Shown here: positions 1-64,000 of the stretch, one piece after another | How the letters are laid out: every line of letters begins with the position of its first letter | Numbering within the stretch: position 1 is the first letter of the stretch | IMG/VR virus record: IMGVR_UViG_3300045999_011735 | Coordinates: 50,997-114,996 of that record | DNA length: 64,000 nt | Direction: 5' to 3' (one strand) | Origin: a virus | Program-made: the position numbers and the translations under genes | Notes under the pieces: model-generated | Told to the model about the DNA's origin: nothing | The model's database searches: none | What the model saw: only the letters and a program-made list of their open reading frames with translations

Positions 1-399
1 ACCTGTAGATACAGAAGCAAGTTGTGTATTTTCTGGGATTGTTAATGCATAGCTTAAATCAGGTTGACCTGCTACAATAGGTACTCTTTGGTAAAAGTCA
101 ATTGTAGTAACAGCAGCATAAGATGTTTTAGGGCGGTATCCTAATGAATAGGCCATGTTTAACAAATTCTGTTTTTCAACAGCCGTTAAAACAAAGTTTT
201 CTTGAATTTGGGTATCAGTATAAAACGATAATACATCACCAACATAAGCAGCCATTTCAATAAACATCGTACCAGGGGATGCTTCTGAAAAGTCTGTATA
301 AGTGTTTGGGAAATAATTTTTTGCAAACTCAATAAGGGAAGCCTTAAATTGAGTAAAATTCTTATTTAAATATGATATGTTTTTATTATTGTTTGCCAT
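1..399 (-). CDS. baseplate wedge protein (T4 gp6-like), runs off the left edge
   Basis: Manual translation MANNNKNISYLNKNFTQFKASLIEFAKNYFPNTYTDFSEASPGTMFIEMAAYVGDVLSFY...MAYSLGYRP is typical of a gp6 N-terminus; TAATG overlap with the gp25-like gene. Confidence 0.85.
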   Translation of the reverse strand, partial: MANNNKNISYLNKNFTQFKASLIEFAKNYFPNTYTDFSEASPGTMFIEMAAYVGDVLSFYTDTQIQENFVLTAVEKQNLLNMAYSLGYRPKTSYAAVTTIDFYQRVPIVAGQPDLSYALTIPENTQLASVSTG

Positions 400-815
400 T
401 ACTCAAAATTAACTGTTACTGTGTCTGTTTGTCCTGAAATTAGAATTTGATATATTATTTTAATAACTAAAGAATTACTAACATTATTTGGTTCTTGTGT
501 AAATTCTATATTATTAATTGATATTTCAGGAATATACACTTGAACACTGTCTCTAATACTATCTTCAATATCGCTAAAAGAGGCTTCAGTCATTGGGTTA
601 AATAACTGAGATCTTAAAGTTGTTCCAAAATTAGGATTGTCAATCCTTTCACCTTGGGAGGTTAATATTAGATTAATTAAATTATATTTCAATTGGTCTT
701 TAGTTGAAAAAGTACTATAAAATACACCAGGAGCGTTAAACGGAAGTCTAACGCCTATTGCTGTGTTTCGCTGTAGATCTCTAGGATCAACTCTAGTACT
801 TCTTACGTAAGCCAT
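399..815 (-). CDS. baseplate wedge/sheath initiator, gp25/GPW-like
   Basis: NLINLILTSQGERIDNPNFGTTLRSQLF motif; next to the gp6-like gene. Confidence 0.9.
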   Translation of the reverse strand: MAYVRSTRVDPRDLQRNTAIGVRLPFNAPGVFYSTFSTKDQLKYNLINLILTSQGERIDNPNFGTTLRSQLFNPMTEASFSDIEDSIRDSVQVYIPEISINNIEFTQEPNNVSNSLVIKIIYQILISGQTDTVTVNFE

Positions 816-1141
816 TATTGAACATTTCTAAAATTACTAACTTCACCTGGATTTTGTCTCATTTCTGCAGCAACTTGAGCCAGCATGTTTTGGTAAACAT
901 TTTGTTTTTGAGCTGGTGTAGTTGGTTTGGCTTGTGGCGCTCCTTGCATTCCCATTTGATCCATCAAACTTTGACGGAAAGCAGCAGGGTTAACATTTTT
1001 AGTAGTTAAATTAACTGTAGGCCATTCCTCAGTAGCAGCTAATGATTCCTGGATTTTTTGTTTGCCGATATTGGCTAGTTCTTCTTTCAAAACTTCCCTA
1101 ACGGCTTCTTTAATTAGATTTTTTAAGTCTTGTGTTTTCAT
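815..1141 (-). CDS. hypothetical protein (LKNLIKEAVREVLKEE N-terminus)
   Basis: ORF coupled to neighbour; ATATTTAT just upstream. Confidence 0.75.
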   Translation of the reverse strand: MKTQDLKNLIKEAVREVLKEELANIGKQKIQESLAATEEWPTVNLTTKNVNPAAFRQSLMDQMGMQGAPQAKPTTPAQKQNVYQNMLAQVAAEMRQNPGEVSNFRNVQ

Positions 1142-1152
1142 ATCAATAAATA

Positions 1153-2460
1153 TTAAGCTTCGAGATTTCGTTCGTCGATTTGGAGTTTTAAATCTTCAAT
1201 TAAAACATCAGAATTTAATGTAAATGATGGTTGTGTACGTAATACGATAAATCCACTTCTATCTAAAGCAACAGCATATCTACGTTTATTTCCATCTACT
1301 ACAAATTTAGGATCATTTTCTTCATATATTGCAAAAGTAAATCCTTTATATGAAACATTAGGTACTGCACCTAATTGACCACCACCTTCTAACTGTGCTA
1401 CTAATGCATTAATTTCATTTGGTGATAAGTCATTGTCAATTGCTTTATCAATAATATCGCTAATTGGTAATAATCTTGATTTTTGGTATTGTACTTCAAT
1501 TACTAATCCATTTAATGCTTCTCTAGTAATTCCTAACATTACTGTTATAGAATCTAATGTCATTATAGCATCTGTTATTTTTTTAACAGTACCCGGAGTT
1601 GCTGGGGTAGGGATTAATAATAGTATTCTAACAACTATAGAAATAATTCTTAATATTCTTTCTAAAGTTCTAATTGTATTTCTAATTTTAGTAATTTGAC
1701 GTTCAGCTTTATTTAATTCAACTAAAGCAGCATTTCGTACTACCCTTGCTCTTAATACATCCTGTTTAGTTTGAATATTTAAAATTTGTTCGTTTACTCT
1801 ATCAACTAAATCAGTTAATTGCTGTACTATTTTAGCTAATCGCTGAACTTCTCTATTCAATAATTTAGATATGATAAATAGAGCTGCGGCTTTAGCTAAT
1901 GATCTAATTGCTGAACTATTTTTCTTTGCAATTGCTCTAGCATCATTTATTTTAATTTTTTTAACATCTTGTTTAACAATAGTATCACTTTTCCTTTCAG
2001 ATGCTTCTACTGTTTGTTTTAATTCTCTTTTCCTAAATATATTTCCTACTCTTCTTGTAAGATCATCTACTTTAGTTTGAACAGCTTCTAAAAATTTAGT
2101 AAGTTGTTGAACTTCTTTTTCTGCTTTTTTCTTTTTTTCCTCTGCAACTTTTAACTTTTTATCGGCTTCATTTGATAAATTTTGTCTTATTTGTTCTGAA
2201 TTTGCTCCTGGTTGGTTAGCTTGTTGGTTGAATGTTGCTGGGTCTGGAGCAAGAGTAGCAGCAGCAGCTAAAGCAGCATCAGCAGATAATTGTTTGTTAC
2301 TTAAAGTACCAGCATATGATTTAGCTTGTATAGCAGCTGCTTTAGCTTGTTCATATAGTGCTTTAGCATTTTCATACCTACGTCTTCCCTCTTCGTATAG
2401 TTTACGATTTTCCTCTATCTCTTTTTGAGTATTTTCTATCCTTTCATCAATAGTAGCCAT
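1153..2460 (-). CDS. long coiled-coil protein, probably structural
   Basis: 435 aa helical, Ala/Lys/Glu-rich; in the baseplate block. Confidence 0.6.
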   Translation of the reverse strand: MATIDERIENTQKEIEENRKLYEEGRRRYENAKALYEQAKAAAIQAKSYAGTLSNKQLSADAALAAAATLAPDPATFNQQANQPGANSEQIRQNLSNEADKKLKVAEEKKKKAEKEVQQLTKFLEAVQTKVDDLTRRVGNIFRKRELKQTVEASERKSDTIVKQDVKKIKINDARAIAKKNSSAIRSLAKAAALFIISKLLNREVQRLAKIVQQLTDLVDRVNEQILNIQTKQDVLRARVVRNAALVELNKAERQITKIRNTIRTLERILRIISIVVRILLLIPTPATPGTVKKITDAIMTLDSITVMLGITREALNGLVIEVQYQKSRLLPISDIIDKAIDNDLSPNEINALVAQLEGGGQLGAVPNVSYKGFTFAIYEENDPKFVVDGNKRRYAVALDRSGFIVLRTQPSFTLNSDVLIEDLKLQIDERNLEA

Positions 2461-3668
2461 TATAAGGTCTTTACAGTTTTAGAAAGTAAATTATCTTTAT
2501 TTAACTTTTTAGTATTATTACTAAGATATGTTTGTAATTTTTCGGCAGCTAAAGCTATATCCATAATAGTTATACCTTCAGGAGTAGCCTTAGCATCAAT
2601 TATATCAGTGCTAAAATCACTTAATGCCTTATATAATCCAGATAAAAGTTGTCTTAAATTATTTCCTAAAACAACAGGTTGAAGTTTATTAAATGAAGTA
2701 TCTATTGATGGTCCTAAAGCAATAATATTATCTTGTATAGTTATTCCTGTTTTATCACTTTGCATATAAACAGGACCTTGAGAATATAATTCAACACCTG
2801 TTCTACCAAATACTAATACTTCATCTGATTTAGAAGAAATAATAGTTCTATCAGCATTTATAATTGCTTGAGGATTTGAATAGGAAGATATACCAATAGG
2901 TTCAGTAATATTACTTAAACGTACGTTACCTATATTTAAAGGAACAATTTGTTGAGATGTTAAGTAAAATGAAGATCCATCTTGGTTAATATTTTCAACG
3001 TATAAATCAGAACCTGAAGGTTTAAATCCATGTTCATTTGAAAGAATAAGAATAGGATTACTATTTAATTCTCCTGGGTTGGTAGACCATGGTGTTAAAT
3101 CTTTATCTCCTGATCTATTTGTACTTCCAAAACGAAGTGAATTTCCAAATCGACCTTCTAAAACATAGTCACCTTCAAATGTTTGTACTCCTCTAAAATC
3201 AGAATTTTGTGTAAATGAATTATATAATAAATCTTTATTTTCATTAATAAATAATCCGTTAAATTGAGGGCTATTCCATGCATTAATTACACTTAAGTAA
3301 TAAGTTTCTTCTGTTTTATTTGTAATAGGAGAAGGTGCTGATGGTAAATCCATCAACAATACTATTTCACCTGGTAATGGGAAATACTTTTGGTTTGGAT
3401 ATAAAGGTAAAGCAGTAGGTAACGTAGCAAGAGTAGCATCATTCAACTGATCCAAAGGAATTTCAGTTGATTCATCATATATTTGATACAATATAGTTCC
3501 TACACCAGCCCAACCACCATTAGCATCCCATACTTTTTCAGGGACACTAGTTGGGCCTAATATAACAGCATAAACCTTTCCTGTCTTAAATTGAAAAGGA
3601 GGCAAAAAGTTATTATTACCAATAGAGGTAGTAATAAACGATAGACCTTCTCTTATTCTAGTACTCAT
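2460..3668 (-). CDS. baseplate hub/central spike (gp5/VgrG-like)
   Basis: N-terminal OB-like PLPGEIVLL, EGDYVLEGRFGNSLRFG, C-terminal beta repeats and QPVVLG. Confidence 0.7.
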   Translation of the reverse strand: MSTRIREGLSFITTSIGNNNFLPPFQFKTGKVYAVILGPTSVPEKVWDANGGWAGVGTILYQIYDESTEIPLDQLNDATLATLPTALPLYPNQKYFPLPGEIVLLMDLPSAPSPITNKTEETYYLSVINAWNSPQFNGLFINENKDLLYNSFTQNSDFRGVQTFEGDYVLEGRFGNSLRFGSTNRSGDKDLTPWSTNPGELNSNPILILSNEHGFKPSGSDLYVENINQDGSSFYLTSQQIVPLNIGNVRLSNITEPIGISSYSNPQAIINADRTIISSKSDEVLVFGRTGVELYSQGPVYMQSDKTGITIQDNIIALGPSIDTSFNKLQPVVLGNNLRQLLSGLYKALSDFSTDIIDAKATPEGITIMDIALAAEKLQTYLSNNTKKLNKDNLLSKTVKTL

Positions 3669-3669
3669 A

Positions 3670-4023
3670 TTAGTTATTTGTAGGTCCGCTAATGTTGTCT
3701 CCTACTTCTTTTACAGCAGAAAACAATTGTTCTTTTTCAGCCTCACTTAAAATATAACTAGCAGCTTCATCACTATTACTAGATAATGCACGCTGAACAA
3801 TACCTGCTAATTTAACAAGTTGTTCATCATTTTTAACACTAATATTAAGGTGCTCAGCAATTAAAGGAACAATCATAAGAGCCGATTGAGCGTCACTGAC
3901 CAATGGTTTAAGAGTCTCAATTAGGTCTCTAATTTGCTTTTCTTTATCCTTAGAATTGGTATATATGTCCTTGAGTAAATCAGAAAACTTTTTACTGCCC
4001 CACATTACTTGATCAAAATTCAT
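3670..4023 (-). CDS. conserved hypothetical phage protein
   Basis: ORF; KNDEQLVKLAGIVQR. Confidence 0.7.
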   Translation of the reverse strand: MNFDQVMWGSKKFSDLLKDIYTNSKDKEKQIRDLIETLKPLVSDAQSALMIVPLIAEHLNISVKNDEQLVKLAGIVQRALSSNSDEAASYILSEAEKEQLFSAVKEVGDNISGPTNN

Positions 4024-4062
4024 TGTCTAATTTTTGACTATAAATATAGAAGCAGTAAAAGT

Positions 4063-4866
4063 TTATATATTTACATACCCCTGTTCGTAATATGAATTAT
4101 ATAATTGAACATAAACAACCTTTAACTTTTTAATTATTTTAGTGATTTGGGGTGTTTCAACATCAACCATCTCACGTATATAAATGTAAAGGGCTTTTTT
4201 ATTGAATATGTCTAATGATTCACATTTACGAAATAGCTCCATTATAGCATCAGCTGTTTTAGCATCATTTTCTTTAGGGAATAATTTATTAAGATTTTTA
4301 TCTATATACTTAATATACAATCCCATGAACTCTGTAAGGCTATAGTCTTGGCTATAATGCTCATTTAGTGTTTCTTCTTTAATTTTTTTATCATCATCTA
4401 CTTCGGCCAAGTCACCTTTGTCTTGTAGTTTTTGATAATTTTTCTTATTTTTAAGGATAAGGTAACGCTTTGCAATAGTACCAAAATATGAATAAGCTTT
4501 ACCTTTATGTGGTTTATAAAGCTTAAGTTTTTCAAGTAAAAATGCAATTACTTCCTGCTGCATATCTTCTACGGATTCACCATCCATATAATAAAACTTA
4601 AACGTATGAATAATATTTTGGGTTAATTTAAAAAACCCATACTCAATACGTTCGCGATACACAGTATTTCTAAACTCCTGGTCATCTGAGGCTACATATT
4701 CCACAATAGCGTTTTGAGTATCCTCAGTAAAATAAGTATTAGATGTTTTAGGTTTACGTTTGCGTACTTTTCCAGATTTAGTATACTCGACAGTTACTAA
4801 ATTATCTTCTACTAGAAGACTATTGGTTTGGTTGTTGTCCACGCTTTTTATTAATGTTAAAGTCAT
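4063..4866 (-). CDS. phage sigma-70-like transcription factor (candidate late sigma)
   Basis: Region-2-like EDMQQEVIAFLLEKLKLYKPHKGKAYSYFGTIAKRYLI; C-terminal HTH-like segment; true start may be downstream. Confidence 0.7.
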   Translation of the reverse strand: MTLTLIKSVDNNQTNSLLVEDNLVTVEYTKSGKVRKRKPKTSNTYFTEDTQNAIVEYVASDDQEFRNTVYRERIEYGFFKLTQNIIHTFKFYYMDGESVEDMQQEVIAFLLEKLKLYKPHKGKAYSYFGTIAKRYLILKNKKNYQKLQDKGDLAEVDDDKKIKEETLNEHYSQDYSLTEFMGLYIKYIDKNLNKLFPKENDAKTADAIMELFRKCESLDIFNKKALYIYIREMVDVETPQITKIIKKLKVVYVQLYNSYYEQGYVNI

Positions 4867-5128
4867 TTAATTCGCTTTGTAATGTTTTTACACTCTCAAA
4901 GAACCAACCAATTTCATCATCAGAATGAAACGTACCTTTAGCATCTATATCTTCCAAACGTCTATTAGTATTATTTACAGCATTAGAAAAAAGGGCAATA
5001 TATTGATCTTGTGAATCAACAATTTTTTCCAACTTTTCTACTTTTTTAAATAAATTATAAGACACATATCCCGAAATAGAAGCCAAAGCCGATAAAATAA
5101 TAATTGTTATAATCATAATTAGTTCCAT
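4820..5128 (-). CDS. membrane-anchored coiled-coil protein
   Basis: N-terminal hydrophobic helix followed by coiled coil. Confidence 0.65.
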   Translation of the reverse strand: MELIMIITIIILSALASISGYVSYNLFKKVEKLEKIVDSQDQYIALFSNAVNNTNRRLEDIDAKGTFHSDDEIGWFFESVKTLQSELNDFNINKKRGQQPNQ

Positions 5129-5325
5129 TCATCGTTTTCAATAGAAATATTATCCTGCAACTGTTGAAGTAACGTTTTAATCATTTCTAATCTAGCATTA
5201 ACTTGTTGAAGTGAACCTCCACGATTCAAATCAATTTCTAATGCACGTAATTGATGTTCAAGTTTTTCGATTTTTGAAAGTGCTTGTTGTTTATATTTCA
5301 TAAAATATTTTTTAAGTATTATCAC
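5119..5325 (-). CDS. hypothetical coiled-coil protein
   Basis: ORF; start probably at internal MKYKQ. Confidence 0.6.
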   Translation of the reverse strand: MIILKKYFMKYKQQALSKIEKLEHQLRALEIDLNRGGSLQQVNARLEMIKTLLQQLQDNISIENDEWN

Positions 5326-5465
5326 AATATACGACCTTTATTTTCAATAACCAAGTTTTCAACGCCCTATTTTTAGAGCGATTTTACCCTTACTCCTCAA
5401 TAAATACGTATATACACGCATTTTAACAAGAAAGATAGCCTAAAAGGTTTTTACACACTTTAGAC

Positions 5466-5732
5466 TTAACGACGAGACGCCTCAACCATTTGTTTGAGGT
5501 TAATTTTCTTAATTGGATACGAAAAAGTCTTCTTATCAATCAACTTATCAAGCAATTGTATCTCAATTGGATTATCAGTTATAAAGATACATTTATCATC
5601 AGCACCATCACCAGGAATATCAATAAAATTTTGAGTATTAAGCTTAGTACCAGGTTTAACCTGACCAAGAAAATCATTCATTTTGTTAGTGAAGGCTGCT
5701 TTATCGCGATCGCGCATTAAATATTCTGCCAT
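5466..5732 (-). CDS. hypothetical protein
   Basis: ORF with ATATTTAT upstream. Confidence 0.65.
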   Translation of the reverse strand: MAEYLMRDRDKAAFTNKMNDFLGQVKPGTKLNTQNFIDIPGDGADDKCIFITDNPIEIQLLDKLIDKKTFSYPIKKINLKQMVEASRR

Positions 5733-5777
5733 GATATAATTTTGAGTATATACTGGATATAAATATATGAAAGGACT

Positions 5778-5969
5778 TTAGGTACCGTGCTTTTTGGATT
5801 TGCGCTTATGTTTATCCAATTCAAACTTATAATAACGAATATTATTACCCTTAGCAGAGAAAAATTCCTTAATTTCCGGCTTACCATAATTAGTCTCAAT
5901 ATTCATAACCAACTCGGGACTAATAGTATGGATATAATCAACAGTAAATTGAGAATAAATAAGAATCAT
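5778..5969 (-). CDS. hypothetical protein
   Basis: ORF abutting the GIY-YIG gene. Confidence 0.5.
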   Translation of the reverse strand: MILIYSQFTVDYIHTISPELVMNIETNYGKPEIKEFFSAKGNNIRYYKFELDKHKRKSKKHGT

Positions 5970-6440
5970 CTAAATACCAGCATTGTTTTCACCAATAATA
6001 CGAATAATAACATCCTCAGCCATCTTGGGAGTAACGGCAAACCCCTCCTTATTAACGTGATACTCCCACAATTGTGTATGGACCATACCCTCAATATGCG
6101 ATGGGGCCTTACAAGCAAATGAATTAATAATATACCACGGGGTAATAACACCCGTACCACCATTAATTTCTTTTAAACGCGATTGGGGTGTACGATCCGT
6201 ATATCCAATTTTTAATATACCTGGTTGTCCTTTATTTTCCAACACGTATATATAACCTTCATTAAATGATAATTGGGCATCAAAACTGTGTCGCTTAATC
6301 CAATAATGAACAAGTTCAAATTCTGGATCATGTGGATCTGGTGTAAGTGTATAGGCATTGGCATATACAACGGATTCACCTTCATTTTTAGGGTAATACT
6401 CGCGTTTAGCCTCCTCCATTGTGATAAGCTTTATCATCAT
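5970..6440 (-). CDS. GIY-YIG / T5orf172-domain protein
   Basis: GYIYVLEN...LKIGYTDRTPQSRLKEIN...IEGMVH...KEGF. Confidence 0.85.
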   Translation of the reverse strand: MMIKLITMEEAKREYYPKNEGESVVYANAYTLTPDPHDPEFELVHYWIKRHSFDAQLSFNEGYIYVLENKGQPGILKIGYTDRTPQSRLKEINGGTGVITPWYIINSFACKAPSHIEGMVHTQLWEYHVNKEGFAVTPKMAEDVIIRIIGENNAGI

Positions 6441-6655
6441 AAGATAATACCTTTAACTACTACGTGCGTAGATGGGTTTAAAACAAATTTAGCATCTTCA
6501 TGTGGACCATAATACCAAGCTTCATTTACATTCAAGGCAATTTCTTTTTCCTCACCTATAACAACATCACAATATCCACCTTCGTATCCATTAGTGAATA
6601 CATGTAAATCGGGATCTAGCTGTTGTAATTGTTGGATTAATTCTTTAATGGTCAT
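6437..6655 (-). CDS. small phage protein (MTIKELIQQL family)
   Basis: common phage small-protein N-terminus; GYEGG motif. Confidence 0.7.
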   Translation of the reverse strand: MTIKELIQQLQQLDPDLHVFTNGYEGGYCDVVIGEEKEIALNVNEAWYYGPHEDAKFVLNPSTHVVVKGIIL

Positions 6656-6867
6656 TTTCTAAATTTAGAGATGAAAAAATCAAAACAAAATAACCAATCA
6701 AACATGATTGCTCGTGGAATACTAGAAACATACAAATCAAATGTAAGTGGTTGTTCAAAAACCTCTGCCTTAATAGATGCATAACGAAATGCTCCTAATG
6801 TTGAGGCAATTAAAACATAAACTAAAAGTACTAATTTTAATGTTTCCATGATTTTTAATTTAGACAT
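6652..6867 (-). CDS. small membrane protein
   Basis: hydrophobic N-terminus; start likely at METLK. Confidence 0.55.
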   Translation of the reverse strand: MSKLKIMETLKLVLLVYVLIASTLGAFRYASIKAEVFEQPLTFDLYVSSIPRAIMFDWLFCFDFFISKFRK

Positions 6868-7158
6868 TAATTTACGTATATACGCTTGGTTTCCAAAAAA
6901 AGATTGTCAAAAGAAAGGTTTCACCCCCTATAGATATTTGGCGAAAGGGGTATAATGGATTTTGTGGAGCCAAAATCTAGCAATATTTTGTTGGATATTT
7001 GTATATATGCGCGCCTTGGGTAAAGATCGTAGTTTATCTGTGAGTACGGGGCAGGCCGCGACATATATGCGGCCCGTCGATGGACCGCTATTGCCGTGGG
7101 GTCATAACGATAGCGGAGCGCTATCGCCCCGCTATCGAGTATCCTTATTTTCTTTTTT

Positions 7159-7440
7159 TTATACCATTAACGGATTTGCCGCTACGATATTGTCAATTAA
7201 CTTATAATCACTATGACCATTATATAATTGATCATCAATTTGTATTGCAATGCCTAAGTTATTCTGTATACAATCATCTAATACAGTCAGTACTGATAAC
7301 ATATCATAATTACTTAAGTCCATTTCAACATAATATATGTTATTAACTGCATCATCAATTTCAATATTAAATCCTAGTTTCTGATATTCAGATAATACTT
7401 TGTAATTGGCATCTACAAATGCAAACATTAACTTTTTCAT
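7159..7440 (-). CDS. hypothetical early protein
   Basis: ORF with AAAAGTTATG leader and own promoter. Confidence 0.7.
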   Translation of the reverse strand: MKKLMFAFVDANYKVLSEYQKLGFNIEIDDAVNNIYYVEMDLSNYDMLSVLTVLDDCIQNNLGIAIQIDDQLYNGHSDYKLIDNIVAANPLMV

Positions 7441-7631
7441 AACTTTTAATTTTAATTATTTAATCATTTTAACATGTTAAATATAATAAATTTAGTTATG
7501 TTTATTGAGGAACTCTTGTGATTAATTTGCTTCTACCTTTACACCCATATCCGTTTGTAGCACAGCTGGTTAATCCAGATAATAGAGCTAACATTACAAT
7601 TATTAACAGTATTACTTGATGTGGCTTCATC

Positions 7632-7832
7632 TTATTTAATTTTATAAATTAATCGTTTAAGGTCATTTACTTCTTCCTTTTGTTCCTCTATAATCACGAA
7701 ACATAGGAACACGACTGCCATTAGTAAGGTGATGAACATGAATGTTAGATCTAAATTGGTTTTAGCTGTAAACATTAAATACAATGCTAACACCCCTAAT
7801 ACTACACTGATAATACCATTTACTATTTTCAT
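7632..7832 (-). CDS. small two-TM membrane protein
   Basis: two hydrophobic helices; own promoter. Confidence 0.7.
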   Translation of the reverse strand: MKIVNGIISVVLGVLALYLMFTAKTNLDLTFMFITLLMAVVFLCFVIIEEQKEEVNDLKRLIYKIK

Positions 7833-7890
7833 ACTTATTAATTTTATAAATTAAATATAAGGAGGGGAATTGTGTTCCCCTCCTATTCCG

Positions 7891-8136
7891 TTATATTCCA
7901 AATTTAGCTCTTGTTTCAACGTATTCATTATACAATCCACCTCGTTGATATATTACACCCAAGGCACTTAATAGCACTTTTGAAGTGCATTTATGACTTA
8001 TCCCCATAAAATCACATACTTGTCTTTTGACATTAACGTAATTGGGGGCAAGGTGTTGTTTGTGTTTAATGTGCATTATAGTATCTAACAATAATGCTTT
8101 CACTTGCAGGCGATTGAATGTTACTGTTTGTTCCAT
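7891..8136 (-). CDS. hypothetical early protein
   Basis: ORF with own promoter. Confidence 0.7.
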   Translation of the reverse strand: MEQTVTFNRLQVKALLLDTIMHIKHKQHLAPNYVNVKRQVCDFMGISHKCTSKVLLSALGVIYQRGGLYNEYVETRAKFGI

Positions 8137-8187
8137 ACGTTTTAATTTTATAAATTAAATATAACACAGTTTGTTGGGTTAACAAAT

Positions 8188-8209
8188 GGACCCCCTAGAA
8201 AGGGGGTCC
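8188..8209. terminator. intrinsic terminator-like hairpin
   Basis: GGACCCCCT-AGAA-AGGGGGTCC perfect stem just after a stop codon. Confidence 0.7.
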
Positions 8210-8213
8210 GTAA

Positions 8214-8423
8214 TTAAAAATTAAAAGTATGAACAGTCTTTATTTGGCCATGATTCCAGTCTTCCATTATTTGATTTGCTCGATCAATTCCGTCTCTACT
8301 TCTACACATTCTAGACACGTTCAATTGTTTCATCCATTCCTGGAATTTAGGGTCCAGTTGTGTTTGTAGTCGTTCTTGTTCAAGCCGTTCCCATTGTTCA
8401 ATGGTAATGTCTTTTATGTTCAT
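8214..8423 (-). CDS. hypothetical early protein (start revised to MNIKD)
   Basis: AAAAGTTATG leader at 8423 with promoter upstream. Confidence 0.7.
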   Translation of the reverse strand: MNIKDITIEQWERLEQERLQTQLDPKFQEWMKQLNVSRMCRSRDGIDRANQIMEDWNHGQIKTVHTFNF

Positions 8424-8457
8424 AACTTTTAATTTAAATAAAGATATGAAGAGGGGT

Positions 8458-8772
8458 TTAGTTCCCCTCTTCGTCCAAATAATTTCCAAGTACACCTTCA
8501 ACCACACGTTTAATTTTATTGTCATCAAACTCAATACTTGTTAACTCCACCTCACGATAATTCATTTCCAACTCATAATCACTAAGTACATCTGTACCCC
8601 AACTACTAAATTCGTTTTGGAGTGCCTCCACAACGTCATCAATAATCTCTTTAGTGATACCTCCACCATTCAACTCATTTACCCATTTAATTACTTCACT
8701 TACTGGTACGTAAGCAATCTTTACTAATTCATCTGATGATTGGAGCTTGTCCAATAATTGTTGTTTTGTCAT
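8458..8772 (-). CDS. acidic hypothetical early protein
   Basis: ORF with AAGGTTATG leader and promoter. Confidence 0.75.
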   Translation of the reverse strand: MTKQQLLDKLQSSDELVKIAYVPVSEVIKWVNELNGGGITKEIIDDVVEALQNEFSSWGTDVLSDYELEMNYREVELTSIEFDDNKIKRVVEGVLGNYLDEEGN

Positions 8773-8837
8773 AACCTTGATTTTTAATTTTTAATTAATC
8801 AAATTAACAAGTTAAATATACACAAAAAAATTGTGTT

Positions 8838-9023
8838 TCAAAATGTTTCCCTAATTAATACTTCCACTCTAGCTTGTGTGTACTTTGCTTTTACATTTTC
8901 ATACATCTCCATTGCTTCAATTAGTTGTGTTCTTACTGTACCTGATTGAAACTCATTATCAACCTTAATGTAATAGGTAACATCACCTATTGTATTAAAT
9001 TCTTTAACTAATTCAATTGTCAT
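8838..9023 (-). CDS. hypothetical early protein
   Basis: ORF with leader and promoter. Confidence 0.7.
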   Translation of the reverse strand: MTIELVKEFNTIGDVTYYIKVDNEFQSGTVRTQLIEAMEMYENVKAKYTQARVEVLIRETF

Positions 9024-9084
9024 AACTTTTAATTTTATAAAATAAAGATATGTAAAATAATTATGTTTACAAGCTGAAAATTTG

Positions 9085-9115
9085 TTTGGAAACCAAATAA
9101 TCTTTTTTACATTTA
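9085..9115 (+). promoter_or_regulatory. Bacteroidota-type promoter on the plus strand
   Basis: TTTG-gaaaccaa...(19 nt)-TACATTTA; same consensus as the minus-strand early promoters. Confidence 0.7.
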
Positions 9116-9120
9116 CATTG

Positions 9121-9200
9121 TCATTTGGACGGGCGCCCTATGAAATGGGTGGAGGGATCAGAGGTAGGCTGCCTAAGACGTCTTCCACTATCCCCAAAAT
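9121..9200. ncRNA. candidate small structured RNA between convergent promoters
   Basis: GC-rich island; GTGGAGG pairs with CTTCCAC, TAGG/CCTA hairpin, TTTGG/CCAAA ends. Confidence 0.45.
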
Positions 9201-9210
9201 AAAATTGGTC

Positions 9211-9242
9211 TAAAATTACGAATAAGAATTTGGTTTCCCAAA
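9211..9242 (-). promoter_or_regulatory. Bacteroidota-type promoter facing the plus-strand promoter
   Basis: TTTG-ggaaaccaa...(20 nt)-TAATTTTA on the minus strand. Confidence 0.65.
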
Positions 9243-9321
9243 TCATACCAGGACAACAAAAGACCCAGTTCATTAATTAAAACGAACCGGGTCTAGTTGA
9301 TAACCCCTAAATTACCAACAA

Positions 9322-9573
9322 TTAAGCCACTTCTGTTGTGGCTTGTTTCTTTGGGCGTCCACGCTTCACAACTTCACCATTTGCAATTCGTTCTGCAAAC
9401 GCTGCGAGACGTTGCTGGCGTGCACTGTTTTCATTTGGTTTACGTCCACGTTGAACACTTAATCCTTGCTCTGCCAATGCGGCACGAGTTGCAAGTTTCA
9501 ACTGACGAGCGCTGTTAGGATTTACCTTACGTCCACGCTGTTTTGTTTCGGTTGTCTGAATTGTTGTTTCCAT
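9322..9573 (-). CDS. small basic AT-hook-like DNA-binding protein
   Basis: QRGRKVNPNSARQ and QRGRKPNENSARQ duplication plus KRGRPKK. Confidence 0.7.
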   Translation of the reverse strand: METTIQTTETKQRGRKVNPNSARQLKLATRAALAEQGLSVQRGRKPNENSARQQRLAAFAERIANGEVVKRGRPKKQATTEVA

Positions 9574-9744
9574 AACCTTGATTTTTGTTTTTTTTATTTA
9601 TTTAATCAAATTAACAAACTAAATATACTATGTTTTTATTTGGTTTCAAAATTTTCCTTAACAAAAAAACATATTTCTGGATATACAAAAACATTTGAAA
9701 TGATTTGTTGATGTCGCGCTGAATTCATGCATACAAACACAACA

Positions 9745-10110
9745 CCATTACCCACATTACTCTGTTTCATTCCACATATTATCAAATATCCATACATAAA
9801 AAAATACCGATATGTTTATGTTTTGATATACTTATATGCTATCTTCCATATTTGGAACGTTTAACATATAACATAAATCTATGTTAATTTGTTGAGTTTC
9901 CCGCGTAAACTTCAATTACCTCTTGTCAATCACGCCTATGGTCACATAAAAAGAAGGCGCGGTAACTACGTTATATTCAACCATAATGTTATACCAGTAT
10001 GTTCCCACGTAGGGACGTTACCCGTTTCTATCGTTCCCCCGTTTCACCGTCCGACGTTTACCCACATTACGTTTATCCACATTACGGTTCCCACGTAACG
10101 TTATATTCTT
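9745..10110 (+). repeat. non-coding cluster of short direct repeats including DnaA-box-like 9-mers
   Basis: TTATCCACA 10073-10081; TTACCCACA 9748 and 10058; GTTCCCACGTA twice; ACGTTATATTC twice. Confidence 0.6.
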
Positions 10111-10157
10111 TCCTGCTTTAATTGCATTAACAAAAAAACGCAACAGAAAAAAATTCA

Positions 10158-10373
10158 TTACTCGTCGTTTTTATTATCCAAAAATTCATCGGTACTCTCC
10201 GCCACACGATATTTCATGTTCATATTATGTCTGAGTTCATCTTCTTCTAATATACGTTCCTTATTTGCTTCCCACCATTCCCTATAGCTTGGTGATGTTA
10301 ACATGCTTCGCTCATGTTGTTCATTATCCCATTGCTTTGCGTTTGGGTCCGTTTCATTGCTATAAACTGCCAT
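10158..10373 (-). CDS. hypothetical early protein
   Basis: ORF. Confidence 0.65.
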   Translation of the reverse strand: MAVYSNETDPNAKQWDNEQHERSMLTSPSYREWWEANKERILEEDELRHNMNMKYRVAESTDEFLDNKNDE

Positions 10374-10387
10374 ATACTATGTTTAAT

Positions 10388-10621
10388 TTATTCATCAATA
10401 TCATTTCCGTCCATATCAAAATCCTCATACGTTTCACATACCTCTCTCAATTCTTGCCCTAGTTCCGATTTGACATCTATTGTTCCTTCATTATCACTTG
10501 TGATGAACCAAAAATCTACTATTTCATCCTCTTGACATTGCACATAAAAAACATCGTCTGGTCCTTCAATAGTCCAATGAATTGTTCTGTAAATTACCTT
10601 GTCGGTTACTTGATAATCCAT
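10388..10621 (-). CDS. acidic hypothetical early protein
   Basis: ORF with leader and promoter. Confidence 0.7.
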   Translation of the reverse strand: MDYQVTDKVIYRTIHWTIEGPDDVFYVQCQEDEIVDFWFITSDNEGTIDVKSELGQELREVCETYEDFDMDGNDIDE

Positions 10622-10670
10622 AACTTTTATTTTAATTATTTAATACGTTAAATATAAGAAAAAAACTTGG

Positions 10671-10874
10671 TCACTCAAAATATCCATTTTGTTGATGCCA
10701 TACTCCGTTTATTTGTATCTCAATTGTGTAATCGCCGTTGTATTTTCTATTTTCGGGATGTGTTAACCATACCTTAACACCTTGTTCCCAAATTTTTAAT
10801 TCATCCCCGTCCCACGCTTGCTCAATGGTTTCTAGTTGTTGCAAATCGCGTTTGCTGTAACTAATTGTATTCAT
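10671..10874 (-). CDS. hypothetical early protein
   Basis: ORF with promoter. Confidence 0.7.
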   Translation of the reverse strand: MNTISYSKRDLQQLETIEQAWDGDELKIWEQGVKVWLTHPENRKYNGDYTIEIQINGVWHQQNGYFE

Positions 10875-10920
10875 AACTAATTTATTTAATTACCTTAAAC
10901 ATACACACAAAAAACTTGGT

Positions 10921-11163
10921 TTACAAATGATTACCCGTAAGCATATTTTGCTTAGTTGTAACCATTAGTGGTGTTTCCCTTGTTCCATACACCCAATGAT
11001 ATAACAAATCATTTACCAATTCTGCATAAAATTCTGGATCTGCCTTGATATCTTCAAGCGTTGATTCAAATGCATTTTCAATTTGCTTTGACCTGTCTAC
11101 ATAGTTAATATCAAGGTAAGGATTGTACCTTTTGTCTGGTGCAAATAGTGGTGTTGTTGTCAT
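10921..11163 (-). CDS. hypothetical early protein
   Basis: ORF with AGGTTATG leader. Confidence 0.7.
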   Translation of the reverse strand: MTTTPLFAPDKRYNPYLDINYVDRSKQIENAFESTLEDIKADPEFYAELVNDLLYHWVYGTRETPLMVTTKQNMLTGNHL

Positions 11164-11170
11164 AACCTAT

Positions 11171-11407
11171 TTATTTAATTACCTTAAAATACTTCTTTAC
11201 ATCATTATATTCCCACCAACCATCATTACATTCACCTTTCCACTCACCTTCAATACAAATAAAATCCCCATCTTCATCTTTTTCCCACACATCACCTACA
11301 ACCAACAAATGAGAAAAAGAACTCTGAAATTCCTTCTCATCTATCATTCCTATACCACTCAAATCCTCGGACACATAGTAAGCGTTTTTTACTACTTTGA
11401 TTTTCAT
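11171..11407 (-). CDS. hypothetical early protein
   Basis: ORF with promoter. Confidence 0.7.
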   Translation of the reverse strand: MKIKVVKNAYYVSEDLSGIGMIDEKEFQSSFSHLLVVGDVWEKDEDGDFICIEGEWKGECNDGWWEYNDVKKYFKVIK

Positions 11408-11511
11408 ATGTTTTAATTTTATGAATTAAATATACAAACAAAAATTATGTTTCCAAGCGTATATACGTATGTTTGTATTGATGTGTTGTACTGCAAAAGC
11501 TCTGCTATTTT

Positions 11512-11754
11512 TTATTTAACAGAGCCGTAAACCATCAAGTTTTCAATAACACACATATACGACCCTTCTCTATTAAAACCATGTGCCTCGTACCATAACA
11601 ACAAATCTTCAATTGATTCACATTCGTTTATTTCATCTTTCATTCCGTTGATATACGGAACAGGGTCATTACCTTCATCGCTATGAAAATCGTTGAGCCA
11701 TTCTGCTTCACTTTTGATAACGATTTGTTTCAAATCATTTAGTGTTATAGCCAT
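11512..11754 (-). CDS. hypothetical early protein
   Basis: ORF with leader. Confidence 0.7.
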   Translation of the reverse strand: MAITLNDLKQIVIKSEAEWLNDFHSDEGNDPVPYINGMKDEINECESIEDLLLWYEAHGFNREGSYMCVIENLMVYGSVK

Positions 11755-11767
11755 AACCTTGATTTAA

Positions 11768-11959
11768 TTACATATAAATTTGTTCTGCTATGTATTCGGC
11801 TAAGTCATCATCATAAATCAATTCGTCCTTGTCGTTAAACAATTCCCAATCGATGATTTTACCTCTATCATCTAGATACTCCTTGTATGTGTATCTGTTT
11901 TCTTCTACTATTACTTCGTAAATAGTAGTTGTTGTTGTTAGTTGTGATAGTATTTGCAT
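11768..11959 (-). CDS. acidic hypothetical early protein
   Basis: ORF with leader and promoter. Confidence 0.7.
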   Translation of the reverse strand: MQILSQLTTTTTIYEVIVEENRYTYKEYLDDRGKIIDWELFNDKDELIYDDDLAEYIAEQIYM

Positions 11960-11997
11960 AACCTTTTATTTAGTTAAATGTATAAACAAAAACTGCG

Positions 11998-12189
11998 TTA
12001 CCCAATTTTGAAATCGGTGTATTGTTCTGCTAGTTCGATTACTTCACCTTCATCTAGTACCATTACACCACCTTCGTCATATAACCCCCAAATGCCATTG
12101 TTTACAAATATCCATTTGTCTTCATGTTGTTGAAATTCTGCTCCGTATTTTTTTAATGCTTTCAAAGCACCATTTAAAATCATATTCAT
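11998..12189 (-). CDS. hypothetical early protein
   Basis: ORF with leader. Confidence 0.7.
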   Translation of the reverse strand: MNMILNGALKALKKYGAEFQQHEDKWIFVNNGIWGLYDEGGVMVLDEGEVIELAEQYTDFKIG

Positions 12190-12194
12190 AACTT

Positions 12195-12407
12195 TTATTT
12201 TATTGTAACGTTATAGTTTGTATCCATCATTTTAAAATGTACAACAAATTCCTTTGGACTAAAAATTAATTCCCAACCACTACACCAACCCCACTCTCCT
12301 TCAACATACACTGATCCTTCTTCTGTTTTGATGAGTTTAACTGCATCACCTTGCATAGCAACAACATTTTCATTGTCTGCTATTCCTTTAATACATTCAA
12401 ATTTCAT
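12195..12407 (-). CDS. hypothetical early protein
   Basis: ORF with promoter. Confidence 0.7.
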   Translation of the reverse strand: MKFECIKGIADNENVVAMQGDAVKLIKTEEGSVYVEGEWGWCSGWELIFSPKEFVVHFKMMDTNYNVTIK

Positions 12408-12457
12408 AACTTATTTATTTAGTTAAATGTAAAAATAAAAGCTAGGTTTTCCTAGCT

Positions 12458-12865
12458 TCATTCTGGATGTAATTCGTATAGATTTATTGTTTCCTTGGTA
12501 TTTATTTTGTAACACTCCCAATAATCACCATCAAACACATACAAATAATCTACATTGTCATCTTTAAGTAAATCATTAAAATATGCGGTTCGTTTACTTG
12601 TATCTGATTCACCTCTGTCTCGTCCATAGGCTAAACACCATTTTTCGTTGTGTGTAGTTCTATCGTTAAAATCTTGTTTTTCACCGATTTCTTCTGATAA
12701 AATACTCAAACTACCTAAGTCAAGTAATTGCCTTACTTTGTTAATGTTTTGGTAGTGTTCAGCTAAAATTTTTCCGTTGTGCTGTGGATAACCATCATAG
12801 TGACAATAAATGTAATCAATGGTTCCATCTGTGTTTCTAACACCAATGTGTGATCTTGTTGCCAT
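12458..12865 (-). CDS. conserved phage protein (MATRS..IYCHYDGYP family)
   Basis: recognisable widespread phage motif, function unknown. Confidence 0.8.
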   Translation of the reverse strand: MATRSHIGVRNTDGTIDYIYCHYDGYPQHNGKILAEHYQNINKVRQLLDLGSLSILSEEIGEKQDFNDRTTHNEKWCLAYGRDRGESDTSKRTAYFNDLLKDDNVDYLYVFDGDYWECYKINTKETINLYELHPE

Positions 12866-12881
12866 AACCTTTATTTTTTAG

Positions 12882-12979
12882 TAGTCAGGACAGGATTCGA
12901 ACCTGTAAATCTTTTCCTTGTGTACTCTAACAATTAAGAGTGTATAAGGTTTTTACGTCTAACATTCCGCCACCTGACT
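12882..12979 (-). ncRNA. tRNA-like element without a canonical anticodon arm
   Basis: Acceptor AGTCAGG/CCTGACT, D arm TGGCGGAATGTTAGACG, T arm ACAGG-TTCGAAT-CCTGT; centre is a long irregular hairpin. Confidence 0.8.
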
Positions 12980-13025
12980 ATCTTTTATTTATTTAAATAT
13001 ACAAACAAAAATTTGGTTTATCTAA

Positions 13026-13295
13026 TTAATTATCTTCTACATCACCCCAAGAATTGATATAAAACCTATATCCTGCTTCTTCAAGTGCTTTACTAATTTC
13101 TCTCGCAATGTGCCAACGTGGCTCTGTATCATGTACTTCAGGATGTTTTGCTTCTACCTTATCAAGACCCTCATTATAGATCTTTTCAATATCTTCTTTA
13201 GTTAATCGAGTCTTACCCAAGATCTTTTTCTTGACTGACTTGACCATTGATTCGCAGGCTCGATCACCTGCTGGTGTAAACATTTCGTATGGCAT
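13026..13295 (-). CDS. hypothetical early protein
   Basis: ORF with leader; HPEVHDTEPR. Confidence 0.75.
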   Translation of the reverse strand: MPYEMFTPAGDRACESMVKSVKKKILGKTRLTKEDIEKIYNEGLDKVEAKHPEVHDTEPRWHIAREISKALEEAGYRFYINSWGDVEDN

Positions 13296-13325
13296 AACCT
13301 TTTTATTTAATTAAAGATAAAAACT

Positions 13326-13802
13326 TTATTTGGTTTCTTCAAACTTAAACGCATTACGAATAGGACGTCTAAAACCATTATTCCTAATTTTAAAATTACC
13401 ATTATCATAAATAACCCCATCCTTAATAGTTAAAGCGTGTCCCCTTACTAATATAAAATAAGTACCTTTGTTGTGTTTCTGAGAAAATGTTCCTACTGTA
13501 TATTGAACTTTCTTGTGGGTATAATCAGGGTTATACAAATCATTAGAAGAAATAGATATAAAATGTTTATTATTTATTTTTACCTCTGCATTTGAAAGGA
13601 TTGATAGTTTAATAGCAGTTAGTGATGTTCCCTCTCGATCAGGTCGTTTTAGATTTTCTTTAACCCATTTGTGTGCTGTTGGATAATCTGTGTCTGCGGC
13701 AATAGCCATTGCTCTAACAACACAATCATTGTTTTCCCATTCAAATCCTGTTTTATCTAAAACAGATGTTGAACTAATTACTTCTGGTTTGTTATTATTC
13801 AT
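13326..13802 (-). CDS. papain-fold/peptidase-like phage protein
   Basis: NDCVVRAMAIA (Cys) and GHALTIKDGVIYD (His). Confidence 0.55.
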   Translation of the reverse strand: MNNNKPEVISSTSVLDKTGFEWENNDCVVRAMAIAADTDYPTAHKWVKENLKRPDREGTSLTAIKLSILSNAEVKINNKHFISISSNDLYNPDYTHKKVQYTVGTFSQKHNKGTYFILVRGHALTIKDGVIYDNGNFKIRNNGFRRPIRNAFKFEETK

Positions 13803-13856
13803 AACCTTTTTTATTTGTATAAATGTACAAACAAAAATTTAGTTTCTAAAAACTAA

Positions 13857-14093
13857 TCACTTCACAATTTCACTATATTTCTTCCAATTAACGGCTCCAT
13901 ATGAAGCATCTTCAATAGGCATAGCTAACATACATTCATTATCAAATTTACCTATTGCTATAAAACCAAACCCTTCACAAATAAGTGGTATGTAATAGTC
14001 ATTTTCCAATAGTTCAAATTCCAAAAGTATATCAAAATCACCTTCAAACCCCATATCATGGAGTTCACAATACTGCTTACTAAAATCAGCCAT
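13857..14093 (-). CDS. hypothetical protein
   Basis: ORF; MADFSKQYC...ICEGFG. Confidence 0.7.
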   Translation of the reverse strand: MADFSKQYCELHDMGFEGDFDILLEFELLENDYYIPLICEGFGFIAIGKFDNECMLAMPIEDASYGAVNWKKYSEIVK

Positions 14094-14104
14094 GTTATGT
14101 TATT

Positions 14105-14455
14105 TTATTCATTAACAAACTCTACAGTTGCAGAAATATAATACTGTCCTCCTTGTTTCCCTATAAACCCTGGAGAACAAGGGCAAGTACAACCACATTT
14201 TTGTCTCCAACCCCATTCTTCATTTTTTACTGCTTCATAAACATTAGGAAATTCTTCCTTTAGTTTTTCAATAACAACAGGGATTACTTCTGTTTTCCAA
14301 ACCTTAGATGGGCGATCATGTCTGTTAAATAAATTGTCTAGGACAGTTTCATTTTCAGGCCAAATATAAAGTTTGTTTGATCCTTTATACGGTTCGTTTT
14401 TTCTGGTGTGGTACGGTTCGTACTCGGCTTTTAAGCCTTTAATTGTAAATTTCAT
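14105..14455 (-). CDS. phage protein with CGCxCPCSPGF motif
   Basis: WRQKCGCTCPCSPGF. Confidence 0.75.
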   Translation of the reverse strand: MKFTIKGLKAEYEPYHTRKNEPYKGSNKLYIWPENETVLDNLFNRHDRPSKVWKTEVIPVVIEKLKEEFPNVYEAVKNEEWGWRQKCGCTCPCSPGFIGKQGGQYYISATVEFVNE

Positions 14456-14493
14456 AACCTTTTATTTATATGAATGTAAGAACAAAAATTGGG

Positions 14494-14856
14494 TTAACAA
14501 CAGTCACCCCAATCTTGTCTAATCCTAAAACCTAAAATTGTCGATAGTATTATATCTTCCTGTTCAAATAAAGCATTTCCAGGAGCATCATCATCAGCAA
14601 TTGTTAGTATTTCAGATATACTAACAGCCTTATTTACTTTCTCGATTTGTTTTTCACTTATGTTTTCTGATGTTCGAATCATATCAGCAAACATTTCAAC
14701 ATCAGCTAAGCAATCATTATTGGCTGCGTTTTTAATTTCATTCATCATGTCTGTACAAAAATCATAACTTGATCTTTTAATTAGATCAATTACTTGCCTT
14801 TTAGCAACATTTAAATTATACTTTTTTTCAAGTACTTGGGGTTTTTTCTTTGCCAT
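14494..14856 (-). CDS. hypothetical early protein
   Basis: ORF with leader and promoter. Confidence 0.7.
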   Translation of the reverse strand: MAKKKPQVLEKKYNLNVAKRQVIDLIKRSSYDFCTDMMNEIKNAANNDCLADVEMFADMIRTSENISEKQIEKVNKAVSISEILTIADDDAPGNALFEQEDIILSTILGFRIRQDWGDCC

Positions 14857-14902
14857 AACCTTTATTTTTATTTAGATAAATGTATGAAAGAAAATTTAGT
14901 TT

Positions 14903-15814
14903 CTAAATTACCACTTGTGTTTGTATAGCGCTGTTGTCTAATAATCCCTTACTAACAACATAATCATGGTCAAACTTTACTTTACCAAAATCTTCCCAAA
15001 ACACATTCATGATGCGGTGGTCAACTGTAAATGGTCCTACTTCAAATTGATTTATTCCAATCATATGATAAATTGGTCCAAGTAAAAATTCATCATTAAT
15101 TACTCTAGAACCTTCATATAATCCTATTTGCTTTGTTTCGTATAAATGAACAACCATTTCATTCCAAATAGTAAACAACTTCATCATTTGTTCTTCACTT
15201 TCAAATATAAACAAACGAGCTGCGGCATCAGGAGTAAATACAATTTCATCTGTTGTTTCATAATTATACTTTTCCTTTAATATATTCCAAGTCAGTTCTA
15301 ATTGTGGGCAATGATTTTTAGTTGTACCATAAATTGCTACTGCATTGTATAGTTTGTTTTTGTAACTAAACATATGATTGAATGTTTTGCCTAACACATC
15401 CATTTCAACCATTCGTTTAAAACTAAAACAAGAATCAACACACATCATAGCAACATTTGTAATACCTAAACGTTGTGCTTGAATTAAATTAAAACGATAC
15501 ACAGAAAAAGAAAACTTACTACCTGCACCTAAATTCTGTGTGATGTAGTTATAATGTTCTTCTGCTGTCATTCCTGTATAGAATTTTTCATATGGTTCTA
15601 TCTCAGGATATTCACTATAAAAATCTTGTAGTTCATTAACTATTAAGTTTTTACGTGTGCATTGATTAAAGTATTCTTTGTTGTCTGTTAGAACAAGATA
15701 ATAGATGTTTTCATCATCTATACAATTATACTCTAGTTGGTACAAAGTTATTTCACGAAATGTTTCTCCACCACAAATGTAACCAATAGCTACTTTCTCA
15801 TTTAATTGACTCAT
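14903..15814 (-). CDS. putative GT-A glycosyltransferase-like protein (paralog of 56918..57979)
   Basis: Shared VLTD...FSFSVYRF...LGITNV.M..D pattern; NDE near the C-terminus. Confidence 0.55.
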   Translation of the reverse strand: MSQLNEKVAIGYICGGETFREITLYQLEYNCIDDENIYYLVLTDNKEYFNQCTRKNLIVNELQDFYSEYPEIEPYEKFYTGMTAEEHYNYITQNLGAGSKFSFSVYRFNLIQAQRLGITNVAMMCVDSCFSFKRMVEMDVLGKTFNHMFSYKNKLYNAVAIYGTTKNHCPQLELTWNILKEKYNYETTDEIVFTPDAAARLFIFESEEQMMKLFTIWNEMVVHLYETKQIGLYEGSRVINDEFLLGPIYHMIGINQFEVGPFTVDHRIMNVFWEDFGKVKFDHDYVVSKGLLDNSAIQTQVVI

Positions 15815-16187
15815 TGCTATCTTCTTCGTTTAATCGTTTTAATTCGTCTTTACCTTCTTCGCTCAATCCATAAAGTATTTCTCCAGTATCACTTATACTT
15901 ATCTCTAGTAATCCTTTATCACTTAAATCTTCTAACGCTTTGTCAACCATCATTTCTACTCCTAAACGATAAGCTTCATCCATTTCTTCATCACTCAACA
16001 TAAATGTTTCTTCTTTACCTATGATATAGTCTTGGTATTTTTCAACACACTTTTTCCTTATTTCAATACACCAGTATTCTACTATTAATGTATCTATTTC
16101 ATTAGTATCTTTAATTTCAAGTAAGCCTTGAATTAAAATATCTGCGTAGTCATCCCCGCTTTGTATATTGTAACCATCTAAACTCAT
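15798..16187 (-). CDS. acidic winged-helix-like protein
   Basis: LEDLSDKGLLEI...YGLSEEGK. Confidence 0.6.
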   Translation of the reverse strand: MSLDGYNIQSGDDYADILIQGLLEIKDTNEIDTLIVEYWCIEIRKKCVEKYQDYIIGKEETFMLSDEEMDEAYRLGVEMMVDKALEDLSDKGLLEISISDTGEILYGLSEEGKDELKRLNEEDSNESIK

Positions 16188-16306
16188 TGTAACTGTTTCT
16201 TATACATATGTTAATTCAAATGTATATAATTAATTGTTGCAAATACATTTTCCGTATCAATAGGAATGTATGCTGTGTGTTCATTTACTCTAAACATATT
16301 GTAAGT

Positions 16307-16576
16307 TTATGATTCTGGATTTGGTTTCTCGTTTGGGGCTGGTTTGTTATTTCCAACACCTAATCCTTCATATTTGAGGAGAGCATTTGCAACGTATAAT
16401 TGCACTTTGTGAAGATATTTCATCTGCTCAATTTCACTAATCATTTTAAGACGATCTGATTCTTTAATTTTGCTTTCTTGAAGATAGTCAAGACATATCT
16501 TCTTTGCTTCGTCTAAAGTTTTTGCTTCGAAAACTTGTGTTGCAATTTGGTCGAGTGTTGATACTAGGGGTTTCAT
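16307..16576 (-). CDS. hypothetical protein
   Basis: ORF; NALLKYEGLGV. Confidence 0.75.
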   Translation of the reverse strand: MKPLVSTLDQIATQVFEAKTLDEAKKICLDYLQESKIKESDRLKMISEIEQMKYLHKVQLYVANALLKYEGLGVGNNKPAPNEKPNPES

Positions 16577-16798
16577 AACTTTTTAATTTAACCTCAATTT
16601 ACATTCTTAATTGGGTTTCTCCAAATCTACTCTTCATACTTACTATCTAAATCAACAATATGGTTACTCCACCACTGTCTAAACTTGTTTGATTTAGGTT
16701 TATCTTCTAAGATACCTGATATGTACATTATAGAAATTATTACTCCAATAGAAAGAGCAAATAATATAATAAGTAATTTTAATATAAACATAAATTGA

Positions 16799-17095
16799 TT
16801 ATTTTCTTTTTAGAAATAAATTAGCAATAAGTCCTATAACAACATATCCTATTTGTGTTACTAAATAACCCATATAGTATGTACTTGTATTACGTGGACC
16901 AATAATGTGATAAATTCCTATTATGTAAATAAGAAAAAATAGTATTTGAAATAAAAGTAAAAACTTTACTCTACCTTCAAAGCGATAATCGTCTTTTGTA
17001 TCCCAAAATAGTTTGACTATACCTGCAGTAGCAAAAACATAGAATAGGATAAATCCTAAACTTGATAACAATGATTTTAAATCTTTATAGTCCAT
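16799..17095 (-). CDS. three-TM membrane protein
   Basis: three hydrophobic segments. Confidence 0.7.
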   Translation of the reverse strand: MDYKDLKSLLSSLGFILFYVFATAGIVKLFWDTKDDYRFEGRVKFLLLFQILFFLIYIIGIYHIIGPRNTSTYYMGYLVTQIGYVVIGLIANLFLKRK

Positions 17096-17124
17096 AACCT
17101 TTTATTTTGAATATACAACCTTTT

Positions 17125-17361
17125 TTATGGTTTCAAATCTTCTTTTTCTACTTCTATAGACATATCAGTATCATCAATTATACCTTTCTCGTGTAATTTT
17201 TTAGCCATAACAAAACTAGTTACAGTATGTACAAACTGGTTGCTTCTGAGTTGGATTAATTCTTTTTCTACTTTGTTTAGCTTATACATGCAAATAAGAA
17301 AACCAAAAGTACTAACAACGTTATATGCTGTTTGTAAGTCAAATTGTAGAGTCATTGTCAT
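17125..17361 (-). CDS. hypothetical protein
   Basis: ORF. Confidence 0.55.
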   Translation of the reverse strand: MTMTLQFDLQTAYNVVSTFGFLICMYKLNKVEKELIQLRSNQFVHTVTSFVMAKKLHEKGIIDDTDMSIEVEKEDLKP

Positions 17362-17563
17362 TGTTTTTTAGAAATGAAGGTTTTGTCCATTCTACTTGAT
17401 CAATAGTTGTATCTGGTTCTACTTCAATCCAAGCAGGAACAATATATTTCTTTTGGTCAGTTGGGCTAATAAAGAATGTGGGTGGCAAAACACCTTCGTA
17501 CTTATATTTTTTCATAACCATTTGTTTTGAATCAGTATTCATCATCATATTCCCCTTCATCAT
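17339..17563 (-). CDS. hypothetical protein
   Basis: ORF; KKYIVPAWIEV; start likely internal. Confidence 0.6.
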   Translation of the reverse strand: MMKGNMMMNTDSKQMVMKKYKYEGVLPPTFFISPTDQKKYIVPAWIEVEPDTTIDQVEWTKPSFLKNNDNDSTI

Positions 17564-17777
17564 AGAAGTTATTCAAATCCTTCAATGATAAAATACCTTC
17601 ACCCTCACTAATCAAATTGTAAATAATACCTTCATCTTCATTTTCCATAGAATAATCAATCAATGAATCTATGTCGTTTACTCCTAATTCTTCATATGCT
17701 TCATCTAAGATATTTAACCACATATCATCATTACTCAATTGATCATGTAATTCTAATAGTTGATCATAAATGTTCAT
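17532..17777 (-). CDS. highly acidic small protein
   Basis: D/E-rich, a single Lys and no Arg in 81 aa. Confidence 0.65.
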   Translation of the reverse strand: MNIYDQLLELHDQLSNDDMWLNILDEAYEELGVNDIDSLIDYSMENEDEGIIYNLISEGEGILSLKDLNNFYDEGEYDDEY

Positions 17778-17813
17778 TGTTATCTTAATTTTAAATAAAT
17801 ATACTAAACTAAT

Positions 17814-18266
17814 TTATTCCCCAAATACCCAACTACATTCTGCAAAAGCTTTATTTGTATTTTGTTTAGCAAAATCTTCGGCTTGAATTTCATAGGGGTT
17901 CTTCCAATAACCAAATTTTTCTGTATAGTAAAAATATAACTTCATATTTTGAGTATAATGACAATACTCATGTAATAATGAAGCTGTTAATGATTTTATT
18001 GTTTTGTTTCGTTTTAAATGTATTGTTATTAAATTATCTTCTTTAACCCAATCAGCCATATTATCATAATTCTTAGTATTGCGTCTTAAAACATAAACAC
18101 CTGGTTTGCGTTTTGGTGCTTTATACCTGTATATTTTGAATTTGATTTTTTTATGATAAGGGGTATGATACTCCTTATGTAATAGGTTAAGTACTTCTTT
18201 AATATAAGCCAATAATACTTTTCGAGATAAGTTTCGAGTACGAGTATATAGGGATATATTGCTCAT
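17814..18266 (-). CDS. zincin-like metallopeptidase
   Basis: LLHEYCH (HExxH) and NPYEIQA. Confidence 0.75.
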   Translation of the reverse strand: MSNISLYTRTRNLSRKVLLAYIKEVLNLLHKEYHTPYHKKIKFKIYRYKAPKRKPGVYVLRRNTKNYDNMADWVKEDNLITIHLKRNKTIKSLTASLLHEYCHYTQNMKLYFYYTEKFGYWKNPYEIQAEDFAKQNTNKAFAECSWVFGE

Positions 18267-18495
18267 AGAAGAGGGGGATTTCGTATCTAAATATACGACT
18301 GAAATCTCACCCTTCCAAAAATGTAAAAGAACTTTTTAAATCGTTATGTTCTAGTTCTGTTCTGTTTTTAGCTCGTTATATTCCTCTTCATCATGTTGCT
18401 GTTTCAACCATTCTTCATAACGATAATCAGCATCAATTGTATCAGGCCATAAATCAGCATATCTATCTGTTATCAATTCTTTAATTTTACTCATA

Positions 18496-18720
18496 TTATT
18501 CTCCAATTGTAACGTCAAAACGAATGTGAGCTAATACTAATTTTTCTTTACCTAATTCAAAGACTTTGATTTGCTCAATCTCGTCTCCTTCCAGTTCCTC
18601 GATATCAATATATTCTTGAATTGCTTCGATAACTTGCTCGCGAGTTCCTGTTGCAATAAATTCATTTTGATAATCATCAAAAGCGATGTAATTGGGTGGG
18701 AGTGTTTTTTTCTTTGACAT
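18496..18720 (-). CDS. hypothetical early protein
   Basis: ORF with leader and promoter. Confidence 0.7.
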   Translation of the reverse strand: MSKKKTLPPNYIAFDDYQNEFIATGTREQVIEAIQEYIDIEELEGDEIEQIKVFELGKEKLVLAHIRFDVTIGE

Positions 18721-18754
18721 AACTTTTATTTTTTGTTTACAATAAATTTAAAAA

Positions 18755-18779
18755 TGGGAGCTTGGTTTCCCAAGCTCCC
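18755..18779 (-). terminator. terminator hairpin overlapping a promoter
   Basis: GGGAGCTTGG-GAAA-CCAAGCTCCC-ATTTTT on the minus strand, followed by TAAATTTA. Confidence 0.7.
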
Positions 18780-18795
18780 GGTAACAACACAACTA

Positions 18796-19587
18796 TTAAC
18801 TGGCAAATCCTTCAGCCAACTGCCATAACTCACCATTGAATTGCATGTCAGCTGTAAAATTCTTAAGTGCTCTTACTTTACGTGTTTTCTTCCCATTATT
18901 GTAACTAAGACCACCATTAACTAATTTTTCCTGAATACGATTAAATACTGTCCATAAATTGGATCCTTTATCTTGATCACGTTCAGCAGCTACTAGTTCT
19001 ACTAGTTCAACTGATGTTTTCTTTCCTTTCCAACGCAGTGCAACTGCTTTAGTTGCAAATTCTTCTATTTGTGCTTCAGATAGTTCTGTACTTCTGAATG
19101 TATTAATTTTTTGAACCAATTTAGGTAATGTGTCAATCATATTGCGAACTTGCTCACGCAATGCCTCAAATGTATATCCCATGTGACGAATAGATACATT
19201 ACTAAATTCAGAATCAGCAATTACAAGTCCATTTGAACAAACTAAACGATACAATCCAACTCTCAAATGAAATGCATTTTTTCCATCATGACTATTAGTC
19301 AATAGCAATTCAGGAAATACATCATCACCATCATTTCCTTTAATCATAATGTTTTGATTTTGGAAACGAATAATGTGTTTTTGGTAACCTTTACCCTTAC
19401 GTGCTCTAACTTCTTGAGCACTCACTGGTGTCCAACCTAATTCAATCATGTCTTCAATTACTTGAGACGTTGGAATGTGAGTGTAGTTGTTTGATACATT
19501 AGGTGCTGATGCAAGTGTAAATGCACTTGAACACACATCTTGGATGTCTTGCAAACTCATTGGTTCGCGTTTGTTTGTAATTGTCAT
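18796..19587 (-). CDS. DUF932/DUF945 family protein
   Basis: YTHIPT, ELLLTNSHDG, GLYRLVCSNGL, LWTVFNRIQE. Confidence 0.9.
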   Translation of the reverse strand: MTITNKREPMSLQDIQDVCSSAFTLASAPNVSNNYTHIPTSQVIEDMIELGWTPVSAQEVRARKGKGYQKHIIRFQNQNIMIKGNDGDDVFPELLLTNSHDGKNAFHLRVGLYRLVCSNGLVIADSEFSNVSIRHMGYTFEALREQVRNMIDTLPKLVQKINTFRSTELSEAQIEEFATKAVALRWKGKKTSVELVELVAAERDQDKGSNLWTVFNRIQEKLVNGGLSYNNGKKTRKVRALKNFTADMQFNGELWQLAEGFAS

Positions 19588-19611
19588 AACCTTTTTATTT
19601 TAAATGTACAA

Positions 19612-20310
19612 TTAAATAAACGGGTTTCCAAGTTTTTTCCATTCATAATACTTTTCTATTGATGTTGGTCCTTGATCTCCATCTATATTATCGTATCTAT
19701 CTAATAAATAATAATCATTCATCCCACATCCCGAATAACATTCATTTTCATCTATGAAATGTATATTTTCTTCTCCTATTCTTTTCTTTAAAGGTAAATA
19801 TACTTGATCATGGAAGTGACCTTTGTTGGTTGGATTAGTGGGGTCTAGAAATGATTCTTTAAAGGTGCTTAACATATGTTTAGGAAACACATACAAATTA
19901 TCACAGGTAAAACCTCTTCCATCGTAAAAGTGGTTTTTTTCTCTAAATAAAAAGTTAAATTTGTTGTAGTCTATATTTAAAGAAGATAATGAATTAAAAA
20001 ATATAATATCAAATCTAGTAATTATCACTAAGTCCAAATCTTCATTTTCCATTACATTTACTAAATATATTAATTTATTTAATATACGAAATTCAGTATG
20101 TATAAAAGGAACAAGTTTAGTATCTACATATTTCTTAGGATTGTAAAAATCAAGCAGTTCTTGAGTTATATCTTCTGTTGATAAGTAGAGATTAACTTCA
20201 TGACCTGACCAACAGTTAATTACTTTATTTTTTATTTCATCTTTAGTTCGTCTCCAATCTCTATTTCTAAAACCAGATGATAATCCTACTAGTCCAATTC
20301 CTATTTTCAT
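19612..20310 (-). CDS. putative glycosyltransferase-like protein
   Basis: DLVIITRFDIIF motif typical of phage glycan-cluster proteins. Confidence 0.5.
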   Translation of the reverse strand: MKIGIGLVGLSSGFRNRDWRRTKDEIKNKVINCWSGHEVNLYLSTEDITQELLDFYNPKKYVDTKLVPFIHTEFRILNKLIYLVNVMENEDLDLVIITRFDIIFFNSLSSLNIDYNKFNFLFREKNHFYDGRGFTCDNLYVFPKHMLSTFKESFLDPTNPTNKGHFHDQVYLPLKKRIGEENIHFIDENECYSGCGMNDYYLLDRYDNIDGDQGPTSIEKYYEWKKLGNPFI

Positions 20311-20313
20311 CTA

Positions 20314-20511
20314 TTATTTGTTCTTATTTTCCCTAATTATCCTAAGTGCTTTATTTAAATATAAAATAGCATCCATATGTTCCTCTAAAGCATGTTGTAA
20401 ATAATCTTCTAAATCTAGATCAGTACGATCTAAATCTACACCATATTTTTCTTTACCTTTTGTTGCTCTGTACTCGAATTTTTCAATTATTTCTTTTACT
20501 ATACTATCCAT
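20314..20511 (-). CDS. small all-alpha NTP-pyrophosphohydrolase-like protein
   Basis: GKEKYGVDLDRTDL...HALEEHMDAILY. Confidence 0.6.
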   Translation of the reverse strand: MDSIVKEIIEKFEYRATKGKEKYGVDLDRTDLDLEDYLQHALEEHMDAILYLNKALRIIRENKNK

Positions 20512-20583
20512 AGGTTTAATTTATATAAAGGTAAGAAAAGGAGTTTGGTTATCCAAACTCCATTTTCTACTTGCATGGGTGGG

Positions 20584-20790
20584 TCAATATTTTACAAACT
20601 TACTAAATGCCATTTTTTCACCTTCTGTTCTAGGTTTTGATTCAATTCTTACATTTACCTGTGGTTTACGTCCCCTTGGTTTTGATTGTTTTTCTTCAGG
20701 TTCTTCCCATCTCCAATTAGCTACTTTTTTACGAAATGCTACTCTAGCTCTCTCTAAACTACCATTGTCCTTAGGATAAACAGGCATCAT
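20584..20790 (-). CDS. basic hypothetical protein
   Basis: ORF; PRGRKP. Confidence 0.6.
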   Translation of the reverse strand: MMPVYPKDNGSLERARVAFRKKVANWRWEEPEEKQSKPRGRKPQVNVRIESKPRTEGEKMAFSKFVKY

Positions 20791-20978
20791 ATAAATTCAA
20801 TTAATAGTTCACCATGATACATTCTTTGTAAAGCATCTAATTTACACATGTGATCAAATGGTTTGGCTTCATTTATGTTGAGTGACCATTGAGGTACACC
20901 ACCATACTTTAAACCAGTAAAAAATCCATATTCACTAAATATAACAAATTCTTTTGAGACTCCCTTTTTACTTTTCAT
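20787..20978 (-). CDS. hypothetical protein
   Basis: ORF. Confidence 0.6.
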   Translation of the reverse strand: MKSKKGVSKEFVIFSEYGFFTGLKYGGVPQWSLNINEAKPFDHMCKLDALQRMYHGELLIEFI

Positions 20979-21595
20979 TGCTCTGGTACTAATCTGTTTA
21001 ATTCTTCTTTTAGTGAATCTATAGTGTAACCACTATGAAACTTAGTGCTAGGATCCAATCTTTTAATTTGTTCTGCTAAGTCCTCTTTATGTCCTTCCCT
21101 GTAGAACTTATCTTCAATGGCATCAGCTAGATCATTCATTTGCTCGCTACCCCAAACTGATATTCTTAGATCATACCATTCCCATTTGGTTTTATAGTCT
21201 ACGAGTGTGTAGCCTTTAGTTATTTTTCTTTTAAGATTACTTAAAGATCTATTCCTTACTCTTACTATAGAGTTATCATCACCAAATAGATGTAGAAAAC
21301 GTAATACAAATCTAGGACACCACCAAGGTCTTGCTTTGTAGTCCATAAATATAACAAGTGGTTCCATTGCTTTAAATATTGAATCATTTTCTTTCCAAGG
21401 TACTGAACCTAGATATCCATACTTCTCGTGGAAAGTTTTAGGAAAGAATACAGCTCTAACGTCATCCCAATTAACGTCTCTAGTATGAATCATTCCTTTT
21501 TTTCTACCTTTCCAAAAGGGAAGACTCTTTAGAAAATCGATTGTCCTCTCTTTGAAAGGCTTTGGTGTATAGAATTTACTCTTTTTCAAAGTCAC
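20975..21595 (-). CDS. hypothetical protein
   Basis: 206 aa ORF. Confidence 0.7.
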   Translation of the reverse strand: MTLKKSKFYTPKPFKERTIDFLKSLPFWKGRKKGMIHTRDVNWDDVRAVFFPKTFHEKYGYLGSVPWKENDSIFKAMEPLVIFMDYKARPWWCPRFVLRFLHLFGDDNSIVRVRNRSLSNLKRKITKGYTLVDYKTKWEWYDLRISVWGSEQMNDLADAIEDKFYREGHKEDLAEQIKRLDPSTKFHSGYTIDSLKEELNRLVPEQ

Positions 21596-21860
21596 TAAAT
21601 TTAAGTCCCCACATTAACGAACACATTGCTGCTTCTCGTTTTGCTATTTTAGAGAACATTTTACAATCTTTTTTAAAATATTCTATCATCCATTTTTGCC
21701 ATTCATCATTTTGAGCTACAGTCATTGTCCATTCCTGATACCAAGCATCTTTACGTCCTACTACTTGCTCATAAGTAACGTCATGTCCTGCGATTTCAAA
21801 CATTTTATTAATTATTGTTTGCACTATTTCTTCCTTTGATGGTCTTTTTTTTCGTGCCAT
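21576..21860 (-). CDS. hypothetical protein
   Basis: ORF. Confidence 0.7.
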   Translation of the reverse strand: MARKKRPSKEEIVQTIINKMFEIAGHDVTYEQVVGRKDAWYQEWTMTVAQNDEWQKWMIEYFKKDCKMFSKIAKREAAMCSLMWGLKFSDFEKE

Positions 21861-21861
21861 A

Positions 21862-22599
21862 TTATCTTACTTTACCTGTTGTAATAACATTATCATTAAT
21901 GATAAGATATTCTCCACTGGTTTCCAAAGTATCTATAAAGAAATATTTTAATCCGTTTGTTTTGCCATGAATATCTATTTGGTTTTGTGCTGTATGTCCT
22001 GCTATTTGAATTATTTCTTTGCGTAATGTATTTCTATTAGCTGATTTTAGTGAGCGGGGTCTAATCCAGATTGGTGATTGTTCTTCATTATCACCATATG
22101 GATCTAAATAACTTATATTAGTGGCACTTCCAAAACTAAATGTTAATGGTTTATATTTAAATAATTCATTTAAATCATCAACTATAGTTTCTGTTTTCCA
22201 TCCATTAGTTCCAAATACACTATCCATAAATTTACTACTAACACCAGCATGGCTAAATAGAAAATCATCAAATTGATATGCCATTTGTAAATGTTCTCTA
22301 TTAGCATCTAATACAGGACGAATTTGATAACTAAACATTGCTTGATAACCAGATGTGCCTGTATCACCTACTTCAGGGAAATAATGATGATCGTGATTAC
22401 CAATCAACATTATAACTTCCTTACCACTTGTTTTTTTATACTCAATGATATCAAGGAAATTATTTAATTGTTCTTCTCCCTTAATGTTAAATGAATCGAA
22501 ATAGTCACCAATGAATATAACCCTATCAGGATTATCTTGATGTACTGCTAATTTCCAGTTAGAGCGGCCATGTGTATCACCTAACACTATTGTTTTCAT
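21862..22599 (-). CDS. calcineurin-like metallophosphoesterase
   Basis: GDTHG, GDYFD, GNHD, HAG, GHT motifs. Confidence 0.9.
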   Translation of the reverse strand: MKTIVLGDTHGRSNWKLAVHQDNPDRVIFIGDYFDSFNIKGEEQLNNFLDIIEYKKTSGKEVIMLIGNHDHHYFPEVGDTGTSGYQAMFSYQIRPVLDANREHLQMAYQFDDFLFSHAGVSSKFMDSVFGTNGWKTETIVDDLNELFKYKPLTFSFGSATNISYLDPYGDNEEQSPIWIRPRSLKSANRNTLRKEIIQIAGHTAQNQIDIHGKTNGLKYFFIDTLETSGEYLIINDNVITTGKVR

Positions 22600-22627
22600 A
22601 ACCTTAATTTAATTAATTAGTTTGAGT

Positions 22628-22864
22628 TTACCAAACTTTCCACCAAGGCTTTTTAGGTGGTGGTGGAGGTGTTTGCTTTGGATCTGTTACTTTAAGAACA
22701 CGGTCCAAGAATAAGGAAGCGTTTTTATGTATTATGTGTTTATTCTGTTCATTTAAACCAGATATGTTTATATTGATTTGAACAGGAACTTGAACCTTAG
22801 ATGCTTCAAACGTAGTTTGAATTATAAAGTATTCTTTACCATTTCGTGTAACAAAGTGCATCAT
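22628..22864 (-). CDS. hypothetical protein
   Basis: ORF; KKPWWKVW tail. Confidence 0.6.
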   Translation of the reverse strand: MMHFVTRNGKEYFIIQTTFEASKVQVPVQININISGLNEQNKHIIHKNASLFLDRVLKVTDPKQTPPPPPKKPWWKVW

Positions 22865-22884
22865 ATTAATAAATATAACACTTT

Positions 22885-23535
22885 TTACAGGTTGAATGCT
22901 TCAATTGTTTCTTTAAATGGATTACCTTCTATTTGCTTAACTAAATCGAGCATATCTTGAGCTAGTTGTCTTACTTCAACTTGAGCATGCTCGCTATTTC
23001 TTAATTGTTGGAAATGATAAAACGAACGCCAGTTAAACATTACATCCATTGTAATTTGACTATTGAATGTTTTAAAGAAGCGAGCTGATTCCTTAGCACG
23101 TTTACGGCCTAATACTGGTGTTAGATCTTCTAAACACTTGTGGTATAATTGATTGCCATACCTAGTATATTCATCTAATATATCAGCCCAATTTTTTCTT
23201 TGTAGATGTTCCATACTGCAAGGAATATCAGGCCAATCATTAGGAATATAGTATTTATCTTCTTTCAATTCCTTATAACGAGCGCTCTCACCATTAACTG
23301 AAACACCAATACGATGTTTAATTAAATGGATATGAGTTGCTTGATCCACTGTTACTAGAAAATGTAATGATGATTTTTCAAATGGTGTATGATGTCCTTC
23401 ACTTGCTAACATTTTAAGTAGCTTACCTACCCTAGCTTTCTTCTCATCAGTAATATCTCTAGATGTTGATGTCCAAGCTGATTGGGCATGTATTAGATCT
23501 GAACCGTAATGTCCTAATAATTCTACTTTATTCAT
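22885..23535 (-). CDS. thyX: flavin-dependent thymidylate synthase
   Basis: GHHTPFE, KHRIGVSVNGESARY, NWRSFYHF..LR..HAQVEVR. Confidence 0.93.
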   Translation of the reverse strand: MNKVELLGHYGSDLIHAQSAWTSTSRDITDEKKARVGKLLKMLASEGHHTPFEKSSLHFLVTVDQATHIHLIKHRIGVSVNGESARYKELKEDKYYIPNDWPDIPCSMEHLQRKNWADILDEYTRYGNQLYHKCLEDLTPVLGRKRAKESARFFKTFNSQITMDVMFNWRSFYHFQQLRNSEHAQVEVRQLAQDMLDLVKQIEGNPFKETIEAFNL

Positions 23536-24184
23536 CTATAACAAATTTTTCATGGTGATCAGAAGGTAATATACTTGCTTTAATTGGTCTAGTTTCAAGT
23601 AATGATATTACTTCTTTTAATTCATATGGTTTTAAATTATTTCCATCTATTCCAACATCCATTGCTCTACCAGGCATTAATTTTTTGTTACCTCGTAAGT
23701 GAACATGTCCAAATAAATGGAAACGACCTTTATTCATATCATGCCAACTACAAATGGGATAATGTGATAACACAAAATCATATTCTAAATCATCACTGTT
23801 ATCATCAATTACTCTTAATACTTTATATTGTTCTACATCTACAAACAATGATCTAATATCATCTTTATTTCGTTCAATATGATGATCATGATTACCTAAA
23901 ATTAGGTAAATGTTTTGACATGTTAATCTATGTTTAAATTCACTAATAGATTCAAACCCACCAAATGACCAATCACCCAAATGAATTAATATATCGTCTT
24001 GTCCTACTGTATTGTTAATGTTGTTAATAATAGTATCATTCATCTTAGCTAATGTAGAAAAGTCCCTAGTGTGACCATCAGCATGAGTCCAACTTGTAAC
24101 TCCACGACAGATATTCTTATGATTATAGTGAGTATCTGATGTGAAGAATAATTTTTGGTGAGGTTTTAAATTAATAATCCACAT
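23528..24184 (-). CDS. metallophosphoesterase
   Basis: TSDTH, HLGD, GNHD, SHYP, GHVH, DVGID. Confidence 0.9.
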   Translation of the reverse strand: MWIINLKPHQKLFFTSDTHYNHKNICRGVTSWTHADGHTRDFSTLAKMNDTIINNINNTVGQDDILIHLGDWSFGGFESISEFKHRLTCQNIYLILGNHDHHIERNKDDIRSLFVDVEQYKVLRVIDDNSDDLEYDFVLSHYPICSWHDMNKGRFHLFGHVHLRGNKKLMPGRAMDVGIDGNNLKPYELKEVISLLETRPIKASILPSDHHEKFVIDE

Positions 24185-24327
24185 AAGTTAAAATATATCA
24201 TTGTGATCTTTTTCATCCCAATTTAACCAGTCTTCACCTTTATAGTCAGGGTGATTTTTATGCATGTTGTCAATTCCTTCCACCCATGCCCAAGATAGAA
24301 ATATCAATCCACCTATAAAGCCAAGTA

Positions 24328-24690
24328 TTAGTCCCACCATCCTTCAATATGTTTATCAAGTAATTTAAATAATAATTGACGTGCTTTTTTCTGTTTATTA
24401 TAAGCAGTATCTATTTTTTCTTTAGTTAATTCATTTTCATTGATTAATATTTCCATATAAGCTTCATTCTGCACCTTTTCAATCAACCTAACACACAACA
24501 TGATTCTATCTGCATCATAATTAGAATTAACATGGTAACCATACTTACGAGTATGTTCGGCAGTAAATATAAGTTTATGTTTTAATATTTCAAAAATGTG
24601 ATAATAATCCCATTGTTCGTCCTTCCAAATAATAGGCAACCAACGAAATAGATTTTTAGTTCGTCTTATGATTCGCTTTATGCGCCACAT
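24328..24690 (-). CDS. hypothetical phage protein
   Basis: WLPIIWKDEQWDY...GWWD. Confidence 0.75.
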   Translation of the reverse strand: MWRIKRIIRRTKNLFRWLPIIWKDEQWDYYHIFEILKHKLIFTAEHTRKYGYHVNSNYDADRIMLCVRLIEKVQNEAYMEILINENELTKEKIDTAYNKQKKARQLLFKLLDKHIEGWWD

Positions 24691-24985
24691 TTTTTAACTT
24701 TCTTTTTAAAAGTAAGCTGTATATTTTTTCTTTGTAATTGGTTACTTTAGTCATAGCTACCCATTTACCAACTACACTTCCAGCTATGTATACTATAATT
24801 ACTGACCAATTACCTTTAAATAAACTATCAATAGCAAAGTAAACTGAACCTAAAGACACTAAATTAATCCAAATTGAATTGATCATTAGTTCTTTTACTT
24901 TGTGTTCATAGGTATACTTTATTTCTAAAGTTTTGAACACGTTAAATAGGACTTGAAAAATAAATACTAATAGATAGATCTTCAT
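24656..24985 (-). CDS. small multi-TM membrane protein
   Basis: three hydrophobic helices; YIAGSVVG. Confidence 0.7.
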   Translation of the reverse strand: MKIYLLVFIFQVLFNVFKTLEIKYTYEHKVKELMINSIWINLVSLGSVYFAIDSLFKGNWSVIIVYIAGSVVGKWVAMTKVTNYKEKIYSLLLKRKLKNVAHKANHKTN

Positions 24986-25012
24986 ATAGTGAAGATACTA
25001 AAGGTTTTCGGG

Positions 25013-25963
25013 TTATCCAAGAGGATCTGTAAAGAATCTATAGAATGATTTTAATTCACTGTTAGATTCAAGTAATCCAGGCCATACACTAGATTCTTCT
25101 TGATAGAATGTATTAAATGTCCAATCTTTAAACCATTCAGGATGTTTAACATGGATATAACCCATTAATTCTTGTTCTGTACAGGCATAATTATGCTCAG
25201 GTAGATCAAGGATTCTATTTGCTAATTCTGTAAAAGCATCTATATAATTTTTTAAATATGGTGTTTTACCTCCGAACATAGCACCAACAGGGAATTTGTT
25301 TGATCTTACTATGTCATCATAAACATCTTCTCCTATCTTTTCTGAAAGTAATCTATAATCATTGTCCATTGTATCTTGTCTACACATACAGAGTATTTTA
25401 TCCCTAACAAATGTATTAATTTTTTCCATTGTTTGAGGATTAAATGCTTTGTCAAAAACAAAGAATTTATATTCCTGTTCACGATCATGATTAAATCTAG
25501 TTTCAAATCCTTCTTCATCTTTATATTTACATAAAACATAAGGAAGCAAAGAACCAGTAGACAAACCAGCATCTATCCAATAAACATACTTAGTTTCATC
25601 ATATTCTAAATTTAGAAAATGCCATTTTAACCAATATATTGCAATTGGTAAAGTATAAAATGGATGAAACTCGTTATTGTATAGTTCTGGGTTATTTATT
25701 CTATTTCTATAAATTCTATCATGGAATGGGCTTGTTGTTAAATCAAATAACTTAATTGTTAAGTTGGTTAAGTTATGTTTTTCTTTGATAGATAATAAAT
25801 AATCAAATCCTTTATCACCAGCATCTGTATAACAAACAACTTCAGCACCTAAACCACAAATTGATGTGATTGAATAGGCATACCATTCAAATCTATTTAA
25901 TTTACCCCAAAATGGAGGACCAGCATGTGCAGCGAAAAATGTTGTAACTAATTTAGTAGGCAT
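25013..25963 (-). CDS. HtrL/YibB-like glycosyltransferase (start revised to MPTKLVT)
   Basis: YWIDAG, GAMFGG, TEQELM; similar to the middle domain of 52880..55288. Confidence 0.7.
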   Translation of the reverse strand: MPTKLVTTFFAAHAGPPFWGKLNRFEWYAYSITSICGLGAEVVCYTDAGDKGFDYLLSIKEKHNLTNLTIKLFDLTTSPFHDRIYRNRINNPELYNNEFHPFYTLPIAIYWLKWHFLNLEYDETKYVYWIDAGLSTGSLLPYVLCKYKDEEGFETRFNHDREQEYKFFVFDKAFNPQTMEKINTFVRDKILCMCRQDTMDNDYRLLSEKIGEDVYDDIVRSNKFPVGAMFGGKTPYLKNYIDAFTELANRILDLPEHNYACTEQELMGYIHVKHPEWFKDWTFNTFYQEESSVWPGLLESNSELKSFYRFFTDPLG

Positions 25964-25984
25964 TATAACGTTTATAATAAATAT

Positions 25985-26097
25985 TGGTTGCGGAGAGAGG
26001 ACTTGAACCTCCACGCTGCTCAAAGCAGCAGACGCTTGTTTCGCGCCTCATGTCTACCATCGGTAGTCGTACGCCTACTCGCTTTCACCACTCCGCA
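25985..26097 (-). ncRNA. aberrant tRNA-like RNA with encoded CCA
   Basis: TGCGGAG/CTCCGCA-ACCA acceptor, T arm, long variable arm, about 23-nt D-loop insertion, loop GAAACAA without U33. Confidence 0.8.
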
Positions 26098-26111
26098 CAT
26101 TTAATCATAAG

Positions 26112-26197
26112 TACCTGAGGCCGGAGTCGAACCGGCACGGGCATTTCTGCCCAAGAGATTTTAAGTCTCTCTTGTCTACCTATTTCAACACTCAGGT
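26112..26197 (-). tRNA. tRNA-Leu(TAA)
   Basis: AGAGA-CTTAAAA-TCTCT anticodon arm, long variable arm. Confidence 0.93.
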
Positions 26198-26239
26198 ATA
26201 AGTTAAAGGTAAGAACTTTAACTTTGGTTTCCACTTTTG

Positions 26240-26311
26240 TAGTCCCGACAAGAATCGAACTTGTATTCTCTGCTTAGAAGGCAGATGTTCTATCCGTTGA
26301 ACTACAGGACC
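26240..26311 (-). tRNA. tRNA-Arg(TCT)
   Basis: TCTGC-CTTCTAA-GCAGA. Confidence 0.93.
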
Positions 26312-26331
26312 TTATTTCCGAAGCTCCATAG

Positions 26332-26405
26332 TTGACCCTACAGGAATTGAACCTGTGACCTACTGATTATGAGTCAGTTGCTCTAACCAATTGAGCTAAG
26401 GGTCA
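26332..26405 (-). tRNA. tRNA-CAT, probably Ile2 (lysidine); Met possible
   Basis: ACTGA-CTCATAA-TCAGT; Ile2-like scaffold. Confidence 0.88.
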
Positions 26406-26410
26406 ATTTG

Positions 26411-26481
26411 ATGTTCCTCTAGGATTCGAACCTAGACTAAGTGGACCAAAACCACTTGTGCTACCGTTACACCAAAGAACA
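26411..26481 (-). tRNA. tRNA-Gln(TTG)
   Basis: AGTGG-TTTTGGT-CCACT. Confidence 0.93.
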
Positions 26482-26484
26482 TTT

Positions 26485-26561
26485 TGAGGAAAGCAGTAGA
26501 TGGGTGCGTGGACAACTGCTTTTATGATTAGCTTTACTAACCTAAGTCCTAATCAACCTCA
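26485..26561 (-). ncRNA. unknown three-way-junction RNA in the tRNA cluster
   Basis: TGAGG/CCTCA closing stem; TGATTAG/CTAATCA and AAAGCAGT/ACTGCTTT arms. Confidence 0.55.
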
Positions 26562-26596
26562 GTGGCGTCAATGCTTGTTTTAGCACCGTCTTCAGG

Positions 26597-26668
26597 TACT
26601 CTGTAGGGGATTCGAACCCCTATTACCTCCGTGAAAGGGAGGTGAACTAACCCTTATTCGAACAGAGC
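26597..26668 (-). tRNA. tRNA-Glu(TTC)
   Basis: CCTCC-CTTTCAC-GGAGG. Confidence 0.92.
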
Positions 26669-26673
26669 ATCTG

Positions 26674-26747
26674 TCGGGGAAGCAGGATTCGAACCTACGA
26701 CCTCTTGGTCCCAAACCAAGCATACTACCGGACTGTACTATTCCCCG
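26674..26747 (-). tRNA. tRNA-Pro(TGG)
   Basis: CTTGG-TTTGGGA-CCAAG. Confidence 0.93.
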
Positions 26748-26785
26748 ATTCATGAATTAAAGATACAAATTTTATTTTAGGTTTC

Positions 26786-26822
26786 AAAAAAAAAGCCTTG
26801 ACTTTTCAGCCAAGGCTCTTTA
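26786..26822 (-). terminator. intrinsic terminator after the lipoprotein gene
   Basis: AGCCTTG...CAAGGCT followed by a T-run on the minus strand. Confidence 0.7.
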
Positions 26823-26839
26823 GTGCTTTGATCTGTAGA

Positions 26840-27013
26840 TTATTTTACTCCAACAGCAGGTGTAGAAGCAGTAGTATCAACAGCTACAGCTGTAGTATCT
26901 ACGGTTACAGAATCAACTTTGGTTGAATCAACAGTTGTAGCAGTTCCTTCACTTGAATTGTTACAAGCAGCGAACATAATAACAGCTGCGATTGCAATCA
27001 TTGTTTTTTTCAT
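26840..27013 (-). CDS. small lipoprotein, 57 aa (not in the ORF track)
   Basis: MKKTMIAIAAVIMFAA-C-NNSSEGTATTVDSTKVDSVTVDTTAVAVDTTASTPAVGVK; lipobox; own promoter and terminator. Confidence 0.85.
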   Translation of the reverse strand: MKKTMIAIAAVIMFAACNNSSEGTATTVDSTKVDSVTVDTTAVAVDTTASTPAVGVK

Positions 27014-27090
27014 CTTTTTTCGTTTTTGTTAAAAAATTTAAGCGACCATAAATATATGGTTACTTATTTGGGTTTCCAAATTTAATTTAG

Positions 27091-27474
27091 TGGAGGAGAC
27101 GGGAATCGAACCCGTGTATCCATAAGGAACAATAACACCAGCGTATCACATGCTTAGATCTGCAAGCTGATCAGTAATTGGGGACGCTAGTTTTGGTTAG
27201 CGTGCCTACCACCACCTAATTTTATGAAACTAGGAAAACTAGAGCTATAATACTGAGACTATAGCGGGGTTGCTGTTCTGTTGCAAGGCTATCAGCTGCC
27301 CCTTGCGGATTAGGCTGCTACAGCGTAATCGGCACCTACGAACGCCATTAAGTCGTCGAAGGTCATTGTTGACATTTCGTCATTTATTGGTTGAAAATTT
27401 GTTTAAAGACGACATATCCAAACGTCTGCATGTAGTGGTACCTTCACATTACGGAGCAATACCTGGACTCCCCC
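27091..27474 (-). ncRNA. ssrA: tmRNA
   Basis: 5' GGGGGAG pairs with CTCCTCC-A (G3:U70), T arm ACGGG-TTCGATT-CCCGT, internal tag ORF ending YAVAA*. Confidence 0.93.
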
Positions 27475-27502
27475 ATATTTTAAAGAACTAATAATAAATA
27501 TA

Positions 27503-27895
27503 CTAAAGATTCTTTATGGTTCCAATTAAATTATCTACTGCTTCTTTCTTTCGTTTACGAGTAGTTTTTTTAGGAAGACCATTTATAATTTTTTCTTTTG
27601 CCTTAACTAATTCGGCACATAACTCATATTCTTCAAGTTCAATAAGAAGATCTAAATTTTTTTCTAGATTTTCTAAAAAATTAGTTTCTTCAACATTCAA
27701 ACAAACTATTTCCTTCGACTTAGGAATTATAATTTCAGCAAATACTGTTTTTGATTTTCCAAATTTAATACAGTGTATAATAGCTTCAACTATTTTTACA
27801 GCAAATTCATATCTATAATCTTCAAATACTGTTTTAGGAGCATTTGTTCTTATAGATAAAGGTTCAAAAATGGTAATATTTGCTTTAGTTGCCAT
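27503..27895 (-). CDS. protein with UVR-like C-terminal motif
   Basis: LEKNLDLLIELEEYELCAEL; paralog of 29684..30073. Confidence 0.65.
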   Translation of the reverse strand: MATKANITIFEPLSIRTNAPKTVFEDYRYEFAVKIVEAIIHCIKFGKSKTVFAEIIIPKSKEIVCLNVEETNFLENLEKNLDLLIELEEYELCAELVKAKEKIINGLPKKTTRKRKKEAVDNLIGTIKNL

Positions 27896-28061
27896 TATTT
27901 TCTTCTGTTGTTTTTACTTCTGGCATAGGGATAGGAGGTGGTGGATGTAACATTGCTTCATATCCTATTATGCAGTTTTCACAACATACAGTACCATTTG
28001 AGGCTGTTCGTCTTTGACAACCACAAGATAATTGGCTACCACAATTTGGGCATACTCTCAT
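27885..28061 (-). CDS. small Cys-rich protein, 58 aa (not in the ORF track)
   Basis: MRVCPNCGSQLSCGCQRRTASNGTVCCENC...; ATATTTAT upstream. Confidence 0.7.
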   Translation of the reverse strand: MRVCPNCGSQLSCGCQRRTASNGTVCCENCIIGYEAMLHPPPPIPMPEVKTTEENNGN

Positions 28062-28088
28062 ACTGTTTTATTTGAATATAAATATTGA

Positions 28089-28283
28089 TTAATCTTCAAT
28101 ACTATTGCGTAATTGTTGTTTGTATATTGCCTTTAATTTTTTACCTCGTTTTTCAACAGAAGGTTTAGTATACTCTTGTCTACTACGTAATTCTTTTACA
28201 ATACCAAGTTTATTGTGCTTGTTTTTATATTGTTTTAATGCTTGATCTATTGACTTAAAATCTTTAGTATTTACTATAATCAT
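28089..28283 (-). CDS. rpsU: ribosomal protein bS21
   Basis: SIDQALKQYK...KELRSRQEYTKPSVEKR. Confidence 0.92.
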   Translation of the reverse strand: MIIVNTKDFKSIDQALKQYKNKHNKLGIVKELRSRQEYTKPSVEKRGKKLKAIYKQQLRNSIED

Positions 28284-28465
28284 AGTCCTTTTTGTTTTTT
28301 CTTTAATTTAACCCAAGCAAGTTGTTCTGCTAATGAAGCACCTCGTTGATTTAAATCACTCCATTCTTCTTCACCTAATGGAGTGCGTTTTTTTCTTTTT
28401 TTTAGACTTTTATCTGCTTTTCTACTAAATTTGTCTTGTGCTTCGTCTTTAGTTTGAATAGGCAT
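28280..28465 (-). CDS. basic hypothetical protein
   Basis: ORF. Confidence 0.6.
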   Translation of the reverse strand: MPIQTKDEAQDKFSRKADKSLKKRKKRTPLGEEEWSDLNQRGASLAEQLAWVKLKKKQKGL

Positions 28466-28470
28466 ATTAG

Positions 28471-28680
28471 TTAGTTTATTACATCTACAATTGGTGAAGT
28501 AATAGCTGCCTTAATTTCAAAGTTACGTTCGCTTCTTTCAACTAAATACTTAGTCATTTTAGCTTCAGCTTCAGTAACTGATACAGCATCAATAAGGTAA
28601 TCTACTTTTTGTCTTTTAATTTTACCTTTTTCATCTTCAAGTTGAAATTCAACTTTAACTGTGTAATACTTGTTTTCCAT
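28471..28680 (-). CDS. DUF4494-like protein (start revised to MENKYY)
   Basis: YLIDAVSVTEAEAK motif. Confidence 0.8.
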   Translation of the reverse strand: MENKYYTVKVEFQLEDEKGKIKRQKVDYLIDAVSVTEAEAKMTKYLVERSERNFEIKAAITSPIVDVIN

Positions 28681-28711
28681 AATCTTGATTTTGTTTTTGT
28701 GTTTATAAATA

Positions 28712-29365
28712 TTATTTTGTATAAGCAATAAATTCAGATCCAGGTTCATCATCATCGTCATCTTCATCCCATAATCCAAGTGATTTCATATTTTCAATTT
28801 GTTCTGGTGATAGTTCCCACTCGTGAGGTGTTGCTTTTACTTCTGTATTGTCTTCAATATGTCTAACTTGATTTGGAGTTAATGGATCAGCAACGTATAA
28901 GAAATAACAATTGTAGCATGTTAATTCTAGATTATCAAGTAAATAGTTATTTTTATTTCCATCTTTAAAATTCAATAATAATGGTATTTTATAGTCAGTT
29001 ACTCTGCGTTCATTAAATCCACATTTACAGCATTCTTCTTTTAAATACCCTTCAGTTATTATTCTTGATTTTATTTTTTCAGGTGTAAATGATTCCCACC
29101 CAGTACCAGTTTCAACTATGATTTTAACATTTGGTTCTTTGCGTTTATTAGGTAAAAATTTGGGAATACCCTTACCGCTTTGATTTTTATGTATTTCGAA
29201 TAATGAAGGTGAATCTATATCTCCATCATTTACTTTATATTGTTTAGCCCAAGGTTTATAATGCTGGTATGATACTCCTAAATAGCGAGCAGCAGCACGA
29301 TTTGATTTTGTAAATCGCATTGCACGCAATATATCTTCTTTACTTAATGGTTTAGGAGCAGGCAT
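28712..29365 (-). CDS. HTH plus degenerate HNH/Zn-finger protein
   Basis: SNRAAARYLGVS; CCKC...LNFKDGNKNN..LDNLELTCYNC. Confidence 0.75.
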   Translation of the reverse strand: MPAPKPLSKEDILRAMRFTKSNRAAARYLGVSYQHYKPWAKQYKVNDGDIDSPSLFEIHKNQSGKGIPKFLPNKRKEPNVKIIVETGTGWESFTPEKIKSRIITEGYLKEECCKCGFNERRVTDYKIPLLLNFKDGNKNNYLLDNLELTCYNCYFLYVADPLTPNQVRHIEDNTEVKATPHEWELSPEQIENMKSLGLWDEDDDDDEPGSEFIAYTK

Positions 29366-29766
29366 TACTTTTTAACTTGTTTTATTAATTCCCATAAATC
29401 CTCAATTCGCTCTAAAGGAATAGGATTATCATCTTCATCATATATTGGATTAATAGTTCCATCAGGATTAGTTCTTTCATAAACATAAAAGCTAACTAAT
29501 TCACCTGCTTCTTTTCCAAAATGCATAAAAATAAAACTATCAATTATTTGGAAAAACGGTTCATCATACTTAGTCATATCAAGCCCATAATCAATATGCA
29601 TCATAGGCCCTCTATTTACAATATGTGTTAATAAGGAAATAGTACTAATGAATATTTCTCGTTGAGTATCTTCGTTTGTCTTTTTACGACGTTTTAGAGT
29701 ACTTTGAGCCCCTATTATTTGATTTATCTGCTCTTGAAGTTTTTCTATGTATTCTTTTTGATCCAT
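29365..29766 (-). CDS. hypothetical protein
   Basis: ORF. Confidence 0.7.
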   Translation of the reverse strand: MDQKEYIEKLQEQINQIIGAQSTLKRRKKTNEDTQREIFISTISLLTHIVNRGPMMHIDYGLDMTKYDEPFFQIIDSFIFMHFGKEAGELVSFYVYERTNPDGTINPIYDEDDNPIPLERIEDLWELIKQVKK

Positions 29767-30073
29767 AACTATTTAATGATTCTATTAATTTTTGAATGTC
29801 AGCACACATTTCGTATTGTTCTAAATCCATAAAATATGTTTGTGCTTTTTCTAATGATTGTTTCCAACCAGTACGATCAAGTGAAATATAATTCCCTGTA
29901 GAGTTTAATTCTATAATAGTTGCTTCAGATTTATTTGTTTTAGCTGCTGATTTTATTCCTTCAACAATACTATTATAAAGTATGTCTTTTATTTGTACAT
30001 TTTCTTGAATTGCTGTAAAGTCAATTCCTTCTTGGACAGTAATATACAAATTAGGAATTTTTCTTTTAGACAT
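29684..30073 (-). CDS. protein with UVR-like motif
   Basis: LEKAQTYFMDLEQYEMCADI. Confidence 0.65.
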   Translation of the reverse strand: MSKRKIPNLYITVQEGIDFTAIQENVQIKDILYNSIVEGIKSAAKTNKSEATIIELNSTGNYISLDRTGWKQSLEKAQTYFMDLEQYEMCADIQKLIESLNSYGSKRIHRKTSRADKSNNRGSKYSKTS

Positions 30074-30084
30074 ATCCAGTAGTT

Positions 30085-30459
30085 TTATACTTGTTCTTTT
30101 TCAGCACCTCCAGTTTCCAATGCTGATTTGATAAGCATTTTGATATTATTTAGGCTAATTAAAAATCCAATAACATTTTCATAAGGTACATCTAAATCAA
30201 CGTCAACACTTAACATATGAGGAGCTAAACCAGCATTTAACTTGGTTTTTAACTTTTGTGTTAATTCTTCTTTTTGACTTTGAGTATATCCTTTAGGTAA
30301 TATAAATTGAACTTTAATACCCTTTTTAGTTGGGTTTGAATTAACGTCTAATTTTAAGCGAGGTGATGTAGATGTATCAACTTCAACATCTGCTGTTGCT
30401 TCTACTTCTTCTGCTTCAAGATATAACTTTAACTCTTCTAATATGCTAATTGGTTTCAT
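30085..30459 (-). CDS. hypothetical protein
   Basis: ORF with ATATTTAT upstream. Confidence 0.7.
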   Translation of the reverse strand: MKPISILEELKLYLEAEEVEATADVEVDTSTSPRLKLDVNSNPTKKGIKVQFILPKGYTQSQKEELTQKLKTKLNAGLAPHMLSVDVDLDVPYENVIGFLISLNNIKMLIKSALETGGAEKEQV

Positions 30460-30462
30460 GTA

Positions 30463-31395
30463 CTATTTTCGTATAAATATTAAATCTTGTTCAAATGATT
30501 CTAATGATTCTACATTAACTTTAACATTTCCTAACTCAAACATACCGATTTCGTTATTTTCTGCAACAATATCATTCAGTTGTGTTAAAAATGTGTAATC
30601 TTGTTGAGTAAAGGTATTAACATCTATTTCAACAACCACATTTGCTTCTTCAAGAGGAGATGTAAAGAATAAGTCTAATGCTTTAGTTAGGTCAGGAGTA
30701 GCATTACCTATAATAACATAAGCCTTTTTATATACCTTATTATATTTGGATATCCTAAAACCCCACTTTTTAATAAAGGCTAAGTTAGACATCATTTCGA
30801 TTTCTTGATAGTTATCTGATCTTGATGTTTTGCTCACAAAGTGATATACCATAGCTGCATTTGCTACTTTACATTCAAACCCAGCTAATTTATATCTTAA
30901 ATGCACATCATCATCTTCACAGAATTTTTTAAAGGTATATCCATCTATGTCAAGATAATCTTCTTTATAAACGGCAAAGAATAGTTGTGAACCACCATCA
31001 ATCAAAACATCATCTACAGTATATTGAAAGAATTTGTTTTTATCGTAATTTTCAATTCCACGACCACAATCAAATATAGATTTGCCTGGATATTCGTCTG
31101 TGTAAATTGGTGGTTCTACTCGATGATAAACTAATACCATTTTGCGTTTAATATGCTTTAAAATAGTTTCCACAAATCCAGGATGTGGCACCATATCATT
31201 ATGCATCAATACTACTACTTCACCTTTTGCTTTAGCTACAGCATTGTTAAAATTAATTCCTAAAGTCACATCATCATTTACTTCAACTACAATTTCAACT
31301 TCATTTTCATCAGGATATAACTCTCTGATTTGTTGAACCGCAAAGTCAGTATAATGTTGATTAGATGTGGTTGCTGGTATTATTAGTGATATCAT
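30463..31395 (-). CDS. glycosyltransferase family 2
   Basis: ISLIIP, HND, CEDDDVHLR, VYHFVS. Confidence 0.85.
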   Translation of the reverse strand: MISLIIPATTSNQHYTDFAVQQIRELYPDENEVEIVVEVNDDVTLGINFNNAVAKAKGEVVVLMHNDMVPHPGFVETILKHIKRKMVLVYHRVEPPIYTDEYPGKSIFDCGRGIENYDKNKFFQYTVDDVLIDGGSQLFFAVYKEDYLDIDGYTFKKFCEDDDVHLRYKLAGFECKVANAAMVYHFVSKTSRSDNYQEIEMMSNLAFIKKWGFRISKYNKVYKKAYVIIGNATPDLTKALDLFFTSPLEEANVVVEIDVNTFTQQDYTFLTQLNDIVAENNEIGMFELGNVKVNVESLESFEQDLIFIRK

Positions 31396-32254
31396 ATATC
31401 ATTCTGTTTTTAATTGATGGTATTGGTTTTACAAAATCATTATTATCAAATTGTGGCATTGCTCCCCATTTATTTAAAAATTTCTTTGCATTTTTATATT
31501 CATTAAGTCTTTGTCTTTCAGAAGATTGTCCATTGTTTTCTTCTAAACGATGTGAACCTCTACCTGCAAAATGCCAAATTACAGATTTAGTTGTTTGAAC
31601 AAATCCAAACCCTTCATTTTGCATTCTAATAAATAAGTCCATGTCTTCCCAAGATGTTGGAGCAAATAAGGCATCATTGCCTCCAATATAGTCCCAATCT
31701 TCTTTTCTAATTATAAACCCACCTGCACCTTCACATCTTCTTATTTGAATATCATTCAAGCTACTAAATTCTCTTGAAAATTCCAAAAATGCATTTTCAT
31801 TAAAATCATCATGATATGCCCCAATTGCATCTACAGGAAAGAATATATTACCTGGTTTTTGAGGTGGATTGTTAAATATGTTTGGTTGTATTCTCCAAGA
31901 CGATATGGCATATTTACTGTCATATTTTCTTATTTCATTTAATAATACTAAATCAAACTCTTCAGCAACATAAAAGTCAGATTGTAAAAATATAATATAT
32001 TCTGTTTTTACCTTACTAGCACAGAAGTTCATCCCACCACCTATTCCTCTAGCCGGTTCAAAATGTGGTTCAATATATATTTCTAGATTGTATTGATCTT
32101 TAACTTCTTCAAGCCATTCGTTTGTTCCATCAGTACAGTTTTCTGCATGTATTATAAATGGAGCATCTTTAAAATAGGCATTTTGTCTTACTGATTTGAT
32201 GCTCCATTTTAAATATTCTAGATTATTGTATGTTGAAATTGTAAATGTAATCAT
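31361..32254 (-). CDS. glycosyltransferase family 2
   Basis: TYNN, CTDGT, WEDMDLFIR. Confidence 0.9.
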   Translation of the reverse strand: MITFTISTYNNLEYLKWSIKSVRQNAYFKDAPFIIHAENCTDGTNEWLEEVKDQYNLEIYIEPHFEPARGIGGGMNFCASKVKTEYIIFLQSDFYVAEEFDLVLLNEIRKYDSKYAISSWRIQPNIFNNPPQKPGNIFFPVDAIGAYHDDFNENAFLEFSREFSSLNDIQIRRCEGAGGFIIRKEDWDYIGGNDALFAPTSWEDMDLFIRMQNEGFGFVQTTKSVIWHFAGRGSHRLEENNGQSSERQRLNEYKNAKKFLNKWGAMPQFDNNDFVKPIPSIKNRMIYDITNNTSNHI

Positions 32255-32257
32255 TTA

Positions 32258-32956
32258 TTATTGTTTTTTAAAGGTGAAATACCAATTCCATGATCTTCTT
32301 AAAGATTCATCCATTGTTGATTCGGACTCTATTCTAGGATAATCAGCAGTCATTAGAATTGATGGATAAACAGATACTGGATCCCAACCATGGGTATACA
32401 TAAAGTAGATAAAATTATCATAATCAAATAATCCTCTATAAATCCAATCATGTCCCATTCTCCAATTAGGTACTGAAATAGAGAATAAAGTATGTTCTGG
32501 GGTGTGGGTATGTAGATTTCTGATTAAATTACCTGGATTGCTAACATGTTCTAGGAAATCATTTGCTACTATTACATCATATTTGTCTGTTAATGGTGTA
32601 ACGTCAATTCCATCCATCATATTTTGAACTATGAATTTTCCTTTATATCCACGTTCATCAAATAATTGTTTAGCACCTATTTTATCTACAAACGTATAAT
32701 TACACCCTGTTTCATTAATAATTAACTGTCCTAAATATCCAGGACCAGATCCTAATTCTAACACATAACTATCTTTAGTTACATTAGTTTCATTTATTAT
32801 TAACTTTTTTTCGTATTCATATCTTTGCTTCCATATGTCTTCAGTATCTCTGAGTTGTCCTTCAGGTACAGTAGTCCATTCTAAATTTTGTTTTTCTTCA
32901 GTATGCTGAGTTACATAGTGTGCTTTAAAATCAACATCGTTTGAGTGTCTAAACAT
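32258..32956 (-). CDS. class I SAM-dependent methyltransferase
   Basis: VLELGSGPG, DFLEHVSNP. Confidence 0.9.
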   Translation of the reverse strand: MFRHSNDVDFKAHYVTQHTEEKQNLEWTTVPEGQLRDTEDIWKQRYEYEKKLIINETNVTKDSYVLELGSGPGYLGQLIINETGCNYTFVDKIGAKQLFDERGYKGKFIVQNMMDGIDVTPLTDKYDVIVANDFLEHVSNPGNLIRNLHTHTPEHTLFSISVPNWRMGHDWIYRGLFDYDNFIYFMYTHGWDPVSVYPSILMTADYPRIESESTMDESLRRSWNWYFTFKKQ

Positions 32957-32961
32957 GTTTT

Positions 32962-33693
32962 TTAAATTTTATAATTAAATGCTTTATTTCTTATTTCTGT
33001 AAATTTATTAAATTTTCCTGTTTCAGTAAAATATTCAAACATATTTCTTTCAGCCATGCTGTTTGTGTCGGATAATTCGTCTGCAAATAGCTTTAGTGTT
33101 TGACTAATTAAGTGAATAGTAGGTGTTTTATCACATACTCCCATTTTCCAATTATTTTCTTCACATATCATTGCTGATAGGCAATCTATACCCCATCCAT
33201 AAATTAATTTGGAAGGTATTGGATATAATTTTTCAGCTAATTCTCTTGAAAACATAGGTGCTTGGTAATCTATAAATGGTACTTCTCTAGTTGTACCTGT
33301 ATTCCAAGGTCTCATTGTTTTCCATATTGTTTGATCCCCTGTATGTGGTTCTAAAATGCAAGGTGAAATTAATTTAAAATCGCCTTTAAACATTTCTTCA
33401 CGTAATGTTCTAATATAGTTAGCTCCATGTAATAATACATCGTTATTTAAAATAATAACAGAATCATATTGTGGTGATTCTAAGAATAAATCTAAAATAA
33501 CACTTACACCACCTCCATAACGTACATTTTCTTCTAAAGCATGTGTTGTGTATTTACTAACTTTATCTTTATGTGAACCATTATCTATAACAGCAACGTC
33601 GTATATATCTTCTTCAAATGGTTTTAAAGTTTCATATAAACTATCTGTTAATTCAAATGTGTTGTATTGTAATATTGCTACTAGTGTTTTCAC
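32962..33693 (-). CDS. glycosyltransferase family 2
   Basis: IDNGS, LNND, GWGID. Confidence 0.85.
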   Translation of the reverse strand: MKTLVAILQYNTFELTDSLYETLKPFEEDIYDVAVIDNGSHKDKVSKYTTHALEENVRYGGGVSVILDLFLESPQYDSVIILNNDVLLHGANYIRTLREEMFKGDFKLISPCILEPHTGDQTIWKTMRPWNTGTTREVPFIDYQAPMFSRELAEKLYPIPSKLIYGWGIDCLSAMICEENNWKMGVCDKTPTIHLISQTLKLFADELSDTNSMAERNMFEYFTETGKFNKFTEIRNKAFNYKI

Positions 33694-34271
33694 TATATAC
33701 GTTTTAAAATAGTTAAACCATTATTGTTTGTATATGTTTCGTGAACATTCCATTCTTTATGTTCTTCTAAGAATTCATTTATGGCAGGTATTAGTCCTTT
33801 CTTTTCAGACCCGTTATACCACCCAAATTTATCATAGCTGTTTAATTCATCTTGATTTCCAAACAATACAGTATCGTGTAAAATAATATATTTTTTTACT
33901 TTTGAAGCATGTAGTGTTAATTCAGCACTTAGTTGTTTATATGAGTGCCAAGTATCAATGAATAATAAGTCAGTTTCGTCAATTTCTATTTCTAAATTAT
34001 TAGTTAACCAAAATTTATATTGACAATTTATGTCTCTAGCATATTGTTCAGCTAATTCAATACTAGCACCCCATTTTGATGGGTGTTGTATGTCAATAGA
34101 AAACATTTTTTTAGGCTTAGCAGCCAAGAAAGCATAAGTAGATACGATCCATCTTACACCCATTTCAGTTACATGTTCACATTCTTCAGCATACTTTTTT
34201 AATGTTGGAAGATGTTCATTAATATCTGATTCGGTTTTTACTAAGTATTTATATTTTTCTTCTAATGTCAT
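33693..34271 (-). CDS. methyltransferase (Methyltransf_24-like)
   Basis: EMGVR, LLFIDTWHSY, ILHDT, NNNGLTIL. Confidence 0.85.
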   Translation of the reverse strand: MTLEEKYKYLVKTESDINEHLPTLKKYAEECEHVTEMGVRWIVSTYAFLAAKPKKMFSIDIQHPSKWGASIELAEQYARDINCQYKFWLTNNLEIEIDETDLLFIDTWHSYKQLSAELTLHASKVKKYIILHDTVLFGNQDELNSYDKFGWYNGSEKKGLIPAINEFLEEHKEWNVHETYTNNNGLTILKRI

Positions 34272-34891
34272 GTATTAGTATATTTTCGACTTATATCTCT
34301 GAAGTTTTCTATAAACACATACCCAGGATTACTTAGTATAAGTGGTTCAGATATTGTATTATAACTACGTAATAATGTTTCGCCATATCCTTTTGTAAAT
34401 CCAATTATACCCCAAGCATAAGCATTATCTTCTTTTGTAAATATACGCTTAGGTTTTTCATAAAACACATTTTCACATATAATTCCCCAGTTTGAATGGT
34501 CTTCAACATTGAATAAAGCAAACACACAGTCATTACCTGCTTTCATACATTTGGAAATATCAGTGAACATGTTTTCAGGATATTCGAATCTAGTATCAGG
34601 TAGTATCATTATGTTATATTCACCCCAATATTCTTTAGCACTTAGTAAAGATTCACCTGTAGATTCACCTCCACCAATTACATGTTCTATATTATTATCT
34701 TCTAGATATTTAATAAATTCTACTTTTTCTTTTCTAGTAATAATTACAGGTTCAATATTAAATCGTTTGCATATATTTAAAGACCACTCAATTGTTGGTT
34801 TTCCGTCTTCATCAGGTAATAATTCCTTAGCTTCATGAGGTTGCATTCTCATTCTTGTTCCATAACCAGCACAAGGTATTAATGCTTTCAT
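34268..34891 (-). CDS. sugar-phosphate nucleotidyltransferase
   Basis: IPCAGYGTRM...KELLP. Confidence 0.85.
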   Translation of the reverse strand: MKALIPCAGYGTRMRMQPHEAKELLPDEDGKPTIEWSLNICKRFNIEPVIITRKEKVEFIKYLEDNNIEHVIGGGESTGESLLSAKEYWGEYNIMILPDTRFEYPENMFTDISKCMKAGNDCVFALFNVEDHSNWGIICENVFYEKPKRIFTKEDNAYAWGIIGFTKGYGETLLRSYNTISEPLILSNPGYVFIENFRDISRKYTNT

Positions 34892-35598
34892 AAAATACTA
34901 TTTAATTTTTCTAAATTCATTGATATATTTCCTGGTACGTGATCTGGTTTTTGTGATGGTTGAGTTTCTGGTTTTGTTTGTTTTGCTAGATCAAGCATTG
35001 TTTTAATCTCAGTACCTACATTGTAAATACCTGTTGCTTTTTTATTTATTAATTTAACAATTAAATCTGCTATTATATCTACATAATCAAAGTTTCCTAT
35101 TTGATTATACCAGGCATATTTAAATTCAAACGGTCTAGATTTAAATGAACATCTACAAATTAAATGGTTGTTGTTAGTTAACGAAATATATTCATCAGCT
35201 AACAATTTGTAGTATGTATACCAGTTGTTTGAAGGTACAGGCATATCCTCTTCAGTTGCATTGTTTACAGATCCAGCATAAACATAATCTGTTGAAATAT
35301 GTACTAACTTTATTTTATAAGCATTACACACATCAGAAAGTATACTAACCGCTTCATAGTTTACTTTATACATCGACTCTTTATCTGTTGAATATGTGTC
35401 TGTATTTGCAATGCAATTTACTACTACATCATATTTTGATGTTACTATAGTACCGTGATGTATTTCTAATAGAGTATCAGTAATATCTTTATTATTAGTA
35501 AGATCAAATCCATCTTTTTTTCTTGAAATATAATCCCATTTAGTTTGTTTTACTATTTCAGATCCTAACTTTCCATCTCCTAATACTAATACTTTCAT
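34888..35598 (-). CDS. RmlD-like NDP-4-keto-sugar reductase
   Basis: GDGKLG, HISTDYVY, YxxxK. Confidence 0.88.
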   Translation of the reverse strand: MKVLVLGDGKLGSEIVKQTKWDYISRKKDGFDLTNNKDITDTLLEIHHGTIVTSKYDVVVNCIANTDTYSTDKESMYKVNYEAVSILSDVCNAYKIKLVHISTDYVYAGSVNNATEEDMPVPSNNWYTYYKLLADEYISLTNNNHLICRCSFKSRPFEFKYAWYNQIGNFDYVDIIADLIVKLINKKATGIYNVGTEIKTMLDLAKQTKPETQPSQKPDHVPGNISMNLEKLNSIL

Positions 35599-36878
35599 TT
35601 GAATTTCTTTAAAACGTCTTCAATGTATCCAAATACAGGTTCACGATAATGAGGAGCAGCTCCAACAAAGAATACTTTATCAAGTACCTTATTTGCTTCA
35701 GGGTATTTTTTATAATCATCTAAAAATTCAAATCCAGGATGCATTAATATATTTCCTGCGAAGTAATTTCTAGTTTGTATTTTATTATCTTCTAGATGTT
35801 GTACTAATCTATGTTTTAATCCTTCTTCTTCACATATGATTGGAGTTCCAAACCAACATGGTTCTGCTTTATCTAATGTTTGAGGTACTCTTACATTTGG
35901 AATATATTTTAAAAATATTGATTCAATTACATCTTTAGAAAGTCTTCTATTTTTTTCTATTTCTTCAAATTTATCTAATTGAGCTAATCCAATAGCACCT
36001 TGCAAATCTAATGGTTTTAAATTAAATCCCATATTTGCAAACACGTATTTGTGATCAATTATACCATCATAATTTTCAAGCCATTTATCAAATCTGTTTC
36101 CACAAGTACCACATGATAATAAATTAGCTGATCCTACACAATAGCAATCTCTACCCCACCATGAAAAACTTACAAATAATGATTTTAATTTGTCATCATT
36201 AGTACAAACCATCCCACCTTCACCTGTTGAAATGTGGTGTGCTGGGTAGAATGAGTTTGAATGTGCTATATAATAATCTGTTAAGAGTAACCCTCCCCAC
36301 TTGCTTCCTAAGCTGTCACAGTTGTCACCTATCAACTTGAGATCATACTTATTTGCTAATTCTACTAGCTTATCAAAGTCGGGAGGATTACCTAGTACAG
36401 GAGAAACAAATATACCTTTTGTTTTTGGTGTAATTTTTTCTTCAATTTTATTTACATCAAAGTTTAAAGTATCCCATTCAATATCTACAAATACAGGTTT
36501 TAATCTATTTTGATAAATTACAGATACTGTTGTTGCAAATCCAACAGGCGACACGATTAATTCATCATCGTCTTGCCAATTGAATCGTTTTTTAAGAGCA
36601 GCAATCAATACTAAGTTAGCAGATGAACCTGAGTTCACCATGTGAGCATGCTTTTGATTGAATTTCTTTGCAAATCTGCTCTCAAATTTATGTACTTTTT
36701 CTCCTGCTACAATCCACTTTCCATTTAAGAAAGCATCCATAGCAGCTACTATCTCATTACTATCCCAGTAAGGACCTGAATAATATACTGGTGTTTTGCC
36801 AGGTTCAAAATGGTCATTATAAATGTATTTTGGAACATGGTTTCCAGCTAATGCTTGTATGTTTGATAATTCTATCAT
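35595..36878 (-). CDS. rfbH: RfbH/DdhC-like NDP-4-keto-6-deoxyglucose 3-dehydratase
   Basis: NSGSSAN, SFYPAHHISTGEGG (His in place of Lys), WGRDCYC...TC Fe-S motif, TRNYFAGN. Confidence 0.88.
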   Translation of the reverse strand: MIELSNIQALAGNHVPKYIYNDHFEPGKTPVYYSGPYWDSNEIVAAMDAFLNGKWIVAGEKVHKFESRFAKKFNQKHAHMVNSGSSANLVLIAALKKRFNWQDDDELIVSPVGFATTVSVIYQNRLKPVFVDIEWDTLNFDVNKIEEKITPKTKGIFVSPVLGNPPDFDKLVELANKYDLKLIGDNCDSLGSKWGGLLLTDYYIAHSNSFYPAHHISTGEGGMVCTNDDKLKSLFVSFSWWGRDCYCVGSANLLSCGTCGNRFDKWLENYDGIIDHKYVFANMGFNLKPLDLQGAIGLAQLDKFEEIEKNRRLSKDVIESIFLKYIPNVRVPQTLDKAEPCWFGTPIICEEEGLKHRLVQHLEDNKIQTRNYFAGNILMHPGFEFLDDYKKYPEANKVLDKVFFVGAAPHYREPVFGYIEDVLKKFK

Positions 36879-37543
36879 TTATATATTTTTTCCCAATCAA
36901 TTACTGGTGCAAGCCATTCTACTTCACAATGTGTTGATAAACTAGGTATTGGAGCTAAAACGCTTCTTCCTTTATATGCTGATAAATGTTCAAATCGGCC
37001 TCTATCACTTGGATTGCTAGTATGAATATCAAAGTCTTCATTAATTATTCTTTTAGATACTAATACACTACCTGTACTACTTGGAACTGTTTTCCAATGG
37101 TGTGTTTTAGTAGGAAGAATATATGAAGTTAATCCAGGATAGTGGTTTGGATTGTAAAAATCAGGATGATCATATAACGTTACATAATCAATATCTTCAT
37201 AAGTACTAAATAGTTCTTTTGCTTTAAAGGGCCATTCAGGTCTAAATGCATAGTCATTTTCAGCAAAGTATACTATATCGTCATCATTTAGATTTAAATT
37301 TTTAGCATAATTCCAAGTATAAAGATATGAAGCCCAATCAGATCCTCCCTTAAAAACCTCAGTACAATGTATTCTAGAATCATTAATTTGGCAATCACCA
37401 TCAAACATTAAGTGGAATTTAACAAAGTCTAATCCATCTATTGTTGATAATATATTATTTAAACTTTTTTCATATGAAAACCAGCTAGGTCTGTTTTTAC
37501 CAAACCCACTGTGATTAGTATGTCTATAAAGTATGTGTATCAT
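36875..37543 (-). CDS. GT-A fold glycosyltransferase-like protein
   Basis: VYFAENDY, TLYDHPD, PIPSLSTH. Confidence 0.7.
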   Translation of the reverse strand: MIHILYRHTNHSGFGKNRPSWFSYEKSLNNILSTIDGLDFVKFHLMFDGDCQINDSRIHCTEVFKGGSDWASYLYTWNYAKNLNLNDDDIVYFAENDYAFRPEWPFKAKELFSTYEDIDYVTLYDHPDFYNPNHYPGLTSYILPTKTHHWKTVPSSTGSVLVSKRIINEDFDIHTSNPSDRGRFEHLSAYKGRSVLAPIPSLSTHCEVEWLAPVIDWEKIYK

Positions 37544-38127
37544 TTTATTCTTTTTGCAGGTACACCAACATATATACCCGATTCTATAAGATCTGTTACT
37601 ACAGCCGCATTTGCTCCTATAGTAATAGATTCATTAATTATTAATTTTTCTCTTATAGAAGCATTGTTTCCCATATACACTTTATCTTGAATTTTAACAT
37701 TACCTGATACTATAGAACCAGGCATTGCGCTAAAATAGTCTCTAATTATACAATCATGTCCAATATGAACTGCTCTGTTCAATATTGCATGATCTCCTAT
37801 TTCTATATTATATGTTAATACACAATTAGCTCCTATAAAAGAGCCTTGTCCTATATTAACATAAGATAATACTAATGCCGATGGGTGAATATATGAAAAA
37901 TATTTTGTGTTTCCAGGGAGTTTATTAAACATTTCAGATCTATCTTGAGGTTTTGCTATTGCTATCATTACCTCATATTCTGTAGGGTCAAATTCAGATA
38001 ATGGAAATATATAATCGTTGTTTTCTTTCCAGTATTTATCATCTACAAAGCACTTCATTGTAAAATCTCCAATGTGTGCTCTTACTTCTTGAGCGTGTCC
38101 TCCAGCGCCTATTAATGCTCTTTTCAT
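37540..38127 (-). CDS. NeuD/PglD-type sugar acetyltransferase
   Basis: GAGGHA, IHPSA, hexapeptide repeats, GVPAK. Confidence 0.92.
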   Translation of the reverse strand: MKRALIGAGGHAQEVRAHIGDFTMKCFVDDKYWKENNDYIFPLSEFDPTEYEVMIAIAKPQDRSEMFNKLPGNTKYFSYIHPSALVLSYVNIGQGSFIGANCVLTYNIEIGDHAILNRAVHIGHDCIIRDYFSAMPGSIVSGNVKIQDKVYMGNNASIREKLIINESITIGANAAVVTDLIESGIYVGVPAKRIK

Positions 38128-38751
38128 TTAACTTTTATTTTGGTAGTACCAACAGTTATCATTATTAAAGACCTTTAAATTATTCTCATTAGCATAATCA
38201 TGCACTGCTCTACGTACAGTTTCCCATGTATAATCATCTCCGATTATATTTGCGTTTGGCCATAATTTATGAGTAATTTTAATATCATGTAAAACAGAAT
38301 CATAATCATGGTGCGCATCTATATAGACTAAATCAAAAGGAATATTCATTTTACCTAATATTTCTAAACCTTCTACTGTTTTAGCTCTAAGTGGGGTTAA
38401 ATGGTGTTTATGATCCCACATATTAACTAAAAACGTTTCCCACAATACACTAATTTGAGGCCATAATTCTTTTACTTGTTCGATACCAAATTCTTCTTGG
38501 ACATAATCGTTCATATCTTTACTCCAATGATCTATACACACTATATGAGCATCTGGGGCGTTTTCTGCTATGAATTTTGTTGAACCTGCTCCTGTCCAAC
38601 TTCCCATTTCTAGAATATATTTAGGTTTTAAATCTCTTATTACTGATTTTAGTATGTGGTGGTTTCCTATTCCAAACCAATTATGGCTATCTTTATTAAT
38701 ATTTGGTTTTTCACTAGGCCATTGAAACAGAGATTCTATTCGTTCTTTCAT
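38128..38751 (-). CDS. methyltransferase (Methyltransf_24-like)
   Basis: LEMGSWTG, VYIDAHHDY, GDDY. Confidence 0.88.
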   Translation of the reverse strand: MKERIESLFQWPSEKPNINKDSHNWFGIGNHHILKSVIRDLKPKYILEMGSWTGAGSTKFIAENAPDAHIVCIDHWSKDMNDYVQEEFGIEQVKELWPQISVLWETFLVNMWDHKHHLTPLRAKTVEGLEILGKMNIPFDLVYIDAHHDYDSVLHDIKITHKLWPNANIIGDDYTWETVRRAVHDYANENNLKVFNNDNCWYYQNKS

Positions 38752-39377
38752 TGTTTATAGATGTCAAATTTAGATAAATCTGGATATGGTAATTCTAAAT
38801 CAGTATTGTGCTTTTTGGTTCCATCTATATTATAGAATTGATTCATTAATAGTAATCCTCTAGCTGCTAACTCAGGCATCATATAGAAATTCCATCCTAG
38901 CATATCAAAATTATCATCATGATATGAACATTCTCTTCTACCACTATATCTTGCTCTTTTAAACCAGTGATATGCTTCTAAACTGTCAGTTAAGATAGCT
39001 CCACCTTTACTTAATTTAAAATGCTTATAAGGACCTGTAAATGAAACACACATATGAGTTCCTGGTTTGTACATGTCTGCTGTAAAGCATAAAGCACTGT
39101 CCCAAACATTAGTAGGTGCTAATTGATAAGCTCCTTTTAATGTTTTACCTTCTACAGGTGTAAATTTTACTTTAGCACCAGCATGAATAATTTCACAAGG
39201 TACAGATGGGTATGTACGAGCAGGGATTGTTACTTCTTTTCCTTTAACATTTTCAAACATTAAAGCCAAGAATAAAGCATTACTTTGGTTATCTACAGTT
39301 ACTACGTAAGGAGCACCTGTATAGTCAGCTAGTGCTTTTTCGAAATCTTCTGTTATTTTATAAATACCATTTGCCAT
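38748..39377 (-). CDS. short DegT/DnrJ/EryC1-family PLP aminotransferase
   Basis: FEKALADYTG, WDSA, SFTGPYK..GGAILTD, GWNFYM. Confidence 0.85.
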   Translation of the reverse strand: MANGIYKITEDFEKALADYTGAPYVVTVDNQSNALFLALMFENVKGKEVTIPARTYPSVPCEIIHAGAKVKFTPVEGKTLKGAYQLAPTNVWDSALCFTADMYKPGTHMCVSFTGPYKHFKLSKGGAILTDSLEAYHWFKRARYSGRRECSYHDDNFDMLGWNFYMMPELAARGLLLMNQFYNIDGTKKHNTDLELPYPDLSKFDIYKQ

Positions 39378-39380
39378 AAT

Positions 39381-40007
39381 CTATATTTTTTCGTAAAAAG
39401 CATTTTGTTTTTCTTGACGCTCAATTGTTTTAGAATGTACTAATTCATATCCTTTAGGTAAATTAGCTATTGTTTTCCAACCTGCAAGACGCTCGTGTAC
39501 TTTGTTAATCCACGTTATTTCCTTTTTATTAGCGCATATACGTGTTTGGAAATCAGGATAATTAACCCACCCATTATCATCTACAAACCATCTCCATTTA
39601 TCAATGTGATCACGAGTTAATCCTTCGACAGTATTAATTCTAGGTACGGCGATTAGATCTACTAAATCTTTATTCATGTCTAATATACCATGAATATTTT
39701 CAGCTAATCCATCACTTAGATATTCATCTGCATCAATAAAGAATACCCAATCACGTGTACAGTGGTTTTTAACATTATTTTTAAATGATGCAAAGTCACC
39801 ATTTAGTGAAGCGAATATTCTATGATATTCAAAAGATTGTCCAACATTATATTTGTTGGCTACTTTTTTAACCTCGTCTGTAGCAGTTGAATCTAATTGA
39901 ACCATTATTTCATCACCTGGTTTGATGATGGTTACTAGTTGATCTAGTAAACGCTCTAGTTCAACATGTTCATTCCATGCTGTAATTGCAAAACTAATTG
40001 TAGACAT
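39381..40007 (-). CDS. glycosyltransferase family 2
   Basis: FIDADE, YPDFQTR, VHE. Confidence 0.9.
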   Translation of the reverse strand: MSTISFAITAWNEHVELERLLDQLVTIIKPGDEIMVQLDSTATDEVKKVANKYNVGQSFEYHRIFASLNGDFASFKNNVKNHCTRDWVFFIDADEYLSDGLAENIHGILDMNKDLVDLIAVPRINTVEGLTRDHIDKWRWFVDDNGWVNYPDFQTRICANKKEITWINKVHERLAGWKTIANLPKGYELVHSKTIERQEKQNAFYEKI

Positions 40008-40010
40008 AAC

Positions 40011-40256
40011 TTAGTCATTTAATAACTCTTTTTTAGATTCATTAGATACTGAATTTGTATCTGTTGATACCCACTGTTTATATTTTTCAGCAGCACTTAG
40101 TAAGGTTTCATTTGGTTCATAGTCATAATAGATAACATCATCATTTACTTCTTTGATTTTTTCCTTTAACATGTCCCATTGAGCTGGGGTTATGTTATGA
40201 TGATGTGCTCCTTCCATGAATCCTTTAAACCAAATTACAAAGTCTCTACTTGTCAT
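40011..40256 (-). CDS. hypothetical protein
   Basis: ORF; FVIWFKGFME. Confidence 0.7.
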   Translation of the reverse strand: MTSRDFVIWFKGFMEGAHHHNITPAQWDMLKEKIKEVNDDVIYYDYEPNETLLSAAEKYKQWVSTDTNSVSNESKKELLND

Positions 40257-40684
40257 AACGAATTTAATTTTAAAATAGCAGATGCAAATGATTCTCTTGG
40301 AAAATGTTCCATTAAACTCATATCAATTCTATGAGTTTGATTTTTTGGAAAACGTGCTTTTTCCTCTTCTTTAATTGGTACTAATGGAGCAACTGTCCAT
40401 TTCCAAGCATCTTTATTACTTCCATTTGGAAATAATATACCTTTTTCAGCTATATTGATTGTACTTGGATACCATACGAATCCATCTTTATCTACTATTT
40501 CTAAATCTTTAATTAGTTCTGGGAGTGATTCTTTTGCATTTGTTACAAAGTCGCTGTCCTGTACCATGTGTGAAGTGCTTCCGTATCCACAATTAAAACA
40601 CATCCATTGAATGAATTGTTCATGATGATACTCATAACACATTTCAGCGTCACAACATGGACACTTAATTAAATTGTCAGTCAT
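40253..40684 (-). CDS. Zn-ribbon protein
   Basis: CPCC and CFNCG. Confidence 0.7.
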   Translation of the reverse strand: MTDNLIKCPCCDAEMCYEYHHEQFIQWMCFNCGYGSTSHMVQDSDFVTNAKESLPELIKDLEIVDKDGFVWYPSTINIAEKGILFPNGSNKDAWKWTVAPLVPIKEEEKARFPKNQTHRIDMSLMEHFPRESFASAILKLNSL

Positions 40685-40707
40685 AATATAAAGGTATAAA
40701 CTATATT

Positions 40708-40893
40708 TTAGAATCCAAACAACTTCTTAATTTTATCTAATAAAGATGTTTTTATTTCAACATCACGATTAGATACAAATGGAGTTGTTTCTGGAGCAAG
40801 AACTGGAAGTTCAACATTCTTTTTCTTTGATGTTGGTTTCTTTGCAGTTGTTGCTTTTTTAGTTGTTACCTTTTTTGTGGTTTTCTTTTCCAT
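40708..40893 (-). CDS. Lys/Thr-rich small basic protein
   Basis: KKTTKKVTTKKATTAKKPTSKKK; amphipathic C-terminus. Confidence 0.65.
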   Translation of the reverse strand: MEKKTTKKVTTKKATTAKKPTSKKKNVELPVLAPETTPFVSNRDVEIKTSLLDKIKKLFGF

Positions 40894-40921
40894 GATTGAT
40901 TTGTTTGTATATAAATATAGA

Positions 40922-42223
40922 TTATTGTTCTATCTTTTTAAGTTTAGGCAACTTAAGTTCAACTTGTTTTGGAAATTCAGGAGTATACTTTTTAAGTAAT
41001 TCGTCTAACACCTCAACCATTTTGTCAAATGAGAAATTTTGTTTATTTCTGTATGCGAGGCGTTTTGCTTTTTCTTGATATTCTTTATAGTTGGTAAATA
41101 CATCCATTAAAGCATGTCCTGATTGGTTATCATCAGGTTTGAACCACATTGATTCAGCCAATATTGTATTAGCAACAGCCGCACTTGGGTGTACTTGATT
41201 TAATGTACCTCCTACTAAGCCACAGAGTTCAGAATTTAAGAAATCTAAATGCCCACTCCATCCACTAGCAATAATTGGTTTTCCAATAACACTAAATTCA
41301 AGTAACGGGCGTCCAAATCCTTCACCTTTAGTAAAGGACACCATTGCTTTTACTTTTGGGTGGTTGTATATGCAATTTACTTCATCATCACTCAAATCAC
41401 CATGGATTAAGTAGATATTAGGTATATCTTTTGAATTTACTGTTTTTCTAATATCATCTATCTTCTTCAAAATATTGTCTCTATCTATAATTGAAGGAGC
41501 ACCTTGTGATACTTTTAAAATTAGTCCTGGTTTGTTTTTCTTTCCTTTAAATACTTCAAGGAATGCTTTAATCATGTATCCAACATTCTTTCTATCTTCA
41601 GCATAGTCACCTTGCAACCAGTGCCCTACAAATAAGTAACAGAATTCTTCTTTAATTGTATTTAAATCATCATAAATGTCAAAATCAACAATATCGTCCG
41701 ATTTAAAATATTTATTTAAATCAGCACCTTCAAATAATATTTCAAGTGGTTTTTTTAATTCAATTACGTTTACTAATTGACCATTTGGTGCTTTCTGTTC
41801 AAATTTACTACTTTGAAATACTTTTTTAGAATGATCAGATGATACTAAATTTAGAGTCATTCTATTACAACCTTCAATCCAACTAGGATCGCATGTTGTA
41901 GTTTCAATACCTGCTGTAACACCAATATTGAATTTACCTAATGGTTGAAATTCATTTGGTACTGTAATTTGGATCCATACTTCAGGTTGTTTAGGAACAC
42001 TCATTGTTAGTTTTCCAATGATTCTATTTTTCAAATCTTCTTCTTCAGCAATGTTTGTATCTAAAGCACCGAATGGTGTTTGTCCCCATCTTTGAGATAA
42101 TATTTTAATATCCCATTCTTCACCTTTAATTTTGATAAGTGATTTTACAAAATCACGAGATCTAGCTCCGTATCCACTATACGTGTCAATAGGGCAACTT
42201 ACTATACAAAGTGGTTTACTCAT
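40922..42223 (-). CDS. glycosyltransferase family 4 (GT-B)
   Basis: SGYG, GEGFGRPLLE, GWSGHLDF. Confidence 0.9.
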   Translation of the reverse strand: MSKPLCIVSCPIDTYSGYGARSRDFVKSLIKIKGEEWDIKILSQRWGQTPFGALDTNIAEEEDLKNRIIGKLTMSVPKQPEVWIQITVPNEFQPLGKFNIGVTAGIETTTCDPSWIEGCNRMTLNLVSSDHSKKVFQSSKFEQKAPNGQLVNVIELKKPLEILFEGADLNKYFKSDDIVDFDIYDDLNTIKEEFCYLFVGHWLQGDYAEDRKNVGYMIKAFLEVFKGKKNKPGLILKVSQGAPSIIDRDNILKKIDDIRKTVNSKDIPNIYLIHGDLSDDEVNCIYNHPKVKAMVSFTKGEGFGRPLLEFSVIGKPIIASGWSGHLDFLNSELCGLVGGTLNQVHPSAAVANTILAESMWFKPDDNQSGHALMDVFTNYKEYQEKAKRLAYRNKQNFSFDKMVEVLDELLKKYTPEFPKQVELKLPKLKKIEQ

Positions 42224-43662
42224 AACGAAATTACAGTTTTATTTTGTTTTGCAGGTAATTCTTCAATTTTTATAAAATTATAACATTCTCTAGGCTCCCA
42301 TTTTTCAAGAGTTTTATCAATATATTTGATAACATTTTTAGCCATATTTTTAGATGTCATCATTGCTTCATCTGATGTAACCCATTTACGAGCGGCTTCT
42401 CCTCTACGTTTACGTTCATCAGAACTTAATTCATATAGTGCTTTTATTTGAGCAGCTGCATCTCTAAAATCAGCTCTATCATCAAAGATATAAGGTGTTG
42501 GGACTGAACCTACAAGAGATAAATTTGATGGAAATACTGGGAAGGCCCATTCACCACATTTTTTATATTTTCCAAAATGGTTTGATCCAAATTCTTCAGT
42601 GAATTTAATCCATTCACCATTTTCATCTTCAAAGCGCATTTGGTCTTGCATACCACCAGTTACGTTGGCAATGATTGGTTTTCCACACATCATAGCTTCA
42701 GTTAAACTTAATCCCCATCCTTCATTCGATGAAATCAAAATACAAGCATCCATTGAATTGTATAGTAAATTCATTTGTTCAGGAACAAATCTATTTAATC
42801 CTGTAATTAATACATTTGGAGGATTTTTACCCCAAATCATTTCAATTACAGCAGGAATATCTGTTCCGTTTTCATCTACAGGGTGTGTATGAGCTATAAA
42901 TGCTACTTTATCTTTTTTATCTTCTGGAAGTTGGTCTACAAATAATTTCCAAGCTAATAGTACATCTGGGAATGATTTGCGTCTAATGTTTCTAGAGTTA
43001 AATCCTAAAACAAAGTCAAATTCTTTTTTTCCAAATATGTTCTTTTTAAACTCTTCAAGTTCTTTTCCTTTATCTGTTCCTTCCTGAATAGGGAAGAATA
43101 CATCTTCATTTATACCATGAGGCACATATCCTATTACTTTGTCTTTGGCTTTATCACCTAACACAGCATGATTTAAGTTTTCAGTCTGTTTAGAAATAGC
43201 TAATAAACCATCACATGATTCGTAATATGGTCTGTTGTAAAGTGGATAAGGCAATGAATCCCAAATGTTCAAATAAATAATTGGAACTTGAGAACGTATC
43301 TCTCTTTCATGCATCCACAACCAAATCCAATAACGTGGATCTGTAAACAACATGATTGCGTCTGGTTTTTCAACTTCAAGTAATGCTCTAATGGCTTCAA
43401 TAGTTCCATATCCAGAACTAGGGTATAATGTTACTTGAGCATCTTCAATTCCATTAAATTTATTTGCATCTGCACTTAAATCTAATTTTTTACCTTCGTC
43501 TGGGTGTTTGATTGTACTACCTAAATTTATCCAATTGTAGTAATGGCAGGTACCTAAAATCATTTCCCTTGCCATAGTTGCAATACCAGAAGTTGTTCTG
43601 ATATCATCTGATAATAGTAAAATCTTTTTACGTTGTGCTTGTGGAATGTAACCTTCTTTCAT
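42220..43662 (-). CDS. glycosyltransferase family 4 (GT-B)
   Basis: RNIRRK, NEGWGLSLTEAMMCG. Confidence 0.9.
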   Translation of the reverse strand: MKEGYIPQAQRKKILLLSDDIRTTSGIATMAREMILGTCHYYNWINLGSTIKHPDEGKKLDLSADANKFNGIEDAQVTLYPSSGYGTIEAIRALLEVEKPDAIMLFTDPRYWIWLWMHEREIRSQVPIIYLNIWDSLPYPLYNRPYYESCDGLLAISKQTENLNHAVLGDKAKDKVIGYVPHGINEDVFFPIQEGTDKGKELEEFKKNIFGKKEFDFVLGFNSRNIRRKSFPDVLLAWKLFVDQLPEDKKDKVAFIAHTHPVDENGTDIPAVIEMIWGKNPPNVLITGLNRFVPEQMNLLYNSMDACILISSNEGWGLSLTEAMMCGKPIIANVTGGMQDQMRFEDENGEWIKFTEEFGSNHFGKYKKCGEWAFPVFPSNLSLVGSVPTPYIFDDRADFRDAAAQIKALYELSSDERKRRGEAARKWVTSDEAMMTSKNMAKNVIKYIDKTLEKWEPRECYNFIKIEELPAKQNKTVISL

Positions 43663-43679
43663 AATAATTTTTAAAAGTA

Positions 43680-43883
43680 TTAAAGACTACCACTCATTAT
43701 TAATTCAGTGTGGTTGTGTAATTGTTTGCGAAATTCTTCACTGCTCAAATACAAATGAATTGCTCTATTTGTTAACTTTTGTAAGTTAAATTTGTTTTTG
43801 ATACTTGCAACTTTAAATTCTTCAAACAAGTCTTGATGTACTTTTACACTCGTAAGTGTTAATTTTTCATTTTTGCTTGCCAT
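43680..43883 (-). CDS. ribbon-helix-helix-like DNA-binding protein
   Basis: LTSVKV strand followed by two helices. Confidence 0.6.
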   Translation of the reverse strand: MASKNEKLTLTSVKVHQDLFEEFKVASIKNKFNLQKLTNRAIHLYLSSEEFRKQLHNHTELIMSGSL

Positions 43884-43916
43884 AAACTATATATTTTGAT
43901 ATAAATATATATTCCT

Positions 43917-44858
43917 TTAAAAAGAATTTAACTTGTTACAAAGAGAGGGATTGTTGTTAAATTGGCACCATTTACATAAAGGTCCTACTTGTTTTAGGTG
44001 TTCTTTAACTAATGGTTTTCCATCTTTATCAAAACAATCTTCTATAAATGTACGAAAGCCTTCTAATGTAGCCGAACGTTTTCTTGGGCCTGATGCAGGA
44101 GTGAATGTTTGAATCCTAGGAATCGGATATTCACTGTTTTCCCATATTTTACGCTTCACAATGAAGAATTCAACTTCAATTTTATCTATATCCCAATTGA
44201 ATAATTTACTAAAGTATTCTTTATAAAGTAATATTTGTGATGTTTTAGTTTCGTTTCGTTTATCCTCGTCTCTCCATCCACGTTTTGAGGTTTTAATATC
44301 GTAAATACAAATGGTGTCTGTATTTTCATTATATAGTATAAAATCGATAAAACCCCTAAATTTAACATTAGGATAATTTTCATGCGGAGTATATGCTAAA
44401 GGAAATTCAATTCCTATAAGGTGAGTTTTACGAGATGAAAAATATTCTCCTCGTTTTTTAAGGAAAAATTCTATTATTTCTCTTCCATCCTCGAAGTATT
44501 CAGCCATTTCAGCTGCTGAGGAGAAGTGTGTTTTGTGATTTTGTTCGAATCCTGTTTTGTATTCTTCCCTAAATGTGTTTTCAAACAGGCCTATAATATC
44601 TTCCCTGTCAGCAGCTGCTCCACTTTGTTCATACATTACTTTAAGGTAATGCTGTAATGCTGTATGCATTGCTGTTCCAAATGTAAGTTCAATGCTTGGG
44701 GGGTTCTTATGTTTATCTACACTTTGAAGCTTCCACTTGTGTGGGCATTGCTTCCAAGTAGAATACTGTGAATATGAAACTATTTTTTCTTTACTCCAAT
44801 CAATCTCTGTTTCTTTATGCTCGAGTAGAGGCTTTAGATGCTTTGGTAGTTTTTTCAT
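43917..44858 (-). CDS. PD-(D/E)XK RecB/Cas4-like exonuclease
   Basis: SYSQ..CP, GTAMH, GFID, DIKTS, Q..Y, CKWC..C. Confidence 0.88.
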   Translation of the reverse strand: MKKLPKHLKPLLEHKETEIDWSKEKIVSYSQYSTWKQCPHKWKLQSVDKHKNPPSIELTFGTAMHTALQHYLKVMYEQSGAAADREDIIGLFENTFREEYKTGFEQNHKTHFSSAAEMAEYFEDGREIIEFFLKKRGEYFSSRKTHLIGIEFPLAYTPHENYPNVKFRGFIDFILYNENTDTICIYDIKTSKRGWRDEDKRNETKTSQILLYKEYFSKLFNWDIDKIEVEFFIVKRKIWENSEYPIPRIQTFTPASGPRKRSATLEGFRTFIEDCFDKDGKPLVKEHLKQVGPLCKWCQFNNNPSLCNKLNSF

Positions 44859-45267
44859 CTTTCAATAACTTTTTTATTTCATCATCGTCTATTCCTCTGC
44901 TACTTAAGATGTTTTTTACTTCATCTTTATTTAATATATGGAGATATTCTTTTATCTCTCTAGTTGATATTTGGTAATGATTAGCTAAAGTATCTAATAA
45001 TTCACTATTTACTTTAGATTTAGTTGATTTAATATATTTTGCAAATACCTTATTTTCAGGTAAATACTTACAGTATATTAAATATATTTGATCAGGTTTT
45101 AATTGCCAAAACTGTTGTAGATAATTGGCTAATTCAAGATATGGTTCATACATTGATACAAGTCTATGCATCATGTAAGGATTAAATGTCGCTTTGTCCT
45201 CTTCACTAAATGAGGACCAAGGATCCTTAATGTACGTAACCTGTTTAAACCAATCAAATATTGTCAT
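44815..45267 (-). CDS. clamp loader small subunit (gp62-like)
   Basis: FNPYMMHRLVSM; context. Confidence 0.75.
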   Translation of the reverse strand: MTIFDWFKQVTYIKDPWSSFSEEDKATFNPYMMHRLVSMYEPYLELANYLQQFWQLKPDQIYLIYCKYLPENKVFAKYIKSTKSKVNSELLDTLANHYQISTREIKEYLHILNKDEVKNILSSRGIDDDEIKKLLKDEKTTKASKASTRA

Positions 45268-45270
45268 TTA

Positions 45271-45489
45271 TTACTTATCTTTAGGCATAAATTCAGCATT
45301 TACATGTCCACATTTAGAACAAGTAAATACTGGAATAGGCATAAGTGCATCTTGTGCTGTACCTGTTACGAAACGAGATATTTTACGTAACATTACTCCT
45401 TCGATAAACACTTCGTTTTCACATTCTTCACACTTAATAGGCGTTGTATCTTTTAACGCCACGTTCATGTTTAATTGCTGTTGGTTCAT
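45271..45489 (-). CDS. Zn-ribbon protein
   Basis: CEEC and CSKCGH. Confidence 0.75.
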   Translation of the reverse strand: MNQQQLNMNVALKDTTPIKCEECENEVFIEGVMLRKISRFVTGTAQDALMPIPVFTCSKCGHVNAEFMPKDK

Positions 45490-45764
45490 TTTGATTTTGT
45501 TTTAGAAAACCCTTGTTTTAAAGGTTCTATGTTTTTAGGTTCATCTTTTAAAAATTCTGCCTTAACTGCTCTCCAATAATTTATATGGTTTGTATCTTTT
45601 TTTCTAGCTTCATCTACTTCTTCTTCTGAAAAGCGAGAATAGTTCATTTTTTCTAAAGAACCAATAAGACCACTTATAAAAGCAATGACTTGTTCTTTAT
45701 TTTGTTTCTTTAAATGGTTTGCTTGTTCTACTGGGGATGCAGTTGTTGTATCTAGTAAATTCAT
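45486..45764 (-). CDS. hypothetical protein
   Basis: ORF. Confidence 0.65.
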   Translation of the reverse strand: MNLLDTTTASPVEQANHLKKQNKEQVIAFISGLIGSLEKMNYSRFSEEEVDEARKKDTNHINYWRAVKAEFLKDEPKNIEPLKQGFSKTKSK

Positions 45765-45766
45765 AG

Positions 45767-46678
45767 TTATTTTATTTTTAGTATCTGTGATATAAACGCC
45801 ATGAAGTTAATTTCTTTATCGGCAATACTGTTATTTTGCCATAAATATTGGGCTGAATGGATTGCTATATCGGCAGGTGCATTTGAATATTCAGTTACAC
45901 GTTCGTATAAACCGGTAAATAATGGTACATAATCATTTATGTCTGCGTCTGCTATTGTTTGTCTGATATCAGTCCATGCTGTTTTGCTCTTTGATTTTAG
46001 GTGCTTTATAACGTCATTTAAAACACCTTCAACATTAGCAACTAATGCTCCTGGATTTAAATTATTACTGTCATCTACTGATTGTTGAGATGCATTAATA
46101 ATTTTTCTAATGTCAGGATAATATGTTTTAACTAGAGCAGCAATGTCTGTTAATTCATATTTTACTTTTTCTTGATCTAAAAGCCAAGCTAAATGTTTTG
46201 CAACATCGCCTTTAGCAGGTGGTTCAATATGAAATGTTTGGCATCTGCTCTTAAGTGGATCAATAATACGTTCAGCATAGTTAGCTGTAAGTATAAATCG
46301 TGTTTTTGCAGAATATGTTTCCATTACATTACGCAATGCGGCTTGTGCTTGAGCAGTAATATAATCGGCTTCATCCAATATTACTACTTTAAGTGGATTA
46401 AAACTATTTACAGAGGCAAAATCAACGATTTTATCTCTAATAGTGTCAATACCTCTTTCATCAGATGCGTTAATATACATTATATCACACTTGATATTTT
46501 TAGTAATTAACTTAGCTAATGTTGTTTTACCTGTACCAGGTTTTCCAAATAGCAGTAAATGAGGAATATCATTTGTAGTGATACATTTAGAAATGAAGGC
46601 TTTTACACCCTCATTTCCAACGTATGTATCTAGTGTTTGGCTACGATATTTCTCAACCCATAGGGAATTGTTCGCCAT
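45767..46678 (-). CDS. clamp loader AAA+ subunit (gp44/RFC-like)
   Basis: WVEKYR, GKPGTGKT, NASDERG, DEAD, SRC. Confidence 0.95.
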   Translation of the reverse strand: MANNSLWVEKYRSQTLDTYVGNEGVKAFISKCITTNDIPHLLLFGKPGTGKTTLAKLITKNIKCDIMYINASDERGIDTIRDKIVDFASVNSFNPLKVVILDEADYITAQAQAALRNVMETYSAKTRFILTANYAERIIDPLKSRCQTFHIEPPAKGDVAKHLAWLLDQEKVKYELTDIAALVKTYYPDIRKIINASQQSVDDSNNLNPGALVANVEGVLNDVIKHLKSKSKTAWTDIRQTIADADINDYVPLFTGLYERVTEYSNAPADIAIHSAQYLWQNNSIADKEINFMAFISQILKIK

Positions 46679-48284
46679 CTTTATCTTTTTTAGGTTCGTT
46701 ATAGATTACACATTCAGTCAATAATACAGTACCTGCTACTGAAATGGCATTTTCAAGTGCTGTACGAGCTACTTTCATTGGATCAATAATGCCTGCTTCA
46801 AACATATCTTGTACTGTTTCTGACTTAATGTCATATCCAAATGTACGACCATTTGTAGGGTTTTCCTCTCTAGCTTTTCTAAGGGCAAAGATAATTTCAT
46901 CTTTGTTTTCAATTCCAGCATTTGATAGGATTTTGAGGAATGGAGAACCACAAGCAACATATGCTATTTTCTTTCCTAAATTAAAGTCTTCACCATCATC
47001 TTTCTTAAGTGTGATTTTCTCTCTTGCTTCGAGTAAAGCTACACCACCACCTGGAAGCAATCCTTCTTCAAGTGCTGCTTTAGTTGCTTGTAAAGCGTCA
47101 TCAATGCGGTCTTTCTTTTCTTTCATTTCGGTTTCAGTAGCACCTCCGATATTAATCACAGCTACTCCACCTACTAGTTTTCCAAGGCGTTCTTGCAAAT
47201 GTTCTTTTTCAAATGCAGAAAGTGATTTTCCAATTTGTTCTTTAAGTTCTGCAATACGTGCTTGAACGTTTTCTTCAGAACCACTACCATCTACAATTGT
47301 AGTAGTGTCTTTAGTTACAGTTACTACTCTTGCTTTACCGAACCAGTCTGAATTAAAACGCTCTAGTTTCATTCCTTTTTCAGGTGAAATTACAGTACCA
47401 CCAGTTACAGTTGCAATATCTTCCAAAAGTGCCAAACGACGGTCTCCAAAGTCAGGAGCTTTAACAGCAACTGCCTTTAACATTCCTCTCATTTTATTTA
47501 CAATCAATGTTGATAGTGCTTCACCATCAATATCTTCTGCAATAATTAAGAGTGAACTGTCTGTTTGTGAAGTACCTTCAAGTACTGGAAGTAATTCTTT
47601 AACTGATGTTAAACGTCCATTATAAATTAAGATCAATGGATCTTTTAAAATAGCAGACATTGTACTGTTGTCTGTAGTGAAATACATTGATTTGTATCCT
47701 CTATCAAACTGAATACCTTCTACTGTTTCAAGTGATGTTTCACCTGTTTTACTTTCTTCAACAGTAACAACACCATCCATTCCTACCATATTCATAGCTT
47801 CAGCTACTAATGCTCCAATTTCTTCATCATTATTTGCTGAAATAGTAGCTACTTGCTTGATTTGGTCTTCAGAATTGATGTCACGTTTAATTTCATTTAA
47901 ACCAGCAATTACTTCTTTAGATGCTGCTTCAATACCTTTCTTTACTAAAACCACATTAGTATTAGGATTAATACTTGAGAATGATTTAGTAATTAAGGCA
48001 TTTGCAAGCACAGTTGATGTAGTTGTACCATCACCTGCTTTATCTGCAGTTTTAATAGATGCTTGCTTAATCATTTGAGCACCTATATTTTCAATTGGGT
48101 CTTCAACGTCTTTAAGCGTTTTTGCTACTGTAACACCATCTTTGGTACTACGTACAGTTCCGTATTCATCAATGAATACTACATTACGGCCATAAGGTCC
48201 GAGCGTTGAGCTAACGGCATCAGCCACTTGCTTAATACCATTAGCTAATTTTTCTTTTGCTTCTTGATTGAAAGCTGTTTTCAT
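46653..48284 (-). CDS. groEL: chaperonin GroEL
   Basis: TLGPYGRNV, GDGTTT, KAPDFGDRR, PGGG. Confidence 0.97.
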   Translation of the reverse strand: MKTAFNQEAKEKLANGIKQVADAVSSTLGPYGRNVVFIDEYGTVRSTKDGVTVAKTLKDVEDPIENIGAQMIKQASIKTADKAGDGTTTSTVLANALITKSFSSINPNTNVVLVKKGIEAASKEVIAGLNEIKRDINSEDQIKQVATISANNDEEIGALVAEAMNMVGMDGVVTVEESKTGETSLETVEGIQFDRGYKSMYFTTDNSTMSAILKDPLILIYNGRLTSVKELLPVLEGTSQTDSSLLIIAEDIDGEALSTLIVNKMRGMLKAVAVKAPDFGDRRLALLEDIATVTGGTVISPEKGMKLERFNSDWFGKARVVTVTKDTTTIVDGSGSEENVQARIAELKEQIGKSLSAFEKEHLQERLGKLVGGVAVINIGGATETEMKEKKDRIDDALQATKAALEEGLLPGGGVALLEAREKITLKKDDGEDFNLGKKIAYVACGSPFLKILSNAGIENKDEIIFALRKAREENPTNGRTFGYDIKSETVQDMFEAGIIDPMKVARTALENAISVAGTVLLTECVIYNEPKKDKDGEQFPMG

Positions 48285-48464
48285 ATTAATCTTTTAAAAG
48301 TTTATACATCATAAACCATAAGGCACTAACTGCTAATCCTAGTGAAAGCCACGATGGAGCATACATAATAACAGCAAACCAGGCTACCATGCCGGCTATT
48401 GTACCTAAAGTGTACATAAACGATTTTCCTAGAGTTTTTAAGTTCATATTATTTATTTTTTATT

Positions 48465-48755
48465 TTATTCTTCAATTAATGCTAATACATGTGCTTCAGC
48501 TACAGCAAGGTATTCTACACCTTCCCATTCTAATTTTGCAGGACCTACTTGTGGTAGTACTACTTTATCTCCTACTTTAAAAGACATAGGAACACGAGCA
48601 TCACCTGCTGCATTCCATTTTCCTGGTCCCACATCAATAATTGTTCCAACAATTGCTTTTTCTTGCGACAAATCTGGAATGATGAATTTGCCGTGCATTT
48701 TTTCTGTTTTTTCGTCCACCTTTATAATAAGGGCGTCCCATACTGCTTTAATCAT
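48465..48755 (-). CDS. groES: co-chaperonin GroES
   Basis: IIPD...VGPG...KVGDKV; adjacent to groEL. Confidence 0.92.
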   Translation of the reverse strand: MIKAVWDALIIKVDEKTEKMHGKFIIPDLSQEKAIVGTIIDVGPGKWNAAGDARVPMSFKVGDKVVLPQVGPAKLEWEGVEYLAVAEAHVLALIEE

Positions 48756-49054
48756 ATACCTAGTGCTTTTTTAAATTTATCAAGTGTTTGTTTATGTTCT
48801 ATAACATATTCTTTAAGAGTAAGTATTGCTTTACTATCTACCATTTTACCACGTACTAATTTATGTACAATAGATTCTAACGAACTATAATAGCCAACGG
48901 CCATCATGTTATCGTTATAACCTGGTTCCATTAGTGTGTAGCAATTTTTATCCTCATGAATTTCATAAGGGGCAAACAGAGGATCTTTGATGATTACTAC
49001 ATCTTTAGTTTGTCCCTTTTGACGTCCGCGACGTCCTTGTGTTGAATCACTCAT
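48752..49054 (-). CDS. hypothetical protein
   Basis: ORF; GYYSSLE. Confidence 0.7.
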   Translation of the reverse strand: MSDSTQGRRGRQKGQTKDVVIIKDPLFAPYEIHEDKNCYTLMEPGYNDNMMAVGYYSSLESIVHKLVRGKMVDSKAILTLKEYVIEHKQTLDKFKKALGI

Positions 49055-49087
49055 AACTTTTATTAATTTATTATATATAAATATATG

Positions 49088-49288
49088 CTAGTTAATGGGG
49101 TCTCCCACAACTTCCTCAACAATTTCAGCTTCCTCTACTAATTCACAAAAGAATAAGCGATCTCCTTGTTTAAATGTTCTATGTAATGGTGATATTTTGT
49201 TCCATTCAGGTCCCAATGGTTCATAATCAGCGCTCATGTTTCGACGCACTATGAACAATTCATCATTTATTTTAATTATATTAGGCAT
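49088..49288 (-). CDS. hypothetical protein
   Basis: ORF. Confidence 0.65.
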   Translation of the reverse strand: MPNIIKINDELFIVRRNMSADYEPLGPEWNKISPLHRTFKQGDRLFFCELVEEAEIVEEVVGDPIN

Positions 49289-50028
49289 TATGATATTTGT
49301 AATTCAGGTAAATAATATACTGAGTATCCTGTTTCTGTTTTAAATTCAAGTTTAAGTAATCCTTGTGTACTTAAGTATCCTTTAGCTTCAGTCATATCAT
49401 CTTTATTTGCATTAAGGATTTCCTTTACATATGCAGAATTAAATGACACGAAGCCATCATGTAAATTTTCAAATGATGCTTCTGTTGTAAATTCTACTTT
49501 ATTTGAATGTGATGTTGGCTCTCCTAAAACAAATTTTACTTGTTTATTTCCTTCATCATTTGTAATAGTAGACATTCTAAATATGTCTTTAACATTTGAT
49601 CCTAAAGCACCTTTTGCTTTGGCAAAACGCATAATAAATTCAGAATCAACTACAAATGACACTTCGTATCCTGGTTCTGTAATTTCAGGTGTGGTTTGAA
49701 TAATATAAGGGTCTGCTAGTGAATATTGTAGTGAGAAATTTGAATCTTCAATTTGTAATTTAGTAGGTACTTTATGTGTTTTTTCAACATTAATTATAAC
49801 GTCCATATCTAGGATACTTAACATTTTAAGTAATCCACTTGTATTGAATATACCTAATGTACCATCATCTAATTTAACATCACATTCAATACGTCCTACT
49901 AAATCTTGATTTGGGGATACAAATCCAACATTTAAACGATTATTAACAATATTCCATTTGACACTTTCTACAGTGCCATTTAAGTAATATTTTTCAATAT
50001 TTGCTACTAAGTCTAGTTTATTGATCAT
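49288..50028 (-). CDS. sliding clamp (gp45-like)
   Basis: 246 aa; LGIFNT..LLKML, YSLADP, GLLKLEF; between PolB and the clamp loader. Confidence 0.8.
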   Translation of the reverse strand: MINKLDLVANIEKYYLNGTVESVKWNIVNNRLNVGFVSPNQDLVGRIECDVKLDDGTLGIFNTSGLLKMLSILDMDVIINVEKTHKVPTKLQIEDSNFSLQYSLADPYIIQTTPEITEPGYEVSFVVDSEFIMRFAKAKGALGSNVKDIFRMSTITNDEGNKQVKFVLGEPTSHSNKVEFTTEASFENLHDGFVSFNSAYVKEILNANKDDMTEAKGYLSTQGLLKLEFKTETGYSVYYLPELQIS

Positions 50029-50029
50029 A

Positions 50030-50158
50030 TTAATTTCCTCTCCCCGTTTTTCTAATTTGGGTATTTGTCTTGGCTGGTTTTGGTTGTGTGACCTTTCCCT
50101 TTTTATCTGTTTTATTTTTCTTTGCTTCGTTTGGGTTGTTAAAGAATTTTGATGGCAT
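50030..50158 (-). CDS. 42-aa basic peptide (not in the ORF track)
   Basis: MPSKFFNNPNEAKKNKTDKKGKVTQPKPAKTNTQIRKTGRGN. Confidence 0.5.
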   Translation of the reverse strand: MPSKFFNNPNEAKKNKTDKKGKVTQPKPAKTNTQIRKTGRGN

Positions 50159-50270
50159 ATTATTTGTTTTTAGTGTTTTCGTGTATCTTATACAAGAGTA
50201 TAACGATAACGAACATTAAAGCTGTTTGCATGTTATTTATTTATATCTAAAGATAATAAGGTTTCCTGGT

Positions 50271-52856
50271 TTATCCAAACTTAAAGAACTTGTTGATGTT
50301 GTTATTGAATATTGGTTTTCCCCATTTCAAATCCTCATATAGTGTTTCTAATTTGTTTTTTAACATTGAATCAAATAACTGTACTTTATCCAGGTATTTT
50401 TCAATAAATTCTGTAATAAATGGAGGATCATCATATCCATTAAATCCAATAACATCAATTCGATATGGGTTATCTTTTAAATATGCTATAAACATTTTAT
50501 CTCCAATTTGAAATGCATTGTGTTTTTTATCTAACTTCTTAAATTTAAGTAAGTCATTATAGTAAATAGCTGCTTTAGTATTGATAGGACATTTCAATTC
50601 CAATTTAGAGAATATTTCGCCTGCTTGTGGAGGTGAAGCAATATATTCAGCCATATTTTTTAATCCAGTAGGTTTAAGTAGCAAGCGCCAATCTACTGTG
50701 TTGATGCTTTCTCTGAATGTAATGATTTGTTTGTCTATTTCTGGTTTGGGTTTACCAAACATGATATCTTGAATTAATCCCTTTGCAAATTTTCTAAAGT
50801 AAGGAGCAAAGTTAGATTTCATTAGATCTAATCCTTTAATATCTAGTTCTTCAGTTGGTACACCTTCTTTATTTACAATAAATTGAGCGTAACGTCTTTT
50901 ACCTGCAAAGTATCCTCGCTCAAGTACTACCTCTTGCTTTAATTCAAAATAATGAGGACGATCATGTAGATTGAATAATTCTACTACTAGTGTGTTTAAG
51001 TTTTCATTTGCTGCTTTTTGAATTTCAGTAGCAACTTCTAAAACATATTTTACTGCTTCCTCTCTACTACTTAAATCTACATTAGGATGCCTTTTCTGGA
51101 TTAGATCCTTAACTTGAATGAATAGTGAATCGGTATCTGAAGTTACAATATAATCAATACCTTCAGTTTCCATTTGTTTATTCATCCATTTATTTACATA
51201 CTTGATTGATTCTTGAGTTAGTCTTTGTCCTGTAAGTGTAATTGCTTTAGATATGAATTTATGTCCATCAGTGTATCTCCATCCATTAATTGCAAATACA
51301 CCGTAAACGTCATTTAATTTAATTTTATAAGCGTGTTGACGTCTGTTGTAAAAGTCTCCCATAACAGGATCTTTATCTACTTTAAACGCCTTTTTCATTT
51401 TATTTTTATATTCAACACGTTTGTTGAACCAATCACTTAAGATATCACACACTACTGAATTTTTATCTTTACGGAATATTACTCCAGGTGCAGATATAAT
51501 CCAATTTTCACTTTCAATTAATTTTACTATTTTACCTACTGTAATAACAGAGCGTGATATATTTTTATTTGAATTGATTTTCTCAATAGTTACTTCAGTA
51601 TCTGGATTTAGTAGTTTTAATTCTTTTAAAGACCATTGATTGTCATATTTGTCTTTATTTACAATTCTACCTATTAATGTTTCAATACCCATATTCAAGG
51701 ATCGAATAATTGATGGATATAGTGAGGTAAAGTCCAAATCAATAACCCATTCATATAATCCTGGTGTTGGGTCTTTTAAATATCCACCAGCATATTCTTC
51801 CTTAATATCTTTTAAATTAGGATTGTATGTAGTAGGTTTATTTGGTGAAACTATATCTTTACGCTTCAAATACGTTAAAATAGCACCCTCATTAAGTGCT
51901 GTTGACAGATATATTTGTTCGTAAGGTACATGGCACAAGTGAGATACAGTAACAGTTAGATCAATAAATTTAAGTTTATTTTCAAGCGCAACTATAATTT
52001 CAACGTCACGCAAATTATATTCAATAAACTTATTTACATCCTCTTTAAATAATTTATCTAACGATCCTAAGTAATCTACTTTACCTAAATCAACATATTT
52101 CTCTCCAATATTACCTAAGGCATAAGATGGTTCTTGTGTTGTAATATACTTTTTAAACAGCAGCATATAGTCAAGATGGTTTACACCTGCTATAGTAGTA
52201 TATTTTGCCCCTGCAAATTCGCCTTCATCTACCTTTTTAAGTGGAGATAAACGTGCTGCTTGGCTTTCACCCAATACATTTGCAATACGATGGTATAAGT
52301 AAGGAATATCAAAGAACTCACTATTCCATCCTGTTATAATTGTTGGATCTAATTCTTCCCATTTGTCAAGGAACTTATACATTAATTCCTTTTCTGTAAA
52401 GCAAGGTACTACAGTTTTGTTTTCATTTGTAGATTCAGTCATTGTCTTTGCTTCATCTAAAATATAACAGTAATACATTTTAGTACTATTGTCATATAAA
52501 GCAATGGCTGTTAATTTACCTGCTGGATTGCGAACTGTATCTTGAGTAAGTGCACCTGCAATTTCACATTCAATGTCTAAATAAATTATATTTTGATATT
52601 CAGGTGTATCATCTGATTCATAATATGCATCTACAAGTACACGAGTATATTTGTCAACATCACTTTCAAATACATTTGGATCTTTATACCCATATTGTTT
52701 TGTAGGTGATACACGTTGCCCATCTAGTGTTTCGTATTGGCCCCTTTCATCAGCGACATAGCAGGTGGCTCGATATGGAAATTCGAGCCAACCTTTTTTA
52801 TCGTCGCGTAAGTGATATTTCTTTTCTCCTCTATTGTAATAGATTGCTTGATACAT
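50271..52856 (-). CDS. family B DNA polymerase (gp43-like)
   Basis: DIE exonuclease, DFTSLYPSII, KIKLN..YG, SDTDS, KRRY. Confidence 0.97.
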   Translation of the reverse strand: MYQAIYYNRGEKKYHLRDDKKGWLEFPYRATCYVADERGQYETLDGQRVSPTKQYGYKDPNVFESDVDKYTRVLVDAYYESDDTPEYQNIIYLDIECEIAGALTQDTVRNPAGKLTAIALYDNSTKMYYCYILDEAKTMTESTNENKTVVPCFTEKELMYKFLDKWEELDPTIITGWNSEFFDIPYLYHRIANVLGESQAARLSPLKKVDEGEFAGAKYTTIAGVNHLDYMLLFKKYITTQEPSYALGNIGEKYVDLGKVDYLGSLDKLFKEDVNKFIEYNLRDVEIIVALENKLKFIDLTVTVSHLCHVPYEQIYLSTALNEGAILTYLKRKDIVSPNKPTTYNPNLKDIKEEYAGGYLKDPTPGLYEWVIDLDFTSLYPSIIRSLNMGIETLIGRIVNKDKYDNQWSLKELKLLNPDTEVTIEKINSNKNISRSVITVGKIVKLIESENWIISAPGVIFRKDKNSVVCDILSDWFNKRVEYKNKMKKAFKVDKDPVMGDFYNRRQHAYKIKLNDVYGVFAINGWRYTDGHKFISKAITLTGQRLTQESIKYVNKWMNKQMETEGIDYIVTSDTDSLFIQVKDLIQKRHPNVDLSSREEAVKYVLEVATEIQKAANENLNTLVVELFNLHDRPHYFELKQEVVLERGYFAGKRRYAQFIVNKEGVPTEELDIKGLDLMKSNFAPYFRKFAKGLIQDIMFGKPKPEIDKQIITFRESINTVDWRLLLKPTGLKNMAEYIASPPQAGEIFSKLELKCPINTKAAIYYNDLLKFKKLDKKHNAFQIGDKMFIAYLKDNPYRIDVIGFNGYDDPPFITEFIEKYLDKVQLFDSMLKNKLETLYEDLKWGKPIFNNNINKFFKFG

Positions 52857-52879
52857 TATTTAAAGATACAAAAGAGAAT

Positions 52880-55288
52880 TTAGTTCTCACGTCTTTCTTC
52901 TGGTTTATAATATACAATCCTGTTGTGCCAAACTGGTGCTGCTAATAATATTGCTGGTTTAATATGTCCTCTCATTGTTTCTTGGAACATATATGACATC
53001 CATGTTTGTTCAAATGGATTTGCCCATTCAGTTTCTAGGAACATTTTATAGTTACCTTTTTTGTTTACAATCATAGGCCAGTTTGCATAATATATTTCTC
53101 CGGTTGCATAAGATAATTCACCATTTACTTCAATTCTATCAAATTTAGTTCTTGGAGCGTATGGGTCTAATCCTGATACTGGTAGTTGGTCATAATCAGG
53201 CCATACAAATGTTCTTACTGATTGTGGTACATTATACCAAGATACCTGAATGTTATTGTCCATGTATACTTCAGTATATGATAATTTGAGGAAATCAAAA
53301 TCTTCCTTAGCCATTATTTCATGAATCTTCTTCCACAAGTCAGGAACGAATTTTCTAAATCCATTTCTACAATATCCTGTTTCAGTTGAAGGATAGAACC
53401 CCATATCATCTTCAAAGAATAAGTAATAGTCACTATCTGATTCTTGGAAATGTTTTGCAGCAAATAATCTTCCACCATTAATCCCTTTATTTTCGTTCAT
53501 AATGATATGTTCAAAACCATATTTGTCTGCTACTACTTTATTATCAATTCGTGCTTGTGGATCTGTAGAATTATCAATTAGTATTTTCTTATGTGGTTTT
53601 TCTAGCCAATCAGGTGAATTTGCTTTCCATGTAGCTAATGTGTGTTCAATTTGTTGAGGGAAATTAAACGTAAGCATGTACAATGATGTTTTATCTGTAG
53701 TAGCATTGTATATGCTCTTAGGCAATACATGGGCACGTTTACTATTATTTTCTAATTGTACTTGATCGTCTAATAATGCTTGTACAAACTTAACAATTAA
53801 TCCATTATCATCTAAAGCAAAACGTCTGTAAAGATGTGGTTCAAGATGTGCCATGATACTAAAGATACTTTCTTCAGTACCCATATATCCTTCATCTAAA
53901 GTACCTTGTAACAAAGCATAATAAGTACCATTTGCTTGAGTTAAGAAATCTTTATGTCCACCAAACAATCCACCTCTACAAACATATTCTACTTTTTCAC
54001 GAGCATATCTGTTAATTCCTTTAACTTCAAACCCATGAATTTCATCTACAGGCTGGTAAGGGTAACTTAAGAATAGGAATGTTTTTAAGTATGGGATAAT
54101 TTTATCTAGTGCTCTGTTTTCTGTAAAGTATTTTTCATAAACAGTATTTGTAATACCTGCATCAAGCCATAAGAAATAATTTGTATCAAATACATTCATT
54201 ACTTTAGCATCATGCAACATGAACATTTTTGATTGTACAATTGGATTGTACCATTCAAGTGCTGCTTGAGGACTACTTTTCAACCAACCATTTTCTCCTG
54301 TTTGATTAAGCCATTTTTCACTTGTTCTTATTTGTTGGGTTTTATCCCAAAACGGAGCATAAAAGTTATTTTTAATGTCGTCTAATTCAAAGTTTCTAAC
54401 GTGTGTGTTTTCAGGTTTACGTTTTTCCCAAACTAGATATTCATATTCTTTAGGAATATAAATAAACATTTTTACAGGTATATCTAGGAACTTTCTAAAG
54501 TTTTCAATATAATGACTAAAGTCTCTACCTGGTCTTCCTATGTTCCATAATCCAGTTACTAAGGTTAAATCATCAGTTGTTTCTAATGCTTTAACTGGTT
54601 CAGACATTTGTACTTGTTGTCTTAATTTATCCAACTCATAAAATGCTAATCCTTTTCTAACACCATTATCGTATCCGTCTACTTTAGGTTTTTCCTCAAT
54701 GTAAAATTCAGGTTTAGGAAAATTAAAAGGTGCTGAATGTAAGCATACAGGATAAAAAGCAGCAGCTCCTCTATCCCAATTTGCTTCTACTGTTACAGTA
54801 TTGTCTCTATTCTCATGAGTATAATTTGGATCATTTAAACTATACCAAGTAGTAGTTAAAAGATATTTACATTTTGATTTTAAAATATTTGCTATTGCTT
54901 TTTGTCCACCATCTAAAGTAAGATGTCCCAATACATCTCTTACAATCAATAAATCACCTTCAGGTATTTCAATACCGTCTTGTGTTAAGTCTAATTCTTT
55001 AAAACTAATTATTGAATTTGCAAACTTTTGGTTGTCCTGAATCATTTCAGGTACAATATCACAACCTGTATATTTTTCAAAATTGTATACAATGTCTTTC
55101 ATCCAGTTAAAGTCCCCACAAGGAACATCAACTACAGATTTTATTTCTTTGTCTTTAACTAACTGTTTGATTTGTTGCCTAATAATATCAGTTTCTTCCA
55201 TGGTGCTTCCAGGGCCACTTTTACTTTCAGGCCAACCACCAAATCTCCAGTTTGTGTAAACGTCTTGAAAAGTTTCTTTTAAACTCAT
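52880..55288 (-). CDS. fusion: SAM methyltransferase + HtrL/YibB-like GT + GT2-like domain
   Basis: SGPGS..DVPCGDFNW; LWLDAG..GGLFGG..GTEE; IDNS..FFEDDM. Confidence 0.8.
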   Translation of the reverse strand: MSLKETFQDVYTNWRFGGWPESKSGPGSTMEETDIIRQQIKQLVKDKEIKSVVDVPCGDFNWMKDIVYNFEKYTGCDIVPEMIQDNQKFANSIISFKELDLTQDGIEIPEGDLLIVRDVLGHLTLDGGQKAIANILKSKCKYLLTTTWYSLNDPNYTHENRDNTVTVEANWDRGAAAFYPVCLHSAPFNFPKPEFYIEEKPKVDGYDNGVRKGLAFYELDKLRQQVQMSEPVKALETTDDLTLVTGLWNIGRPGRDFSHYIENFRKFLDIPVKMFIYIPKEYEYLVWEKRKPENTHVRNFELDDIKNNFYAPFWDKTQQIRTSEKWLNQTGENGWLKSSPQAALEWYNPIVQSKMFMLHDAKVMNVFDTNYFLWLDAGITNTVYEKYFTENRALDKIIPYLKTFLFLSYPYQPVDEIHGFEVKGINRYAREKVEYVCRGGLFGGHKDFLTQANGTYYALLQGTLDEGYMGTEESIFSIMAHLEPHLYRRFALDDNGLIVKFVQALLDDQVQLENNSKRAHVLPKSIYNATTDKTSLYMLTFNFPQQIEHTLATWKANSPDWLEKPHKKILIDNSTDPQARIDNKVVADKYGFEHIIMNENKGINGGRLFAAKHFQESDSDYYLFFEDDMGFYPSTETGYCRNGFRKFVPDLWKKIHEIMAKEDFDFLKLSYTEVYMDNNIQVSWYNVPQSVRTFVWPDYDQLPVSGLDPYAPRTKFDRIEVNGELSYATGEIYYANWPMIVNKKGNYKMFLETEWANPFEQTWMSYMFQETMRGHIKPAILLAAPVWHNRIVYYKPEERREN

Positions 55289-56916
55289 AATTTCATGTAT
55301 TTTCTGATGTATTCGTTTTCTATAATTAATGTATCCATTTGTGTGTTTTCAAACACGTTAAATGCATCTTTTAATGTGCTAAGTATAGGCATTCTGTTTA
55401 CGTTAAATGAAGTATTTAATATAACTCCAATGCCTGTTTTTGCTTCAAACATAGTAATTAAATCGTACAACCATGGGTTTTGTTCTCTAGTTACTGTTTG
55501 AACACGAGCAGTATTGTCAACGTGTGTAATTGCTGCTAATTTTTCTCTCCATTCCTCACGTACAATTGGAGCATAAGACATCCATCTTGCATCTCTATTC
55601 CATTCAAAGTATTTATTTACATCTTCTAAACGTACAACTGGAGCAAATGGTCTATACCATTCTCTATGTTTTACTTTAGCGTTTAAGATATCTTTCATTT
55701 CTGGGAATGAAGGATTACAAATAATACTTCTATTGCCTAATGCTCTTGGTCCATGTTCACCTCTATCTCTTACAACGCCTATAATTTTACCTTCAGCTAA
55801 ATCATCAATTACTTCATCCATGTTTAATTCATCTTTCCACCATGATGATTGGTTAAAGTAGTATTGGAACATATATTTGTCCATTATAGGTAAACCAGCA
55901 TATGTAATATCTATTGGCTCTTCAGGTCTTAAAAATCCAGCCATTAAACCAACTGCTAAACCACAGTCATTAGGGTTAGGACCTACAAATACATCTTTAC
56001 CAAACTCATTTACTAAACGAGTATTTAATAAAATGTTTAATCCACATCCACCTGTAATGCCAATAGGCAAATCAGGGAATAAATCAAAATAAGGTTTTGC
56101 TATTTCTAAGAAACATTCTTCAAATGCTCTTTGTGAAGTTGCTGCTATATCCCAAGCAAGTTGTCCTTCTAATCTGTTATGTTCATCAAACGTAACACCT
56201 ATGCTTTCACCTAGTGGGATCATTTTTTCTAAGTAAGTATGTCCTTGAGGATCGCTTTTATAATATTCTTTAAAAGCATCCATCCATTCTTCTCTTACAT
56301 TACCGTATGAAACTAGACCCATTATCTTTCCAGCATATACTAAGTTTCCTTCACTTAATCCTTCAAAACTAATATCTTTTAAATAGTGTCCTATCAACAT
56401 ATAAGGAAAACCTAAGTCATAGTCAATCCAATGTTCTCCCATTGTTGGGCAAGCTAATCGTTCTAAAAGTTTTGGATGTTGTCCTCTTTGACAGTAGAAT
56501 ATATTAAATTTTCCATCATCACCTCCTCCATCAAATGAAAATACTAATGCTTCTTTATGTGGGGATTGATAAAAGGTACCAGCAGCGTGGGCCTGATGGT
56601 GATGATATGAAATATGCCTATCAGCTGGTATAACTTCATGTGTGCGTAGTAATACATTATCTACTACTAGATCGGTGTTCATTGAAATACAATGTTCAAA
56701 ATGTTCAATGCCGTATTCTTCTTTTACAAATGCAAGAATACTCTTTATAATTTCTACAAAGTCTCTATAATTTTTATGTTTTGGGCATTTATATTGAGCA
56801 AGTCCTGAGTTTTTATACCCTAAAAAGCGTTCAACTTCAATTACAGATATAATTTTTCCGTCTTGCTCAATAGCAAAAGCAGCGTTGTGGGACCCGTAGT
56901 ATGCTATATTTGCCAT
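55285..56916 (-). CDS. O-carbamoyltransferase (NodU/CmcH/TobZ family)
   Basis: HHQAHA, DGGGD, GKIMGL, GPRALGNRS, RPFAP, HVDNTARVQT, LNTSFN. Confidence 0.95.
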   Translation of the reverse strand: MANIAYYGSHNAAFAIEQDGKIISVIEVERFLGYKNSGLAQYKCPKHKNYRDFVEIIKSILAFVKEEYGIEHFEHCISMNTDLVVDNVLLRTHEVIPADRHISYHHHQAHAAGTFYQSPHKEALVFSFDGGGDDGKFNIFYCQRGQHPKLLERLACPTMGEHWIDYDLGFPYMLIGHYLKDISFEGLSEGNLVYAGKIMGLVSYGNVREEWMDAFKEYYKSDPQGHTYLEKMIPLGESIGVTFDEHNRLEGQLAWDIAATSQRAFEECFLEIAKPYFDLFPDLPIGITGGCGLNILLNTRLVNEFGKDVFVGPNPNDCGLAVGLMAGFLRPEEPIDITYAGLPIMDKYMFQYYFNQSSWWKDELNMDEVIDDLAEGKIIGVVRDRGEHGPRALGNRSIICNPSFPEMKDILNAKVKHREWYRPFAPVVRLEDVNKYFEWNRDARWMSYAPIVREEWREKLAAITHVDNTARVQTVTREQNPWLYDLITMFEAKTGIGVILNTSFNVNRMPILSTLKDAFNVFENTQMDTLIIENEYIRKYMKL

Positions 56917-56917
56917 A

Positions 56918-57979
56918 TTAATAAGGTTCTGTGTGAGGCCATGCGTTGCGGTCCTCTAATATTTGTTTTAAATCTTTGTTTTTTTCAATAAAGTCTTCTT
57001 CACTATCACCAGGTATAAACTTAGTTCCTAATCCTGGAGCCCCTCCATTTAATGGGAGAAAATATCTATCTGTAAAATGAATTTGTCTGTTGTAAACAGT
57101 ATTAGGGAAATTCAATACTTTCATTTGTTGATAGACATTAGTAGTTGCTACAGGCATATAATCACATGTCATATATCCTCCACACTGTTGATGTTGTCTT
57201 AAAAATGTGTTTGAATGGAATAATCTAATAACTTCATTCCAGGTTTCAAAATACTTTTGTACTTTTTCTGGGGATTCGAAATGGTAGTATCTAAAAGGAC
57301 CTTCAGTTAAAGGTAATTCAGTAATTACTTGTGGTTTAACTACATTATCTGCTTTATATAATTCATGAAGAACAATAGAACATGCTTGTAAAGCACCAAA
57401 TGATTGTCCCATTCCCATAGCCATTGACCATACAAAGTCAAATGTACCTTTTTGTTGGTTGAATGTATCTTGTCTTATTCCTAACAATTCATAAACACAT
57501 CCCTTCATTGAATTTACAGGCGAATCAAATTCAGCCCAAAATTGTTCTTCAGTTAATTCACCACTTACTATTTTATCGTAACGTAATTTTACATCACCAT
57601 CCATGAATACAACTTTATTGTATCCTAATTTTGCAATAGTTGGAAATGAAAATCTGTGTAGTGAATATGAAAATAGTTTTCCCTTAGATAAAGATTCCAT
57701 GTATTCATCACCATATTGTTTTGGATCTGTAGTAACAGCTGGAATAAATTCTAATTCTTTAGACCATTCATATTCTTGTCTTGCTTCGTGTATATTTACA
57801 ATTGCTTTAATTTTACCCGTTTGTTCTGCAAATTCAGTAAAATCTTCAGGCATGTCAGTTAAAACAACATAATCCATCATGTTGTCATAACCCATTTCAA
57901 TTGCATCAAGAATATTTAATTTAACGCGCTTGCGATACGAAGGGCCAAAACCCCAAAGTGAAACAATTGGTTTATCCAT
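56918..57979 (-). CDS. putative GT-A glycosyltransferase
   Basis: VLTD, FMDGD (DxD); context. Confidence 0.6.
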   Translation of the reverse strand: MDKPIVSLWGFGPSYRKRVKLNILDAIEMGYDNMMDYVVLTDMPEDFTEFAEQTGKIKAIVNIHEARQEYEWSKELEFIPAVTTDPKQYGDEYMESLSKGKLFSYSLHRFSFPTIAKLGYNKVVFMDGDVKLRYDKIVSGELTEEQFWAEFDSPVNSMKGCVYELLGIRQDTFNQQKGTFDFVWSMAMGMGQSFGALQACSIVLHELYKADNVVKPQVITELPLTEGPFRYYHFESPEKVQKYFETWNEVIRLFHSNTFLRQHQQCGGYMTCDYMPVATTNVYQQMKVLNFPNTVYNRQIHFTDRYFLPLNGGAPGLGTKFIPGDSEEDFIEKNKDLKQILEDRNAWPHTEPY

Positions 57980-57982
57980 AAC

Positions 57983-58921
57983 TTATTCTAATATTGTTGG
58001 GTCAAAAACTTTAAAAAATTCGTCTACTATTTTATTCGGTAATAAATATTTGTCATAGTAATCTATATTATTTCTAGATATAGACATTAACAAATCATCA
58101 TTATTGATGTTTTTCTCTACACTATCAATAAAATATTCTGCTATTCTTTCTAATGGTATCCCTGGGTATATCATAAAAGCTAAATCAGAAGGAGGAGTAG
58201 CAGCTATGTAATTTTGTCCAGGATATAATCCTTTATACATAGGTGTTAATGCTTCTGATCGGATAATGGGAATACCTAGCCCCATTGATTCAAAATCTCT
58301 AACACACCATTCTCCAGCTCCATTTAAGGATAATGTAAGAGCATATTCATTCATTTTTTGAAAATATGTTTCTCTAAAATACCCATCTTCTCTTCCATAA
58401 ACATCAAATAAAGGATGTTTACGTAATATATCAGCTACTACTCGTCTAGATTCATATAAACCCCCTATAAAACATGCTTTACGTATTTTTTTAGTTGGAT
58501 CATATGGCTCTCTAAATTGTTTAATGTAGTCGTAAATATAATAAAATTCTAATGGATATAAAAATGGAGTAAATTTAGCATTATACTTTTCCATTATTTG
58601 TTCTGGGGTCATATAAACACCTAATCCTCCAATTATATGAACAATATCAAACATTTCCCATCCTTCATGCCTAAGCATTTCTAATGTTCTATCCCAAAAA
58701 CTTACTAATGTTGTTTTTCTATTAGCATCATTAGTAATCTTCATAGCTGCTGTTCCTGAACGTGTAGATGGTCCTTGAGATATAGGGAACAGTTCTTGTA
58801 CGTTTACTGCTTTTTTAGTTATATTAGGGTAGTGAAGATTCAGTTCAAGAAATATTCTATCAAATACATACTGAAATCCTTGATTTCCCATTCCAAAAGG
58901 GTATTCTACTATTAAGTGCAT
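57983..58921 (-). CDS. putative GT-B/exostosin-like glycosyltransferase
   Basis: FIGG...R, LSLNGAG..CVRDFESMGLG. Confidence 0.7.
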   Translation of the reverse strand: MHLIVEYPFGMGNQGFQYVFDRIFLELNLHYPNITKKAVNVQELFPISQGPSTRSGTAAMKITNDANRKTTLVSFWDRTLEMLRHEGWEMFDIVHIIGGLGVYMTPEQIMEKYNAKFTPFLYPLEFYYIYDYIKQFREPYDPTKKIRKACFIGGLYESRRVVADILRKHPLFDVYGREDGYFRETYFQKMNEYALTLSLNGAGEWCVRDFESMGLGIPIIRSEALTPMYKGLYPGQNYIAATPPSDLAFMIYPGIPLERIAEYFIDSVEKNINNDDLLMSISRNNIDYYDKYLLPNKIVDEFFKVFDPTILE

Positions 58922-60213
58922 TACTGGGGTTTGTAAGTATAGTTAACTAGTCCTTCAATTCGTTCAGCCCATCCTTGAGATTTACTATGTGCCCAAATAA
59001 CCCAACGATGTGGAATTTTATCAGTTAAGAAGAATTTTTCTTCATTATACCATCCTGGTGATAACATTATATTTTTTATTTGGTGTTCTTGATAATCTTC
59101 TCTCCATATTTCCTTTCCCTCTGCATCATCAAAAGCACAAACCCAAAAATCATAGTCATCATGTTTAAATTGAGCTTTATCAAATTGAACTAAATGATAA
59201 AATGAAAACATAAATGAGTTTTCCCATTCTTCATCATTTTCAATTACAGGATTAGGAGGATATTTGTTATCATAAGTATAACGTTGTACTGAACGCTTTT
59301 TAAAATGAATACCAGCATACTTCTCATAGTCGCGAAGTGTACGCTCAGTTCCTAAATCGTATCCTGTTAAATCAAACCCATTATCTTCTGTGCGTAGTAA
59401 TTGTCTAATTTTAGATCTAGCAATAGTTTGTTGTGACCACCAATCTTCACCTCGTTTATGTTGATCATCCCAAATTAATATGTTGCTTCTTTCTTCACGC
59501 ATCGTAGCATGCCATACTACTAATTTGTGAGGATGGAAGAAATCATATCCGTGAGTATAAGAACGTACTGTTAAATTAAGTTCTTCACCACTAAAGTAAA
59601 TATCTTGGTCATGTAAAATTGTTTTTCCCCAATGTCCATCTGCAAAGCAAAAATGGCCTGATAAGAATCTTGATGGTGCTGGTTCAGTCATATTCTGCCA
59701 TCCATGTAATAATGAAGGGCGAATGAATATAGTACCATGCGGATAAAAGCAAGCAAATGTTTGTTGCCAAGGCTCCATTGTTCTATCAGCAGGGTCATTA
59801 AACGGGTTATAATAAGGTAAATATGCCGCTAAAATCGGTTTTTTAACACCTTTAGCTTTAAGTTGGTCATGCATTTCAATTAATGTAACATCCCAACCTT
59901 CAGCAAATCTATGGTGTGAATCAAGTTGACAGATATATTCTTCATCTTTCAACATTGTATTAATTTGGTAGCGAGCATAAGGCAATCCTTTGGCTTCAGT
60001 ATAATGAATATCCATTATTCTAAAACGAGGATCATCTCTAAATTCATCTACATTATCAAACCCATCTTCAGGATTAAATTGTCTACAAATACCAAATACT
60101 AATCTATTAGGATAAGTAGCGTTTTCAAGTGCTGATTTAATAGTAGGAACCAATTCTGGTTCTCTATAGGCAGGTAAATGGATAAAAATTTTTCTTGAGT
60201 TTGCTTTTTTCAT
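58921..60213 (-). CDS. GT60/Gnt1-like protein GlcNAc-transferase
   Basis: IFIHLPAYREPEL, QLDSHHRF, GEE..L.VR.YTHGYD, LGTERTL. Confidence 0.85.
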   Translation of the reverse strand: MKKANSRKIFIHLPAYREPELVPTIKSALENATYPNRLVFGICRQFNPEDGFDNVDEFRDDPRFRIMDIHYTEAKGLPYARYQINTMLKDEEYICQLDSHHRFAEGWDVTLIEMHDQLKAKGVKKPILAAYLPYYNPFNDPADRTMEPWQQTFACFYPHGTIFIRPSLLHGWQNMTEPAPSRFLSGHFCFADGHWGKTILHDQDIYFSGEELNLTVRSYTHGYDFFHPHKLVVWHATMREERSNILIWDDQHKRGEDWWSQQTIARSKIRQLLRTEDNGFDLTGYDLGTERTLRDYEKYAGIHFKKRSVQRYTYDNKYPPNPVIENDEEWENSFMFSFYHLVQFDKAQFKHDDYDFWVCAFDDAEGKEIWREDYQEHQIKNIMLSPGWYNEEKFFLTDKIPHRWVIWAHSKSQGWAERIEGLVNYTYKPQ

Positions 60214-61496
60214 TATCTAGGTATTTCTTGTTCAATAATTTCAGTATTCCAGTCTTTAGATACACTATGAGGCCATAGTTTCCAACTATGAGGCATTTCA
60301 TCACATTCAAATGTTCTCCAAATGTGATAGAAATGATCATCTTTAGGAGATGAAGCTATAATATCTTTAACTTCACTTTCACTAGCATCCATTCTATTAA
60401 TTTCATTACCATTTTTGTCTTTAAAGGCAATCACCCAACAATCATAATCGTTTTCAGGTAAAGATCCTTTATAAACATCTATACAGTATTTAAATCTTTT
60501 TACATAATTATCTTCCCATTCTTTTTCATTTTTGAATGGTATAGGAAGCATTTTTTGTTCTGCTGTATGTTTTTGTACTCGTTTTCCTTTAAAATCTACT
60601 CCAACGTGACGTTCAAATTCAGATAATGGACGTTCTTTACCTAAATCAAACCCTACAAAATCAAGTCCTTCTCTACTTTCATCATCTATTCCAAATAATG
60701 CTCTATATTTTCTAAATGAAAATTTATCTAAAGGAGAAAATTGATGATCATCCCAATGTCGTTGTTTTCCTTGCCTTGTATACTCATGCCAAATTATTGG
60801 TTTATGAGGATGGAATAAATCATATCCGTGTGTAAATGCTCTAGCAGATATTGATGTTTCTTCTCCATGAAAGTAAAAATCAGGATCATGTGGTACATCA
60901 TGTACAAATGATCCTAAAGTAAAACCAAAGTGTCCTGAATAAAATCTTGCTGGGATGGGTTCAGTGTGTTTTTGCCAATTGTCAACATGACAAGGAACAA
61001 TGAATATAGGACCTTCAGGCATAAATCTATCATAATTAGTATGCCATACTTCTATATTACGTCCATCAGGATCATTATTTGGAAAGTATCCAGGTAAATA
61101 AGCGGTTAGTAGTGGTTTTTTATGGCCTTTCTTTTGAAGACCTTTTAACATATCAATTAGTGTTTCATCCCAGTTTTTAGTAAAACGGTGATGTGAATCT
61201 AATTGTAATGTGTATGTTTCACCATTATAATATCTTTGCAATCTGTTTCGAGCCCAACAAACGCCTTTAGCATCTTTGTAGTGAATATCTATAATTTTAA
61301 AACGAGGATCATCTAAATATTCAGTTAAGTGATCCCATTCGTCTTCTTTAGCATGTTGCCATGCAATGCATATTCTAAGATTCTCAGGCCATTTTGCATT
61401 ATCAAGCATGTCCTTAATTGTAGGACGTAATTCGGGATCTCGATATGAAGCTATTTGGACGAATATTGTTTCGTCGTGAGTTTTTTTTCTTGCCAT
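60213..61496 (-). CDS. GT60/Gnt1-like protein GlcNAc-transferase (paralog)
   Basis: TIFVQIASYRDPEL, GVCWAR, QLDSHHRF, GEETSISARAFTHGYD. Confidence 0.88.
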   Translation of the reverse strand: MARKKTHDETIFVQIASYRDPELRPTIKDMLDNAKWPENLRICIAWQHAKEDEWDHLTEYLDDPRFKIIDIHYKDAKGVCWARNRLQRYYNGETYTLQLDSHHRFTKNWDETLIDMLKGLQKKGHKKPLLTAYLPGYFPNNDPDGRNIEVWHTNYDRFMPEGPIFIVPCHVDNWQKHTEPIPARFYSGHFGFTLGSFVHDVPHDPDFYFHGEETSISARAFTHGYDLFHPHKPIIWHEYTRQGKQRHWDDHQFSPLDKFSFRKYRALFGIDDESREGLDFVGFDLGKERPLSEFERHVGVDFKGKRVQKHTAEQKMLPIPFKNEKEWEDNYVKRFKYCIDVYKGSLPENDYDCWVIAFKDKNGNEINRMDASESEVKDIIASSPKDDHFYHIWRTFECDEMPHSWKLWPHSVSKDWNTEIIEQEIPR

Positions 61497-61554
61497 AACA
61501 ATTTATACAACAATTATTTGCTATACATATATACTAAGATGAAAATAAATATAA

Positions 61555-61576
61555 GGGGGACCTTTTGGGTCCCCCA
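61555..61576. terminator. GC hairpin after the fiber gene
   Basis: GGGGGACC-TTTTG-GGTCCCCC. Confidence 0.65.
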
Positions 61577-61604
61577 GTTTTTATTAAATCTTATGTAAAG
61601 TAAA

Positions 61605-63242
61605 TTACACTGTTCTTATCAAAACAAAACTTCCACTTCTATATAAACCACCAAGTGGCACACCACCAGTTGCAGCGGCAGCATCATCTACGAAATTAAG
61701 ACTTTGTGATACTGCAGTTAAAACTACAAAGCTAGAAGCAGCAAGAGATCCTGATATATCTAATGTGTAATTAGGTAATGATTTATTGATACCTACTTTA
61801 GCATTAGTCATTGAACCTGAAAAAGGATCCAGATTAAAAGGATCATAAGCATAAGATCCTGTTGCAAAAATTACACCACCTAAGTTAATAGAATCTCTTC
61901 TATTATTTTCTAAAGTAATGTTAGTTCCGATTATGATATTATTAGCTCCAATTCCAGCACCTGATACTCTTTTACCAGCTTGCCATCCTATTAAGTTTGA
62001 GAAAGAAGAGCTTGCTGCACCCTGTCCAGCACTACGTCCTATGAAATTGGACTGTTCTGCTAAAGTTGCTTGATCGCCAGCAAAATCTCCTATAAAATTT
62101 GATTGTTGAGCGTACGTTGCACCTTGTCCAGCTGCATTTCCAATAAAGTTTGAGGTACCAGCATTTGAAGCATTTTGACCAGCACTGGTTCCTATAAAGT
62201 TTGAACCAGCAGAACTTGCTGCATTTTGACCTGCTTGGCGTCCTATGAAGTTTGATTGTAGAGCATTTGTTGCACCATTACCAGCATTGTAACCTATAAG
62301 GTTTGCATAAGAAGCATTTGTTGCATTAAAACCAGCATAATATCCTGAGAAGTTTGAATAGGAAGCATTTGTAGCATATCCACCAGCTCCTTCTCCCATA
62401 AAAATAGAATCATTAGCAACCGGTGTATCTACTCCTGCTGTAGTGCCAAAAATAATTGAACCTGTTCTATTAAAATTGGTGCCAGCAAGAGGATTATTTG
62501 AGTATAAGGTAGAACCTAATACTGAGATTGGAACATTTAGTGCAAATGAAGCAGATCTTGCATTAGTAGCAAATGAAGCAGATGTAGCATTAGTAGCAAA
62601 TGAAGCAGATGTAGCATTAGTAGCAAATGAAGCAGATGTAGCATTAGTAGCAAATGAAGCTGTACCTTGAAGTGAACCTGTAATGCCACTAGTTACATCT
62701 AATGAACCTGTAATTTGGACTGAACCTAAAATATTAGTTCCATTATCTGCTACAATATCAATATGTTTAACTGAACCATAATTATCAACTTTAACATATG
62801 TTATATCATCACCAATAAATAATTGACCGCCACTTGCTGTGATATGTGTGTCGGTTGGTGATGTATTATATACTTGTAAATACCTAACATCATTTGCGTC
62901 AGGTTGTAAAATTAAACTTCCTGTTCCTTTAATTGTATTTGTTACAGTTATTGAACCACTTATCGTTTGATCACCTTTAAATGTATTTGAACCAGTTGTA
63001 GCGAAGCTACCTGTATTAATTGCTCCACCAGCATTTAATGCAAATGATGCAGTTAATGCATAAGAAGCACTTGTAGCATTATTAGCAAATGAAGCACTAA
63101 TAGATGAAGTTACTTGTGGTAAAGAACCTGCTAAATTAGCTATAGTAAGTTGAGAGGTTGTACCAGAAGCTACAATAGGTAGTACAGCATTATTAGCTGC
63201 TGAGGACGCTGAGGGTAATTGGGATATTTTTACGTCAGACAT
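61605..63242 (-). CDS. tail/capsid fiber or adhesin-like virion protein
   Basis: KISQLP N-terminus, ATNATSASF repeats, 14-aa SNFIG..AG beta-helix repeats, GGVPLGGLYR C-terminus. Confidence 0.8.
   Translation of the reverse strand: MSDVKISQLPSASSAANNAVLPIVASGTTSQLTIANLAGSLPQVTSSISASFANNATSASYALTASFALNAGGAINTGSFATTGSNTFKGDQTISGSITVTNTIKGTGSLILQPDANDVRYLQVYNTSPTDTHITASGGQLFIGDDITYVKVDNYGSVKHIDIVADNGTNILGSVQITGSLDVTSGITGSLQGTASFATNATSASFATNATSASFATNATSASFATNARSASFALNVPISVLGSTLYSNNPLAGTNFNRTGSIIFGTTAGVDTPVANDSIFMGEGAGGYATNASYSNFSGYYAGFNATNASYANLIGYNAGNGATNALQSNFIGRQAGQNAASSAGSNFIGTSAGQNASNAGTSNFIGNAAGQGATYAQQSNFIGDFAGDQATLAEQSNFIGRSAGQGAASSSFSNLIGWQAGKRVSGAGIGANNIIIGTNITLENNRRDSINLGGVIFATGSYAYDPFNLDPFSGSMTNAKVGINKSLPNYTLDISGSLAASSFVVLTAVSQSLNFVDDAAAATGGVPLGGLYRSGSFVLIRTV
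62542..62660 (-). repeat. 27-bp coding tandem repeat (ATNATSASF)
   Basis: GCATTAGTAGCAAATGAAGCAGATGTA three perfect copies plus partial flanks. Confidence 0.9.
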
Positions 63243-63246
63243 TTTG

Positions 63247-63516
63247 TTAAAGTATTATATTATTATTGTTTTCAGTAGTTAAACGATTGTCATTTTCTGT
63301 GGCTAAATATGAAGTAACACTTTCTTCTCCTGGAGGAAAATAAGGACCAGATGATGGTGATTGTGGAGGAACAGCACCTAAAACATTCAATCTTCTAGCT
63401 GCTCTTCCTGTTACTGCTTCTAAAAATACACTATTTGTATATTGTTTTGTATATACATTAGGTATTGATAGGTTTGATTGAGAATTTTGTAATCCTTGGT
63501 TTTTTCGTGTACTCAT
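63247..63516 (-). CDS. small virion-associated protein
   Basis: C-terminal LATENDNRLTTENNNNII motif; upstream of the fiber gene. Confidence 0.6.
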   Translation of the reverse strand: MSTRKNQGLQNSQSNLSIPNVYTKQYTNSVFLEAVTGRAARRLNVLGAVPPQSPSSGPYFPPGEESVTSYLATENDNRLTTENNNNIIL

Positions 63517-63599
63517 TTTTTATAGCGTTGCGTATAAATATGTAAAGTAAAATGCCCCTCGTTGTGAGGAGCATTAAAAATTAAAACTCTATTTGTAAA

Positions 63600-64000
63600 T
63601 TACAATGAATTACGTTGCTTATCGTTTTGCCACTGCCCATCATATTTTTCTGCAGGAGCACATTCGTGGAAGTAAATTTGTGCTACTCGAGCATTTTCTT
63701 CAATAAAGATTGGACAATGTACATACATCAACGTACCCATAAATTCAGTTTCGAATCCTGGATCAAATACAGGGCTATTGATAATAGCACCGTTACGATA
63801 CAATGATGAACGTTGTTTAATGAATGCTACTCTATTATCTGGTATTTTGCACCCTTCATTAAAGGTAATGTCGTATACACCTTCATATAGTAACCAACCT
63901 GTTACTCCATCTAGATTAATTAATCCATATGGTTCATAATTAGTAAGATGTGTTTTATCTTTTAATACTTTACCAACACGAAATCCTGCTAGATCTTTTT
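63600..64000 (-). CDS. dUTPase/dCTP deaminase, 5' end outside the window
   Basis: QRSSLYRNG..SPVFDPGF, RVAQIYF, YDGQWQ. Confidence 0.85.
   Translation of the reverse strand, partial: KDLAGFRVGKVLKDKTHLTNYEPYGLINLDGVTGWLLYEGVYDITFNEGCKIPDNRVAFIKQRSSLYRNGAIINSPVFDPGFETEFMGTLMYVHCPIFIEENARVAQIYFHECAPAEKYDGQWQNDKQRNSL

Follow-up and report, generated by a model that had tools for sequence, protein, structure and literature searches.

Covarying hairpins and a nearly invariant purine-rich core mark a probable small RNA gene in lake phages of Bacteroidota

Among the phages of freshwater Bacteroidota, large T4-like ones are abundant and have not been cultured; most of their early genes are uncharacterised. 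In one of them, two promoters face each other across a short GC-rich island, which raises the question of what this island encodes. The stretch of DNA analysed here (the window, 64,000 nucleotides) comes from a ~170-kb T4-like lake phage encoding a family-B DNA polymerase, GroEL, a tmRNA and bS21. A sequence-only reading of the locus had described a GC-rich segment between the promoters; the island extends over positions 9109-9201 and reaches 60% GC, compared with 31-34% for the genome. With the tRNA/tmRNA cluster set aside, it ranks second in strength among the GC islands. It is flanked by repeat-rich GC islands at a distance of 2 kb on one side and 0.8 kb on the other. The early genes around it all lie on the strand opposite to the candidate gene described below, and neither neighbour gene was assigned a function by Pfam or PHROGs. 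ARAGORN and the Rfam tRNA model located 6-7 tRNAs and the tmRNA elsewhere in the window, and no tRNA was found at the island or in 10 homolog loci.

Both converging promoters were present where the sequence-only reading had placed them. They match the early-promoter pattern of this phage, TTTG(G)AAACCAAAT..TAnnTTTA, i.e. TTTG-N19-TAnnTTTA, which is of the Bacteroidota type; neither was reported by a sigma-70 scan, and they are not sigma-70 consensus sites. The sigmaA promoter of Bacteroidota is composed of a -33 TTTG and a -7 TAnnTTTG element (PMC9723704). A regular-expression search of the 115-kb contig gave 40 matches on the minus strand and 8 on the plus strand, where 5 and 10, respectively, were expected from shuffles. 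Among the plus-strand matches, the site at 9085 alone has the extended -33 region GAAACCAAAT, which upholds the earlier claim of a single plus-strand promoter. Since the -7 box occupies positions -12 to -5 in Flavobacterium sigmaA promoters (PMC9723704), transcription would start at G9120. Almost all aligned homologs have a TAnnTT[T/C/G]A box 1-2 nt ahead of the first hairpin (P1), and both of its "n" positions vary freely. The predicted +1 is always a purine and coincides with the first covarying base of P1. Expression is thus predicted from promoter motifs, and the coordinates are collected in the table.

Table. Features of the island and its surroundings, in window coordinates
Feature	Position	Strand	Basis	Description
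Small non-coding RNA gene (very probable)	9120..9205	+	homologs and promoter	predicted 5' end G9120; possible 3' end at ~9190-9205 or out to the hairpin at 9261-9294
Promoter of the small RNA gene	9085..9115	+	direct reading	-33 TTTG 9085-9088, 19-nt spacer, -7 box TACATTTA 9108-9115
P1 hairpin	9118..9132	+	covariation	TTGTC / GACGG, loop ATTTG
P2 hairpin	9134..9151	+	covariation	CGCCC / GGGTG, loop TATGAAAT
Nearly invariant purine-rich core	9152..9171	+	alignment	GAGGGATCAGAGGTAGGCTG; family consensus GAGRGAUCAGAGGUA[G/C]GYU
Tentative 3' domain	9149..9188	+		helix GTGGAGG 9149-9155 / CTTCCAC 9182-9188 around hairpin TAGG 9165-9168 / CCTA 9172-9175
20-codon ORF	9140-9202	+	ORF list	
Facing antisense promoter	9211..9242	-	direct reading and regex match	-33 TTTG 9242-9239, 20-nt spacer, -7 box TAATTTTA 9218-9211
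Early gene upstream of the facing promoter	9573-9322	-	ORF	
Terminator hairpin of the early gene 9573-9322, just ahead of the facing promoter	9261..9294	-		14 pairs, then TTTTGTTGT on the minus strand
Next early gene, 61 aa	9023-8838	-		
Own promoter of the 61-aa gene	9043..9073	-	direct reading	CTTG, 19-nt spacer, TATCTTTA

Homologous DNA was collected by a related-locus search via the flanking 61-aa protein and by three core-pattern scans of viral contigs. The protein led to four metagenome loci that carry the element at 76-91% identity, and the pattern scans together with a covariance model (R1, with members scoring 18-96 bits) gave ~30 distinct copies in uncultured lake phages of Bacteroidota. 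One copy each is present in three relatives with complete or near-complete genomes of 155-174 kb, in which the DNA polymerase is 60-90% identical. Another lineage has 2-5 copies per locus; R1 detected additional paralogs, five in locus L019 and two each in L022 and L036. The RNA part is retained in the multi-copy lineages. A relative reached through a 104-aa neighbour (G001/L002) had no blastn-level match, and the covariance model found a weak, diverged copy in it (12 bits). The flanking genes are antiparallel to the element in 16 of 17 copies examined, and four of the five copies in L019 run opposite to the genes. A gene with RGRK repeats (AT-hook-like) was considered as a conserved partner and rejected, as it adjoins the element only in the subgroup of the window and the neighbours elsewhere are unrelated. 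Blastn of 3 kb against 50,697 phage records gave no match, exact-pattern scans that spanned variable positions retrieved no copies, and a full-text literature search for the core sequence returned no paper.

The alignment of these copies revealed two hairpins, P1 and P2, with a single G between them. In P1, pairs 3-5 covary (G-C/A-U in a ratio of 16:5; U-A/C-G, 19:3; C-G/U-A/A-U), and pairs 1 and 2 show one-sided changes only; of the five pairs, the predicted RNA contains just the inner three (9120-9122 with 9128-9130). The closing pairs of P2 are nearly invariant (pair 1 is C-G in 22/22 sequences and pair 2 is G·U in 19/22), and its pairs 3-5 covary (C-G/G-C, 14:7; C-G/G-C/A-U/U-A; C-G/U-A/U·G). 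Over both helices, 97.3% of 220 cells are paired. Changes on both sides were observed in 7 of the 10 pairs, amounting to 40 cells, a count that overstates the number of independent events because the sequences are related by descent. The observed values were reached by none of 500 shuffles, sliding the partner strand reduced pairing to at most 53% of the cells, and RNAalifold recovered the same two helices. Of the observations named as refuting the sequence-only reading, a lack of covariation in homologs did thus not occur. The fold of the window sequence alone is no better than that of shuffles (z = -0.41 for the plus strand, -0.02 for the minus strand and -1.5 for the 166-nt span), and the support for the structure comes from the homologs alone.

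The same alignment assigns the structure to one strand. When read in the plus sense, 174 of 176 cells form standard pairs (including 43 G·U), compared with 131 of 176 in the minus sense. Because each G·U becomes an A·C mismatch on the other strand, the folding is assigned to the plus-strand transcript alone. The 20-codon ORF listed earlier exists, and it was rejected as a protein gene: its ATG falls within the P2 loop, which is variable, and GCGGG-type members lack this ATG, the copy in L007 has a frameshift and mostly non-synonymous changes, and the loop lengths of P1 and P2 differ among homologs by non-multiples of 3. A type I toxin-antitoxin system was also rejected, given that the ORF is not conserved and the peptide is not hydrophobic.

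On the 3' side of P1 and P2 lies a block of 17-20 nt, GAGRGAUCAGAGGUAGG, which is nearly invariant. Within it, GATCAGAGGTAGG was identical in all of the 18 sequences found first, and GATCAGAGGTA is present in 29 of 30 core sequences. Identity of the core is 100% in L003/5/6 and 91% in L007, and that of the flanks is 57-91%. The block is invariant among phages whose GC content ranges from 31 to 42%.

Downstream of the block the structure is less uniform. All three pairings proposed in the sequence-only reading occur in the DNA: GTGGAGG/CTTCCAC, TAGG/CCTA and TTTGG (9124-9128)/CCAAA (9194-9198). The last is unsupported; its TTTGG arm is part of the P1 loop, a segment that varies freely from homolog to homolog. 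The two best-supported helices, P1 and P2 at 9118-9151, were absent from that list. Helices matching the tentative 3' domain were found in L023 (GUGGAGGGA/UCUCUCCAC), L029 (GGUGUGGA/UCCACACC), L028, L007 and L035 (ACCGG..GGG/CCC..CCGGU). This helix is not general, as z was below -1.5 in 8 of 28 copies and many members have no alternative helix. A single consensus fold was rejected for the 3' domain; a small hairpin in two registers and the long-range helix each fit part of the family only. The long-range helix GTGGAGG/CTTCCAC also overlaps the base of P2, so that the two pairings are mutually exclusive in several members.

No intrinsic terminator was found after the small RNA on the plus strand, and its 3' end is therefore given as a range. 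Apparent plus-sense terminators in L025, L026 and L037 were rejected, since these hairpins belong to the converging gene and have their T-run on the other strand. In homologs that lack the facing promoter, the next hairpin is likewise the terminator of the converging gene.

The sequence-only reading had recognised no RNA family at this locus, and the RNA indeed matches no family catalogued in Rfam. Rfam 15 gave no match at 9085-9242 at gathering thresholds and none in 12 homolog loci, and with E up to 10 only chance-level matches of 10-20 bits were obtained between 8900 and 9400. From IMG/VR, 10,006 unnamed candidate structured RNAs have been reported (Fremin et al. 2023, PMC10690425).

Taken together, these data make a real plus-sense non-coding RNA gene very probable. 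We propose the following mode of synthesis and action, which as a whole we favor slightly. Unmodified host RNA polymerase with the Bacteroidota sigmaA factor would probably make the RNA early in infection from its own promoter, counter to the direction of all surrounding early genes. P1 and P2 would display the invariant purine-rich stretch, followed by a variable hairpin domain. The stretch would be the working part and would bind a partner, either a protein or a short RNA site, that is conserved across hosts or phages, and the RNA would act as an early host-takeover or regulatory RNA. Such action in trans through the invariant block is a reading we place a little below even. In the window phage and its T4-like relatives, the second early promoter, 87 nt downstream, would fire back over the whole gene. 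Its transcript would be perfectly complementary to the small RNA and continue into the next early gene. The two promoters would then probably limit each other by polymerase collision and RNA duplex formation, thereby determining how much of the small RNA is made or when.

Whether the facing promoter is a functional regulator appears evenly balanced. Its box ends 54-58 nt past the GATC of the core in 10 copies with varied 3' domains, and in an eleventh copy (L007) the corresponding position of the alignment carries a near-consensus box, TACCTTTC. An antisense start is predicted at A9206 and would give an 87-nt overlap with the sense RNA. With both facing promoters conserved, the earlier idea of a sense/antisense RNA pair stays alive, in the amended form that only the plus-strand RNA is folded. 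The facing promoter is missing from about half of the family; consequently, the antisense partner belongs to one subgroup as an accessory and is not the defining feature, and antisense control, if any, is not essential to the RNA. The facing promoter is also dispensable for expression of the 61-aa gene, which has a promoter of its own, an arrangement shared by L003/5/6.

A more specific version of the proposal is that the RNA is an early anti-host effector. A core Bacteroidota machine (ribosome, RNA polymerase or RNase) or a defence protein would bind the invariant purine block with high affinity, and the antisense promoter 87 nt away would serve the phage as antidote or timer. We consider this version unlikely as it stands. 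If it were true, many lake phages would share an RNA-based takeover device with a built-in off-switch. Bacteroidota are without Hfq and leave Shine-Dalgarno sequences mostly unused. A compact RNA gene with covariation and an invariant block would offer a testable handle on the first minutes of phage action on the host, and the face-to-face promoters a simple natural module for transcriptional interference and antisense control in Bacteroidota. RNA catalogues gain a family of ~30 members with a working covariance model.

As an alternative, the locus could be a pure cis switch, in which the convergent promoters throttle each other and the downstream early gene and the RNA product has no function. 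The fixed promoter spacing would fit such a switch, as would an antisense transcript that enters the 61-aa gene. A search of the 115 kb of the phage also gave no trans target: the best site, own antisense excepted, scored -25 kcal/mol, compared with -22 to -27 in shuffles. However, the switch leaves unexplained why two covarying hairpins and an invariant block of 17-20 nt persist across phages of different GC content and why multi-copy lineages keep the RNA part. It also has to contend with the copies that have no facing promoter and with the separate promoter of the downstream gene, and we regard it as improbable. Sense/antisense modules with convergent promoters are known from ColE1 (RNA II/RNA I), from phage P22 (sar-ant) and from coliphage 186 (face-to-face pR/pL). 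The lake-phage module resembles these in that its promoters face each other at <100 bp, so that its transcripts would be fully complementary, and in that one transcript is small and structured with 5' hairpins. It differs from them in having no likeness in sequence or structure and in belonging to a large, lytic T4-like phage, which has neither copy number nor lysogeny to decide on. Unlike those modules, the lake-phage family has about half of its members without the facing promoter and possesses an invariant block that has no counterpart there.

The RNA could also serve as a replication-origin primer, as suggested earlier; known examples are T4 oriF/oriG and ColE1 RNA II. A purine-rich transcript would form a stable R-loop that primes early DNA synthesis, and the facing promoter would provide a counter-transcript. 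An early promoter directly ahead of a structured, purine-rich conserved block is what this would predict, the repeat-rich GC islands lie at 2 kb and 0.8 kb, and several copies in some lineages would be compatible with it, as T4 has several origins. However, near 9.1 kb the cumulative GC skew runs on without an inflection, and T4 origins require an AT-rich unwinding element where here a GC island is found. The element shows no link to replication genes or to the nearby repeat-rich islands, and a lytic phage has no known need of copy-number control by a counter-transcript. A primer role appears highly doubtful.

Another possibility is a cis-acting element in the nascent RNA, either a put-like antiterminator or a riboswitch-like device, that would alter its own polymerase or sense a ligand and so govern how far antisense transcription reaches into the upstream early genes. 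In the put RNA of phage HK022, which follows a promoter directly, one unpaired nucleotide lies between two stem-loops. The lake-phage RNA likewise has two stem-loops with a one-nucleotide junction right after its promoter, a likeness of RNA geometry. The competition between the long-range helix and the base of P2 in several members would suit a switching element, and invariant blocks resembling a junction are typical of cores to which ligands or proteins bind. Against this, many members have no alternative helix, the RNA bears no likeness to any Rfam riboswitch or leader, and no gene or operon follows in the same direction. The lake-phage RNA further differs from put in that no sequence likeness was noted and in that its invariant part follows the hairpins instead of lying in them. 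We judge such an element very unlikely.

We rate equally low the earlier idea of a decoy, which would imitate a host RNA or base-pair with it; candidates are a CRISPR repeat, the 16S rRNA 3' tail, the rpsU leader and part of a tRNA. Promoter-driven decoy RNAs of phages include the RNA anti-CRISPRs (Racr, solitary repeat units), which copy the host CRISPR repeat, and pseudo-ToxI. Like these, the lake-phage RNA is encoded by a small stand-alone gene that has an early promoter of its own, is sometimes present in multiple copies and contains a block invariant across diverged phages; furthermore, the phage encodes bS21 and the core contains GAGGU and GGAUCA. However, among 185,579 prokaryote species genomes there was no match on either strand to the core, searched as patterns of 21-23 nt and of that length only, and a Racr was rejected on this basis. 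The lake-phage RNA also has no repeat-like hairpin-plus-handle and no ToxN-type partner nearby. A Shine-Dalgarno decoy or rpsU-leader mimic was rejected as well, since pairing with the anti-Shine-Dalgarno of 16S rRNA is limited to the five invariant nucleotides GAGGU and the GGAGG-like part reads GAAGAG in many members. The 115 kb of the phage contain no extended Shine-Dalgarno and no copy of the 16S tail, and the ARAGORN result stands against a tRNA part.

Absence of a functional element, that is, a conserved remnant, a chance island or a tiny protein gene, would agree with the non-significant single-sequence fold and with the existence of the 20-codon ORF, but it is contradicted by the covariation, the strand asymmetry, the fixed promoter geometry, the highest local conservation and the lack of conservation of the ORF, and is extremely improbable.

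Pairing of the small RNA with the C-rich loop of an uncharacterised RNA in the tRNA cluster (26485-26596) was rejected, as the match extends over 7 bp only, which was estimated to be at chance level. The contigs of metatranscriptome run X20 do not contain the island, and with ~5% of sampled words this run holds too little of the phage to be informative. Lake metagenomes contain the phage at 95-99% of sampled words. Strain variants in lake metagenomes fall within the locus. The change 9173 C>T converts a G-C pair to G·U on the plus strand, and the stem stays compatible; the change 9215 A>G affects an "n" position of the -7 box of the facing promoter.

The GC-rich island between the two facing promoters very probably holds a real plus-sense non-coding RNA gene (9120 to ~9205). 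Both promoters, described as convergent in the sequence-only reading, were read directly in the sequence, as were the pairings (GTGGAGG/CTTCCAC, TAGG/CCTA and TTTGG/CCAAA) and the 20-codon open reading frame (ORF) listed between them. The pattern TTTG(G)AAACCAAAT ... TAnnTTTA also precedes the tmRNA gene, the tRNA cluster and the small genes of the minus strand. The Bacteroidota sigmaA promoter has a -33 TTTG and a -7 TAnnTTTG, with the latter box at -12 to -5 (PMC9723704). Judged by its motifs, the phage pattern is of this type, which points to a Bacteroidota host. A promoter regular expression matched 40 minus-strand and 8 plus-strand sites in the 115 kb, compared with ~5 and ~10 expected in shuffles. 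Site 9085 was the sole plus-strand match with an extended -33 region, in agreement with the claim of a single plus-strand promoter. The GC content of the island reached 60%, exceeded outside the tRNA/tmRNA region only at 6999-7155. Single-sequence folding of the element gave no improvement over shuffles.

Features of the RNA gene and its surroundings (window coordinates)
Feature	Position	Strand	Remark
Plus promoter	TTTG 9085-9088, 19 nt, TACATTTA 9108-9115	+	direct reading
P1 hairpin, TTGTC-ATTTG-GACGG	9118-9132	+	1-2 nt 3' of -7 box
Single G between P1 and P2	9133	+	
P2 hairpin, CGCCC-TATGAAAT-GGGTG	9134-9151	+	
Nearly invariant purine-rich block (core), GAGRGAUCAGAGGUA(G/C)GYU	9152-9171	+	
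Facing promoter	TTTG 9242-9239, 20 nt, TAATTTTA 9218-9211	-	direct reading
Strong terminator of upstream early gene	9294-9261	-	just before facing promoter
Own promoter of next gene (61 aa)	9073-9043	-	past RNA gene
83-aa early protein, three RGRK/RGRP units	9322-9573	-	Pfam AT_hook 13.4 bits, below cut-off
tmRNA, full, tag DEMSTMTFDDLMAFVGADYAVAA	27088-27474	-	
Ribosomal protein bS21	28116-28274	-	Pfam Ribosomal_S21, 47 bits; ~650 bp from tmRNA

No homolog was detected by blastn in isolated phages. The downstream 61-aa protein (8838-9023, minus strand) has 18 relatives, and their alignment drew 12 metagenome loci. Four of these contained the whole 300-bp intergenic module (L003, L005 and L006 at 91% identity, L007 at 76%), with additional genes inserted between the module and the 61-aa gene. 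Identity between the window and L007 was 91% in the core, 83% in P1-P2, 57% in the terminator region and 63% at the coding end. In a scan of 2.9 million viral contigs, a 17-nt piece invariant in the four loci was applied, followed by two degenerate patterns; a covariance model told true members from chance matches and added paralogs, and the family now numbers ~30 distinct sequences. The three complete T4-like genomes have one copy each. A second phage lineage with 35-42% GC carries two to five paralogs within a few kb: five within 9 kb in L019 (IMGVR_UViG_3300047557_003468, copies at 685-9055) and two each in L022 and L036. Every copy had its own promoter, the same TTGCCTGG..GTTCGTACCTTTAGG preceding each paralog. 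Most paralogs showed the core variant GGTACGC, and some replaced the G·U pair of P2 by U·U or G-C. In the 173-kb relative G001 the copy is weak and diverged (L002:1734-1789, minus strand, corresponding to G001:71766-71821): its P1 loop is long, its P2 is CUGG..CCUG and includes a U·U pair, and its core reads GAGCUAAAUCAAAGGUAGGCUAC; the "invariant" block is thus able to drift. Of 17 copies inspected, 16 had flanking genes running on the other strand, and four of the five L019 copies were opposite to the genes. No neighbour gene was conserved family-wide; only members of the window-type subgroup (L007, L015, L020, L024) have the RGRK-repeat protein next to the RNA gene.

Covariation in the homologs, the lack of which was part of the refuting condition given in the sequence-only reading, was found in P1 and P2. 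In a model-based alignment of 23 sequences (220 cells), which was itself fitted to the structure, standard pairs made up 97.3% of cells, and two-sided changes occurred in 7 of 10 pairs (40 cells). None of 500 shuffles matched the observed pairing, covariation score or pair-type count, and sliding the partners by 1-3 columns lowered pairing to 39-53%. A model-free, anchor-based table gave the same result, and RNAalifold recovered the same helices. In P2, pair 1 was always C-G, 19 of 22 had G·U at pair 2, one subtype having U·U there, and pairs 3-5 alternated between C-G, G-C, U-A and A-U. Read in the plus sense, 174 of 176 cells paired (43 as G·U), compared with 131 of 176 in the minus sense, which argues that the folded molecule is the plus-strand transcript, antisense to the entire early region. 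Placing the -7 box at -12 to -5 predicts a transcription start at G9120, the third base of P1; the base at this position is a purine throughout the family. Two-sided covariation in P1 was confined to pairs 3-5, the outer two "pairs" changing on one side only, which fits this start since those two would lie upstream of it. Beyond the block, family sequences diverge into variable hairpins.

Judged by its pattern of change, the element does not code for a protein. Among members, the lengths of loops and stems vary by 1, 2 or 4 nt. The start codon of the 20-codon ORF, an ATG, falls inside the P2 loop and is absent from members with a GCGGG-type P2, and L007 has a frameshift and mainly non-synonymous changes.

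The fold of the 3' domain is tentative. The proposed GTGGAGG/CTTCCAC helix recurred with matching changes in several members, namely L023 (GUGGAGGGA/UCUCUCCAC), L029 (GGUGUGGA/UCCACACC), L028, L007 and L035 (ACCGG..GGG/CCC..CCGGU); it was absent from other members, and z was below -1.5 in 8 of 28 copies. It draws on the final three bases of P2 and therefore competes with that helix. As a small hairpin, the TAGG/CCTA pairing can be placed in many members, in either of two registers. No plus-strand intrinsic terminator was present 3' of the RNA gene in the window; hairpins near homolog copies were terminators of the converging gene.

An opposite-strand -33/-7 promoter ended 54-58 nt past the core GATC in 10 copies (window, L005, L015, L020, L024, L028, L018, L030, L031 and one L019 paralog), a spacing kept despite wide differences between several of their 3' domains. 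The aligned position in L007 is occupied by a near-consensus box, TACCTTTC, and the promoter was absent from L016, L025, L026, L023, L029, L035, L037, L041 and most paralogs. In the window its transcript should start at A9206, which puts the sense and antisense starts 87 nt apart. Since the upstream gene is terminated before it and the 61-aa gene has its own promoter, antisense transcription over the RNA gene appears to come from a dedicated promoter, unneeded by the neighbours. Whether it is a functional regulator we consider evenly balanced; in the T4-like subgroup, such a hard-wired antisense promoter would limit or time the small RNA. A switch working purely by interference between the promoters is possible but accounts for fewer features than a trans-acting small RNA.

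In our preferred reading, this early, stand-alone small RNA would act in trans, with the invariant block as its functional site, a proposal that we rate slightly below an even chance. No target for the core was found above shuffles in the phage's own 115 kb, except the antisense strand itself. The sequence does not favour a ribosome decoy carrying a Shine-Dalgarno sequence: of such a motif the RNA has only GAGGU, its GGAGG-like part varies, and the 115 kb contain neither an extended Shine-Dalgarno sequence nor a copy of the 16S tail. The other possible readings, namely a put-like or riboswitch-like cis element, an R-loop primer for a replication origin and a decoy for host RNA, each explain fewer features than action in trans. 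The core was absent on both strands from 185,579 prokaryote species genomes. No Rfam family matched the window element or the twelve homolog loci, as expected from the remark that it resembled no recognised family, and a full-text literature search found no paper containing the core; the family is new, as is the fixed two-promoter geometry in large lytic Bacteroidota phages. As a kind, promoter-driven small RNAs of phages with an antisense partner in cis have precedents. Fremin et al. 2023 (PMC10690425) report 10,006 unnamed candidates, and the family may be among them.

The IMG/VR contig (114,996 bp, with the window at bases 50,997-114,996) is rated 67% complete. Window GC is 29-35%, and all ORFs of at least 250 aa are on the minus strand. 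The family-B DNA polymerase best matched that of Microcystis phage Mel-JY01 (35% identity), followed by those of T4-like cyanophages. Besides the tmRNA and bS21, the phage encodes six tRNAs, GroEL and glycosyl-, carbamoyl- and methyltransferases. Many lake-water metagenomes contain near-identical DNA, and three complete or near-complete relatives measure 155-174 kb (polymerase identity 60-90%). Gene content, lake matches and these relatives together identify the phage as a large, T4-like lake dweller.

Common in-module variants in the lake metagenomes were only 9173 C>T, which turns a plus-strand G-C into G·U, 9215 A>G, which falls on one of the free positions in the facing promoter's -7 box, and 9080 A>G, which precedes the -33 region. 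Contig breaks and joints were concentrated at promoter sequences, consistent with cassette shuffling there. Between 7157 and 9085, the joints 7157->7501, 7485->9085 and 9072->7437 were seen, and many contigs ended at promoters. Strains seem to exchange cassettes of early genes at the promoter and leader sequences that they share. The contig's strongest GC island (6999-7155, minus sense, up to 67% GC, non-coding) is separated from the RNA gene by 2 kb and contains repeated CGATAGCGG / CCGCTATCG units; strain contigs break inside or skip it (joints 6963->7074 and 7009->7074). A second GC-rich repeat island (9988-10100, minus sense, 58% GC) has tandem GTAATGTGG(A/G)TAAAC and GAAACGGG units, probably the "iteron-like repeats" noticed earlier. 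Within the tRNA cluster, a 112-nt tRNA-free gap (26485-26596, minus strand) contains the C-rich stretch GUCCACGCACCCAUCUAC, whose pairing with the P2 region reached only 7 bp, the chance level. The segment at 12882-12979 (minus strand), 13 kb from the cluster, scored 36 bits with the Rfam tRNA model, yet gave no ARAGORN call; it looks like an RNA of tRNA shape with an oversized middle part.

Follow-up and report, generated by a model that had tools for sequence, protein, structure and literature searches.

The minus strand of the window, the 64-kb stretch of viral DNA analysed here, carries at the end of a tRNA array a 113-nt gene whose product is probably a processed, non-decoding, and self-pairing mimic of a tRNA. 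We also consider it fairly probable that this element is a cut-down, re-labelled, and remodelled offshoot of a giant-armed, aspartate-type RNA that occupies the same slot in related phages.

A tRNA-like cloverleaf with an enlarged D loop

The window comprises bases 50997-114996 of a 114,996-base IMG/VR virus record that is estimated to be 67% complete. The nearest cultured relative of the record's family-B DNA polymerase is that of Microcystis phage Mel-JY01, at only 35% identity, and contigs related to the window's phage originate from freshwater metagenomes. ARAGORN placed six tRNAs (Leu-UAA, Arg, Met, Gln, Glu, and Pro) and a tmRNA on the strand of the element and just upstream of it (Table 1).

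Table 1. Position and parts of the 113-nt element and its immediate neighbours (window coordinates).
Feature	Position	Strand	Remarks
Ordinary tRNA-Leu(UAA)	26112..26197	-	14 nt upstream of the element; final normal tRNA of the array (context)
Entire tRNA-like RNA gene, 113 nt with encoded CCA	25985..26097	-	read 26097->25985
Acceptor 5′ strand UGCGGAG (U1, G2 as in the giant-armed family)	26091..26097	-	pairs with 25989-25995
D arm: stem GUG (26086-26088)/CAU (26050-26052); loop AAA + insert + UGGUAGA, contains G18 G19	26050..26088	-	
23-nt D-loop insert	26060..26082	-	hairpin GUAG (26075-26078)/CUAC (26063-26066), 8-nt loop G-CGUACG-A (26067-26074)
Anticodon-position arm AGGCG(C)/(G)CGUCU, loop GAAACAA (26036-26042)	26030..26048	-	no U33; 9-nt loop in L085
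Short variable arm GCUGC-UUUGA-GCAGC	26015..26029	-	where relatives have a ~72-nt arm on the same GCUG/CAGC base
T arm GGAGG-UUCAAGU-CCUCU	25996..26012	-	one G.U
Acceptor 3′ strand CUCCGCA; A73 (25988); encoded CCA (25985-25987)	25985..25995	-	direct reading
P0001, 316 aa	25013..25963	-	downstream; start codon 24 nt after A73; GT-A-like glycosyltransferase model (context)

Read on the minus strand, the element forms the class II, Leu-like cloverleaf with each stem paired that the first-pass annotation had described. Direct reading gives an acceptor of seven Watson-Crick pairs (UGCGGAG/CUCCGCA) followed by U8 and G9; the D stem GUG/CAU and the stem AGGCGC/GCGUCU have one G.U pair each, with G26 between the two, and A14, A15, G18G19, A21, and a T loop of tRNA type are all present. 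RNAfold recovered the acceptor, anticodon-position, variable, and T helices. When the 64-kb window was scanned mechanically on both strands for a 7/7 acceptor closing a 5/5 T arm with the T-loop motif, the only matches were the tRNAs, the element, and a second tRNA-like RNA at 12882-12979, which argues that the element is not a chance set of hairpins. The stem annotated as AGGCGC/GCGTCT is fully paired in the window, but its sixth pair (C-G) is broken in L085, a closely related contig, so the conserved stem is one of 5 bp with the 9-nt loop C-GAAACAA-R. The loop register in the element is thus ambiguous, being either a 6-bp stem with a 7-nt loop or a 5-bp stem with a 9-nt loop.

The annotated D-loop insertion of about 23 nt is likewise present, both hairpins named for it (GTAG/CTAC and CTACC/GGTAG) can form, and 33 nt separate the two strands of the D stem, compared to about 7-11 nt in a normal D loop. 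The absence of U33 from the loop GAAACAA was also borne out, this position being A33. Comparison of the nucleotides after N73-C74 within the window confirmed that the element alone encodes CCA, since in the six tRNAs, the tmRNA, and the second odd tRNA-like RNA these two positions are followed by something other than CA. Searches of the 115-kb record for genes encoding a CCA-adding enzyme, SmpB, or a class IIb synthetase found none; processing and any charging would therefore rely on host functions or on genes in the third of the genome that the record lacks.

Compared to class II tRNA-Leu (RF00005), the element shares the 7-bp acceptor, the 3-bp D stem, the series A14 A15 ... G18 G19 ... A21, a stem-loop variable arm, the UUCRANY T loop, A73, and CCA, but it has 23 extra D-loop nucleotides and neither U33 nor a Leu anticodon. 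ARAGORN made no call on it, with or without introns allowed, and gave only noise at a relaxed threshold; the Rfam tRNA model scored it at 23.3 bits, through the acceptor and T arms only, which is below the gathering score of 29 bits. The 7-bp acceptor, 5-bp T stem, and UUCRANY T loop are those of a tRNA, whereas in place of the 7-nt loop with U33 and a purine at position 37 of a decoding tRNA, the element has GAAACAA with A33, or the 9-nt loop on a 5-bp stem seen in L085. Decoding by the element is very unlikely, given that no register supplies U33, that the register itself is ambiguous, and that the D loop spans 33 nt.

The D-loop insert contains a self-complementary core

A 16-mer of the insert, taken whole, is an imperfect palindrome that contains the self-complementary CGUACG. 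The insert alone folds at −5.8 kcal/mol, the CGUACG self-duplex at −6.4 to −9.0 kcal/mol, and the 16-mer self-duplex at −16.6 kcal/mol. RNAfold picks the hairpin CUACC/GGUAG in this region of the element. The relatives argue for GUAG/CUAC, since G18G19 then stay unpaired and CGUACG is presented in the loop, and the CUACC/GGUAG hairpin, which is not conserved in the giant-armed family, was set aside. The insert appears to be homologous to the palindromic D-loop site of that family (for example, AGCGUACGCA in L087), and its core GCGUACG is common to L087, L172, and L174. In the window the palindrome is mounted on a new 4-bp stem, GUAG/CUAC, with G-CGUACG-A as the 8-nt loop; such a 4-bp stem with a purine-flanked 6-nt palindrome in its loop has the layout of a kissing or dimerisation hairpin.

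A longer tRNA-like RNA occupies the same slot in related phages

We compared the loci around homologs of the downstream protein P0001 (40-94% identity). Three metagenome contigs with a 94%-identical P0001 protein (L083-L085) have the same 113-nt element. In L002, L086, L087, and L088, where the P0001 homolog is 62-67% identical, the slot holds a tRNA-like RNA of 155-159 nt that follows tRNA-Leu(UAA), with 22-24 nt between its N73 and the start codon of the P0001 homolog, compared to 24 nt in the window. The loci of the homologs P0003-P0007 (76-85% identity) might hold forms intermediate between the long and the short RNA. The long RNA of this clade starts with UG and has U8-G9, the GUG D stem, and AAAG as in the element, then a self-complementary insert and GGCAKA; its 3′ part consists of a 5-bp stem, the loop UCGUCUC, a variable arm of ~72 nt on GCUG/CAGC, a GGAGG-type T arm, and G73. 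Five of the seven acceptor pairs differ on both sides between the element and L002/L087 with pairing kept, which indicates that the element kept evolving as a helix.

Among the short-form copies, the element is 97.3-98.2% identical to L083-L085, compared to 100% for tRNA-Leu, 96-97% for tRNA-Arg, 91.3% for P0001 DNA, and 83.7% for the Arg-Leu spacer, while both spacers flanking the element are 100% conserved. Three substitutions account for the differences: a U-to-C that converts a stem G.U into G-C, a change in the variable-arm loop, and the G-to-A of L085 that opens the sixth pair. This pattern fits constraint in what is a small and closely related sample, and recent shared ancestry could account for part of the high identity. 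The earlier claim that the gene is kept by selection rather than decaying freely thus finds support in its identity relative to the adjacent gene and the Arg-Leu spacer and in the gain of a G-C pair. Strong covariation is seen in the long family, whereas the short form is known from four near-identical copies (the window and L083-L085). Scans for further short-form copies gave 0 matches with an exact 19-mer and at least 118 chance matches with an exact 14-mer, with a tRNA frame in none among the matches listed, and blastn of the short form against cultured phages returned only T-arm fragments of tRNA-Leu.

The long RNA belongs to an uncatalogued giant-armed family

A single loop-region word found 65 viral contigs, and each of these 65, chosen by loop pattern, carries exactly one copy scoring 117-181 bits with a covariance model (R1) built from 44 distinct sequences. 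Nine more distinct variants were found with a variable-arm word that is blind to the loop, and the family is present in more than 70 viral contigs in addition to Bacteroidota genomes. In the family fold 97.5% of cells are paired, compared to 40-50% with the partners slid; both sides are changed in 19 of 38 pairs, and none of 500 shuffles reached the observed values. The giant-armed family is real and its fold is strongly supported. No Rfam family matched the long RNA, blastn against cultured phage records found no copy of it, and a full-text literature search found no description of the family, which is uncatalogued.

Without exception, the 60 distinct phage sequences have G at N73 and GUC at positions 34-36, the latter also in copies retrieved with no use of the loop. 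Position 33 holds C or A and, in rare cases, U; U predominates at position 37 and C at position 38; G10 and G2-C71 are nearly constant, and U1-A72 is a family mark. The variable arm of ~72 nt (42-100 nt over all copies) contains the invariant GGGUUGACCAC. Family copies keep only C74, an encoded CCA not being a family trait. The strong determinants of aspartate identity are G73, G34, U35, C36, and C38, with G2-C71 a minor one in bacteria (PMC9976931).

The phage RNAs are always co-oriented inside tRNA/tmRNA arrays, often 5-12 nt from the neighbouring tRNA. In at least 37 of 68 loci, nucleotide 1 of the RNA is preceded by 0-6 nt by the stop codon of a gene for a conserved 66-93-aa protein with two transmembrane segments (examples are L218:2754-2981(+), L188:5093-5311(+), and L087:2102-2326(+), with about 40 other loci). 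This protein has a charged tail, is holin-like in shape, and matched no family in Pfam or PHROG. In L086 and L087 its stop codon UAG forms nucleotides 3-5 of the RNA acceptor stem, so RNase P cleavage would strip the stop codon from the mRNA of the membrane protein in phages that have their own tmRNA.

Phage copies have two self-complementary sites

Two hypervariable sites are seen in the phage copies. At the D-loop site, about 26 of 41 distinct inserts are perfect palindromes of 8-12 nt, with at least 15 different words (for example, GUAGCUAC, GCGUACGC, GGAUAUAUCC, UGUGCACA, and ACUCUAGAGU); the other inserts are imperfect palindromes or plain non-palindromic hairpins, and two copies have no insert. 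At the other site, which lies close to the tip of the variable arm, 51 of 51 sequences have a perfect palindrome, with 11 different words among them. Two more variants require G.U pairs to be palindromic, which indicates RNA rather than DNA pairing. As hairpins the palindrome words have ~0 kcal/mol, compared to −10 to −16 kcal/mol as self-duplexes. Since the central nucleotides of a palindrome cannot pair within one chain, covariation from palindrome to palindrome marks intermolecular kissing of the symmetric kind, a signature published for OLE and GOLLD (PMC12286853). Together, these results suggest that the phage family self-associates by RNA-RNA pairing.

Bacterial copies are tRNA-like and lie next to an AsnC-type regulator

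A bacterial scan with the phage loop word gave no match; the variable-arm word together with model R1 later found bacterial copies at 69-103 bits in Chitinophaga, Pedobacter, Cytophagaceae, Cyclobacteriaceae, Saprospiraceae, Persicitalea, Flavisolibacter, and others. In these copies U33 is present (loops CUGUCUC or UUGUCUC), the D loop is normal, no palindromes are obvious, and GUC and G73 are kept. An AsnC-type regulator gene lies divergently 120-222 nt upstream of the RNA in 10 of 13 loci (for example, L463:2441-2908(-) with the RNA at 3130-3271(+), and L492:4309-4773(-) with the RNA at 4956-5102(+)). The asnC-asnA pair of Escherichia coli has the same divergent layout, with asnA in the position of the bacterial RNA, and U1-A72 is the mark by which GatCAB picks Asp-tRNA(Asn). 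The regulator layout and U1-A72 lead us to propose that the bacterial RNAs are probably off-ribosome carriers of Asp/Asn. The phage copies appear to be derived forms in which U33 was lost and palindromes were added and, given that the family occurs in Bacteroidota genomes, the host of the window's phage clade is probably a Bacteroidota bacterium.

Pedobacter terrae has two tandem copies of the bacterial RNA, 80 nt apart (L460:917-1061(-) and 1141-1254(-)). The second copy, of 114 nt, has a short variable arm without GGGUUGACCAC and keeps GUC and G73, indicating that short-armed paralogs arise naturally.

Relation of the element to the giant-armed family

The element shares with the family its slot, co-orientation in a tRNA array, U1-A72, G2-C71, the GUG D stem, a Leu-type core, a D loop with AAAG and a self-complementary insert with the GCGUACG core, the GCUG/CAGC base of the variable arm, and the T arm. 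It differs in having a 15-nt hairpin instead of the ~72-nt arm with GGGUUGACCAC and the second palindrome, the loop GAAACAA instead of N-N-GUC-N-N (positions 34-36 being AAC, or AAA), A73 instead of G73, and an encoded CCA, and it has no small membrane-protein gene upstream. Model R1 gave the element 36.9 bits, compared to 32.5 bits for the adjacent tRNA-Leu(UAA) and 117-181 bits for members. In the strict sense the element is not a member of the family and, as its score is barely above that of tRNA-Leu, descent from the family is argued from synteny and the D-loop insert and not from the score. The 115-kb record contains neither a long form of the RNA nor a homolog of the two-transmembrane protein, and no donor for the replaced middle region of the element was found among about 560 fetched loci. 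The first-pass annotation had missed this relation, in which the element appears as a remodelled offshoot of a large family and its insert as the self-complementary site of that family.

Proposed mode of action and alternatives

In the reading that we favour, the element would be transcribed together with the minus-strand tRNA array, and its intact acceptor/T-arm helix would allow release by RNase P and 3′ trimming, like a tRNA, with CCA already encoded. It would fold into an L shape with the 23-nt insert hairpin projecting from the variable part of the D loop, and the self-complementary CGUACG in the hairpin loop could pair two copies loop to loop. Lack of U33, a 9-nt or displaced loop, and an oversized D loop place it outside decoding. 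Two roles would be the most likely: as a stable tRNA mimic, the RNA may occupy a tRNA-binding factor of the host, be it a synthetase, an enzyme for processing or modification, or a defence nuclease directed at tRNAs; as a punctuation signal, it may define the 5′ end of the downstream mRNA. The position of the gene on the same strand, 14 nt after tRNA-Leu, and the N73-C74 shared by its neighbours are consistent with this reading. Against it stand the loss of parts that are invariant in the family (GGGUUGACCAC with the big arm, GUC, and G73), the derivation of dimerisation from sequence only, the plain hairpins at the D-loop site of some family members and the lack of this site in two others, and the competing hairpin CUACC/GGUAG, which would sequester G18G19.

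The element may be charged, as A73 and the Leu-type core fit LeuRS. The main determinants of E. coli LeuRS are A73 and an intact D/T core, and minimal Leu substrates without anticodon and variable arms are still charged; the valine determinants are A35, C36, and A73 (PMC9976931). In the 6-bp register, positions 35-38 of the element (ACAA) are those of tRNA-Val in related loci, and a valine identity may be taken as a register-dependent lead. The joint change from G73 and GUC to A73 and NAC is suggestive of an identity switch. A bolder proposal, which we regard as speculative and on balance doubtful, is that the phage branch of the RNA family assembles into dimers or chains made of RNA only, by way of two symmetric self-pairing sites on a chargeable tRNA frame, and that the window copy would be an identity-switched (G73+GUC to A73+NAC), single-site, dimerising version that captures a different host synthetase or a tRNA-directed defence enzyme. 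If true, this would be a natural and evolvable 'tRNA decoy platform'.

The main rival to the tRNA-mimic reading is a decaying relic, in which both the partner gene for the small membrane protein and the functional big arm were lost from the lineage, and the RNA was disabled so recently that damage has not yet accumulated. The disappearance of the family invariants GUC, G73, and GGGUUGACCAC would agree with such a history, as would the lack of a two-transmembrane protein homolog in the 115-kb record (in at least 37 of 68 related loci the RNA follows such a gene) and the restriction of the short form to one narrow clade among the loci and scans examined. However, all helices of the element are intact, including the five acceptor pairs in which both sides differ from those of its cousins; its conservation exceeds that of the adjacent coding gene and spacers (Arg-Leu) and is on par with that of true tRNAs, and one of its substitutions restores a Watson-Crick pair. 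Constructive changes are also seen in the gain of CCA and the re-mounting of the palindrome on a new 4-bp stem, and in Pedobacter a short-armed second copy exists beside a full one. We consider the relic unlikely. Much less likely still is a decoding tRNA, whether for valine (AAC) or phenylalanine (AAA) or as a quadruplet or frameshift reader whose loop is expanded, perhaps following excision of the D-loop insert. The full cloverleaf, the encoded CCA, and the loop positions 35-38 shared with tRNA-Val(UAC) of related loci are features that such a tRNA would have; a normal Leu-type D loop would remain once the 23 nt were removed, and the 9-nt loop of L085 recalls frameshift suppressors. These features are outweighed by the absence of U33 in every register, the ambiguity of the register, the 33-nt D loop, and rejection by tRNA finders, and the phage parent family is itself unlike a decoder (C33/A33, U37). 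To our knowledge, bacteria have no splicing mechanism for a 23-nt D-loop insert.

The two other alternatives involve the neighbouring gene. It had been proposed that the element, preceding an HtrL-like gene, could donate an aminoacyl group for non-ribosomal chemistry by the neighbouring protein. P0001 had no match in Pfam, and its predicted structure (pLDDT 91) best matches the GT-A nucleotide-sugar glycosyltransferases XXYLT1, GT6, ArnC, and GtrB, with no Fem/GNAT, L/F-transferase, or cyclodipeptide-synthase fold among the structural matches listed; P0001 thus models as a GT-A-like glycosyltransferase, which leaves the aminoacyl-donor idea tied to it unsupported. In most related phages the homologous RNA is flanked by tRNAs and not adjacent to a P0001 homolog, and hundreds of contigs have a P0001 homolog but no RNA. 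Despite the 24-nt adjacency, the encoded CCA, and the bacterial parents of the family being probably off-ribosome amino-acid carriers, we regard the donor role as extremely improbable. Somewhat less remote, though still distinctly unlikely as the whole explanation, is that the element acts in cis as tRNA punctuation, with RNase P and 3′ trimming producing a short A/U-rich 5′ leader of the glycosyltransferase mRNA and the RNA being a by-product. The distance of 22-24 nt from N73 to the start codon is kept in the window, L002, and L086-L088 despite 62-67% protein identity, the flanking spacers are fully conserved in L083-L085, and the long form also abuts open reading frames in relatives, where 0-6 nt separate the upstream stop codon of the two-transmembrane gene from nucleotide 1. 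Yet any tRNA would serve this purpose, so that the D-loop hairpin, the palindromes, and the conserved loop are left unexplained, and family members are mostly flanked by tRNAs rather than by a P0001 homolog. Punctuation is compatible with the tRNA-mimic reading and does not exclude it: no terminator-like site was found on the element's strand between it and its neighbours, and together with the constant 22-24-nt distance this makes a secondary role as a processing signal plausible.

Comparison with known systems

Small stable RNAs of unknown function in tRNA clusters have been known for decades. The species 1 and 2 RNAs of phage T4 (rnaC and rnaD) resemble the element in being small stable RNAs at the end of a phage tRNA cluster, and rnaC ends in a tRNA-type T arm, but their architecture is different, without a cloverleaf bearing a D-loop hairpin; blastn of the element against phage records including T4 gave no T4 match. 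The T arm at the end of T4 rnaC (L163:2909-3047(-)) is perfect (CCGGG-UUCGAAU-CCCGG), and this RNA folds far better than shuffles (z = −4.6). Symmetric kissing-loop RNAs such as the HIV-1 dimerisation initiation site are another parallel; in the window copy there is one self-pairing site of one sequence type, compared to two sites in the long-form cousins. The homo-oligomers OLE, GOLLD, and ROOL (PMC12286853) are similar to the parent family in that a short self-complementary word varies between relatives and stays a palindrome, and GOLLD and ROOL are also phage-borne and near tRNA islands; the element is much smaller and tRNA-framed, and its oligomerisation is proposed on sequence grounds.

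A further parallel is with aminoacylatable or non-proteinogenic tRNAs, namely the plant-virus TLS-Val, the Staphylococcus cell-wall tRNA-Gly, and the tRNA-Asn cofactor of AspRS and GatCAB, in which a tRNA frame keeps its synthetase identity marks and is kept off decoding. Unlike these, the element no longer has the Asp marks that characterise its family, and its identity is ambiguous between Leu and Val. We know of only scattered cases of non-decoding tRNA-shaped RNAs (T4 species 1 and 2, Y-RNA-like RNAs, and plant-virus 3′ ends). The present case would be one of a phage lineage re-engineering a tRNA-shaped RNA, with the processing handle (the acceptor/T helix) and the self-pairing D-loop site kept, the parts read by synthetases swapped, and the 72-nt domain discarded. 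The element and its family offer a testable system for the role of tRNA mimics in Bacteroidota infection and a small, tractable candidate for natural RNA-RNA self-assembly, and they warn that a whole class of genes in tRNA arrays is missed by standard tRNA finders and Rfam.

Other unusual RNAs and genes of the phage

The tmRNA of the window (27088-27474(-)) encodes an unusually long tag, DEMSTMTFDDLMAFVGADYAVAA, that is conserved throughout the phage clade with variant ends ...GADYALAA or ...GADEYAYAA; the 115-kb record has no SmpB gene. The second aberrant tRNA-like gene (12882-12979(-)) scores 36.3 bits on Rfam tRNA and is called by ARAGORN as Lys(CUU) with a 9-nt intron. It has the acceptor AGUCAGG/CCUGACU, a canonical Leu D arm, the T arm ACAGG-UUCGAAU-CCUGU, and A73, with an extended hairpin in place of the anticodon/variable region. 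The same frame with unrelated inserts of 30-90 nt is found at L004:2027-2134, at L253:1409-1512, and in three places in L286, and resembles a natural 'tRNA scaffold' whose cargo can be swapped. In the closest relatives the tRNA array differs from that of the window, and L083:878-975(+) is a 98-nt gene with the acceptor of the window tRNA-Met (UGACCCU/AGGGUCA), G73, and ~25 extra nucleotides around the anticodon/variable region, which may be another expanded tRNA-like RNA.

The phage also has genes for a GroEL-type chaperonin, ThyX, and several glycosyltransferases (46653-48284, 22885-23535, 30463-32254, and 40922-43662, all on the minus strand), and a carbamoyltransferase gene at 55285-56916. 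The glycosyltransferase genes, together with GT-A-like P0001 and the carbamoyltransferase, suggest extensive sugar chemistry in this phage.

Follow-up and report, generated by a model that had tools for sequence, protein, structure and literature searches.

A lake-water phage of the T4 type carries a six-gene operon that probably encodes a soluble, cytoplasmic pathway of protein O-glycosylation for virion appendage proteins, a reading to which we give a probability of about 0.55. The operon occupies positions 52880-61496, on the minus strand, of the window, that is, the whole 64,000-nucleotide stretch of DNA that was analyzed. Comparison of the sequences of hundreds of related phages suggests that it sugar-coats "mucin-like" tail proteins made of Thr/Pro repeats, and not the fiber protein encoded next to it. 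A sequence-only reading of the same DNA had proposed virion-protein glycosylation with that fiber as the acceptor. Comparative data, protein folds, enzyme solubility and gene linkage strongly favor the cytoplasmic glycosylation part of this proposal, but the acceptor named in it is probably wrong.

Organization of the operon

The operon contains, in order, GT60-1, GT60-2, a 312-aa protein, a 353-aa protein, an O-carbamoyltransferase and a methyltransferase-GT-A-GT-A fusion, with overlaps or gaps of at most 4 nt. Pfam, PHROG and alignment confirm the earlier observation that two paralogous GT60/Gnt1-like enzymes head an operon beside a repeat-bearing fiber. None of the glyco-enzymes of the window has a transmembrane segment, and the whole enzyme set is soluble.

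The fiber cassette, also entirely on the minus strand, is headed by an 89-aa ORF of no assigned family (63247-63516), followed by the 545-aa tail-fiber-type protein (61605-63242). Between the fiber stop codon and the GT60-1 start, a terminator-like hairpin (61555-61575, minus strand; stem of 8-9 bp with 7 G-C pairs, then a T-rich tail) is GC-rich in a genome of 31% GC. A second GC-rich hairpin (63551-63575) is found upstream of the 89-aa ORF. Hence, the fiber cassette and the glycosyltransferase operon are apparently transcribed separately. The fiber-GT60 junction is spanned by contigs from other lake runs, which excludes an assembly artefact as the cause of the adjacency. The fiber is immediately upstream of the operon, as had been described, but the two do not appear to form one unit.

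The GT60 pair

GT60-1 (427 aa, 60213-61496, minus strand) and GT60-2 (430 aa, 58921-60213, minus strand) are 42% identical end to end and both match PHROG 24687 over the full length of that PHROG. Their assignment to GT60, checked by HMM search, is well borne out: they match Pfam PF11397 "GlcNAc" with E = 7.5e-70 (237 bits) and E = 1.3e-53 (183 bits), respectively, for a curated cut-off of 21 bits. Both have the same two-domain build. In GT60-1, the PF11397 GT-A catalytic domain (residues ~1-310) carries the invariant residues D100-S-H102-H-R-F and W236-H237, forming a DxH...H motif, and DSHHRF is retained in GT60-2. The C-terminal domain of about 110 aa (residues ~318-427; window 60216-60545, minus strand) is conserved in homologues. 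The DYD..AF..R.D motif pointed out in the first reading corresponds to D350, Y351, D352, F358, R368, and D370, all invariant across 15 diverse homologues. The domain has no recognized fold match and is not a ricin-type lectin. A tandem GT60 pair occurs in 25 of 80 viral loci, the copy 1-copy 2 order being kept in 24 of these 25.

GT60 is described as the family of protist pp-alpha-GlcNAc-transferases that initiate mucin-type glycans, and as having no C-terminal targeting domain (PMC8724618). The phage enzymes share the Pfam family and the GT-A fold with DxH with the eukaryotic CAZy GT60 members (pp-alpha-GlcNAc-transferases of Dictyostelium and Trypanosoma cruzi; Skp1 Gnt1). Like the cytoplasmic Skp1 Gnt1, they are soluble and have no signal anchor. 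They differ in being phage-encoded and in carrying their own C-terminal domain of ~110 aa, and their donor and linkage are putative. The available part of the phage genome, which is 67% complete, yielded no prolyl hydroxylase. The AF2 model of GT60-1 (pLDDT 85) finds, as its top ~48 matches among PDB folds, only ppGalNAc-transferases (E about 1e-9, 11-18% identity). These GT27 enzymes of animals and apicomplexans also combine a catalytic GT-A domain with a C-terminal accessory domain and also exist as multiple paralogues. In contrast with the phage proteins, they reside in the Golgi.

In the proposed pathway, the GT60-like pair would start the glycan by attaching a HexNAc-type sugar, donated by a UDP-sugar, to Ser/Thr residues of Thr/Pro-repeat (mucin-like) segments. 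The ~110-aa domain may act as a targeting domain, a role played by the ricin lectin domain in animal ppGalNAc-transferases. The two conserved paralogues may split the work, either by modifying different sites or as an initiator and a follow-up enzyme.

The genomic position of the operon raises another idea, namely that its enzymes glycosylate and carbamoylate modified bases of the phage DNA. A DNA polymerase gene adjoins the operon, a dCTP-deaminase-like gene is close by, and the corresponding operons of phages XacN1 and RAS14 are near polymerase and RNase H genes. Moreover, DNA-glycosylating GT-A enzymes are known in phages; these are similar to JGT and TarP and show linkage to 5mYOX or ThyS (bioRxiv 10.1101/2023.12.21.572611). 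However, GT60-1 matches ppGalNAc-transferases and not such enzymes, no genes of the 5mYOX/ThyS type recur among the neighbors in 80 viral loci, and the 115 kb available for this 67% complete genome encode ThyX but no thymidylate-synthase-type hydroxymethylase. DNA hypermodification is thus very improbable.

Other enzymes of the operon

The sequence-only reading placed further glycosyltransferases downstream of the GT60 pair. The 312-aa protein (57983-58921, minus strand) is a lead in this direction: it has no match in Pfam, PHROG or PDB sequences, but its ESM Atlas neighbors (Glyco_trans_1_2, RXYLT1_C, and GT90; TM 0.63-0.70) make it a probable GT-B-like glycosyltransferase. The GT60 loci that contain a divergent homologue number 20 among viruses and 4 among bacteria. 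The 353-aa protein (56918-57979, minus strand), with homologues in nine viral GT60 operons, matched nothing in Pfam, PHROGs, a PDB profile search or hhalign, so that a glycosyltransferase assignment is unsupported here.

The last two genes were correctly recognized at the outset, as their Pfam and PHROG domains show. The O-carbamoyltransferase of the NodU/CmcH type (55285-56916, minus strand; Carbam_trans_C 2.5e-63, Carbam_trans_N 8.5e-22, PHROG 1601) is presumed to cap the glycan. Sixteen viral and four bacterial GT60 loci contain it, and it adjoins GT60 in XacN1 and RAS14. The 802-aa fusion (52880-55288, minus strand; PHROG 3382 and HtrL_YibB) is composed of a SAM methyltransferase domain (residues ~20-200, 54689-55288), a first GT-A domain corresponding to HtrL_YibB (residues 240-516, 53741-54571) and a second GT-A domain (residues 530-802, 52883-53701). 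The AF2 model of residues 240-802 (pLDDT 89) shows the two GT-A domains and a linker, and the folds that it matches best belong to dual GT-A enzymes that work on protein glycans or polymerize: Mimivirus R699 (the top match), LH3, K4 chondroitin polymerase, LARGE1, COLGALT1, and PmHS2. This region accompanies GT60 in 66/80 viral and 29/80 bacterial loci and is even fused to it, in Rosetta-stone fashion, in loci L040 and L045. GT60 and the dual GT-A protein are a conserved core pair.

Two tandem GT-A domains per chain are also seen in LARGE1, which elongates the glycan of a mucin-like domain, in the Escherichia coli K4 chondroitin polymerase and in the Pasteurella multocida heparosan synthase. 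The whole-chain TM is nevertheless only 0.18-0.30 and the identity about 10%, and a polymerizing activity of the phage fusion is pure conjecture. The GT-B-like 312-aa protein and both GT-A domains may extend the glycan, perhaps building a repeating disaccharide; the methyltransferase domain and the carbamoyltransferase would then cap the chain.

A second sugar block at 30463-43662 (minus strand) encodes, according to Pfam, nucleotide-sugar enzymes, GT2 and GT4 glycosyltransferases and methyltransferases. It possibly supplies donors or extension enzymes for the glycan of the operon. The GT60 operon of one other locus, L112, contains homologues of two genes of the block, 35595-36878 (DegT) and 34888-35598 (RmlD-like); beyond this locus, the link is unproven. 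The previous idea of one glycan built by about 20 enzymes is thus only hinted at.

Soluble enzymes of this kind could also act as effectors, modifying host proteins or small molecules during takeover. Bacterial homologues in T6SS clusters, adjoining a fimbrial-domain protein, agree with this possibility. Several enzymes for extension and capping, together with the co-occurrence with Thr/Pro repeats described below, fit a structural glycan better, and we consider an effector role highly unlikely.

Candidate acceptors

The acceptor in this phage is most likely a 1612-aa protein with (TP[ST][IV]T)n repeats (S+T 0.47, P 0.16), encoded outside the window in the baseplate module (G000:C1:35900-40738 = L169:2401-7239). 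This module is headed by a baseplate wedge protein whose N-terminal part is found at positions 1-399 (minus strand; PHROG 6, 5e-15). Apart from the wedge, neither the Thr/Pro-repeat protein nor the surrounding module proteins matched a named structural family. A heavily glycosylated domain of the PTVTPT type is known in gp72 of T. cruzi (PMC3630849). The phage Thr/Pro repeats look much like it and, as candidate acceptors, they recall protist mucin domains. The repeat gene is ~63 kb from the operon, which stands beside the DNA polymerase gene; this arrangement, like the missing structural matches around the repeat gene, speaks against the O-glycosylation reading.

Relatives carry the GT60 operon as an insertion at the slot of the Thr/Pro-repeat protein in the baseplate module, and two GT60 genes of locus L099 flank Thr/Pro-repeat genes. 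Of 40 viral loci kept after dereplication, 17 have, directly upstream of the operon, a gene with S+T of at least 0.28, usually one for a (TPSVT)n protein, vs. 17 of 640 background ORFs (odds ratio 27, p = 3.6e-14; because related loci share ancestry, this p-value and the next overstate independence). Within the baseplate-module family, a Thr/Pro-repeat ORF is present in 8/8 GT60-positive and 0/7 GT60-negative records, the latter at least 58% complete (Fisher p = 1.6e-4). Among complete genomes, four lack GT60, the fusion and Thr/Pro-repeat ORFs alike, and one combines GT60 and the fusion with five Thr/Pro-repeat ORFs. Six fragments with Thr/Pro repeats and without GT60 run against this pattern but are only 12-54% complete. 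Thus, the co-occurrence expected for a GT60 acceptor is observed with Thr/Pro-repeat proteins; that with SASFA-repeat fibers, which had been predicted, fails.

The 545-aa fiber itself is an unlikely main acceptor. It belongs to a tail-fibre family, with 1062 mosaic relatives, several having Peptidase_S74 or Mtd_N domains. It has exposed Ser/Thr-rich repeats, and its S+T of 0.23 is the maximum of the window. A 27-nt tandem repeat of 4.6 copies encodes (SASFATNAT)n (62537-62660, minus strand; TRF, 96% matches), and seven 17-aa repeats of the SNFIG type are also present. A natural variant, P0147, has exactly one 9-aa unit fewer. The fiber also has 16 N-x-S/T sites, but the N-A-(T/S) sequons invoked earlier are irrelevant to an O-glycosyltransferase family. 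It lies directly upstream of the operon, behind the terminator-like hairpin, and is poor in Pro (0.02), unlike the proteins that track with GT60. No homologue is present in 160 GT60 loci, the closest relatives of the operon lack the fiber, and complete genomes G016 and G019 carry a homologue with neither GT60 nor the fusion. The fiber could serve as a secondary target at most.

Adjacency has its own limits. Accessory genes are known to insert preferentially in tail-fibre regions, and such a hot spot could by itself explain the adjacency. The closest relatives (L085-L087) have no Ser/Thr-rich gene flanking the operon. XacN1, a cultured jumbo phage, has a baseplate wedge and a giant fibre module next to its GT60-carbamoyltransferase operon, but the neighboring proteins are not Ser/Thr-rich.

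Insertion at such a hot spot would also account for the position of the operon if, together with the sugar block at 30-43 kb, it served to make or alter host LPS, capsule or EPS, for example to block superinfection. The dual GT-A fold resembles the capsule polymerases K4CP and PmHS2, which are soluble or peripheral enzymes, HtrL_YibB is named for an LPS-locus gene, and PHROGs classes the operon genes as "moron, auxiliary metabolic gene". Furthermore, the operon is outside the structural module in this phage, and many bacteria have GT60 and the dual GT-A protein with no Ser/Thr-rich neighbors, these being found in only about 1 to 3 of 80 bacterial loci. However, the glyco-enzymes of the window have no membrane segment, polypeptides are the substrates of the initiator family and of its nearest folds, and host-envelope remodelling leaves unexplained the strict co-occurrence of Thr/Pro repeats with GT60 genes and their interleaving. 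We regard it as unlikely, though the most serious competitor of O-glycosylation of appendage proteins.

Relationship to other virion glycosylation systems

Chlorovirus PBCV-1 A064R is a multi-domain GT-GT-methyltransferase fusion, as is the fusion of the operon. Giant viruses also resemble this phage in performing virus-encoded, host-independent cytoplasmic protein glycosylation, as with the Mimivirus collagen glucosyltransferase R699. They differ in that they infect eukaryotes, use collagen hydroxylysine or capsid Asn as acceptors and have no GT60 initiator. In mycobacteriophages, phage glycosyltransferases are proposed to decorate virion proteins, with glycans reported at the C-termini of capsid and tail-tube subunits (Freeman et al., 2023, as summarized in PMC12619734). 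Compared with that account, the present system has a GT60 initiator, an added carbamoyltransferase and a dual GT-A fusion, and it would act on very long Thr/Pro-repeat proteins encoded in the baseplate module. We judge the operon to be kin to the virion glycosylation systems of phages or giant viruses, with new features.

Two GT60 enzymes with an additional C-terminal domain

The six-gene operon at 52880-61496 is headed by two paralogous genes on the minus strand, GT60-1 (60213-61496, 427 aa) and GT60-2 (58921-60213, 430 aa), whose products are 42% identical over their full length. The sequence-only reading had taken both for GT60/Gnt1-like enzymes sharing an extra C-terminal domain, and profile searches and alignment bear this out. 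Both proteins match Pfam PF11397 (GlcNAc, CAZy GT60) far above the curated cut-off of 21 bits, with 236.6 bits (7.5e-70) for GT60-1 and 183.1 bits (1.3e-53) for GT60-2, over profile positions 1-44 and 95-351, and both match PHROG 24687 end to end. In an alignment of the two paralogues with 13 diverse homologues (15 sequences), a D100-S-H102-H-R-F motif and a later W236-H237 pair are invariant. The extra domain is found in both paralogues, and its ~110 residues are conserved in the same alignment, including D350-Y-D352, F358, R368 and D370. The AF2 model of GT60-1 (pLDDT 85) has a GT-A fold, and its top ~48 PDB matches are all polypeptide GalNAc-transferases (GT27), the enzymes that start animal mucin-type O-glycans; a PDB sequence search with the same protein gave no meaningful match. 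The profile score over the catalytic domain, the modelled GT-A fold, the putative DxH metal-binding motif and the downstream His all point to membership of the GT60 family.

GT60 has been described as a related protist family of pp-alpha-GlcNAc-transferases without a ricin-type C-terminal or targeting domain (PMC8724618). In contrast, the phage and bacterial clade carries its own conserved domain of ~110 aa. The ESM Atlas gave no usable match to this domain. Searched alone against 1.8 billion representatives, it matched small ORFs and the C-terminal ends of GT60 proteins; further matches to ankyrin/tenascin giants were rejected as repeat-driven artefacts. In a single case, the database protein P0317 (513 aa), the domain is N-terminal and the protein weakly matches GT11 (fucosyltransferase-like), an arrangement that suggests a portable module for glycosyltransferases.

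Enzymes of this kind could in principle glycosylate DNA. The phage GT-A enzymes known to modify DNA resemble JGT/TarP and are linked to 5mYOX/TET or ThyS (bioRxiv 10.1101/2023.12.21.572611), whereas the operon has neither that linkage nor that fold. Indeed, the top folds of GT60-1 are not JGT or TarP, and the 115 kb of the record (67% complete) contain ThyX only and no hydroxymethylase-type thymidylate synthase (PF00303), which makes DNA an unlikely target. A prolyl-4-hydroxylase (PF13640) is likewise absent from these 115 kb (67% complete). Glycosylation of virion proteins is the reading that we prefer.

The operon and its genomic setting

The window covers the 3' 64 kb of the 115-kb IMG/VR record, with a GC content of ~31% and essentially all window genes on the minus strand. 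The phage is recurrent in lake-water metagenomes; the runs containing the region are lake-water DNA metagenomes, no RNA dataset is listed with it, and no cultured phage matched the region in a megablast search. T4-like replication genes flank the operon, namely a family B polymerase (50271-52856), a sliding-clamp-like gene, clamp-loader subunits and a chaperonin, the last of GroEL type and lying at 46653-48284 among the replication genes (Cpn60_TCP1, 5e-68). Elsewhere in the window, a 209-aa DegT-family aminotransferase (38748-39377), matched at profile positions 24-98 only, adjoins a full-length DegT of 427 aa (35595-36878).

The genes after the GT60 pair overlap or abut one another. They encode a 312-aa protein (57983-58921), a 353-aa protein (56918-57979), a NodU/CmcH-type carbamoyltransferase (55285-56916; Carbam_trans_N 78.5 bits and Carbam_trans_C 213.1 bits, both above threshold; PHROG 1601) and an 802-aa fusion (52880-55288) in which a SAM methyltransferase is joined to an HtrL_YibB domain and one more domain. 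From residue 240 to residue 802, the fusion is modelled as two GT-A domains (pLDDT 89), and the best fold matches belong to enzymes with a dual GT-A build: Mimivirus R699 collagen glucosyltransferase, human LH3, COLGALT1, LARGE1, K4 chondroitin polymerase and heparosan synthase. In the dual GT-A alignment A2, W135-x-D137 is invariant in domain 1 and E387-D388-D389 in domain 2, so that each predicted GT-A domain would possess an acidic metal/nucleotide motif. The 312-aa and 353-aa proteins have no family match, and PDB sequence searches with their families returned nothing meaningful; for the 312-aa protein, the ESM Atlas gave leads only, to Glyco_trans_1_2, RXYLT1_C and GT90 folds. With hhalign, the 312-aa family was unrelated to a GT4 enzyme of the window, and the 353-aa family to the dual GT-A part.

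Capsule polymerases, too, fit the dual GT-A fold, which is in keeping with the main rival to virion glycosylation, remodelling of the host envelope by the operon. That alternative leaves unexplained the absence of a membrane or export component; none of the operon proteins described above has a hydrophobic segment.

Two family-less proteins encoded among the early genes may be further members of the pathway, judging from where their homologues lie. Homologues of the product of 14903-15814 are inside the GT60 operon of the viral loci L087, L112 and L143, and a homologue of the product of 25013-26023, which has an N-terminal hydrophobic segment, is inside that of L086.

Distribution and conserved partners

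The ~420-aa two-domain GT60 protein accounts for more than 7700 clusters among the scored candidates. An alignment-based scan of genome contigs located it at no fewer than 587 loci on viral contigs and 559 in bacterial genomes from many phyla; a single-protein scan of the same contigs gave nothing. Among cultured phages, it occurs only in four jumbo phages of Xanthomonas and Stenotrophomonas.

Partners were counted by comparing the window proteins with the ORFs of 80 viral and 80 bacterial GT60 loci. GT60 is found together with the dual GT-A part of the fusion in 66/80 viral and 29/80 bacterial loci, on the same strand and often with overlapping stop and start codons. The 312-aa family is found in 20/80 viral and 4/80 bacterial loci, the carbamoyltransferase in 16/80 and 4/80, and the 353-aa family in 9/80 and 0/80, respectively. 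A tandem GT60 pair is present in 25 viral loci, and its order is kept in 24 of the 25, which indicates that the duplication is old and maintained. Natural fusions also occur, joining GT60 to an HtrL-type GT-A domain (L040 8001-10114, 704 aa), to both GT-A domains (L045 17-3649, 1210 aa) or to a second GT60 (L153 9992-12604, 870 aa).

In 11 betaproteobacterial loci (L027, L043, L047, L048, L057, L060, L061, L063, L069, L072 and L083, at ~5.3-8.0 kb in each), from Achromobacter, Burkholderia, Ralstonia, Cupriavidus, Paraburkholderia and Paraherbaspirillum, the gene directly preceding that of the GT60 homologue encodes a protein with a Fimbrial/MrkD-like domain, and both genes lie within a type VI secretion cluster (TssF, ImpA_N and Rhs nearby). 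This arrangement may represent a bacterial adhesin-glycosylation pair. In 15 viral loci, subtilase and trypsin-like protease genes lie a few kb from the GT60 module, beside Thr/Pro-rich ORFs on the opposite strand (for example, L095 14572-20258, L117 14642-19875 and L119 13994-18250).

Thr/Pro-repeat proteins and the baseplate module

In many viral loci, the operon is directly preceded by the gene for a very long protein with (T/S)P(S/T)(V/I)T-type repeats (550-1757 aa, S+T 0.32-0.48, Pro 0.10-0.20). Two such genes stand between two GT60 genes in L099, and another follows the fusion in L145, L149 and L160 and, in weaker form, in L161 and L164 (S+T 0.23-0.24). Dereplication at 90% GT60 identity left 68 groups. 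An upstream flank with S+T of at least 0.28 was found in 17/40 dereplicated loci vs. 17/640 other ORFs of the same loci (odds ratio 27, Fisher p=3.6e-14, values inflated by shared ancestry). Many bacterial loci are without Ser/Thr-rich neighbours, a point in favor of host-envelope remodelling, which leaves the strict Thr/Pro-repeat association unexplained.

The phage studied here encodes its own Thr/Pro-repeat protein outside the window (G000:C1:35900-40738, equal to L169:2401-7239; 1612 aa, S+T 0.47, Pro 0.16), with repeats made of diverged 18-nt-based units. The first gene of its module codes for a baseplate wedge protein (PHROG 6). Window positions 1-399 encode the N-terminal part of this wedge protein, and from there the module continues downstream, out of the window. 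The gene order, in aa, is 604 (wedge), 362, 117, 1531, 220, 340, 333, 1612 (Thr/Pro-repeat), 246, 116 and 142. Pfam and PHROGs searches with the Thr/Pro-repeat proteins and the 220-, 340-, 333- and 1531-aa neighbours found nothing except PHROG 15511 (function unknown). The same module is present in L096, L097, L099, L102-L105, L112, L116, L149 and L160, and in these relatives the GT60 operon is embedded towards the end of the baseplate and fibre module, inserted at exactly the Thr/Pro-repeat slot and followed by the homologues of the 116- and 142-aa genes. In the cultured jumbo phage XacN1, a GT60-carbamoyltransferase operon abuts a baseplate wedge and giant-ORF module. In the present phage, the operon lies beside the fiber gene, ~63 kb from the baseplate module. 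The genetic linkage of glycosyltransferases to structural genes that is expected for phage virion glycosylation is thus seen in the gene order of the relatives and of XacN1. The 220-aa gene was not found in five records of the closest operon relatives, which is uninformative since these are just 38-64% complete.

This 220-aa gene served as the anchor for a co-occurrence test in 80 further loci, whose whole records were then searched for PF11397. A Thr/Pro-repeat ORF was defined by a length of at least 200 aa, S+T of at least 0.28 and P of at least 0.10. Such an ORF is found in 8/8 GT60-positive records (this genome, G006, G011 and the records of L177, L182, L186, L199 and L206) and in 0/7 GT60-negative records at least 58% complete (Fisher p=1.6e-4). 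Six fragments, 12-54% complete, have a Thr/Pro-repeat ORF without GT60; when they are counted against the hypothesis, p becomes 0.018. Five complete genomes were examined in full. In G011, GT60 and the fusion are present, and five Thr/Pro-repeat ORFs adjoin GT60 across the permuted contig ends; in G014, G015, G016 and G019, all three are absent. The GT60-free G014 and G019 encode giant proteins of 1084-2094 aa (G014:C1:45144-60078, G019:C1:99161-105445) with S+T of 0.37-0.50 and almost no proline, whose composition marks them as a different kind of Ser/Thr-rich appendage. The complete genomes therefore indicate that it is the Pro-containing, mucin-like type that tracks GT60, and not Ser/Thr-richness in general.

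The adjoining fiber

The gene upstream of GT60-1 (61605-63242, minus strand) encodes a 545-aa protein in which a 27-nt repeat, present 4.6 times, gives (SASFATNAT)n, together with seven 17-aa SNFIG-type repeats and 16 N-x-S/T sites. It has 1062 mosaic relatives, and since some of these carry Peptidase_S74 and Mtd_N domains, "fiber" is a fair name. The repeat (62537-62660) is polymorphic, a 98%-identical database variant (P0147) being shorter by exactly one 9-aa unit, and the contigs of all four lake runs break there. The fiber-GT60 junction is bridged by contigs from other lake runs.

The observation of tandem GT60s, an operon and a repeat fiber is confirmed, and the adjacency is real, with one correction: GC-rich hairpins at 61555-61575 and 63551-63575 bracket a cassette made of the fiber gene and an 89-aa ORF (63247-63516). 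By its sequence, the GT operon has its own upstream region, apart from this cassette. That fibre regions are insertion hot spots would also suit an operon acting on the host envelope. For virion glycosylation, the proposal that the SASFA fiber is the acceptor is probably wrong. No fiber homologue occurs in the 80 viral and 80 bacterial GT60 loci, homologues are present in the GT60-free G016 and G019, and the proposed check of co-occurrence, now run, shows that the fiber family does not track GT60. The Thr/Pro-repeat protein of the baseplate module is the better candidate.

A proposed pathway and its implications

Comparative genomics and structure prediction support the system-level part of the original proposal, that is, glycosylation of virion proteins by virus-encoded enzymes, with an acceptor that is probably not the one named. 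The pointers to a polypeptide Ser/Thr (or Hyp) acceptor are indirect, namely that GT60 co-occurs with Thr/Pro-repeat proteins and lies next to their genes. More specifically, and tentatively (at a probability of about 0.4), we propose a self-contained pathway of mucin-type O-glycosylation, operating in the cytoplasm and encoded by many uncultured freshwater phages. On the very long baseplate proteins with Thr/Pro repeats, GT60, with its own targeting domain, would initiate glycans; the fusion, through its dual GT-A part, would extend them, and methyl and carbamoyl groups would cap them, making these proteins phage "mucins". In prokaryotic viruses, such a pathway would correspond to the mucin-type glycosylation of eukaryotes, to which it may be related by evolution.

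Virion glycosylation by virus-encoded enzymes is documented mainly in mycobacteriophages and giant viruses of eukaryotes. Literature searches for GT60/Gnt1 or mucin-like proteins of phages turned up no earlier account of either, nor of the two paired. GT60, regarded as the eukaryote-type mucin initiator, is a conserved module in viral contigs and bacteria, and in phages it tracks Thr/Pro-repeat proteins. The presence of the operon in four cultured jumbo phages makes the question directly testable. If confirmed, the pathway would make available, for mucin-type glycoengineering, soluble enzymes that bacteria can express, and would bear on the origin of the GT60/GT27 families. It would also define a widespread class of glycan-coated phage appendages, whose coats could alter how the phages adsorb, resist proteases, stick to organic matter or evade recognition by the host.
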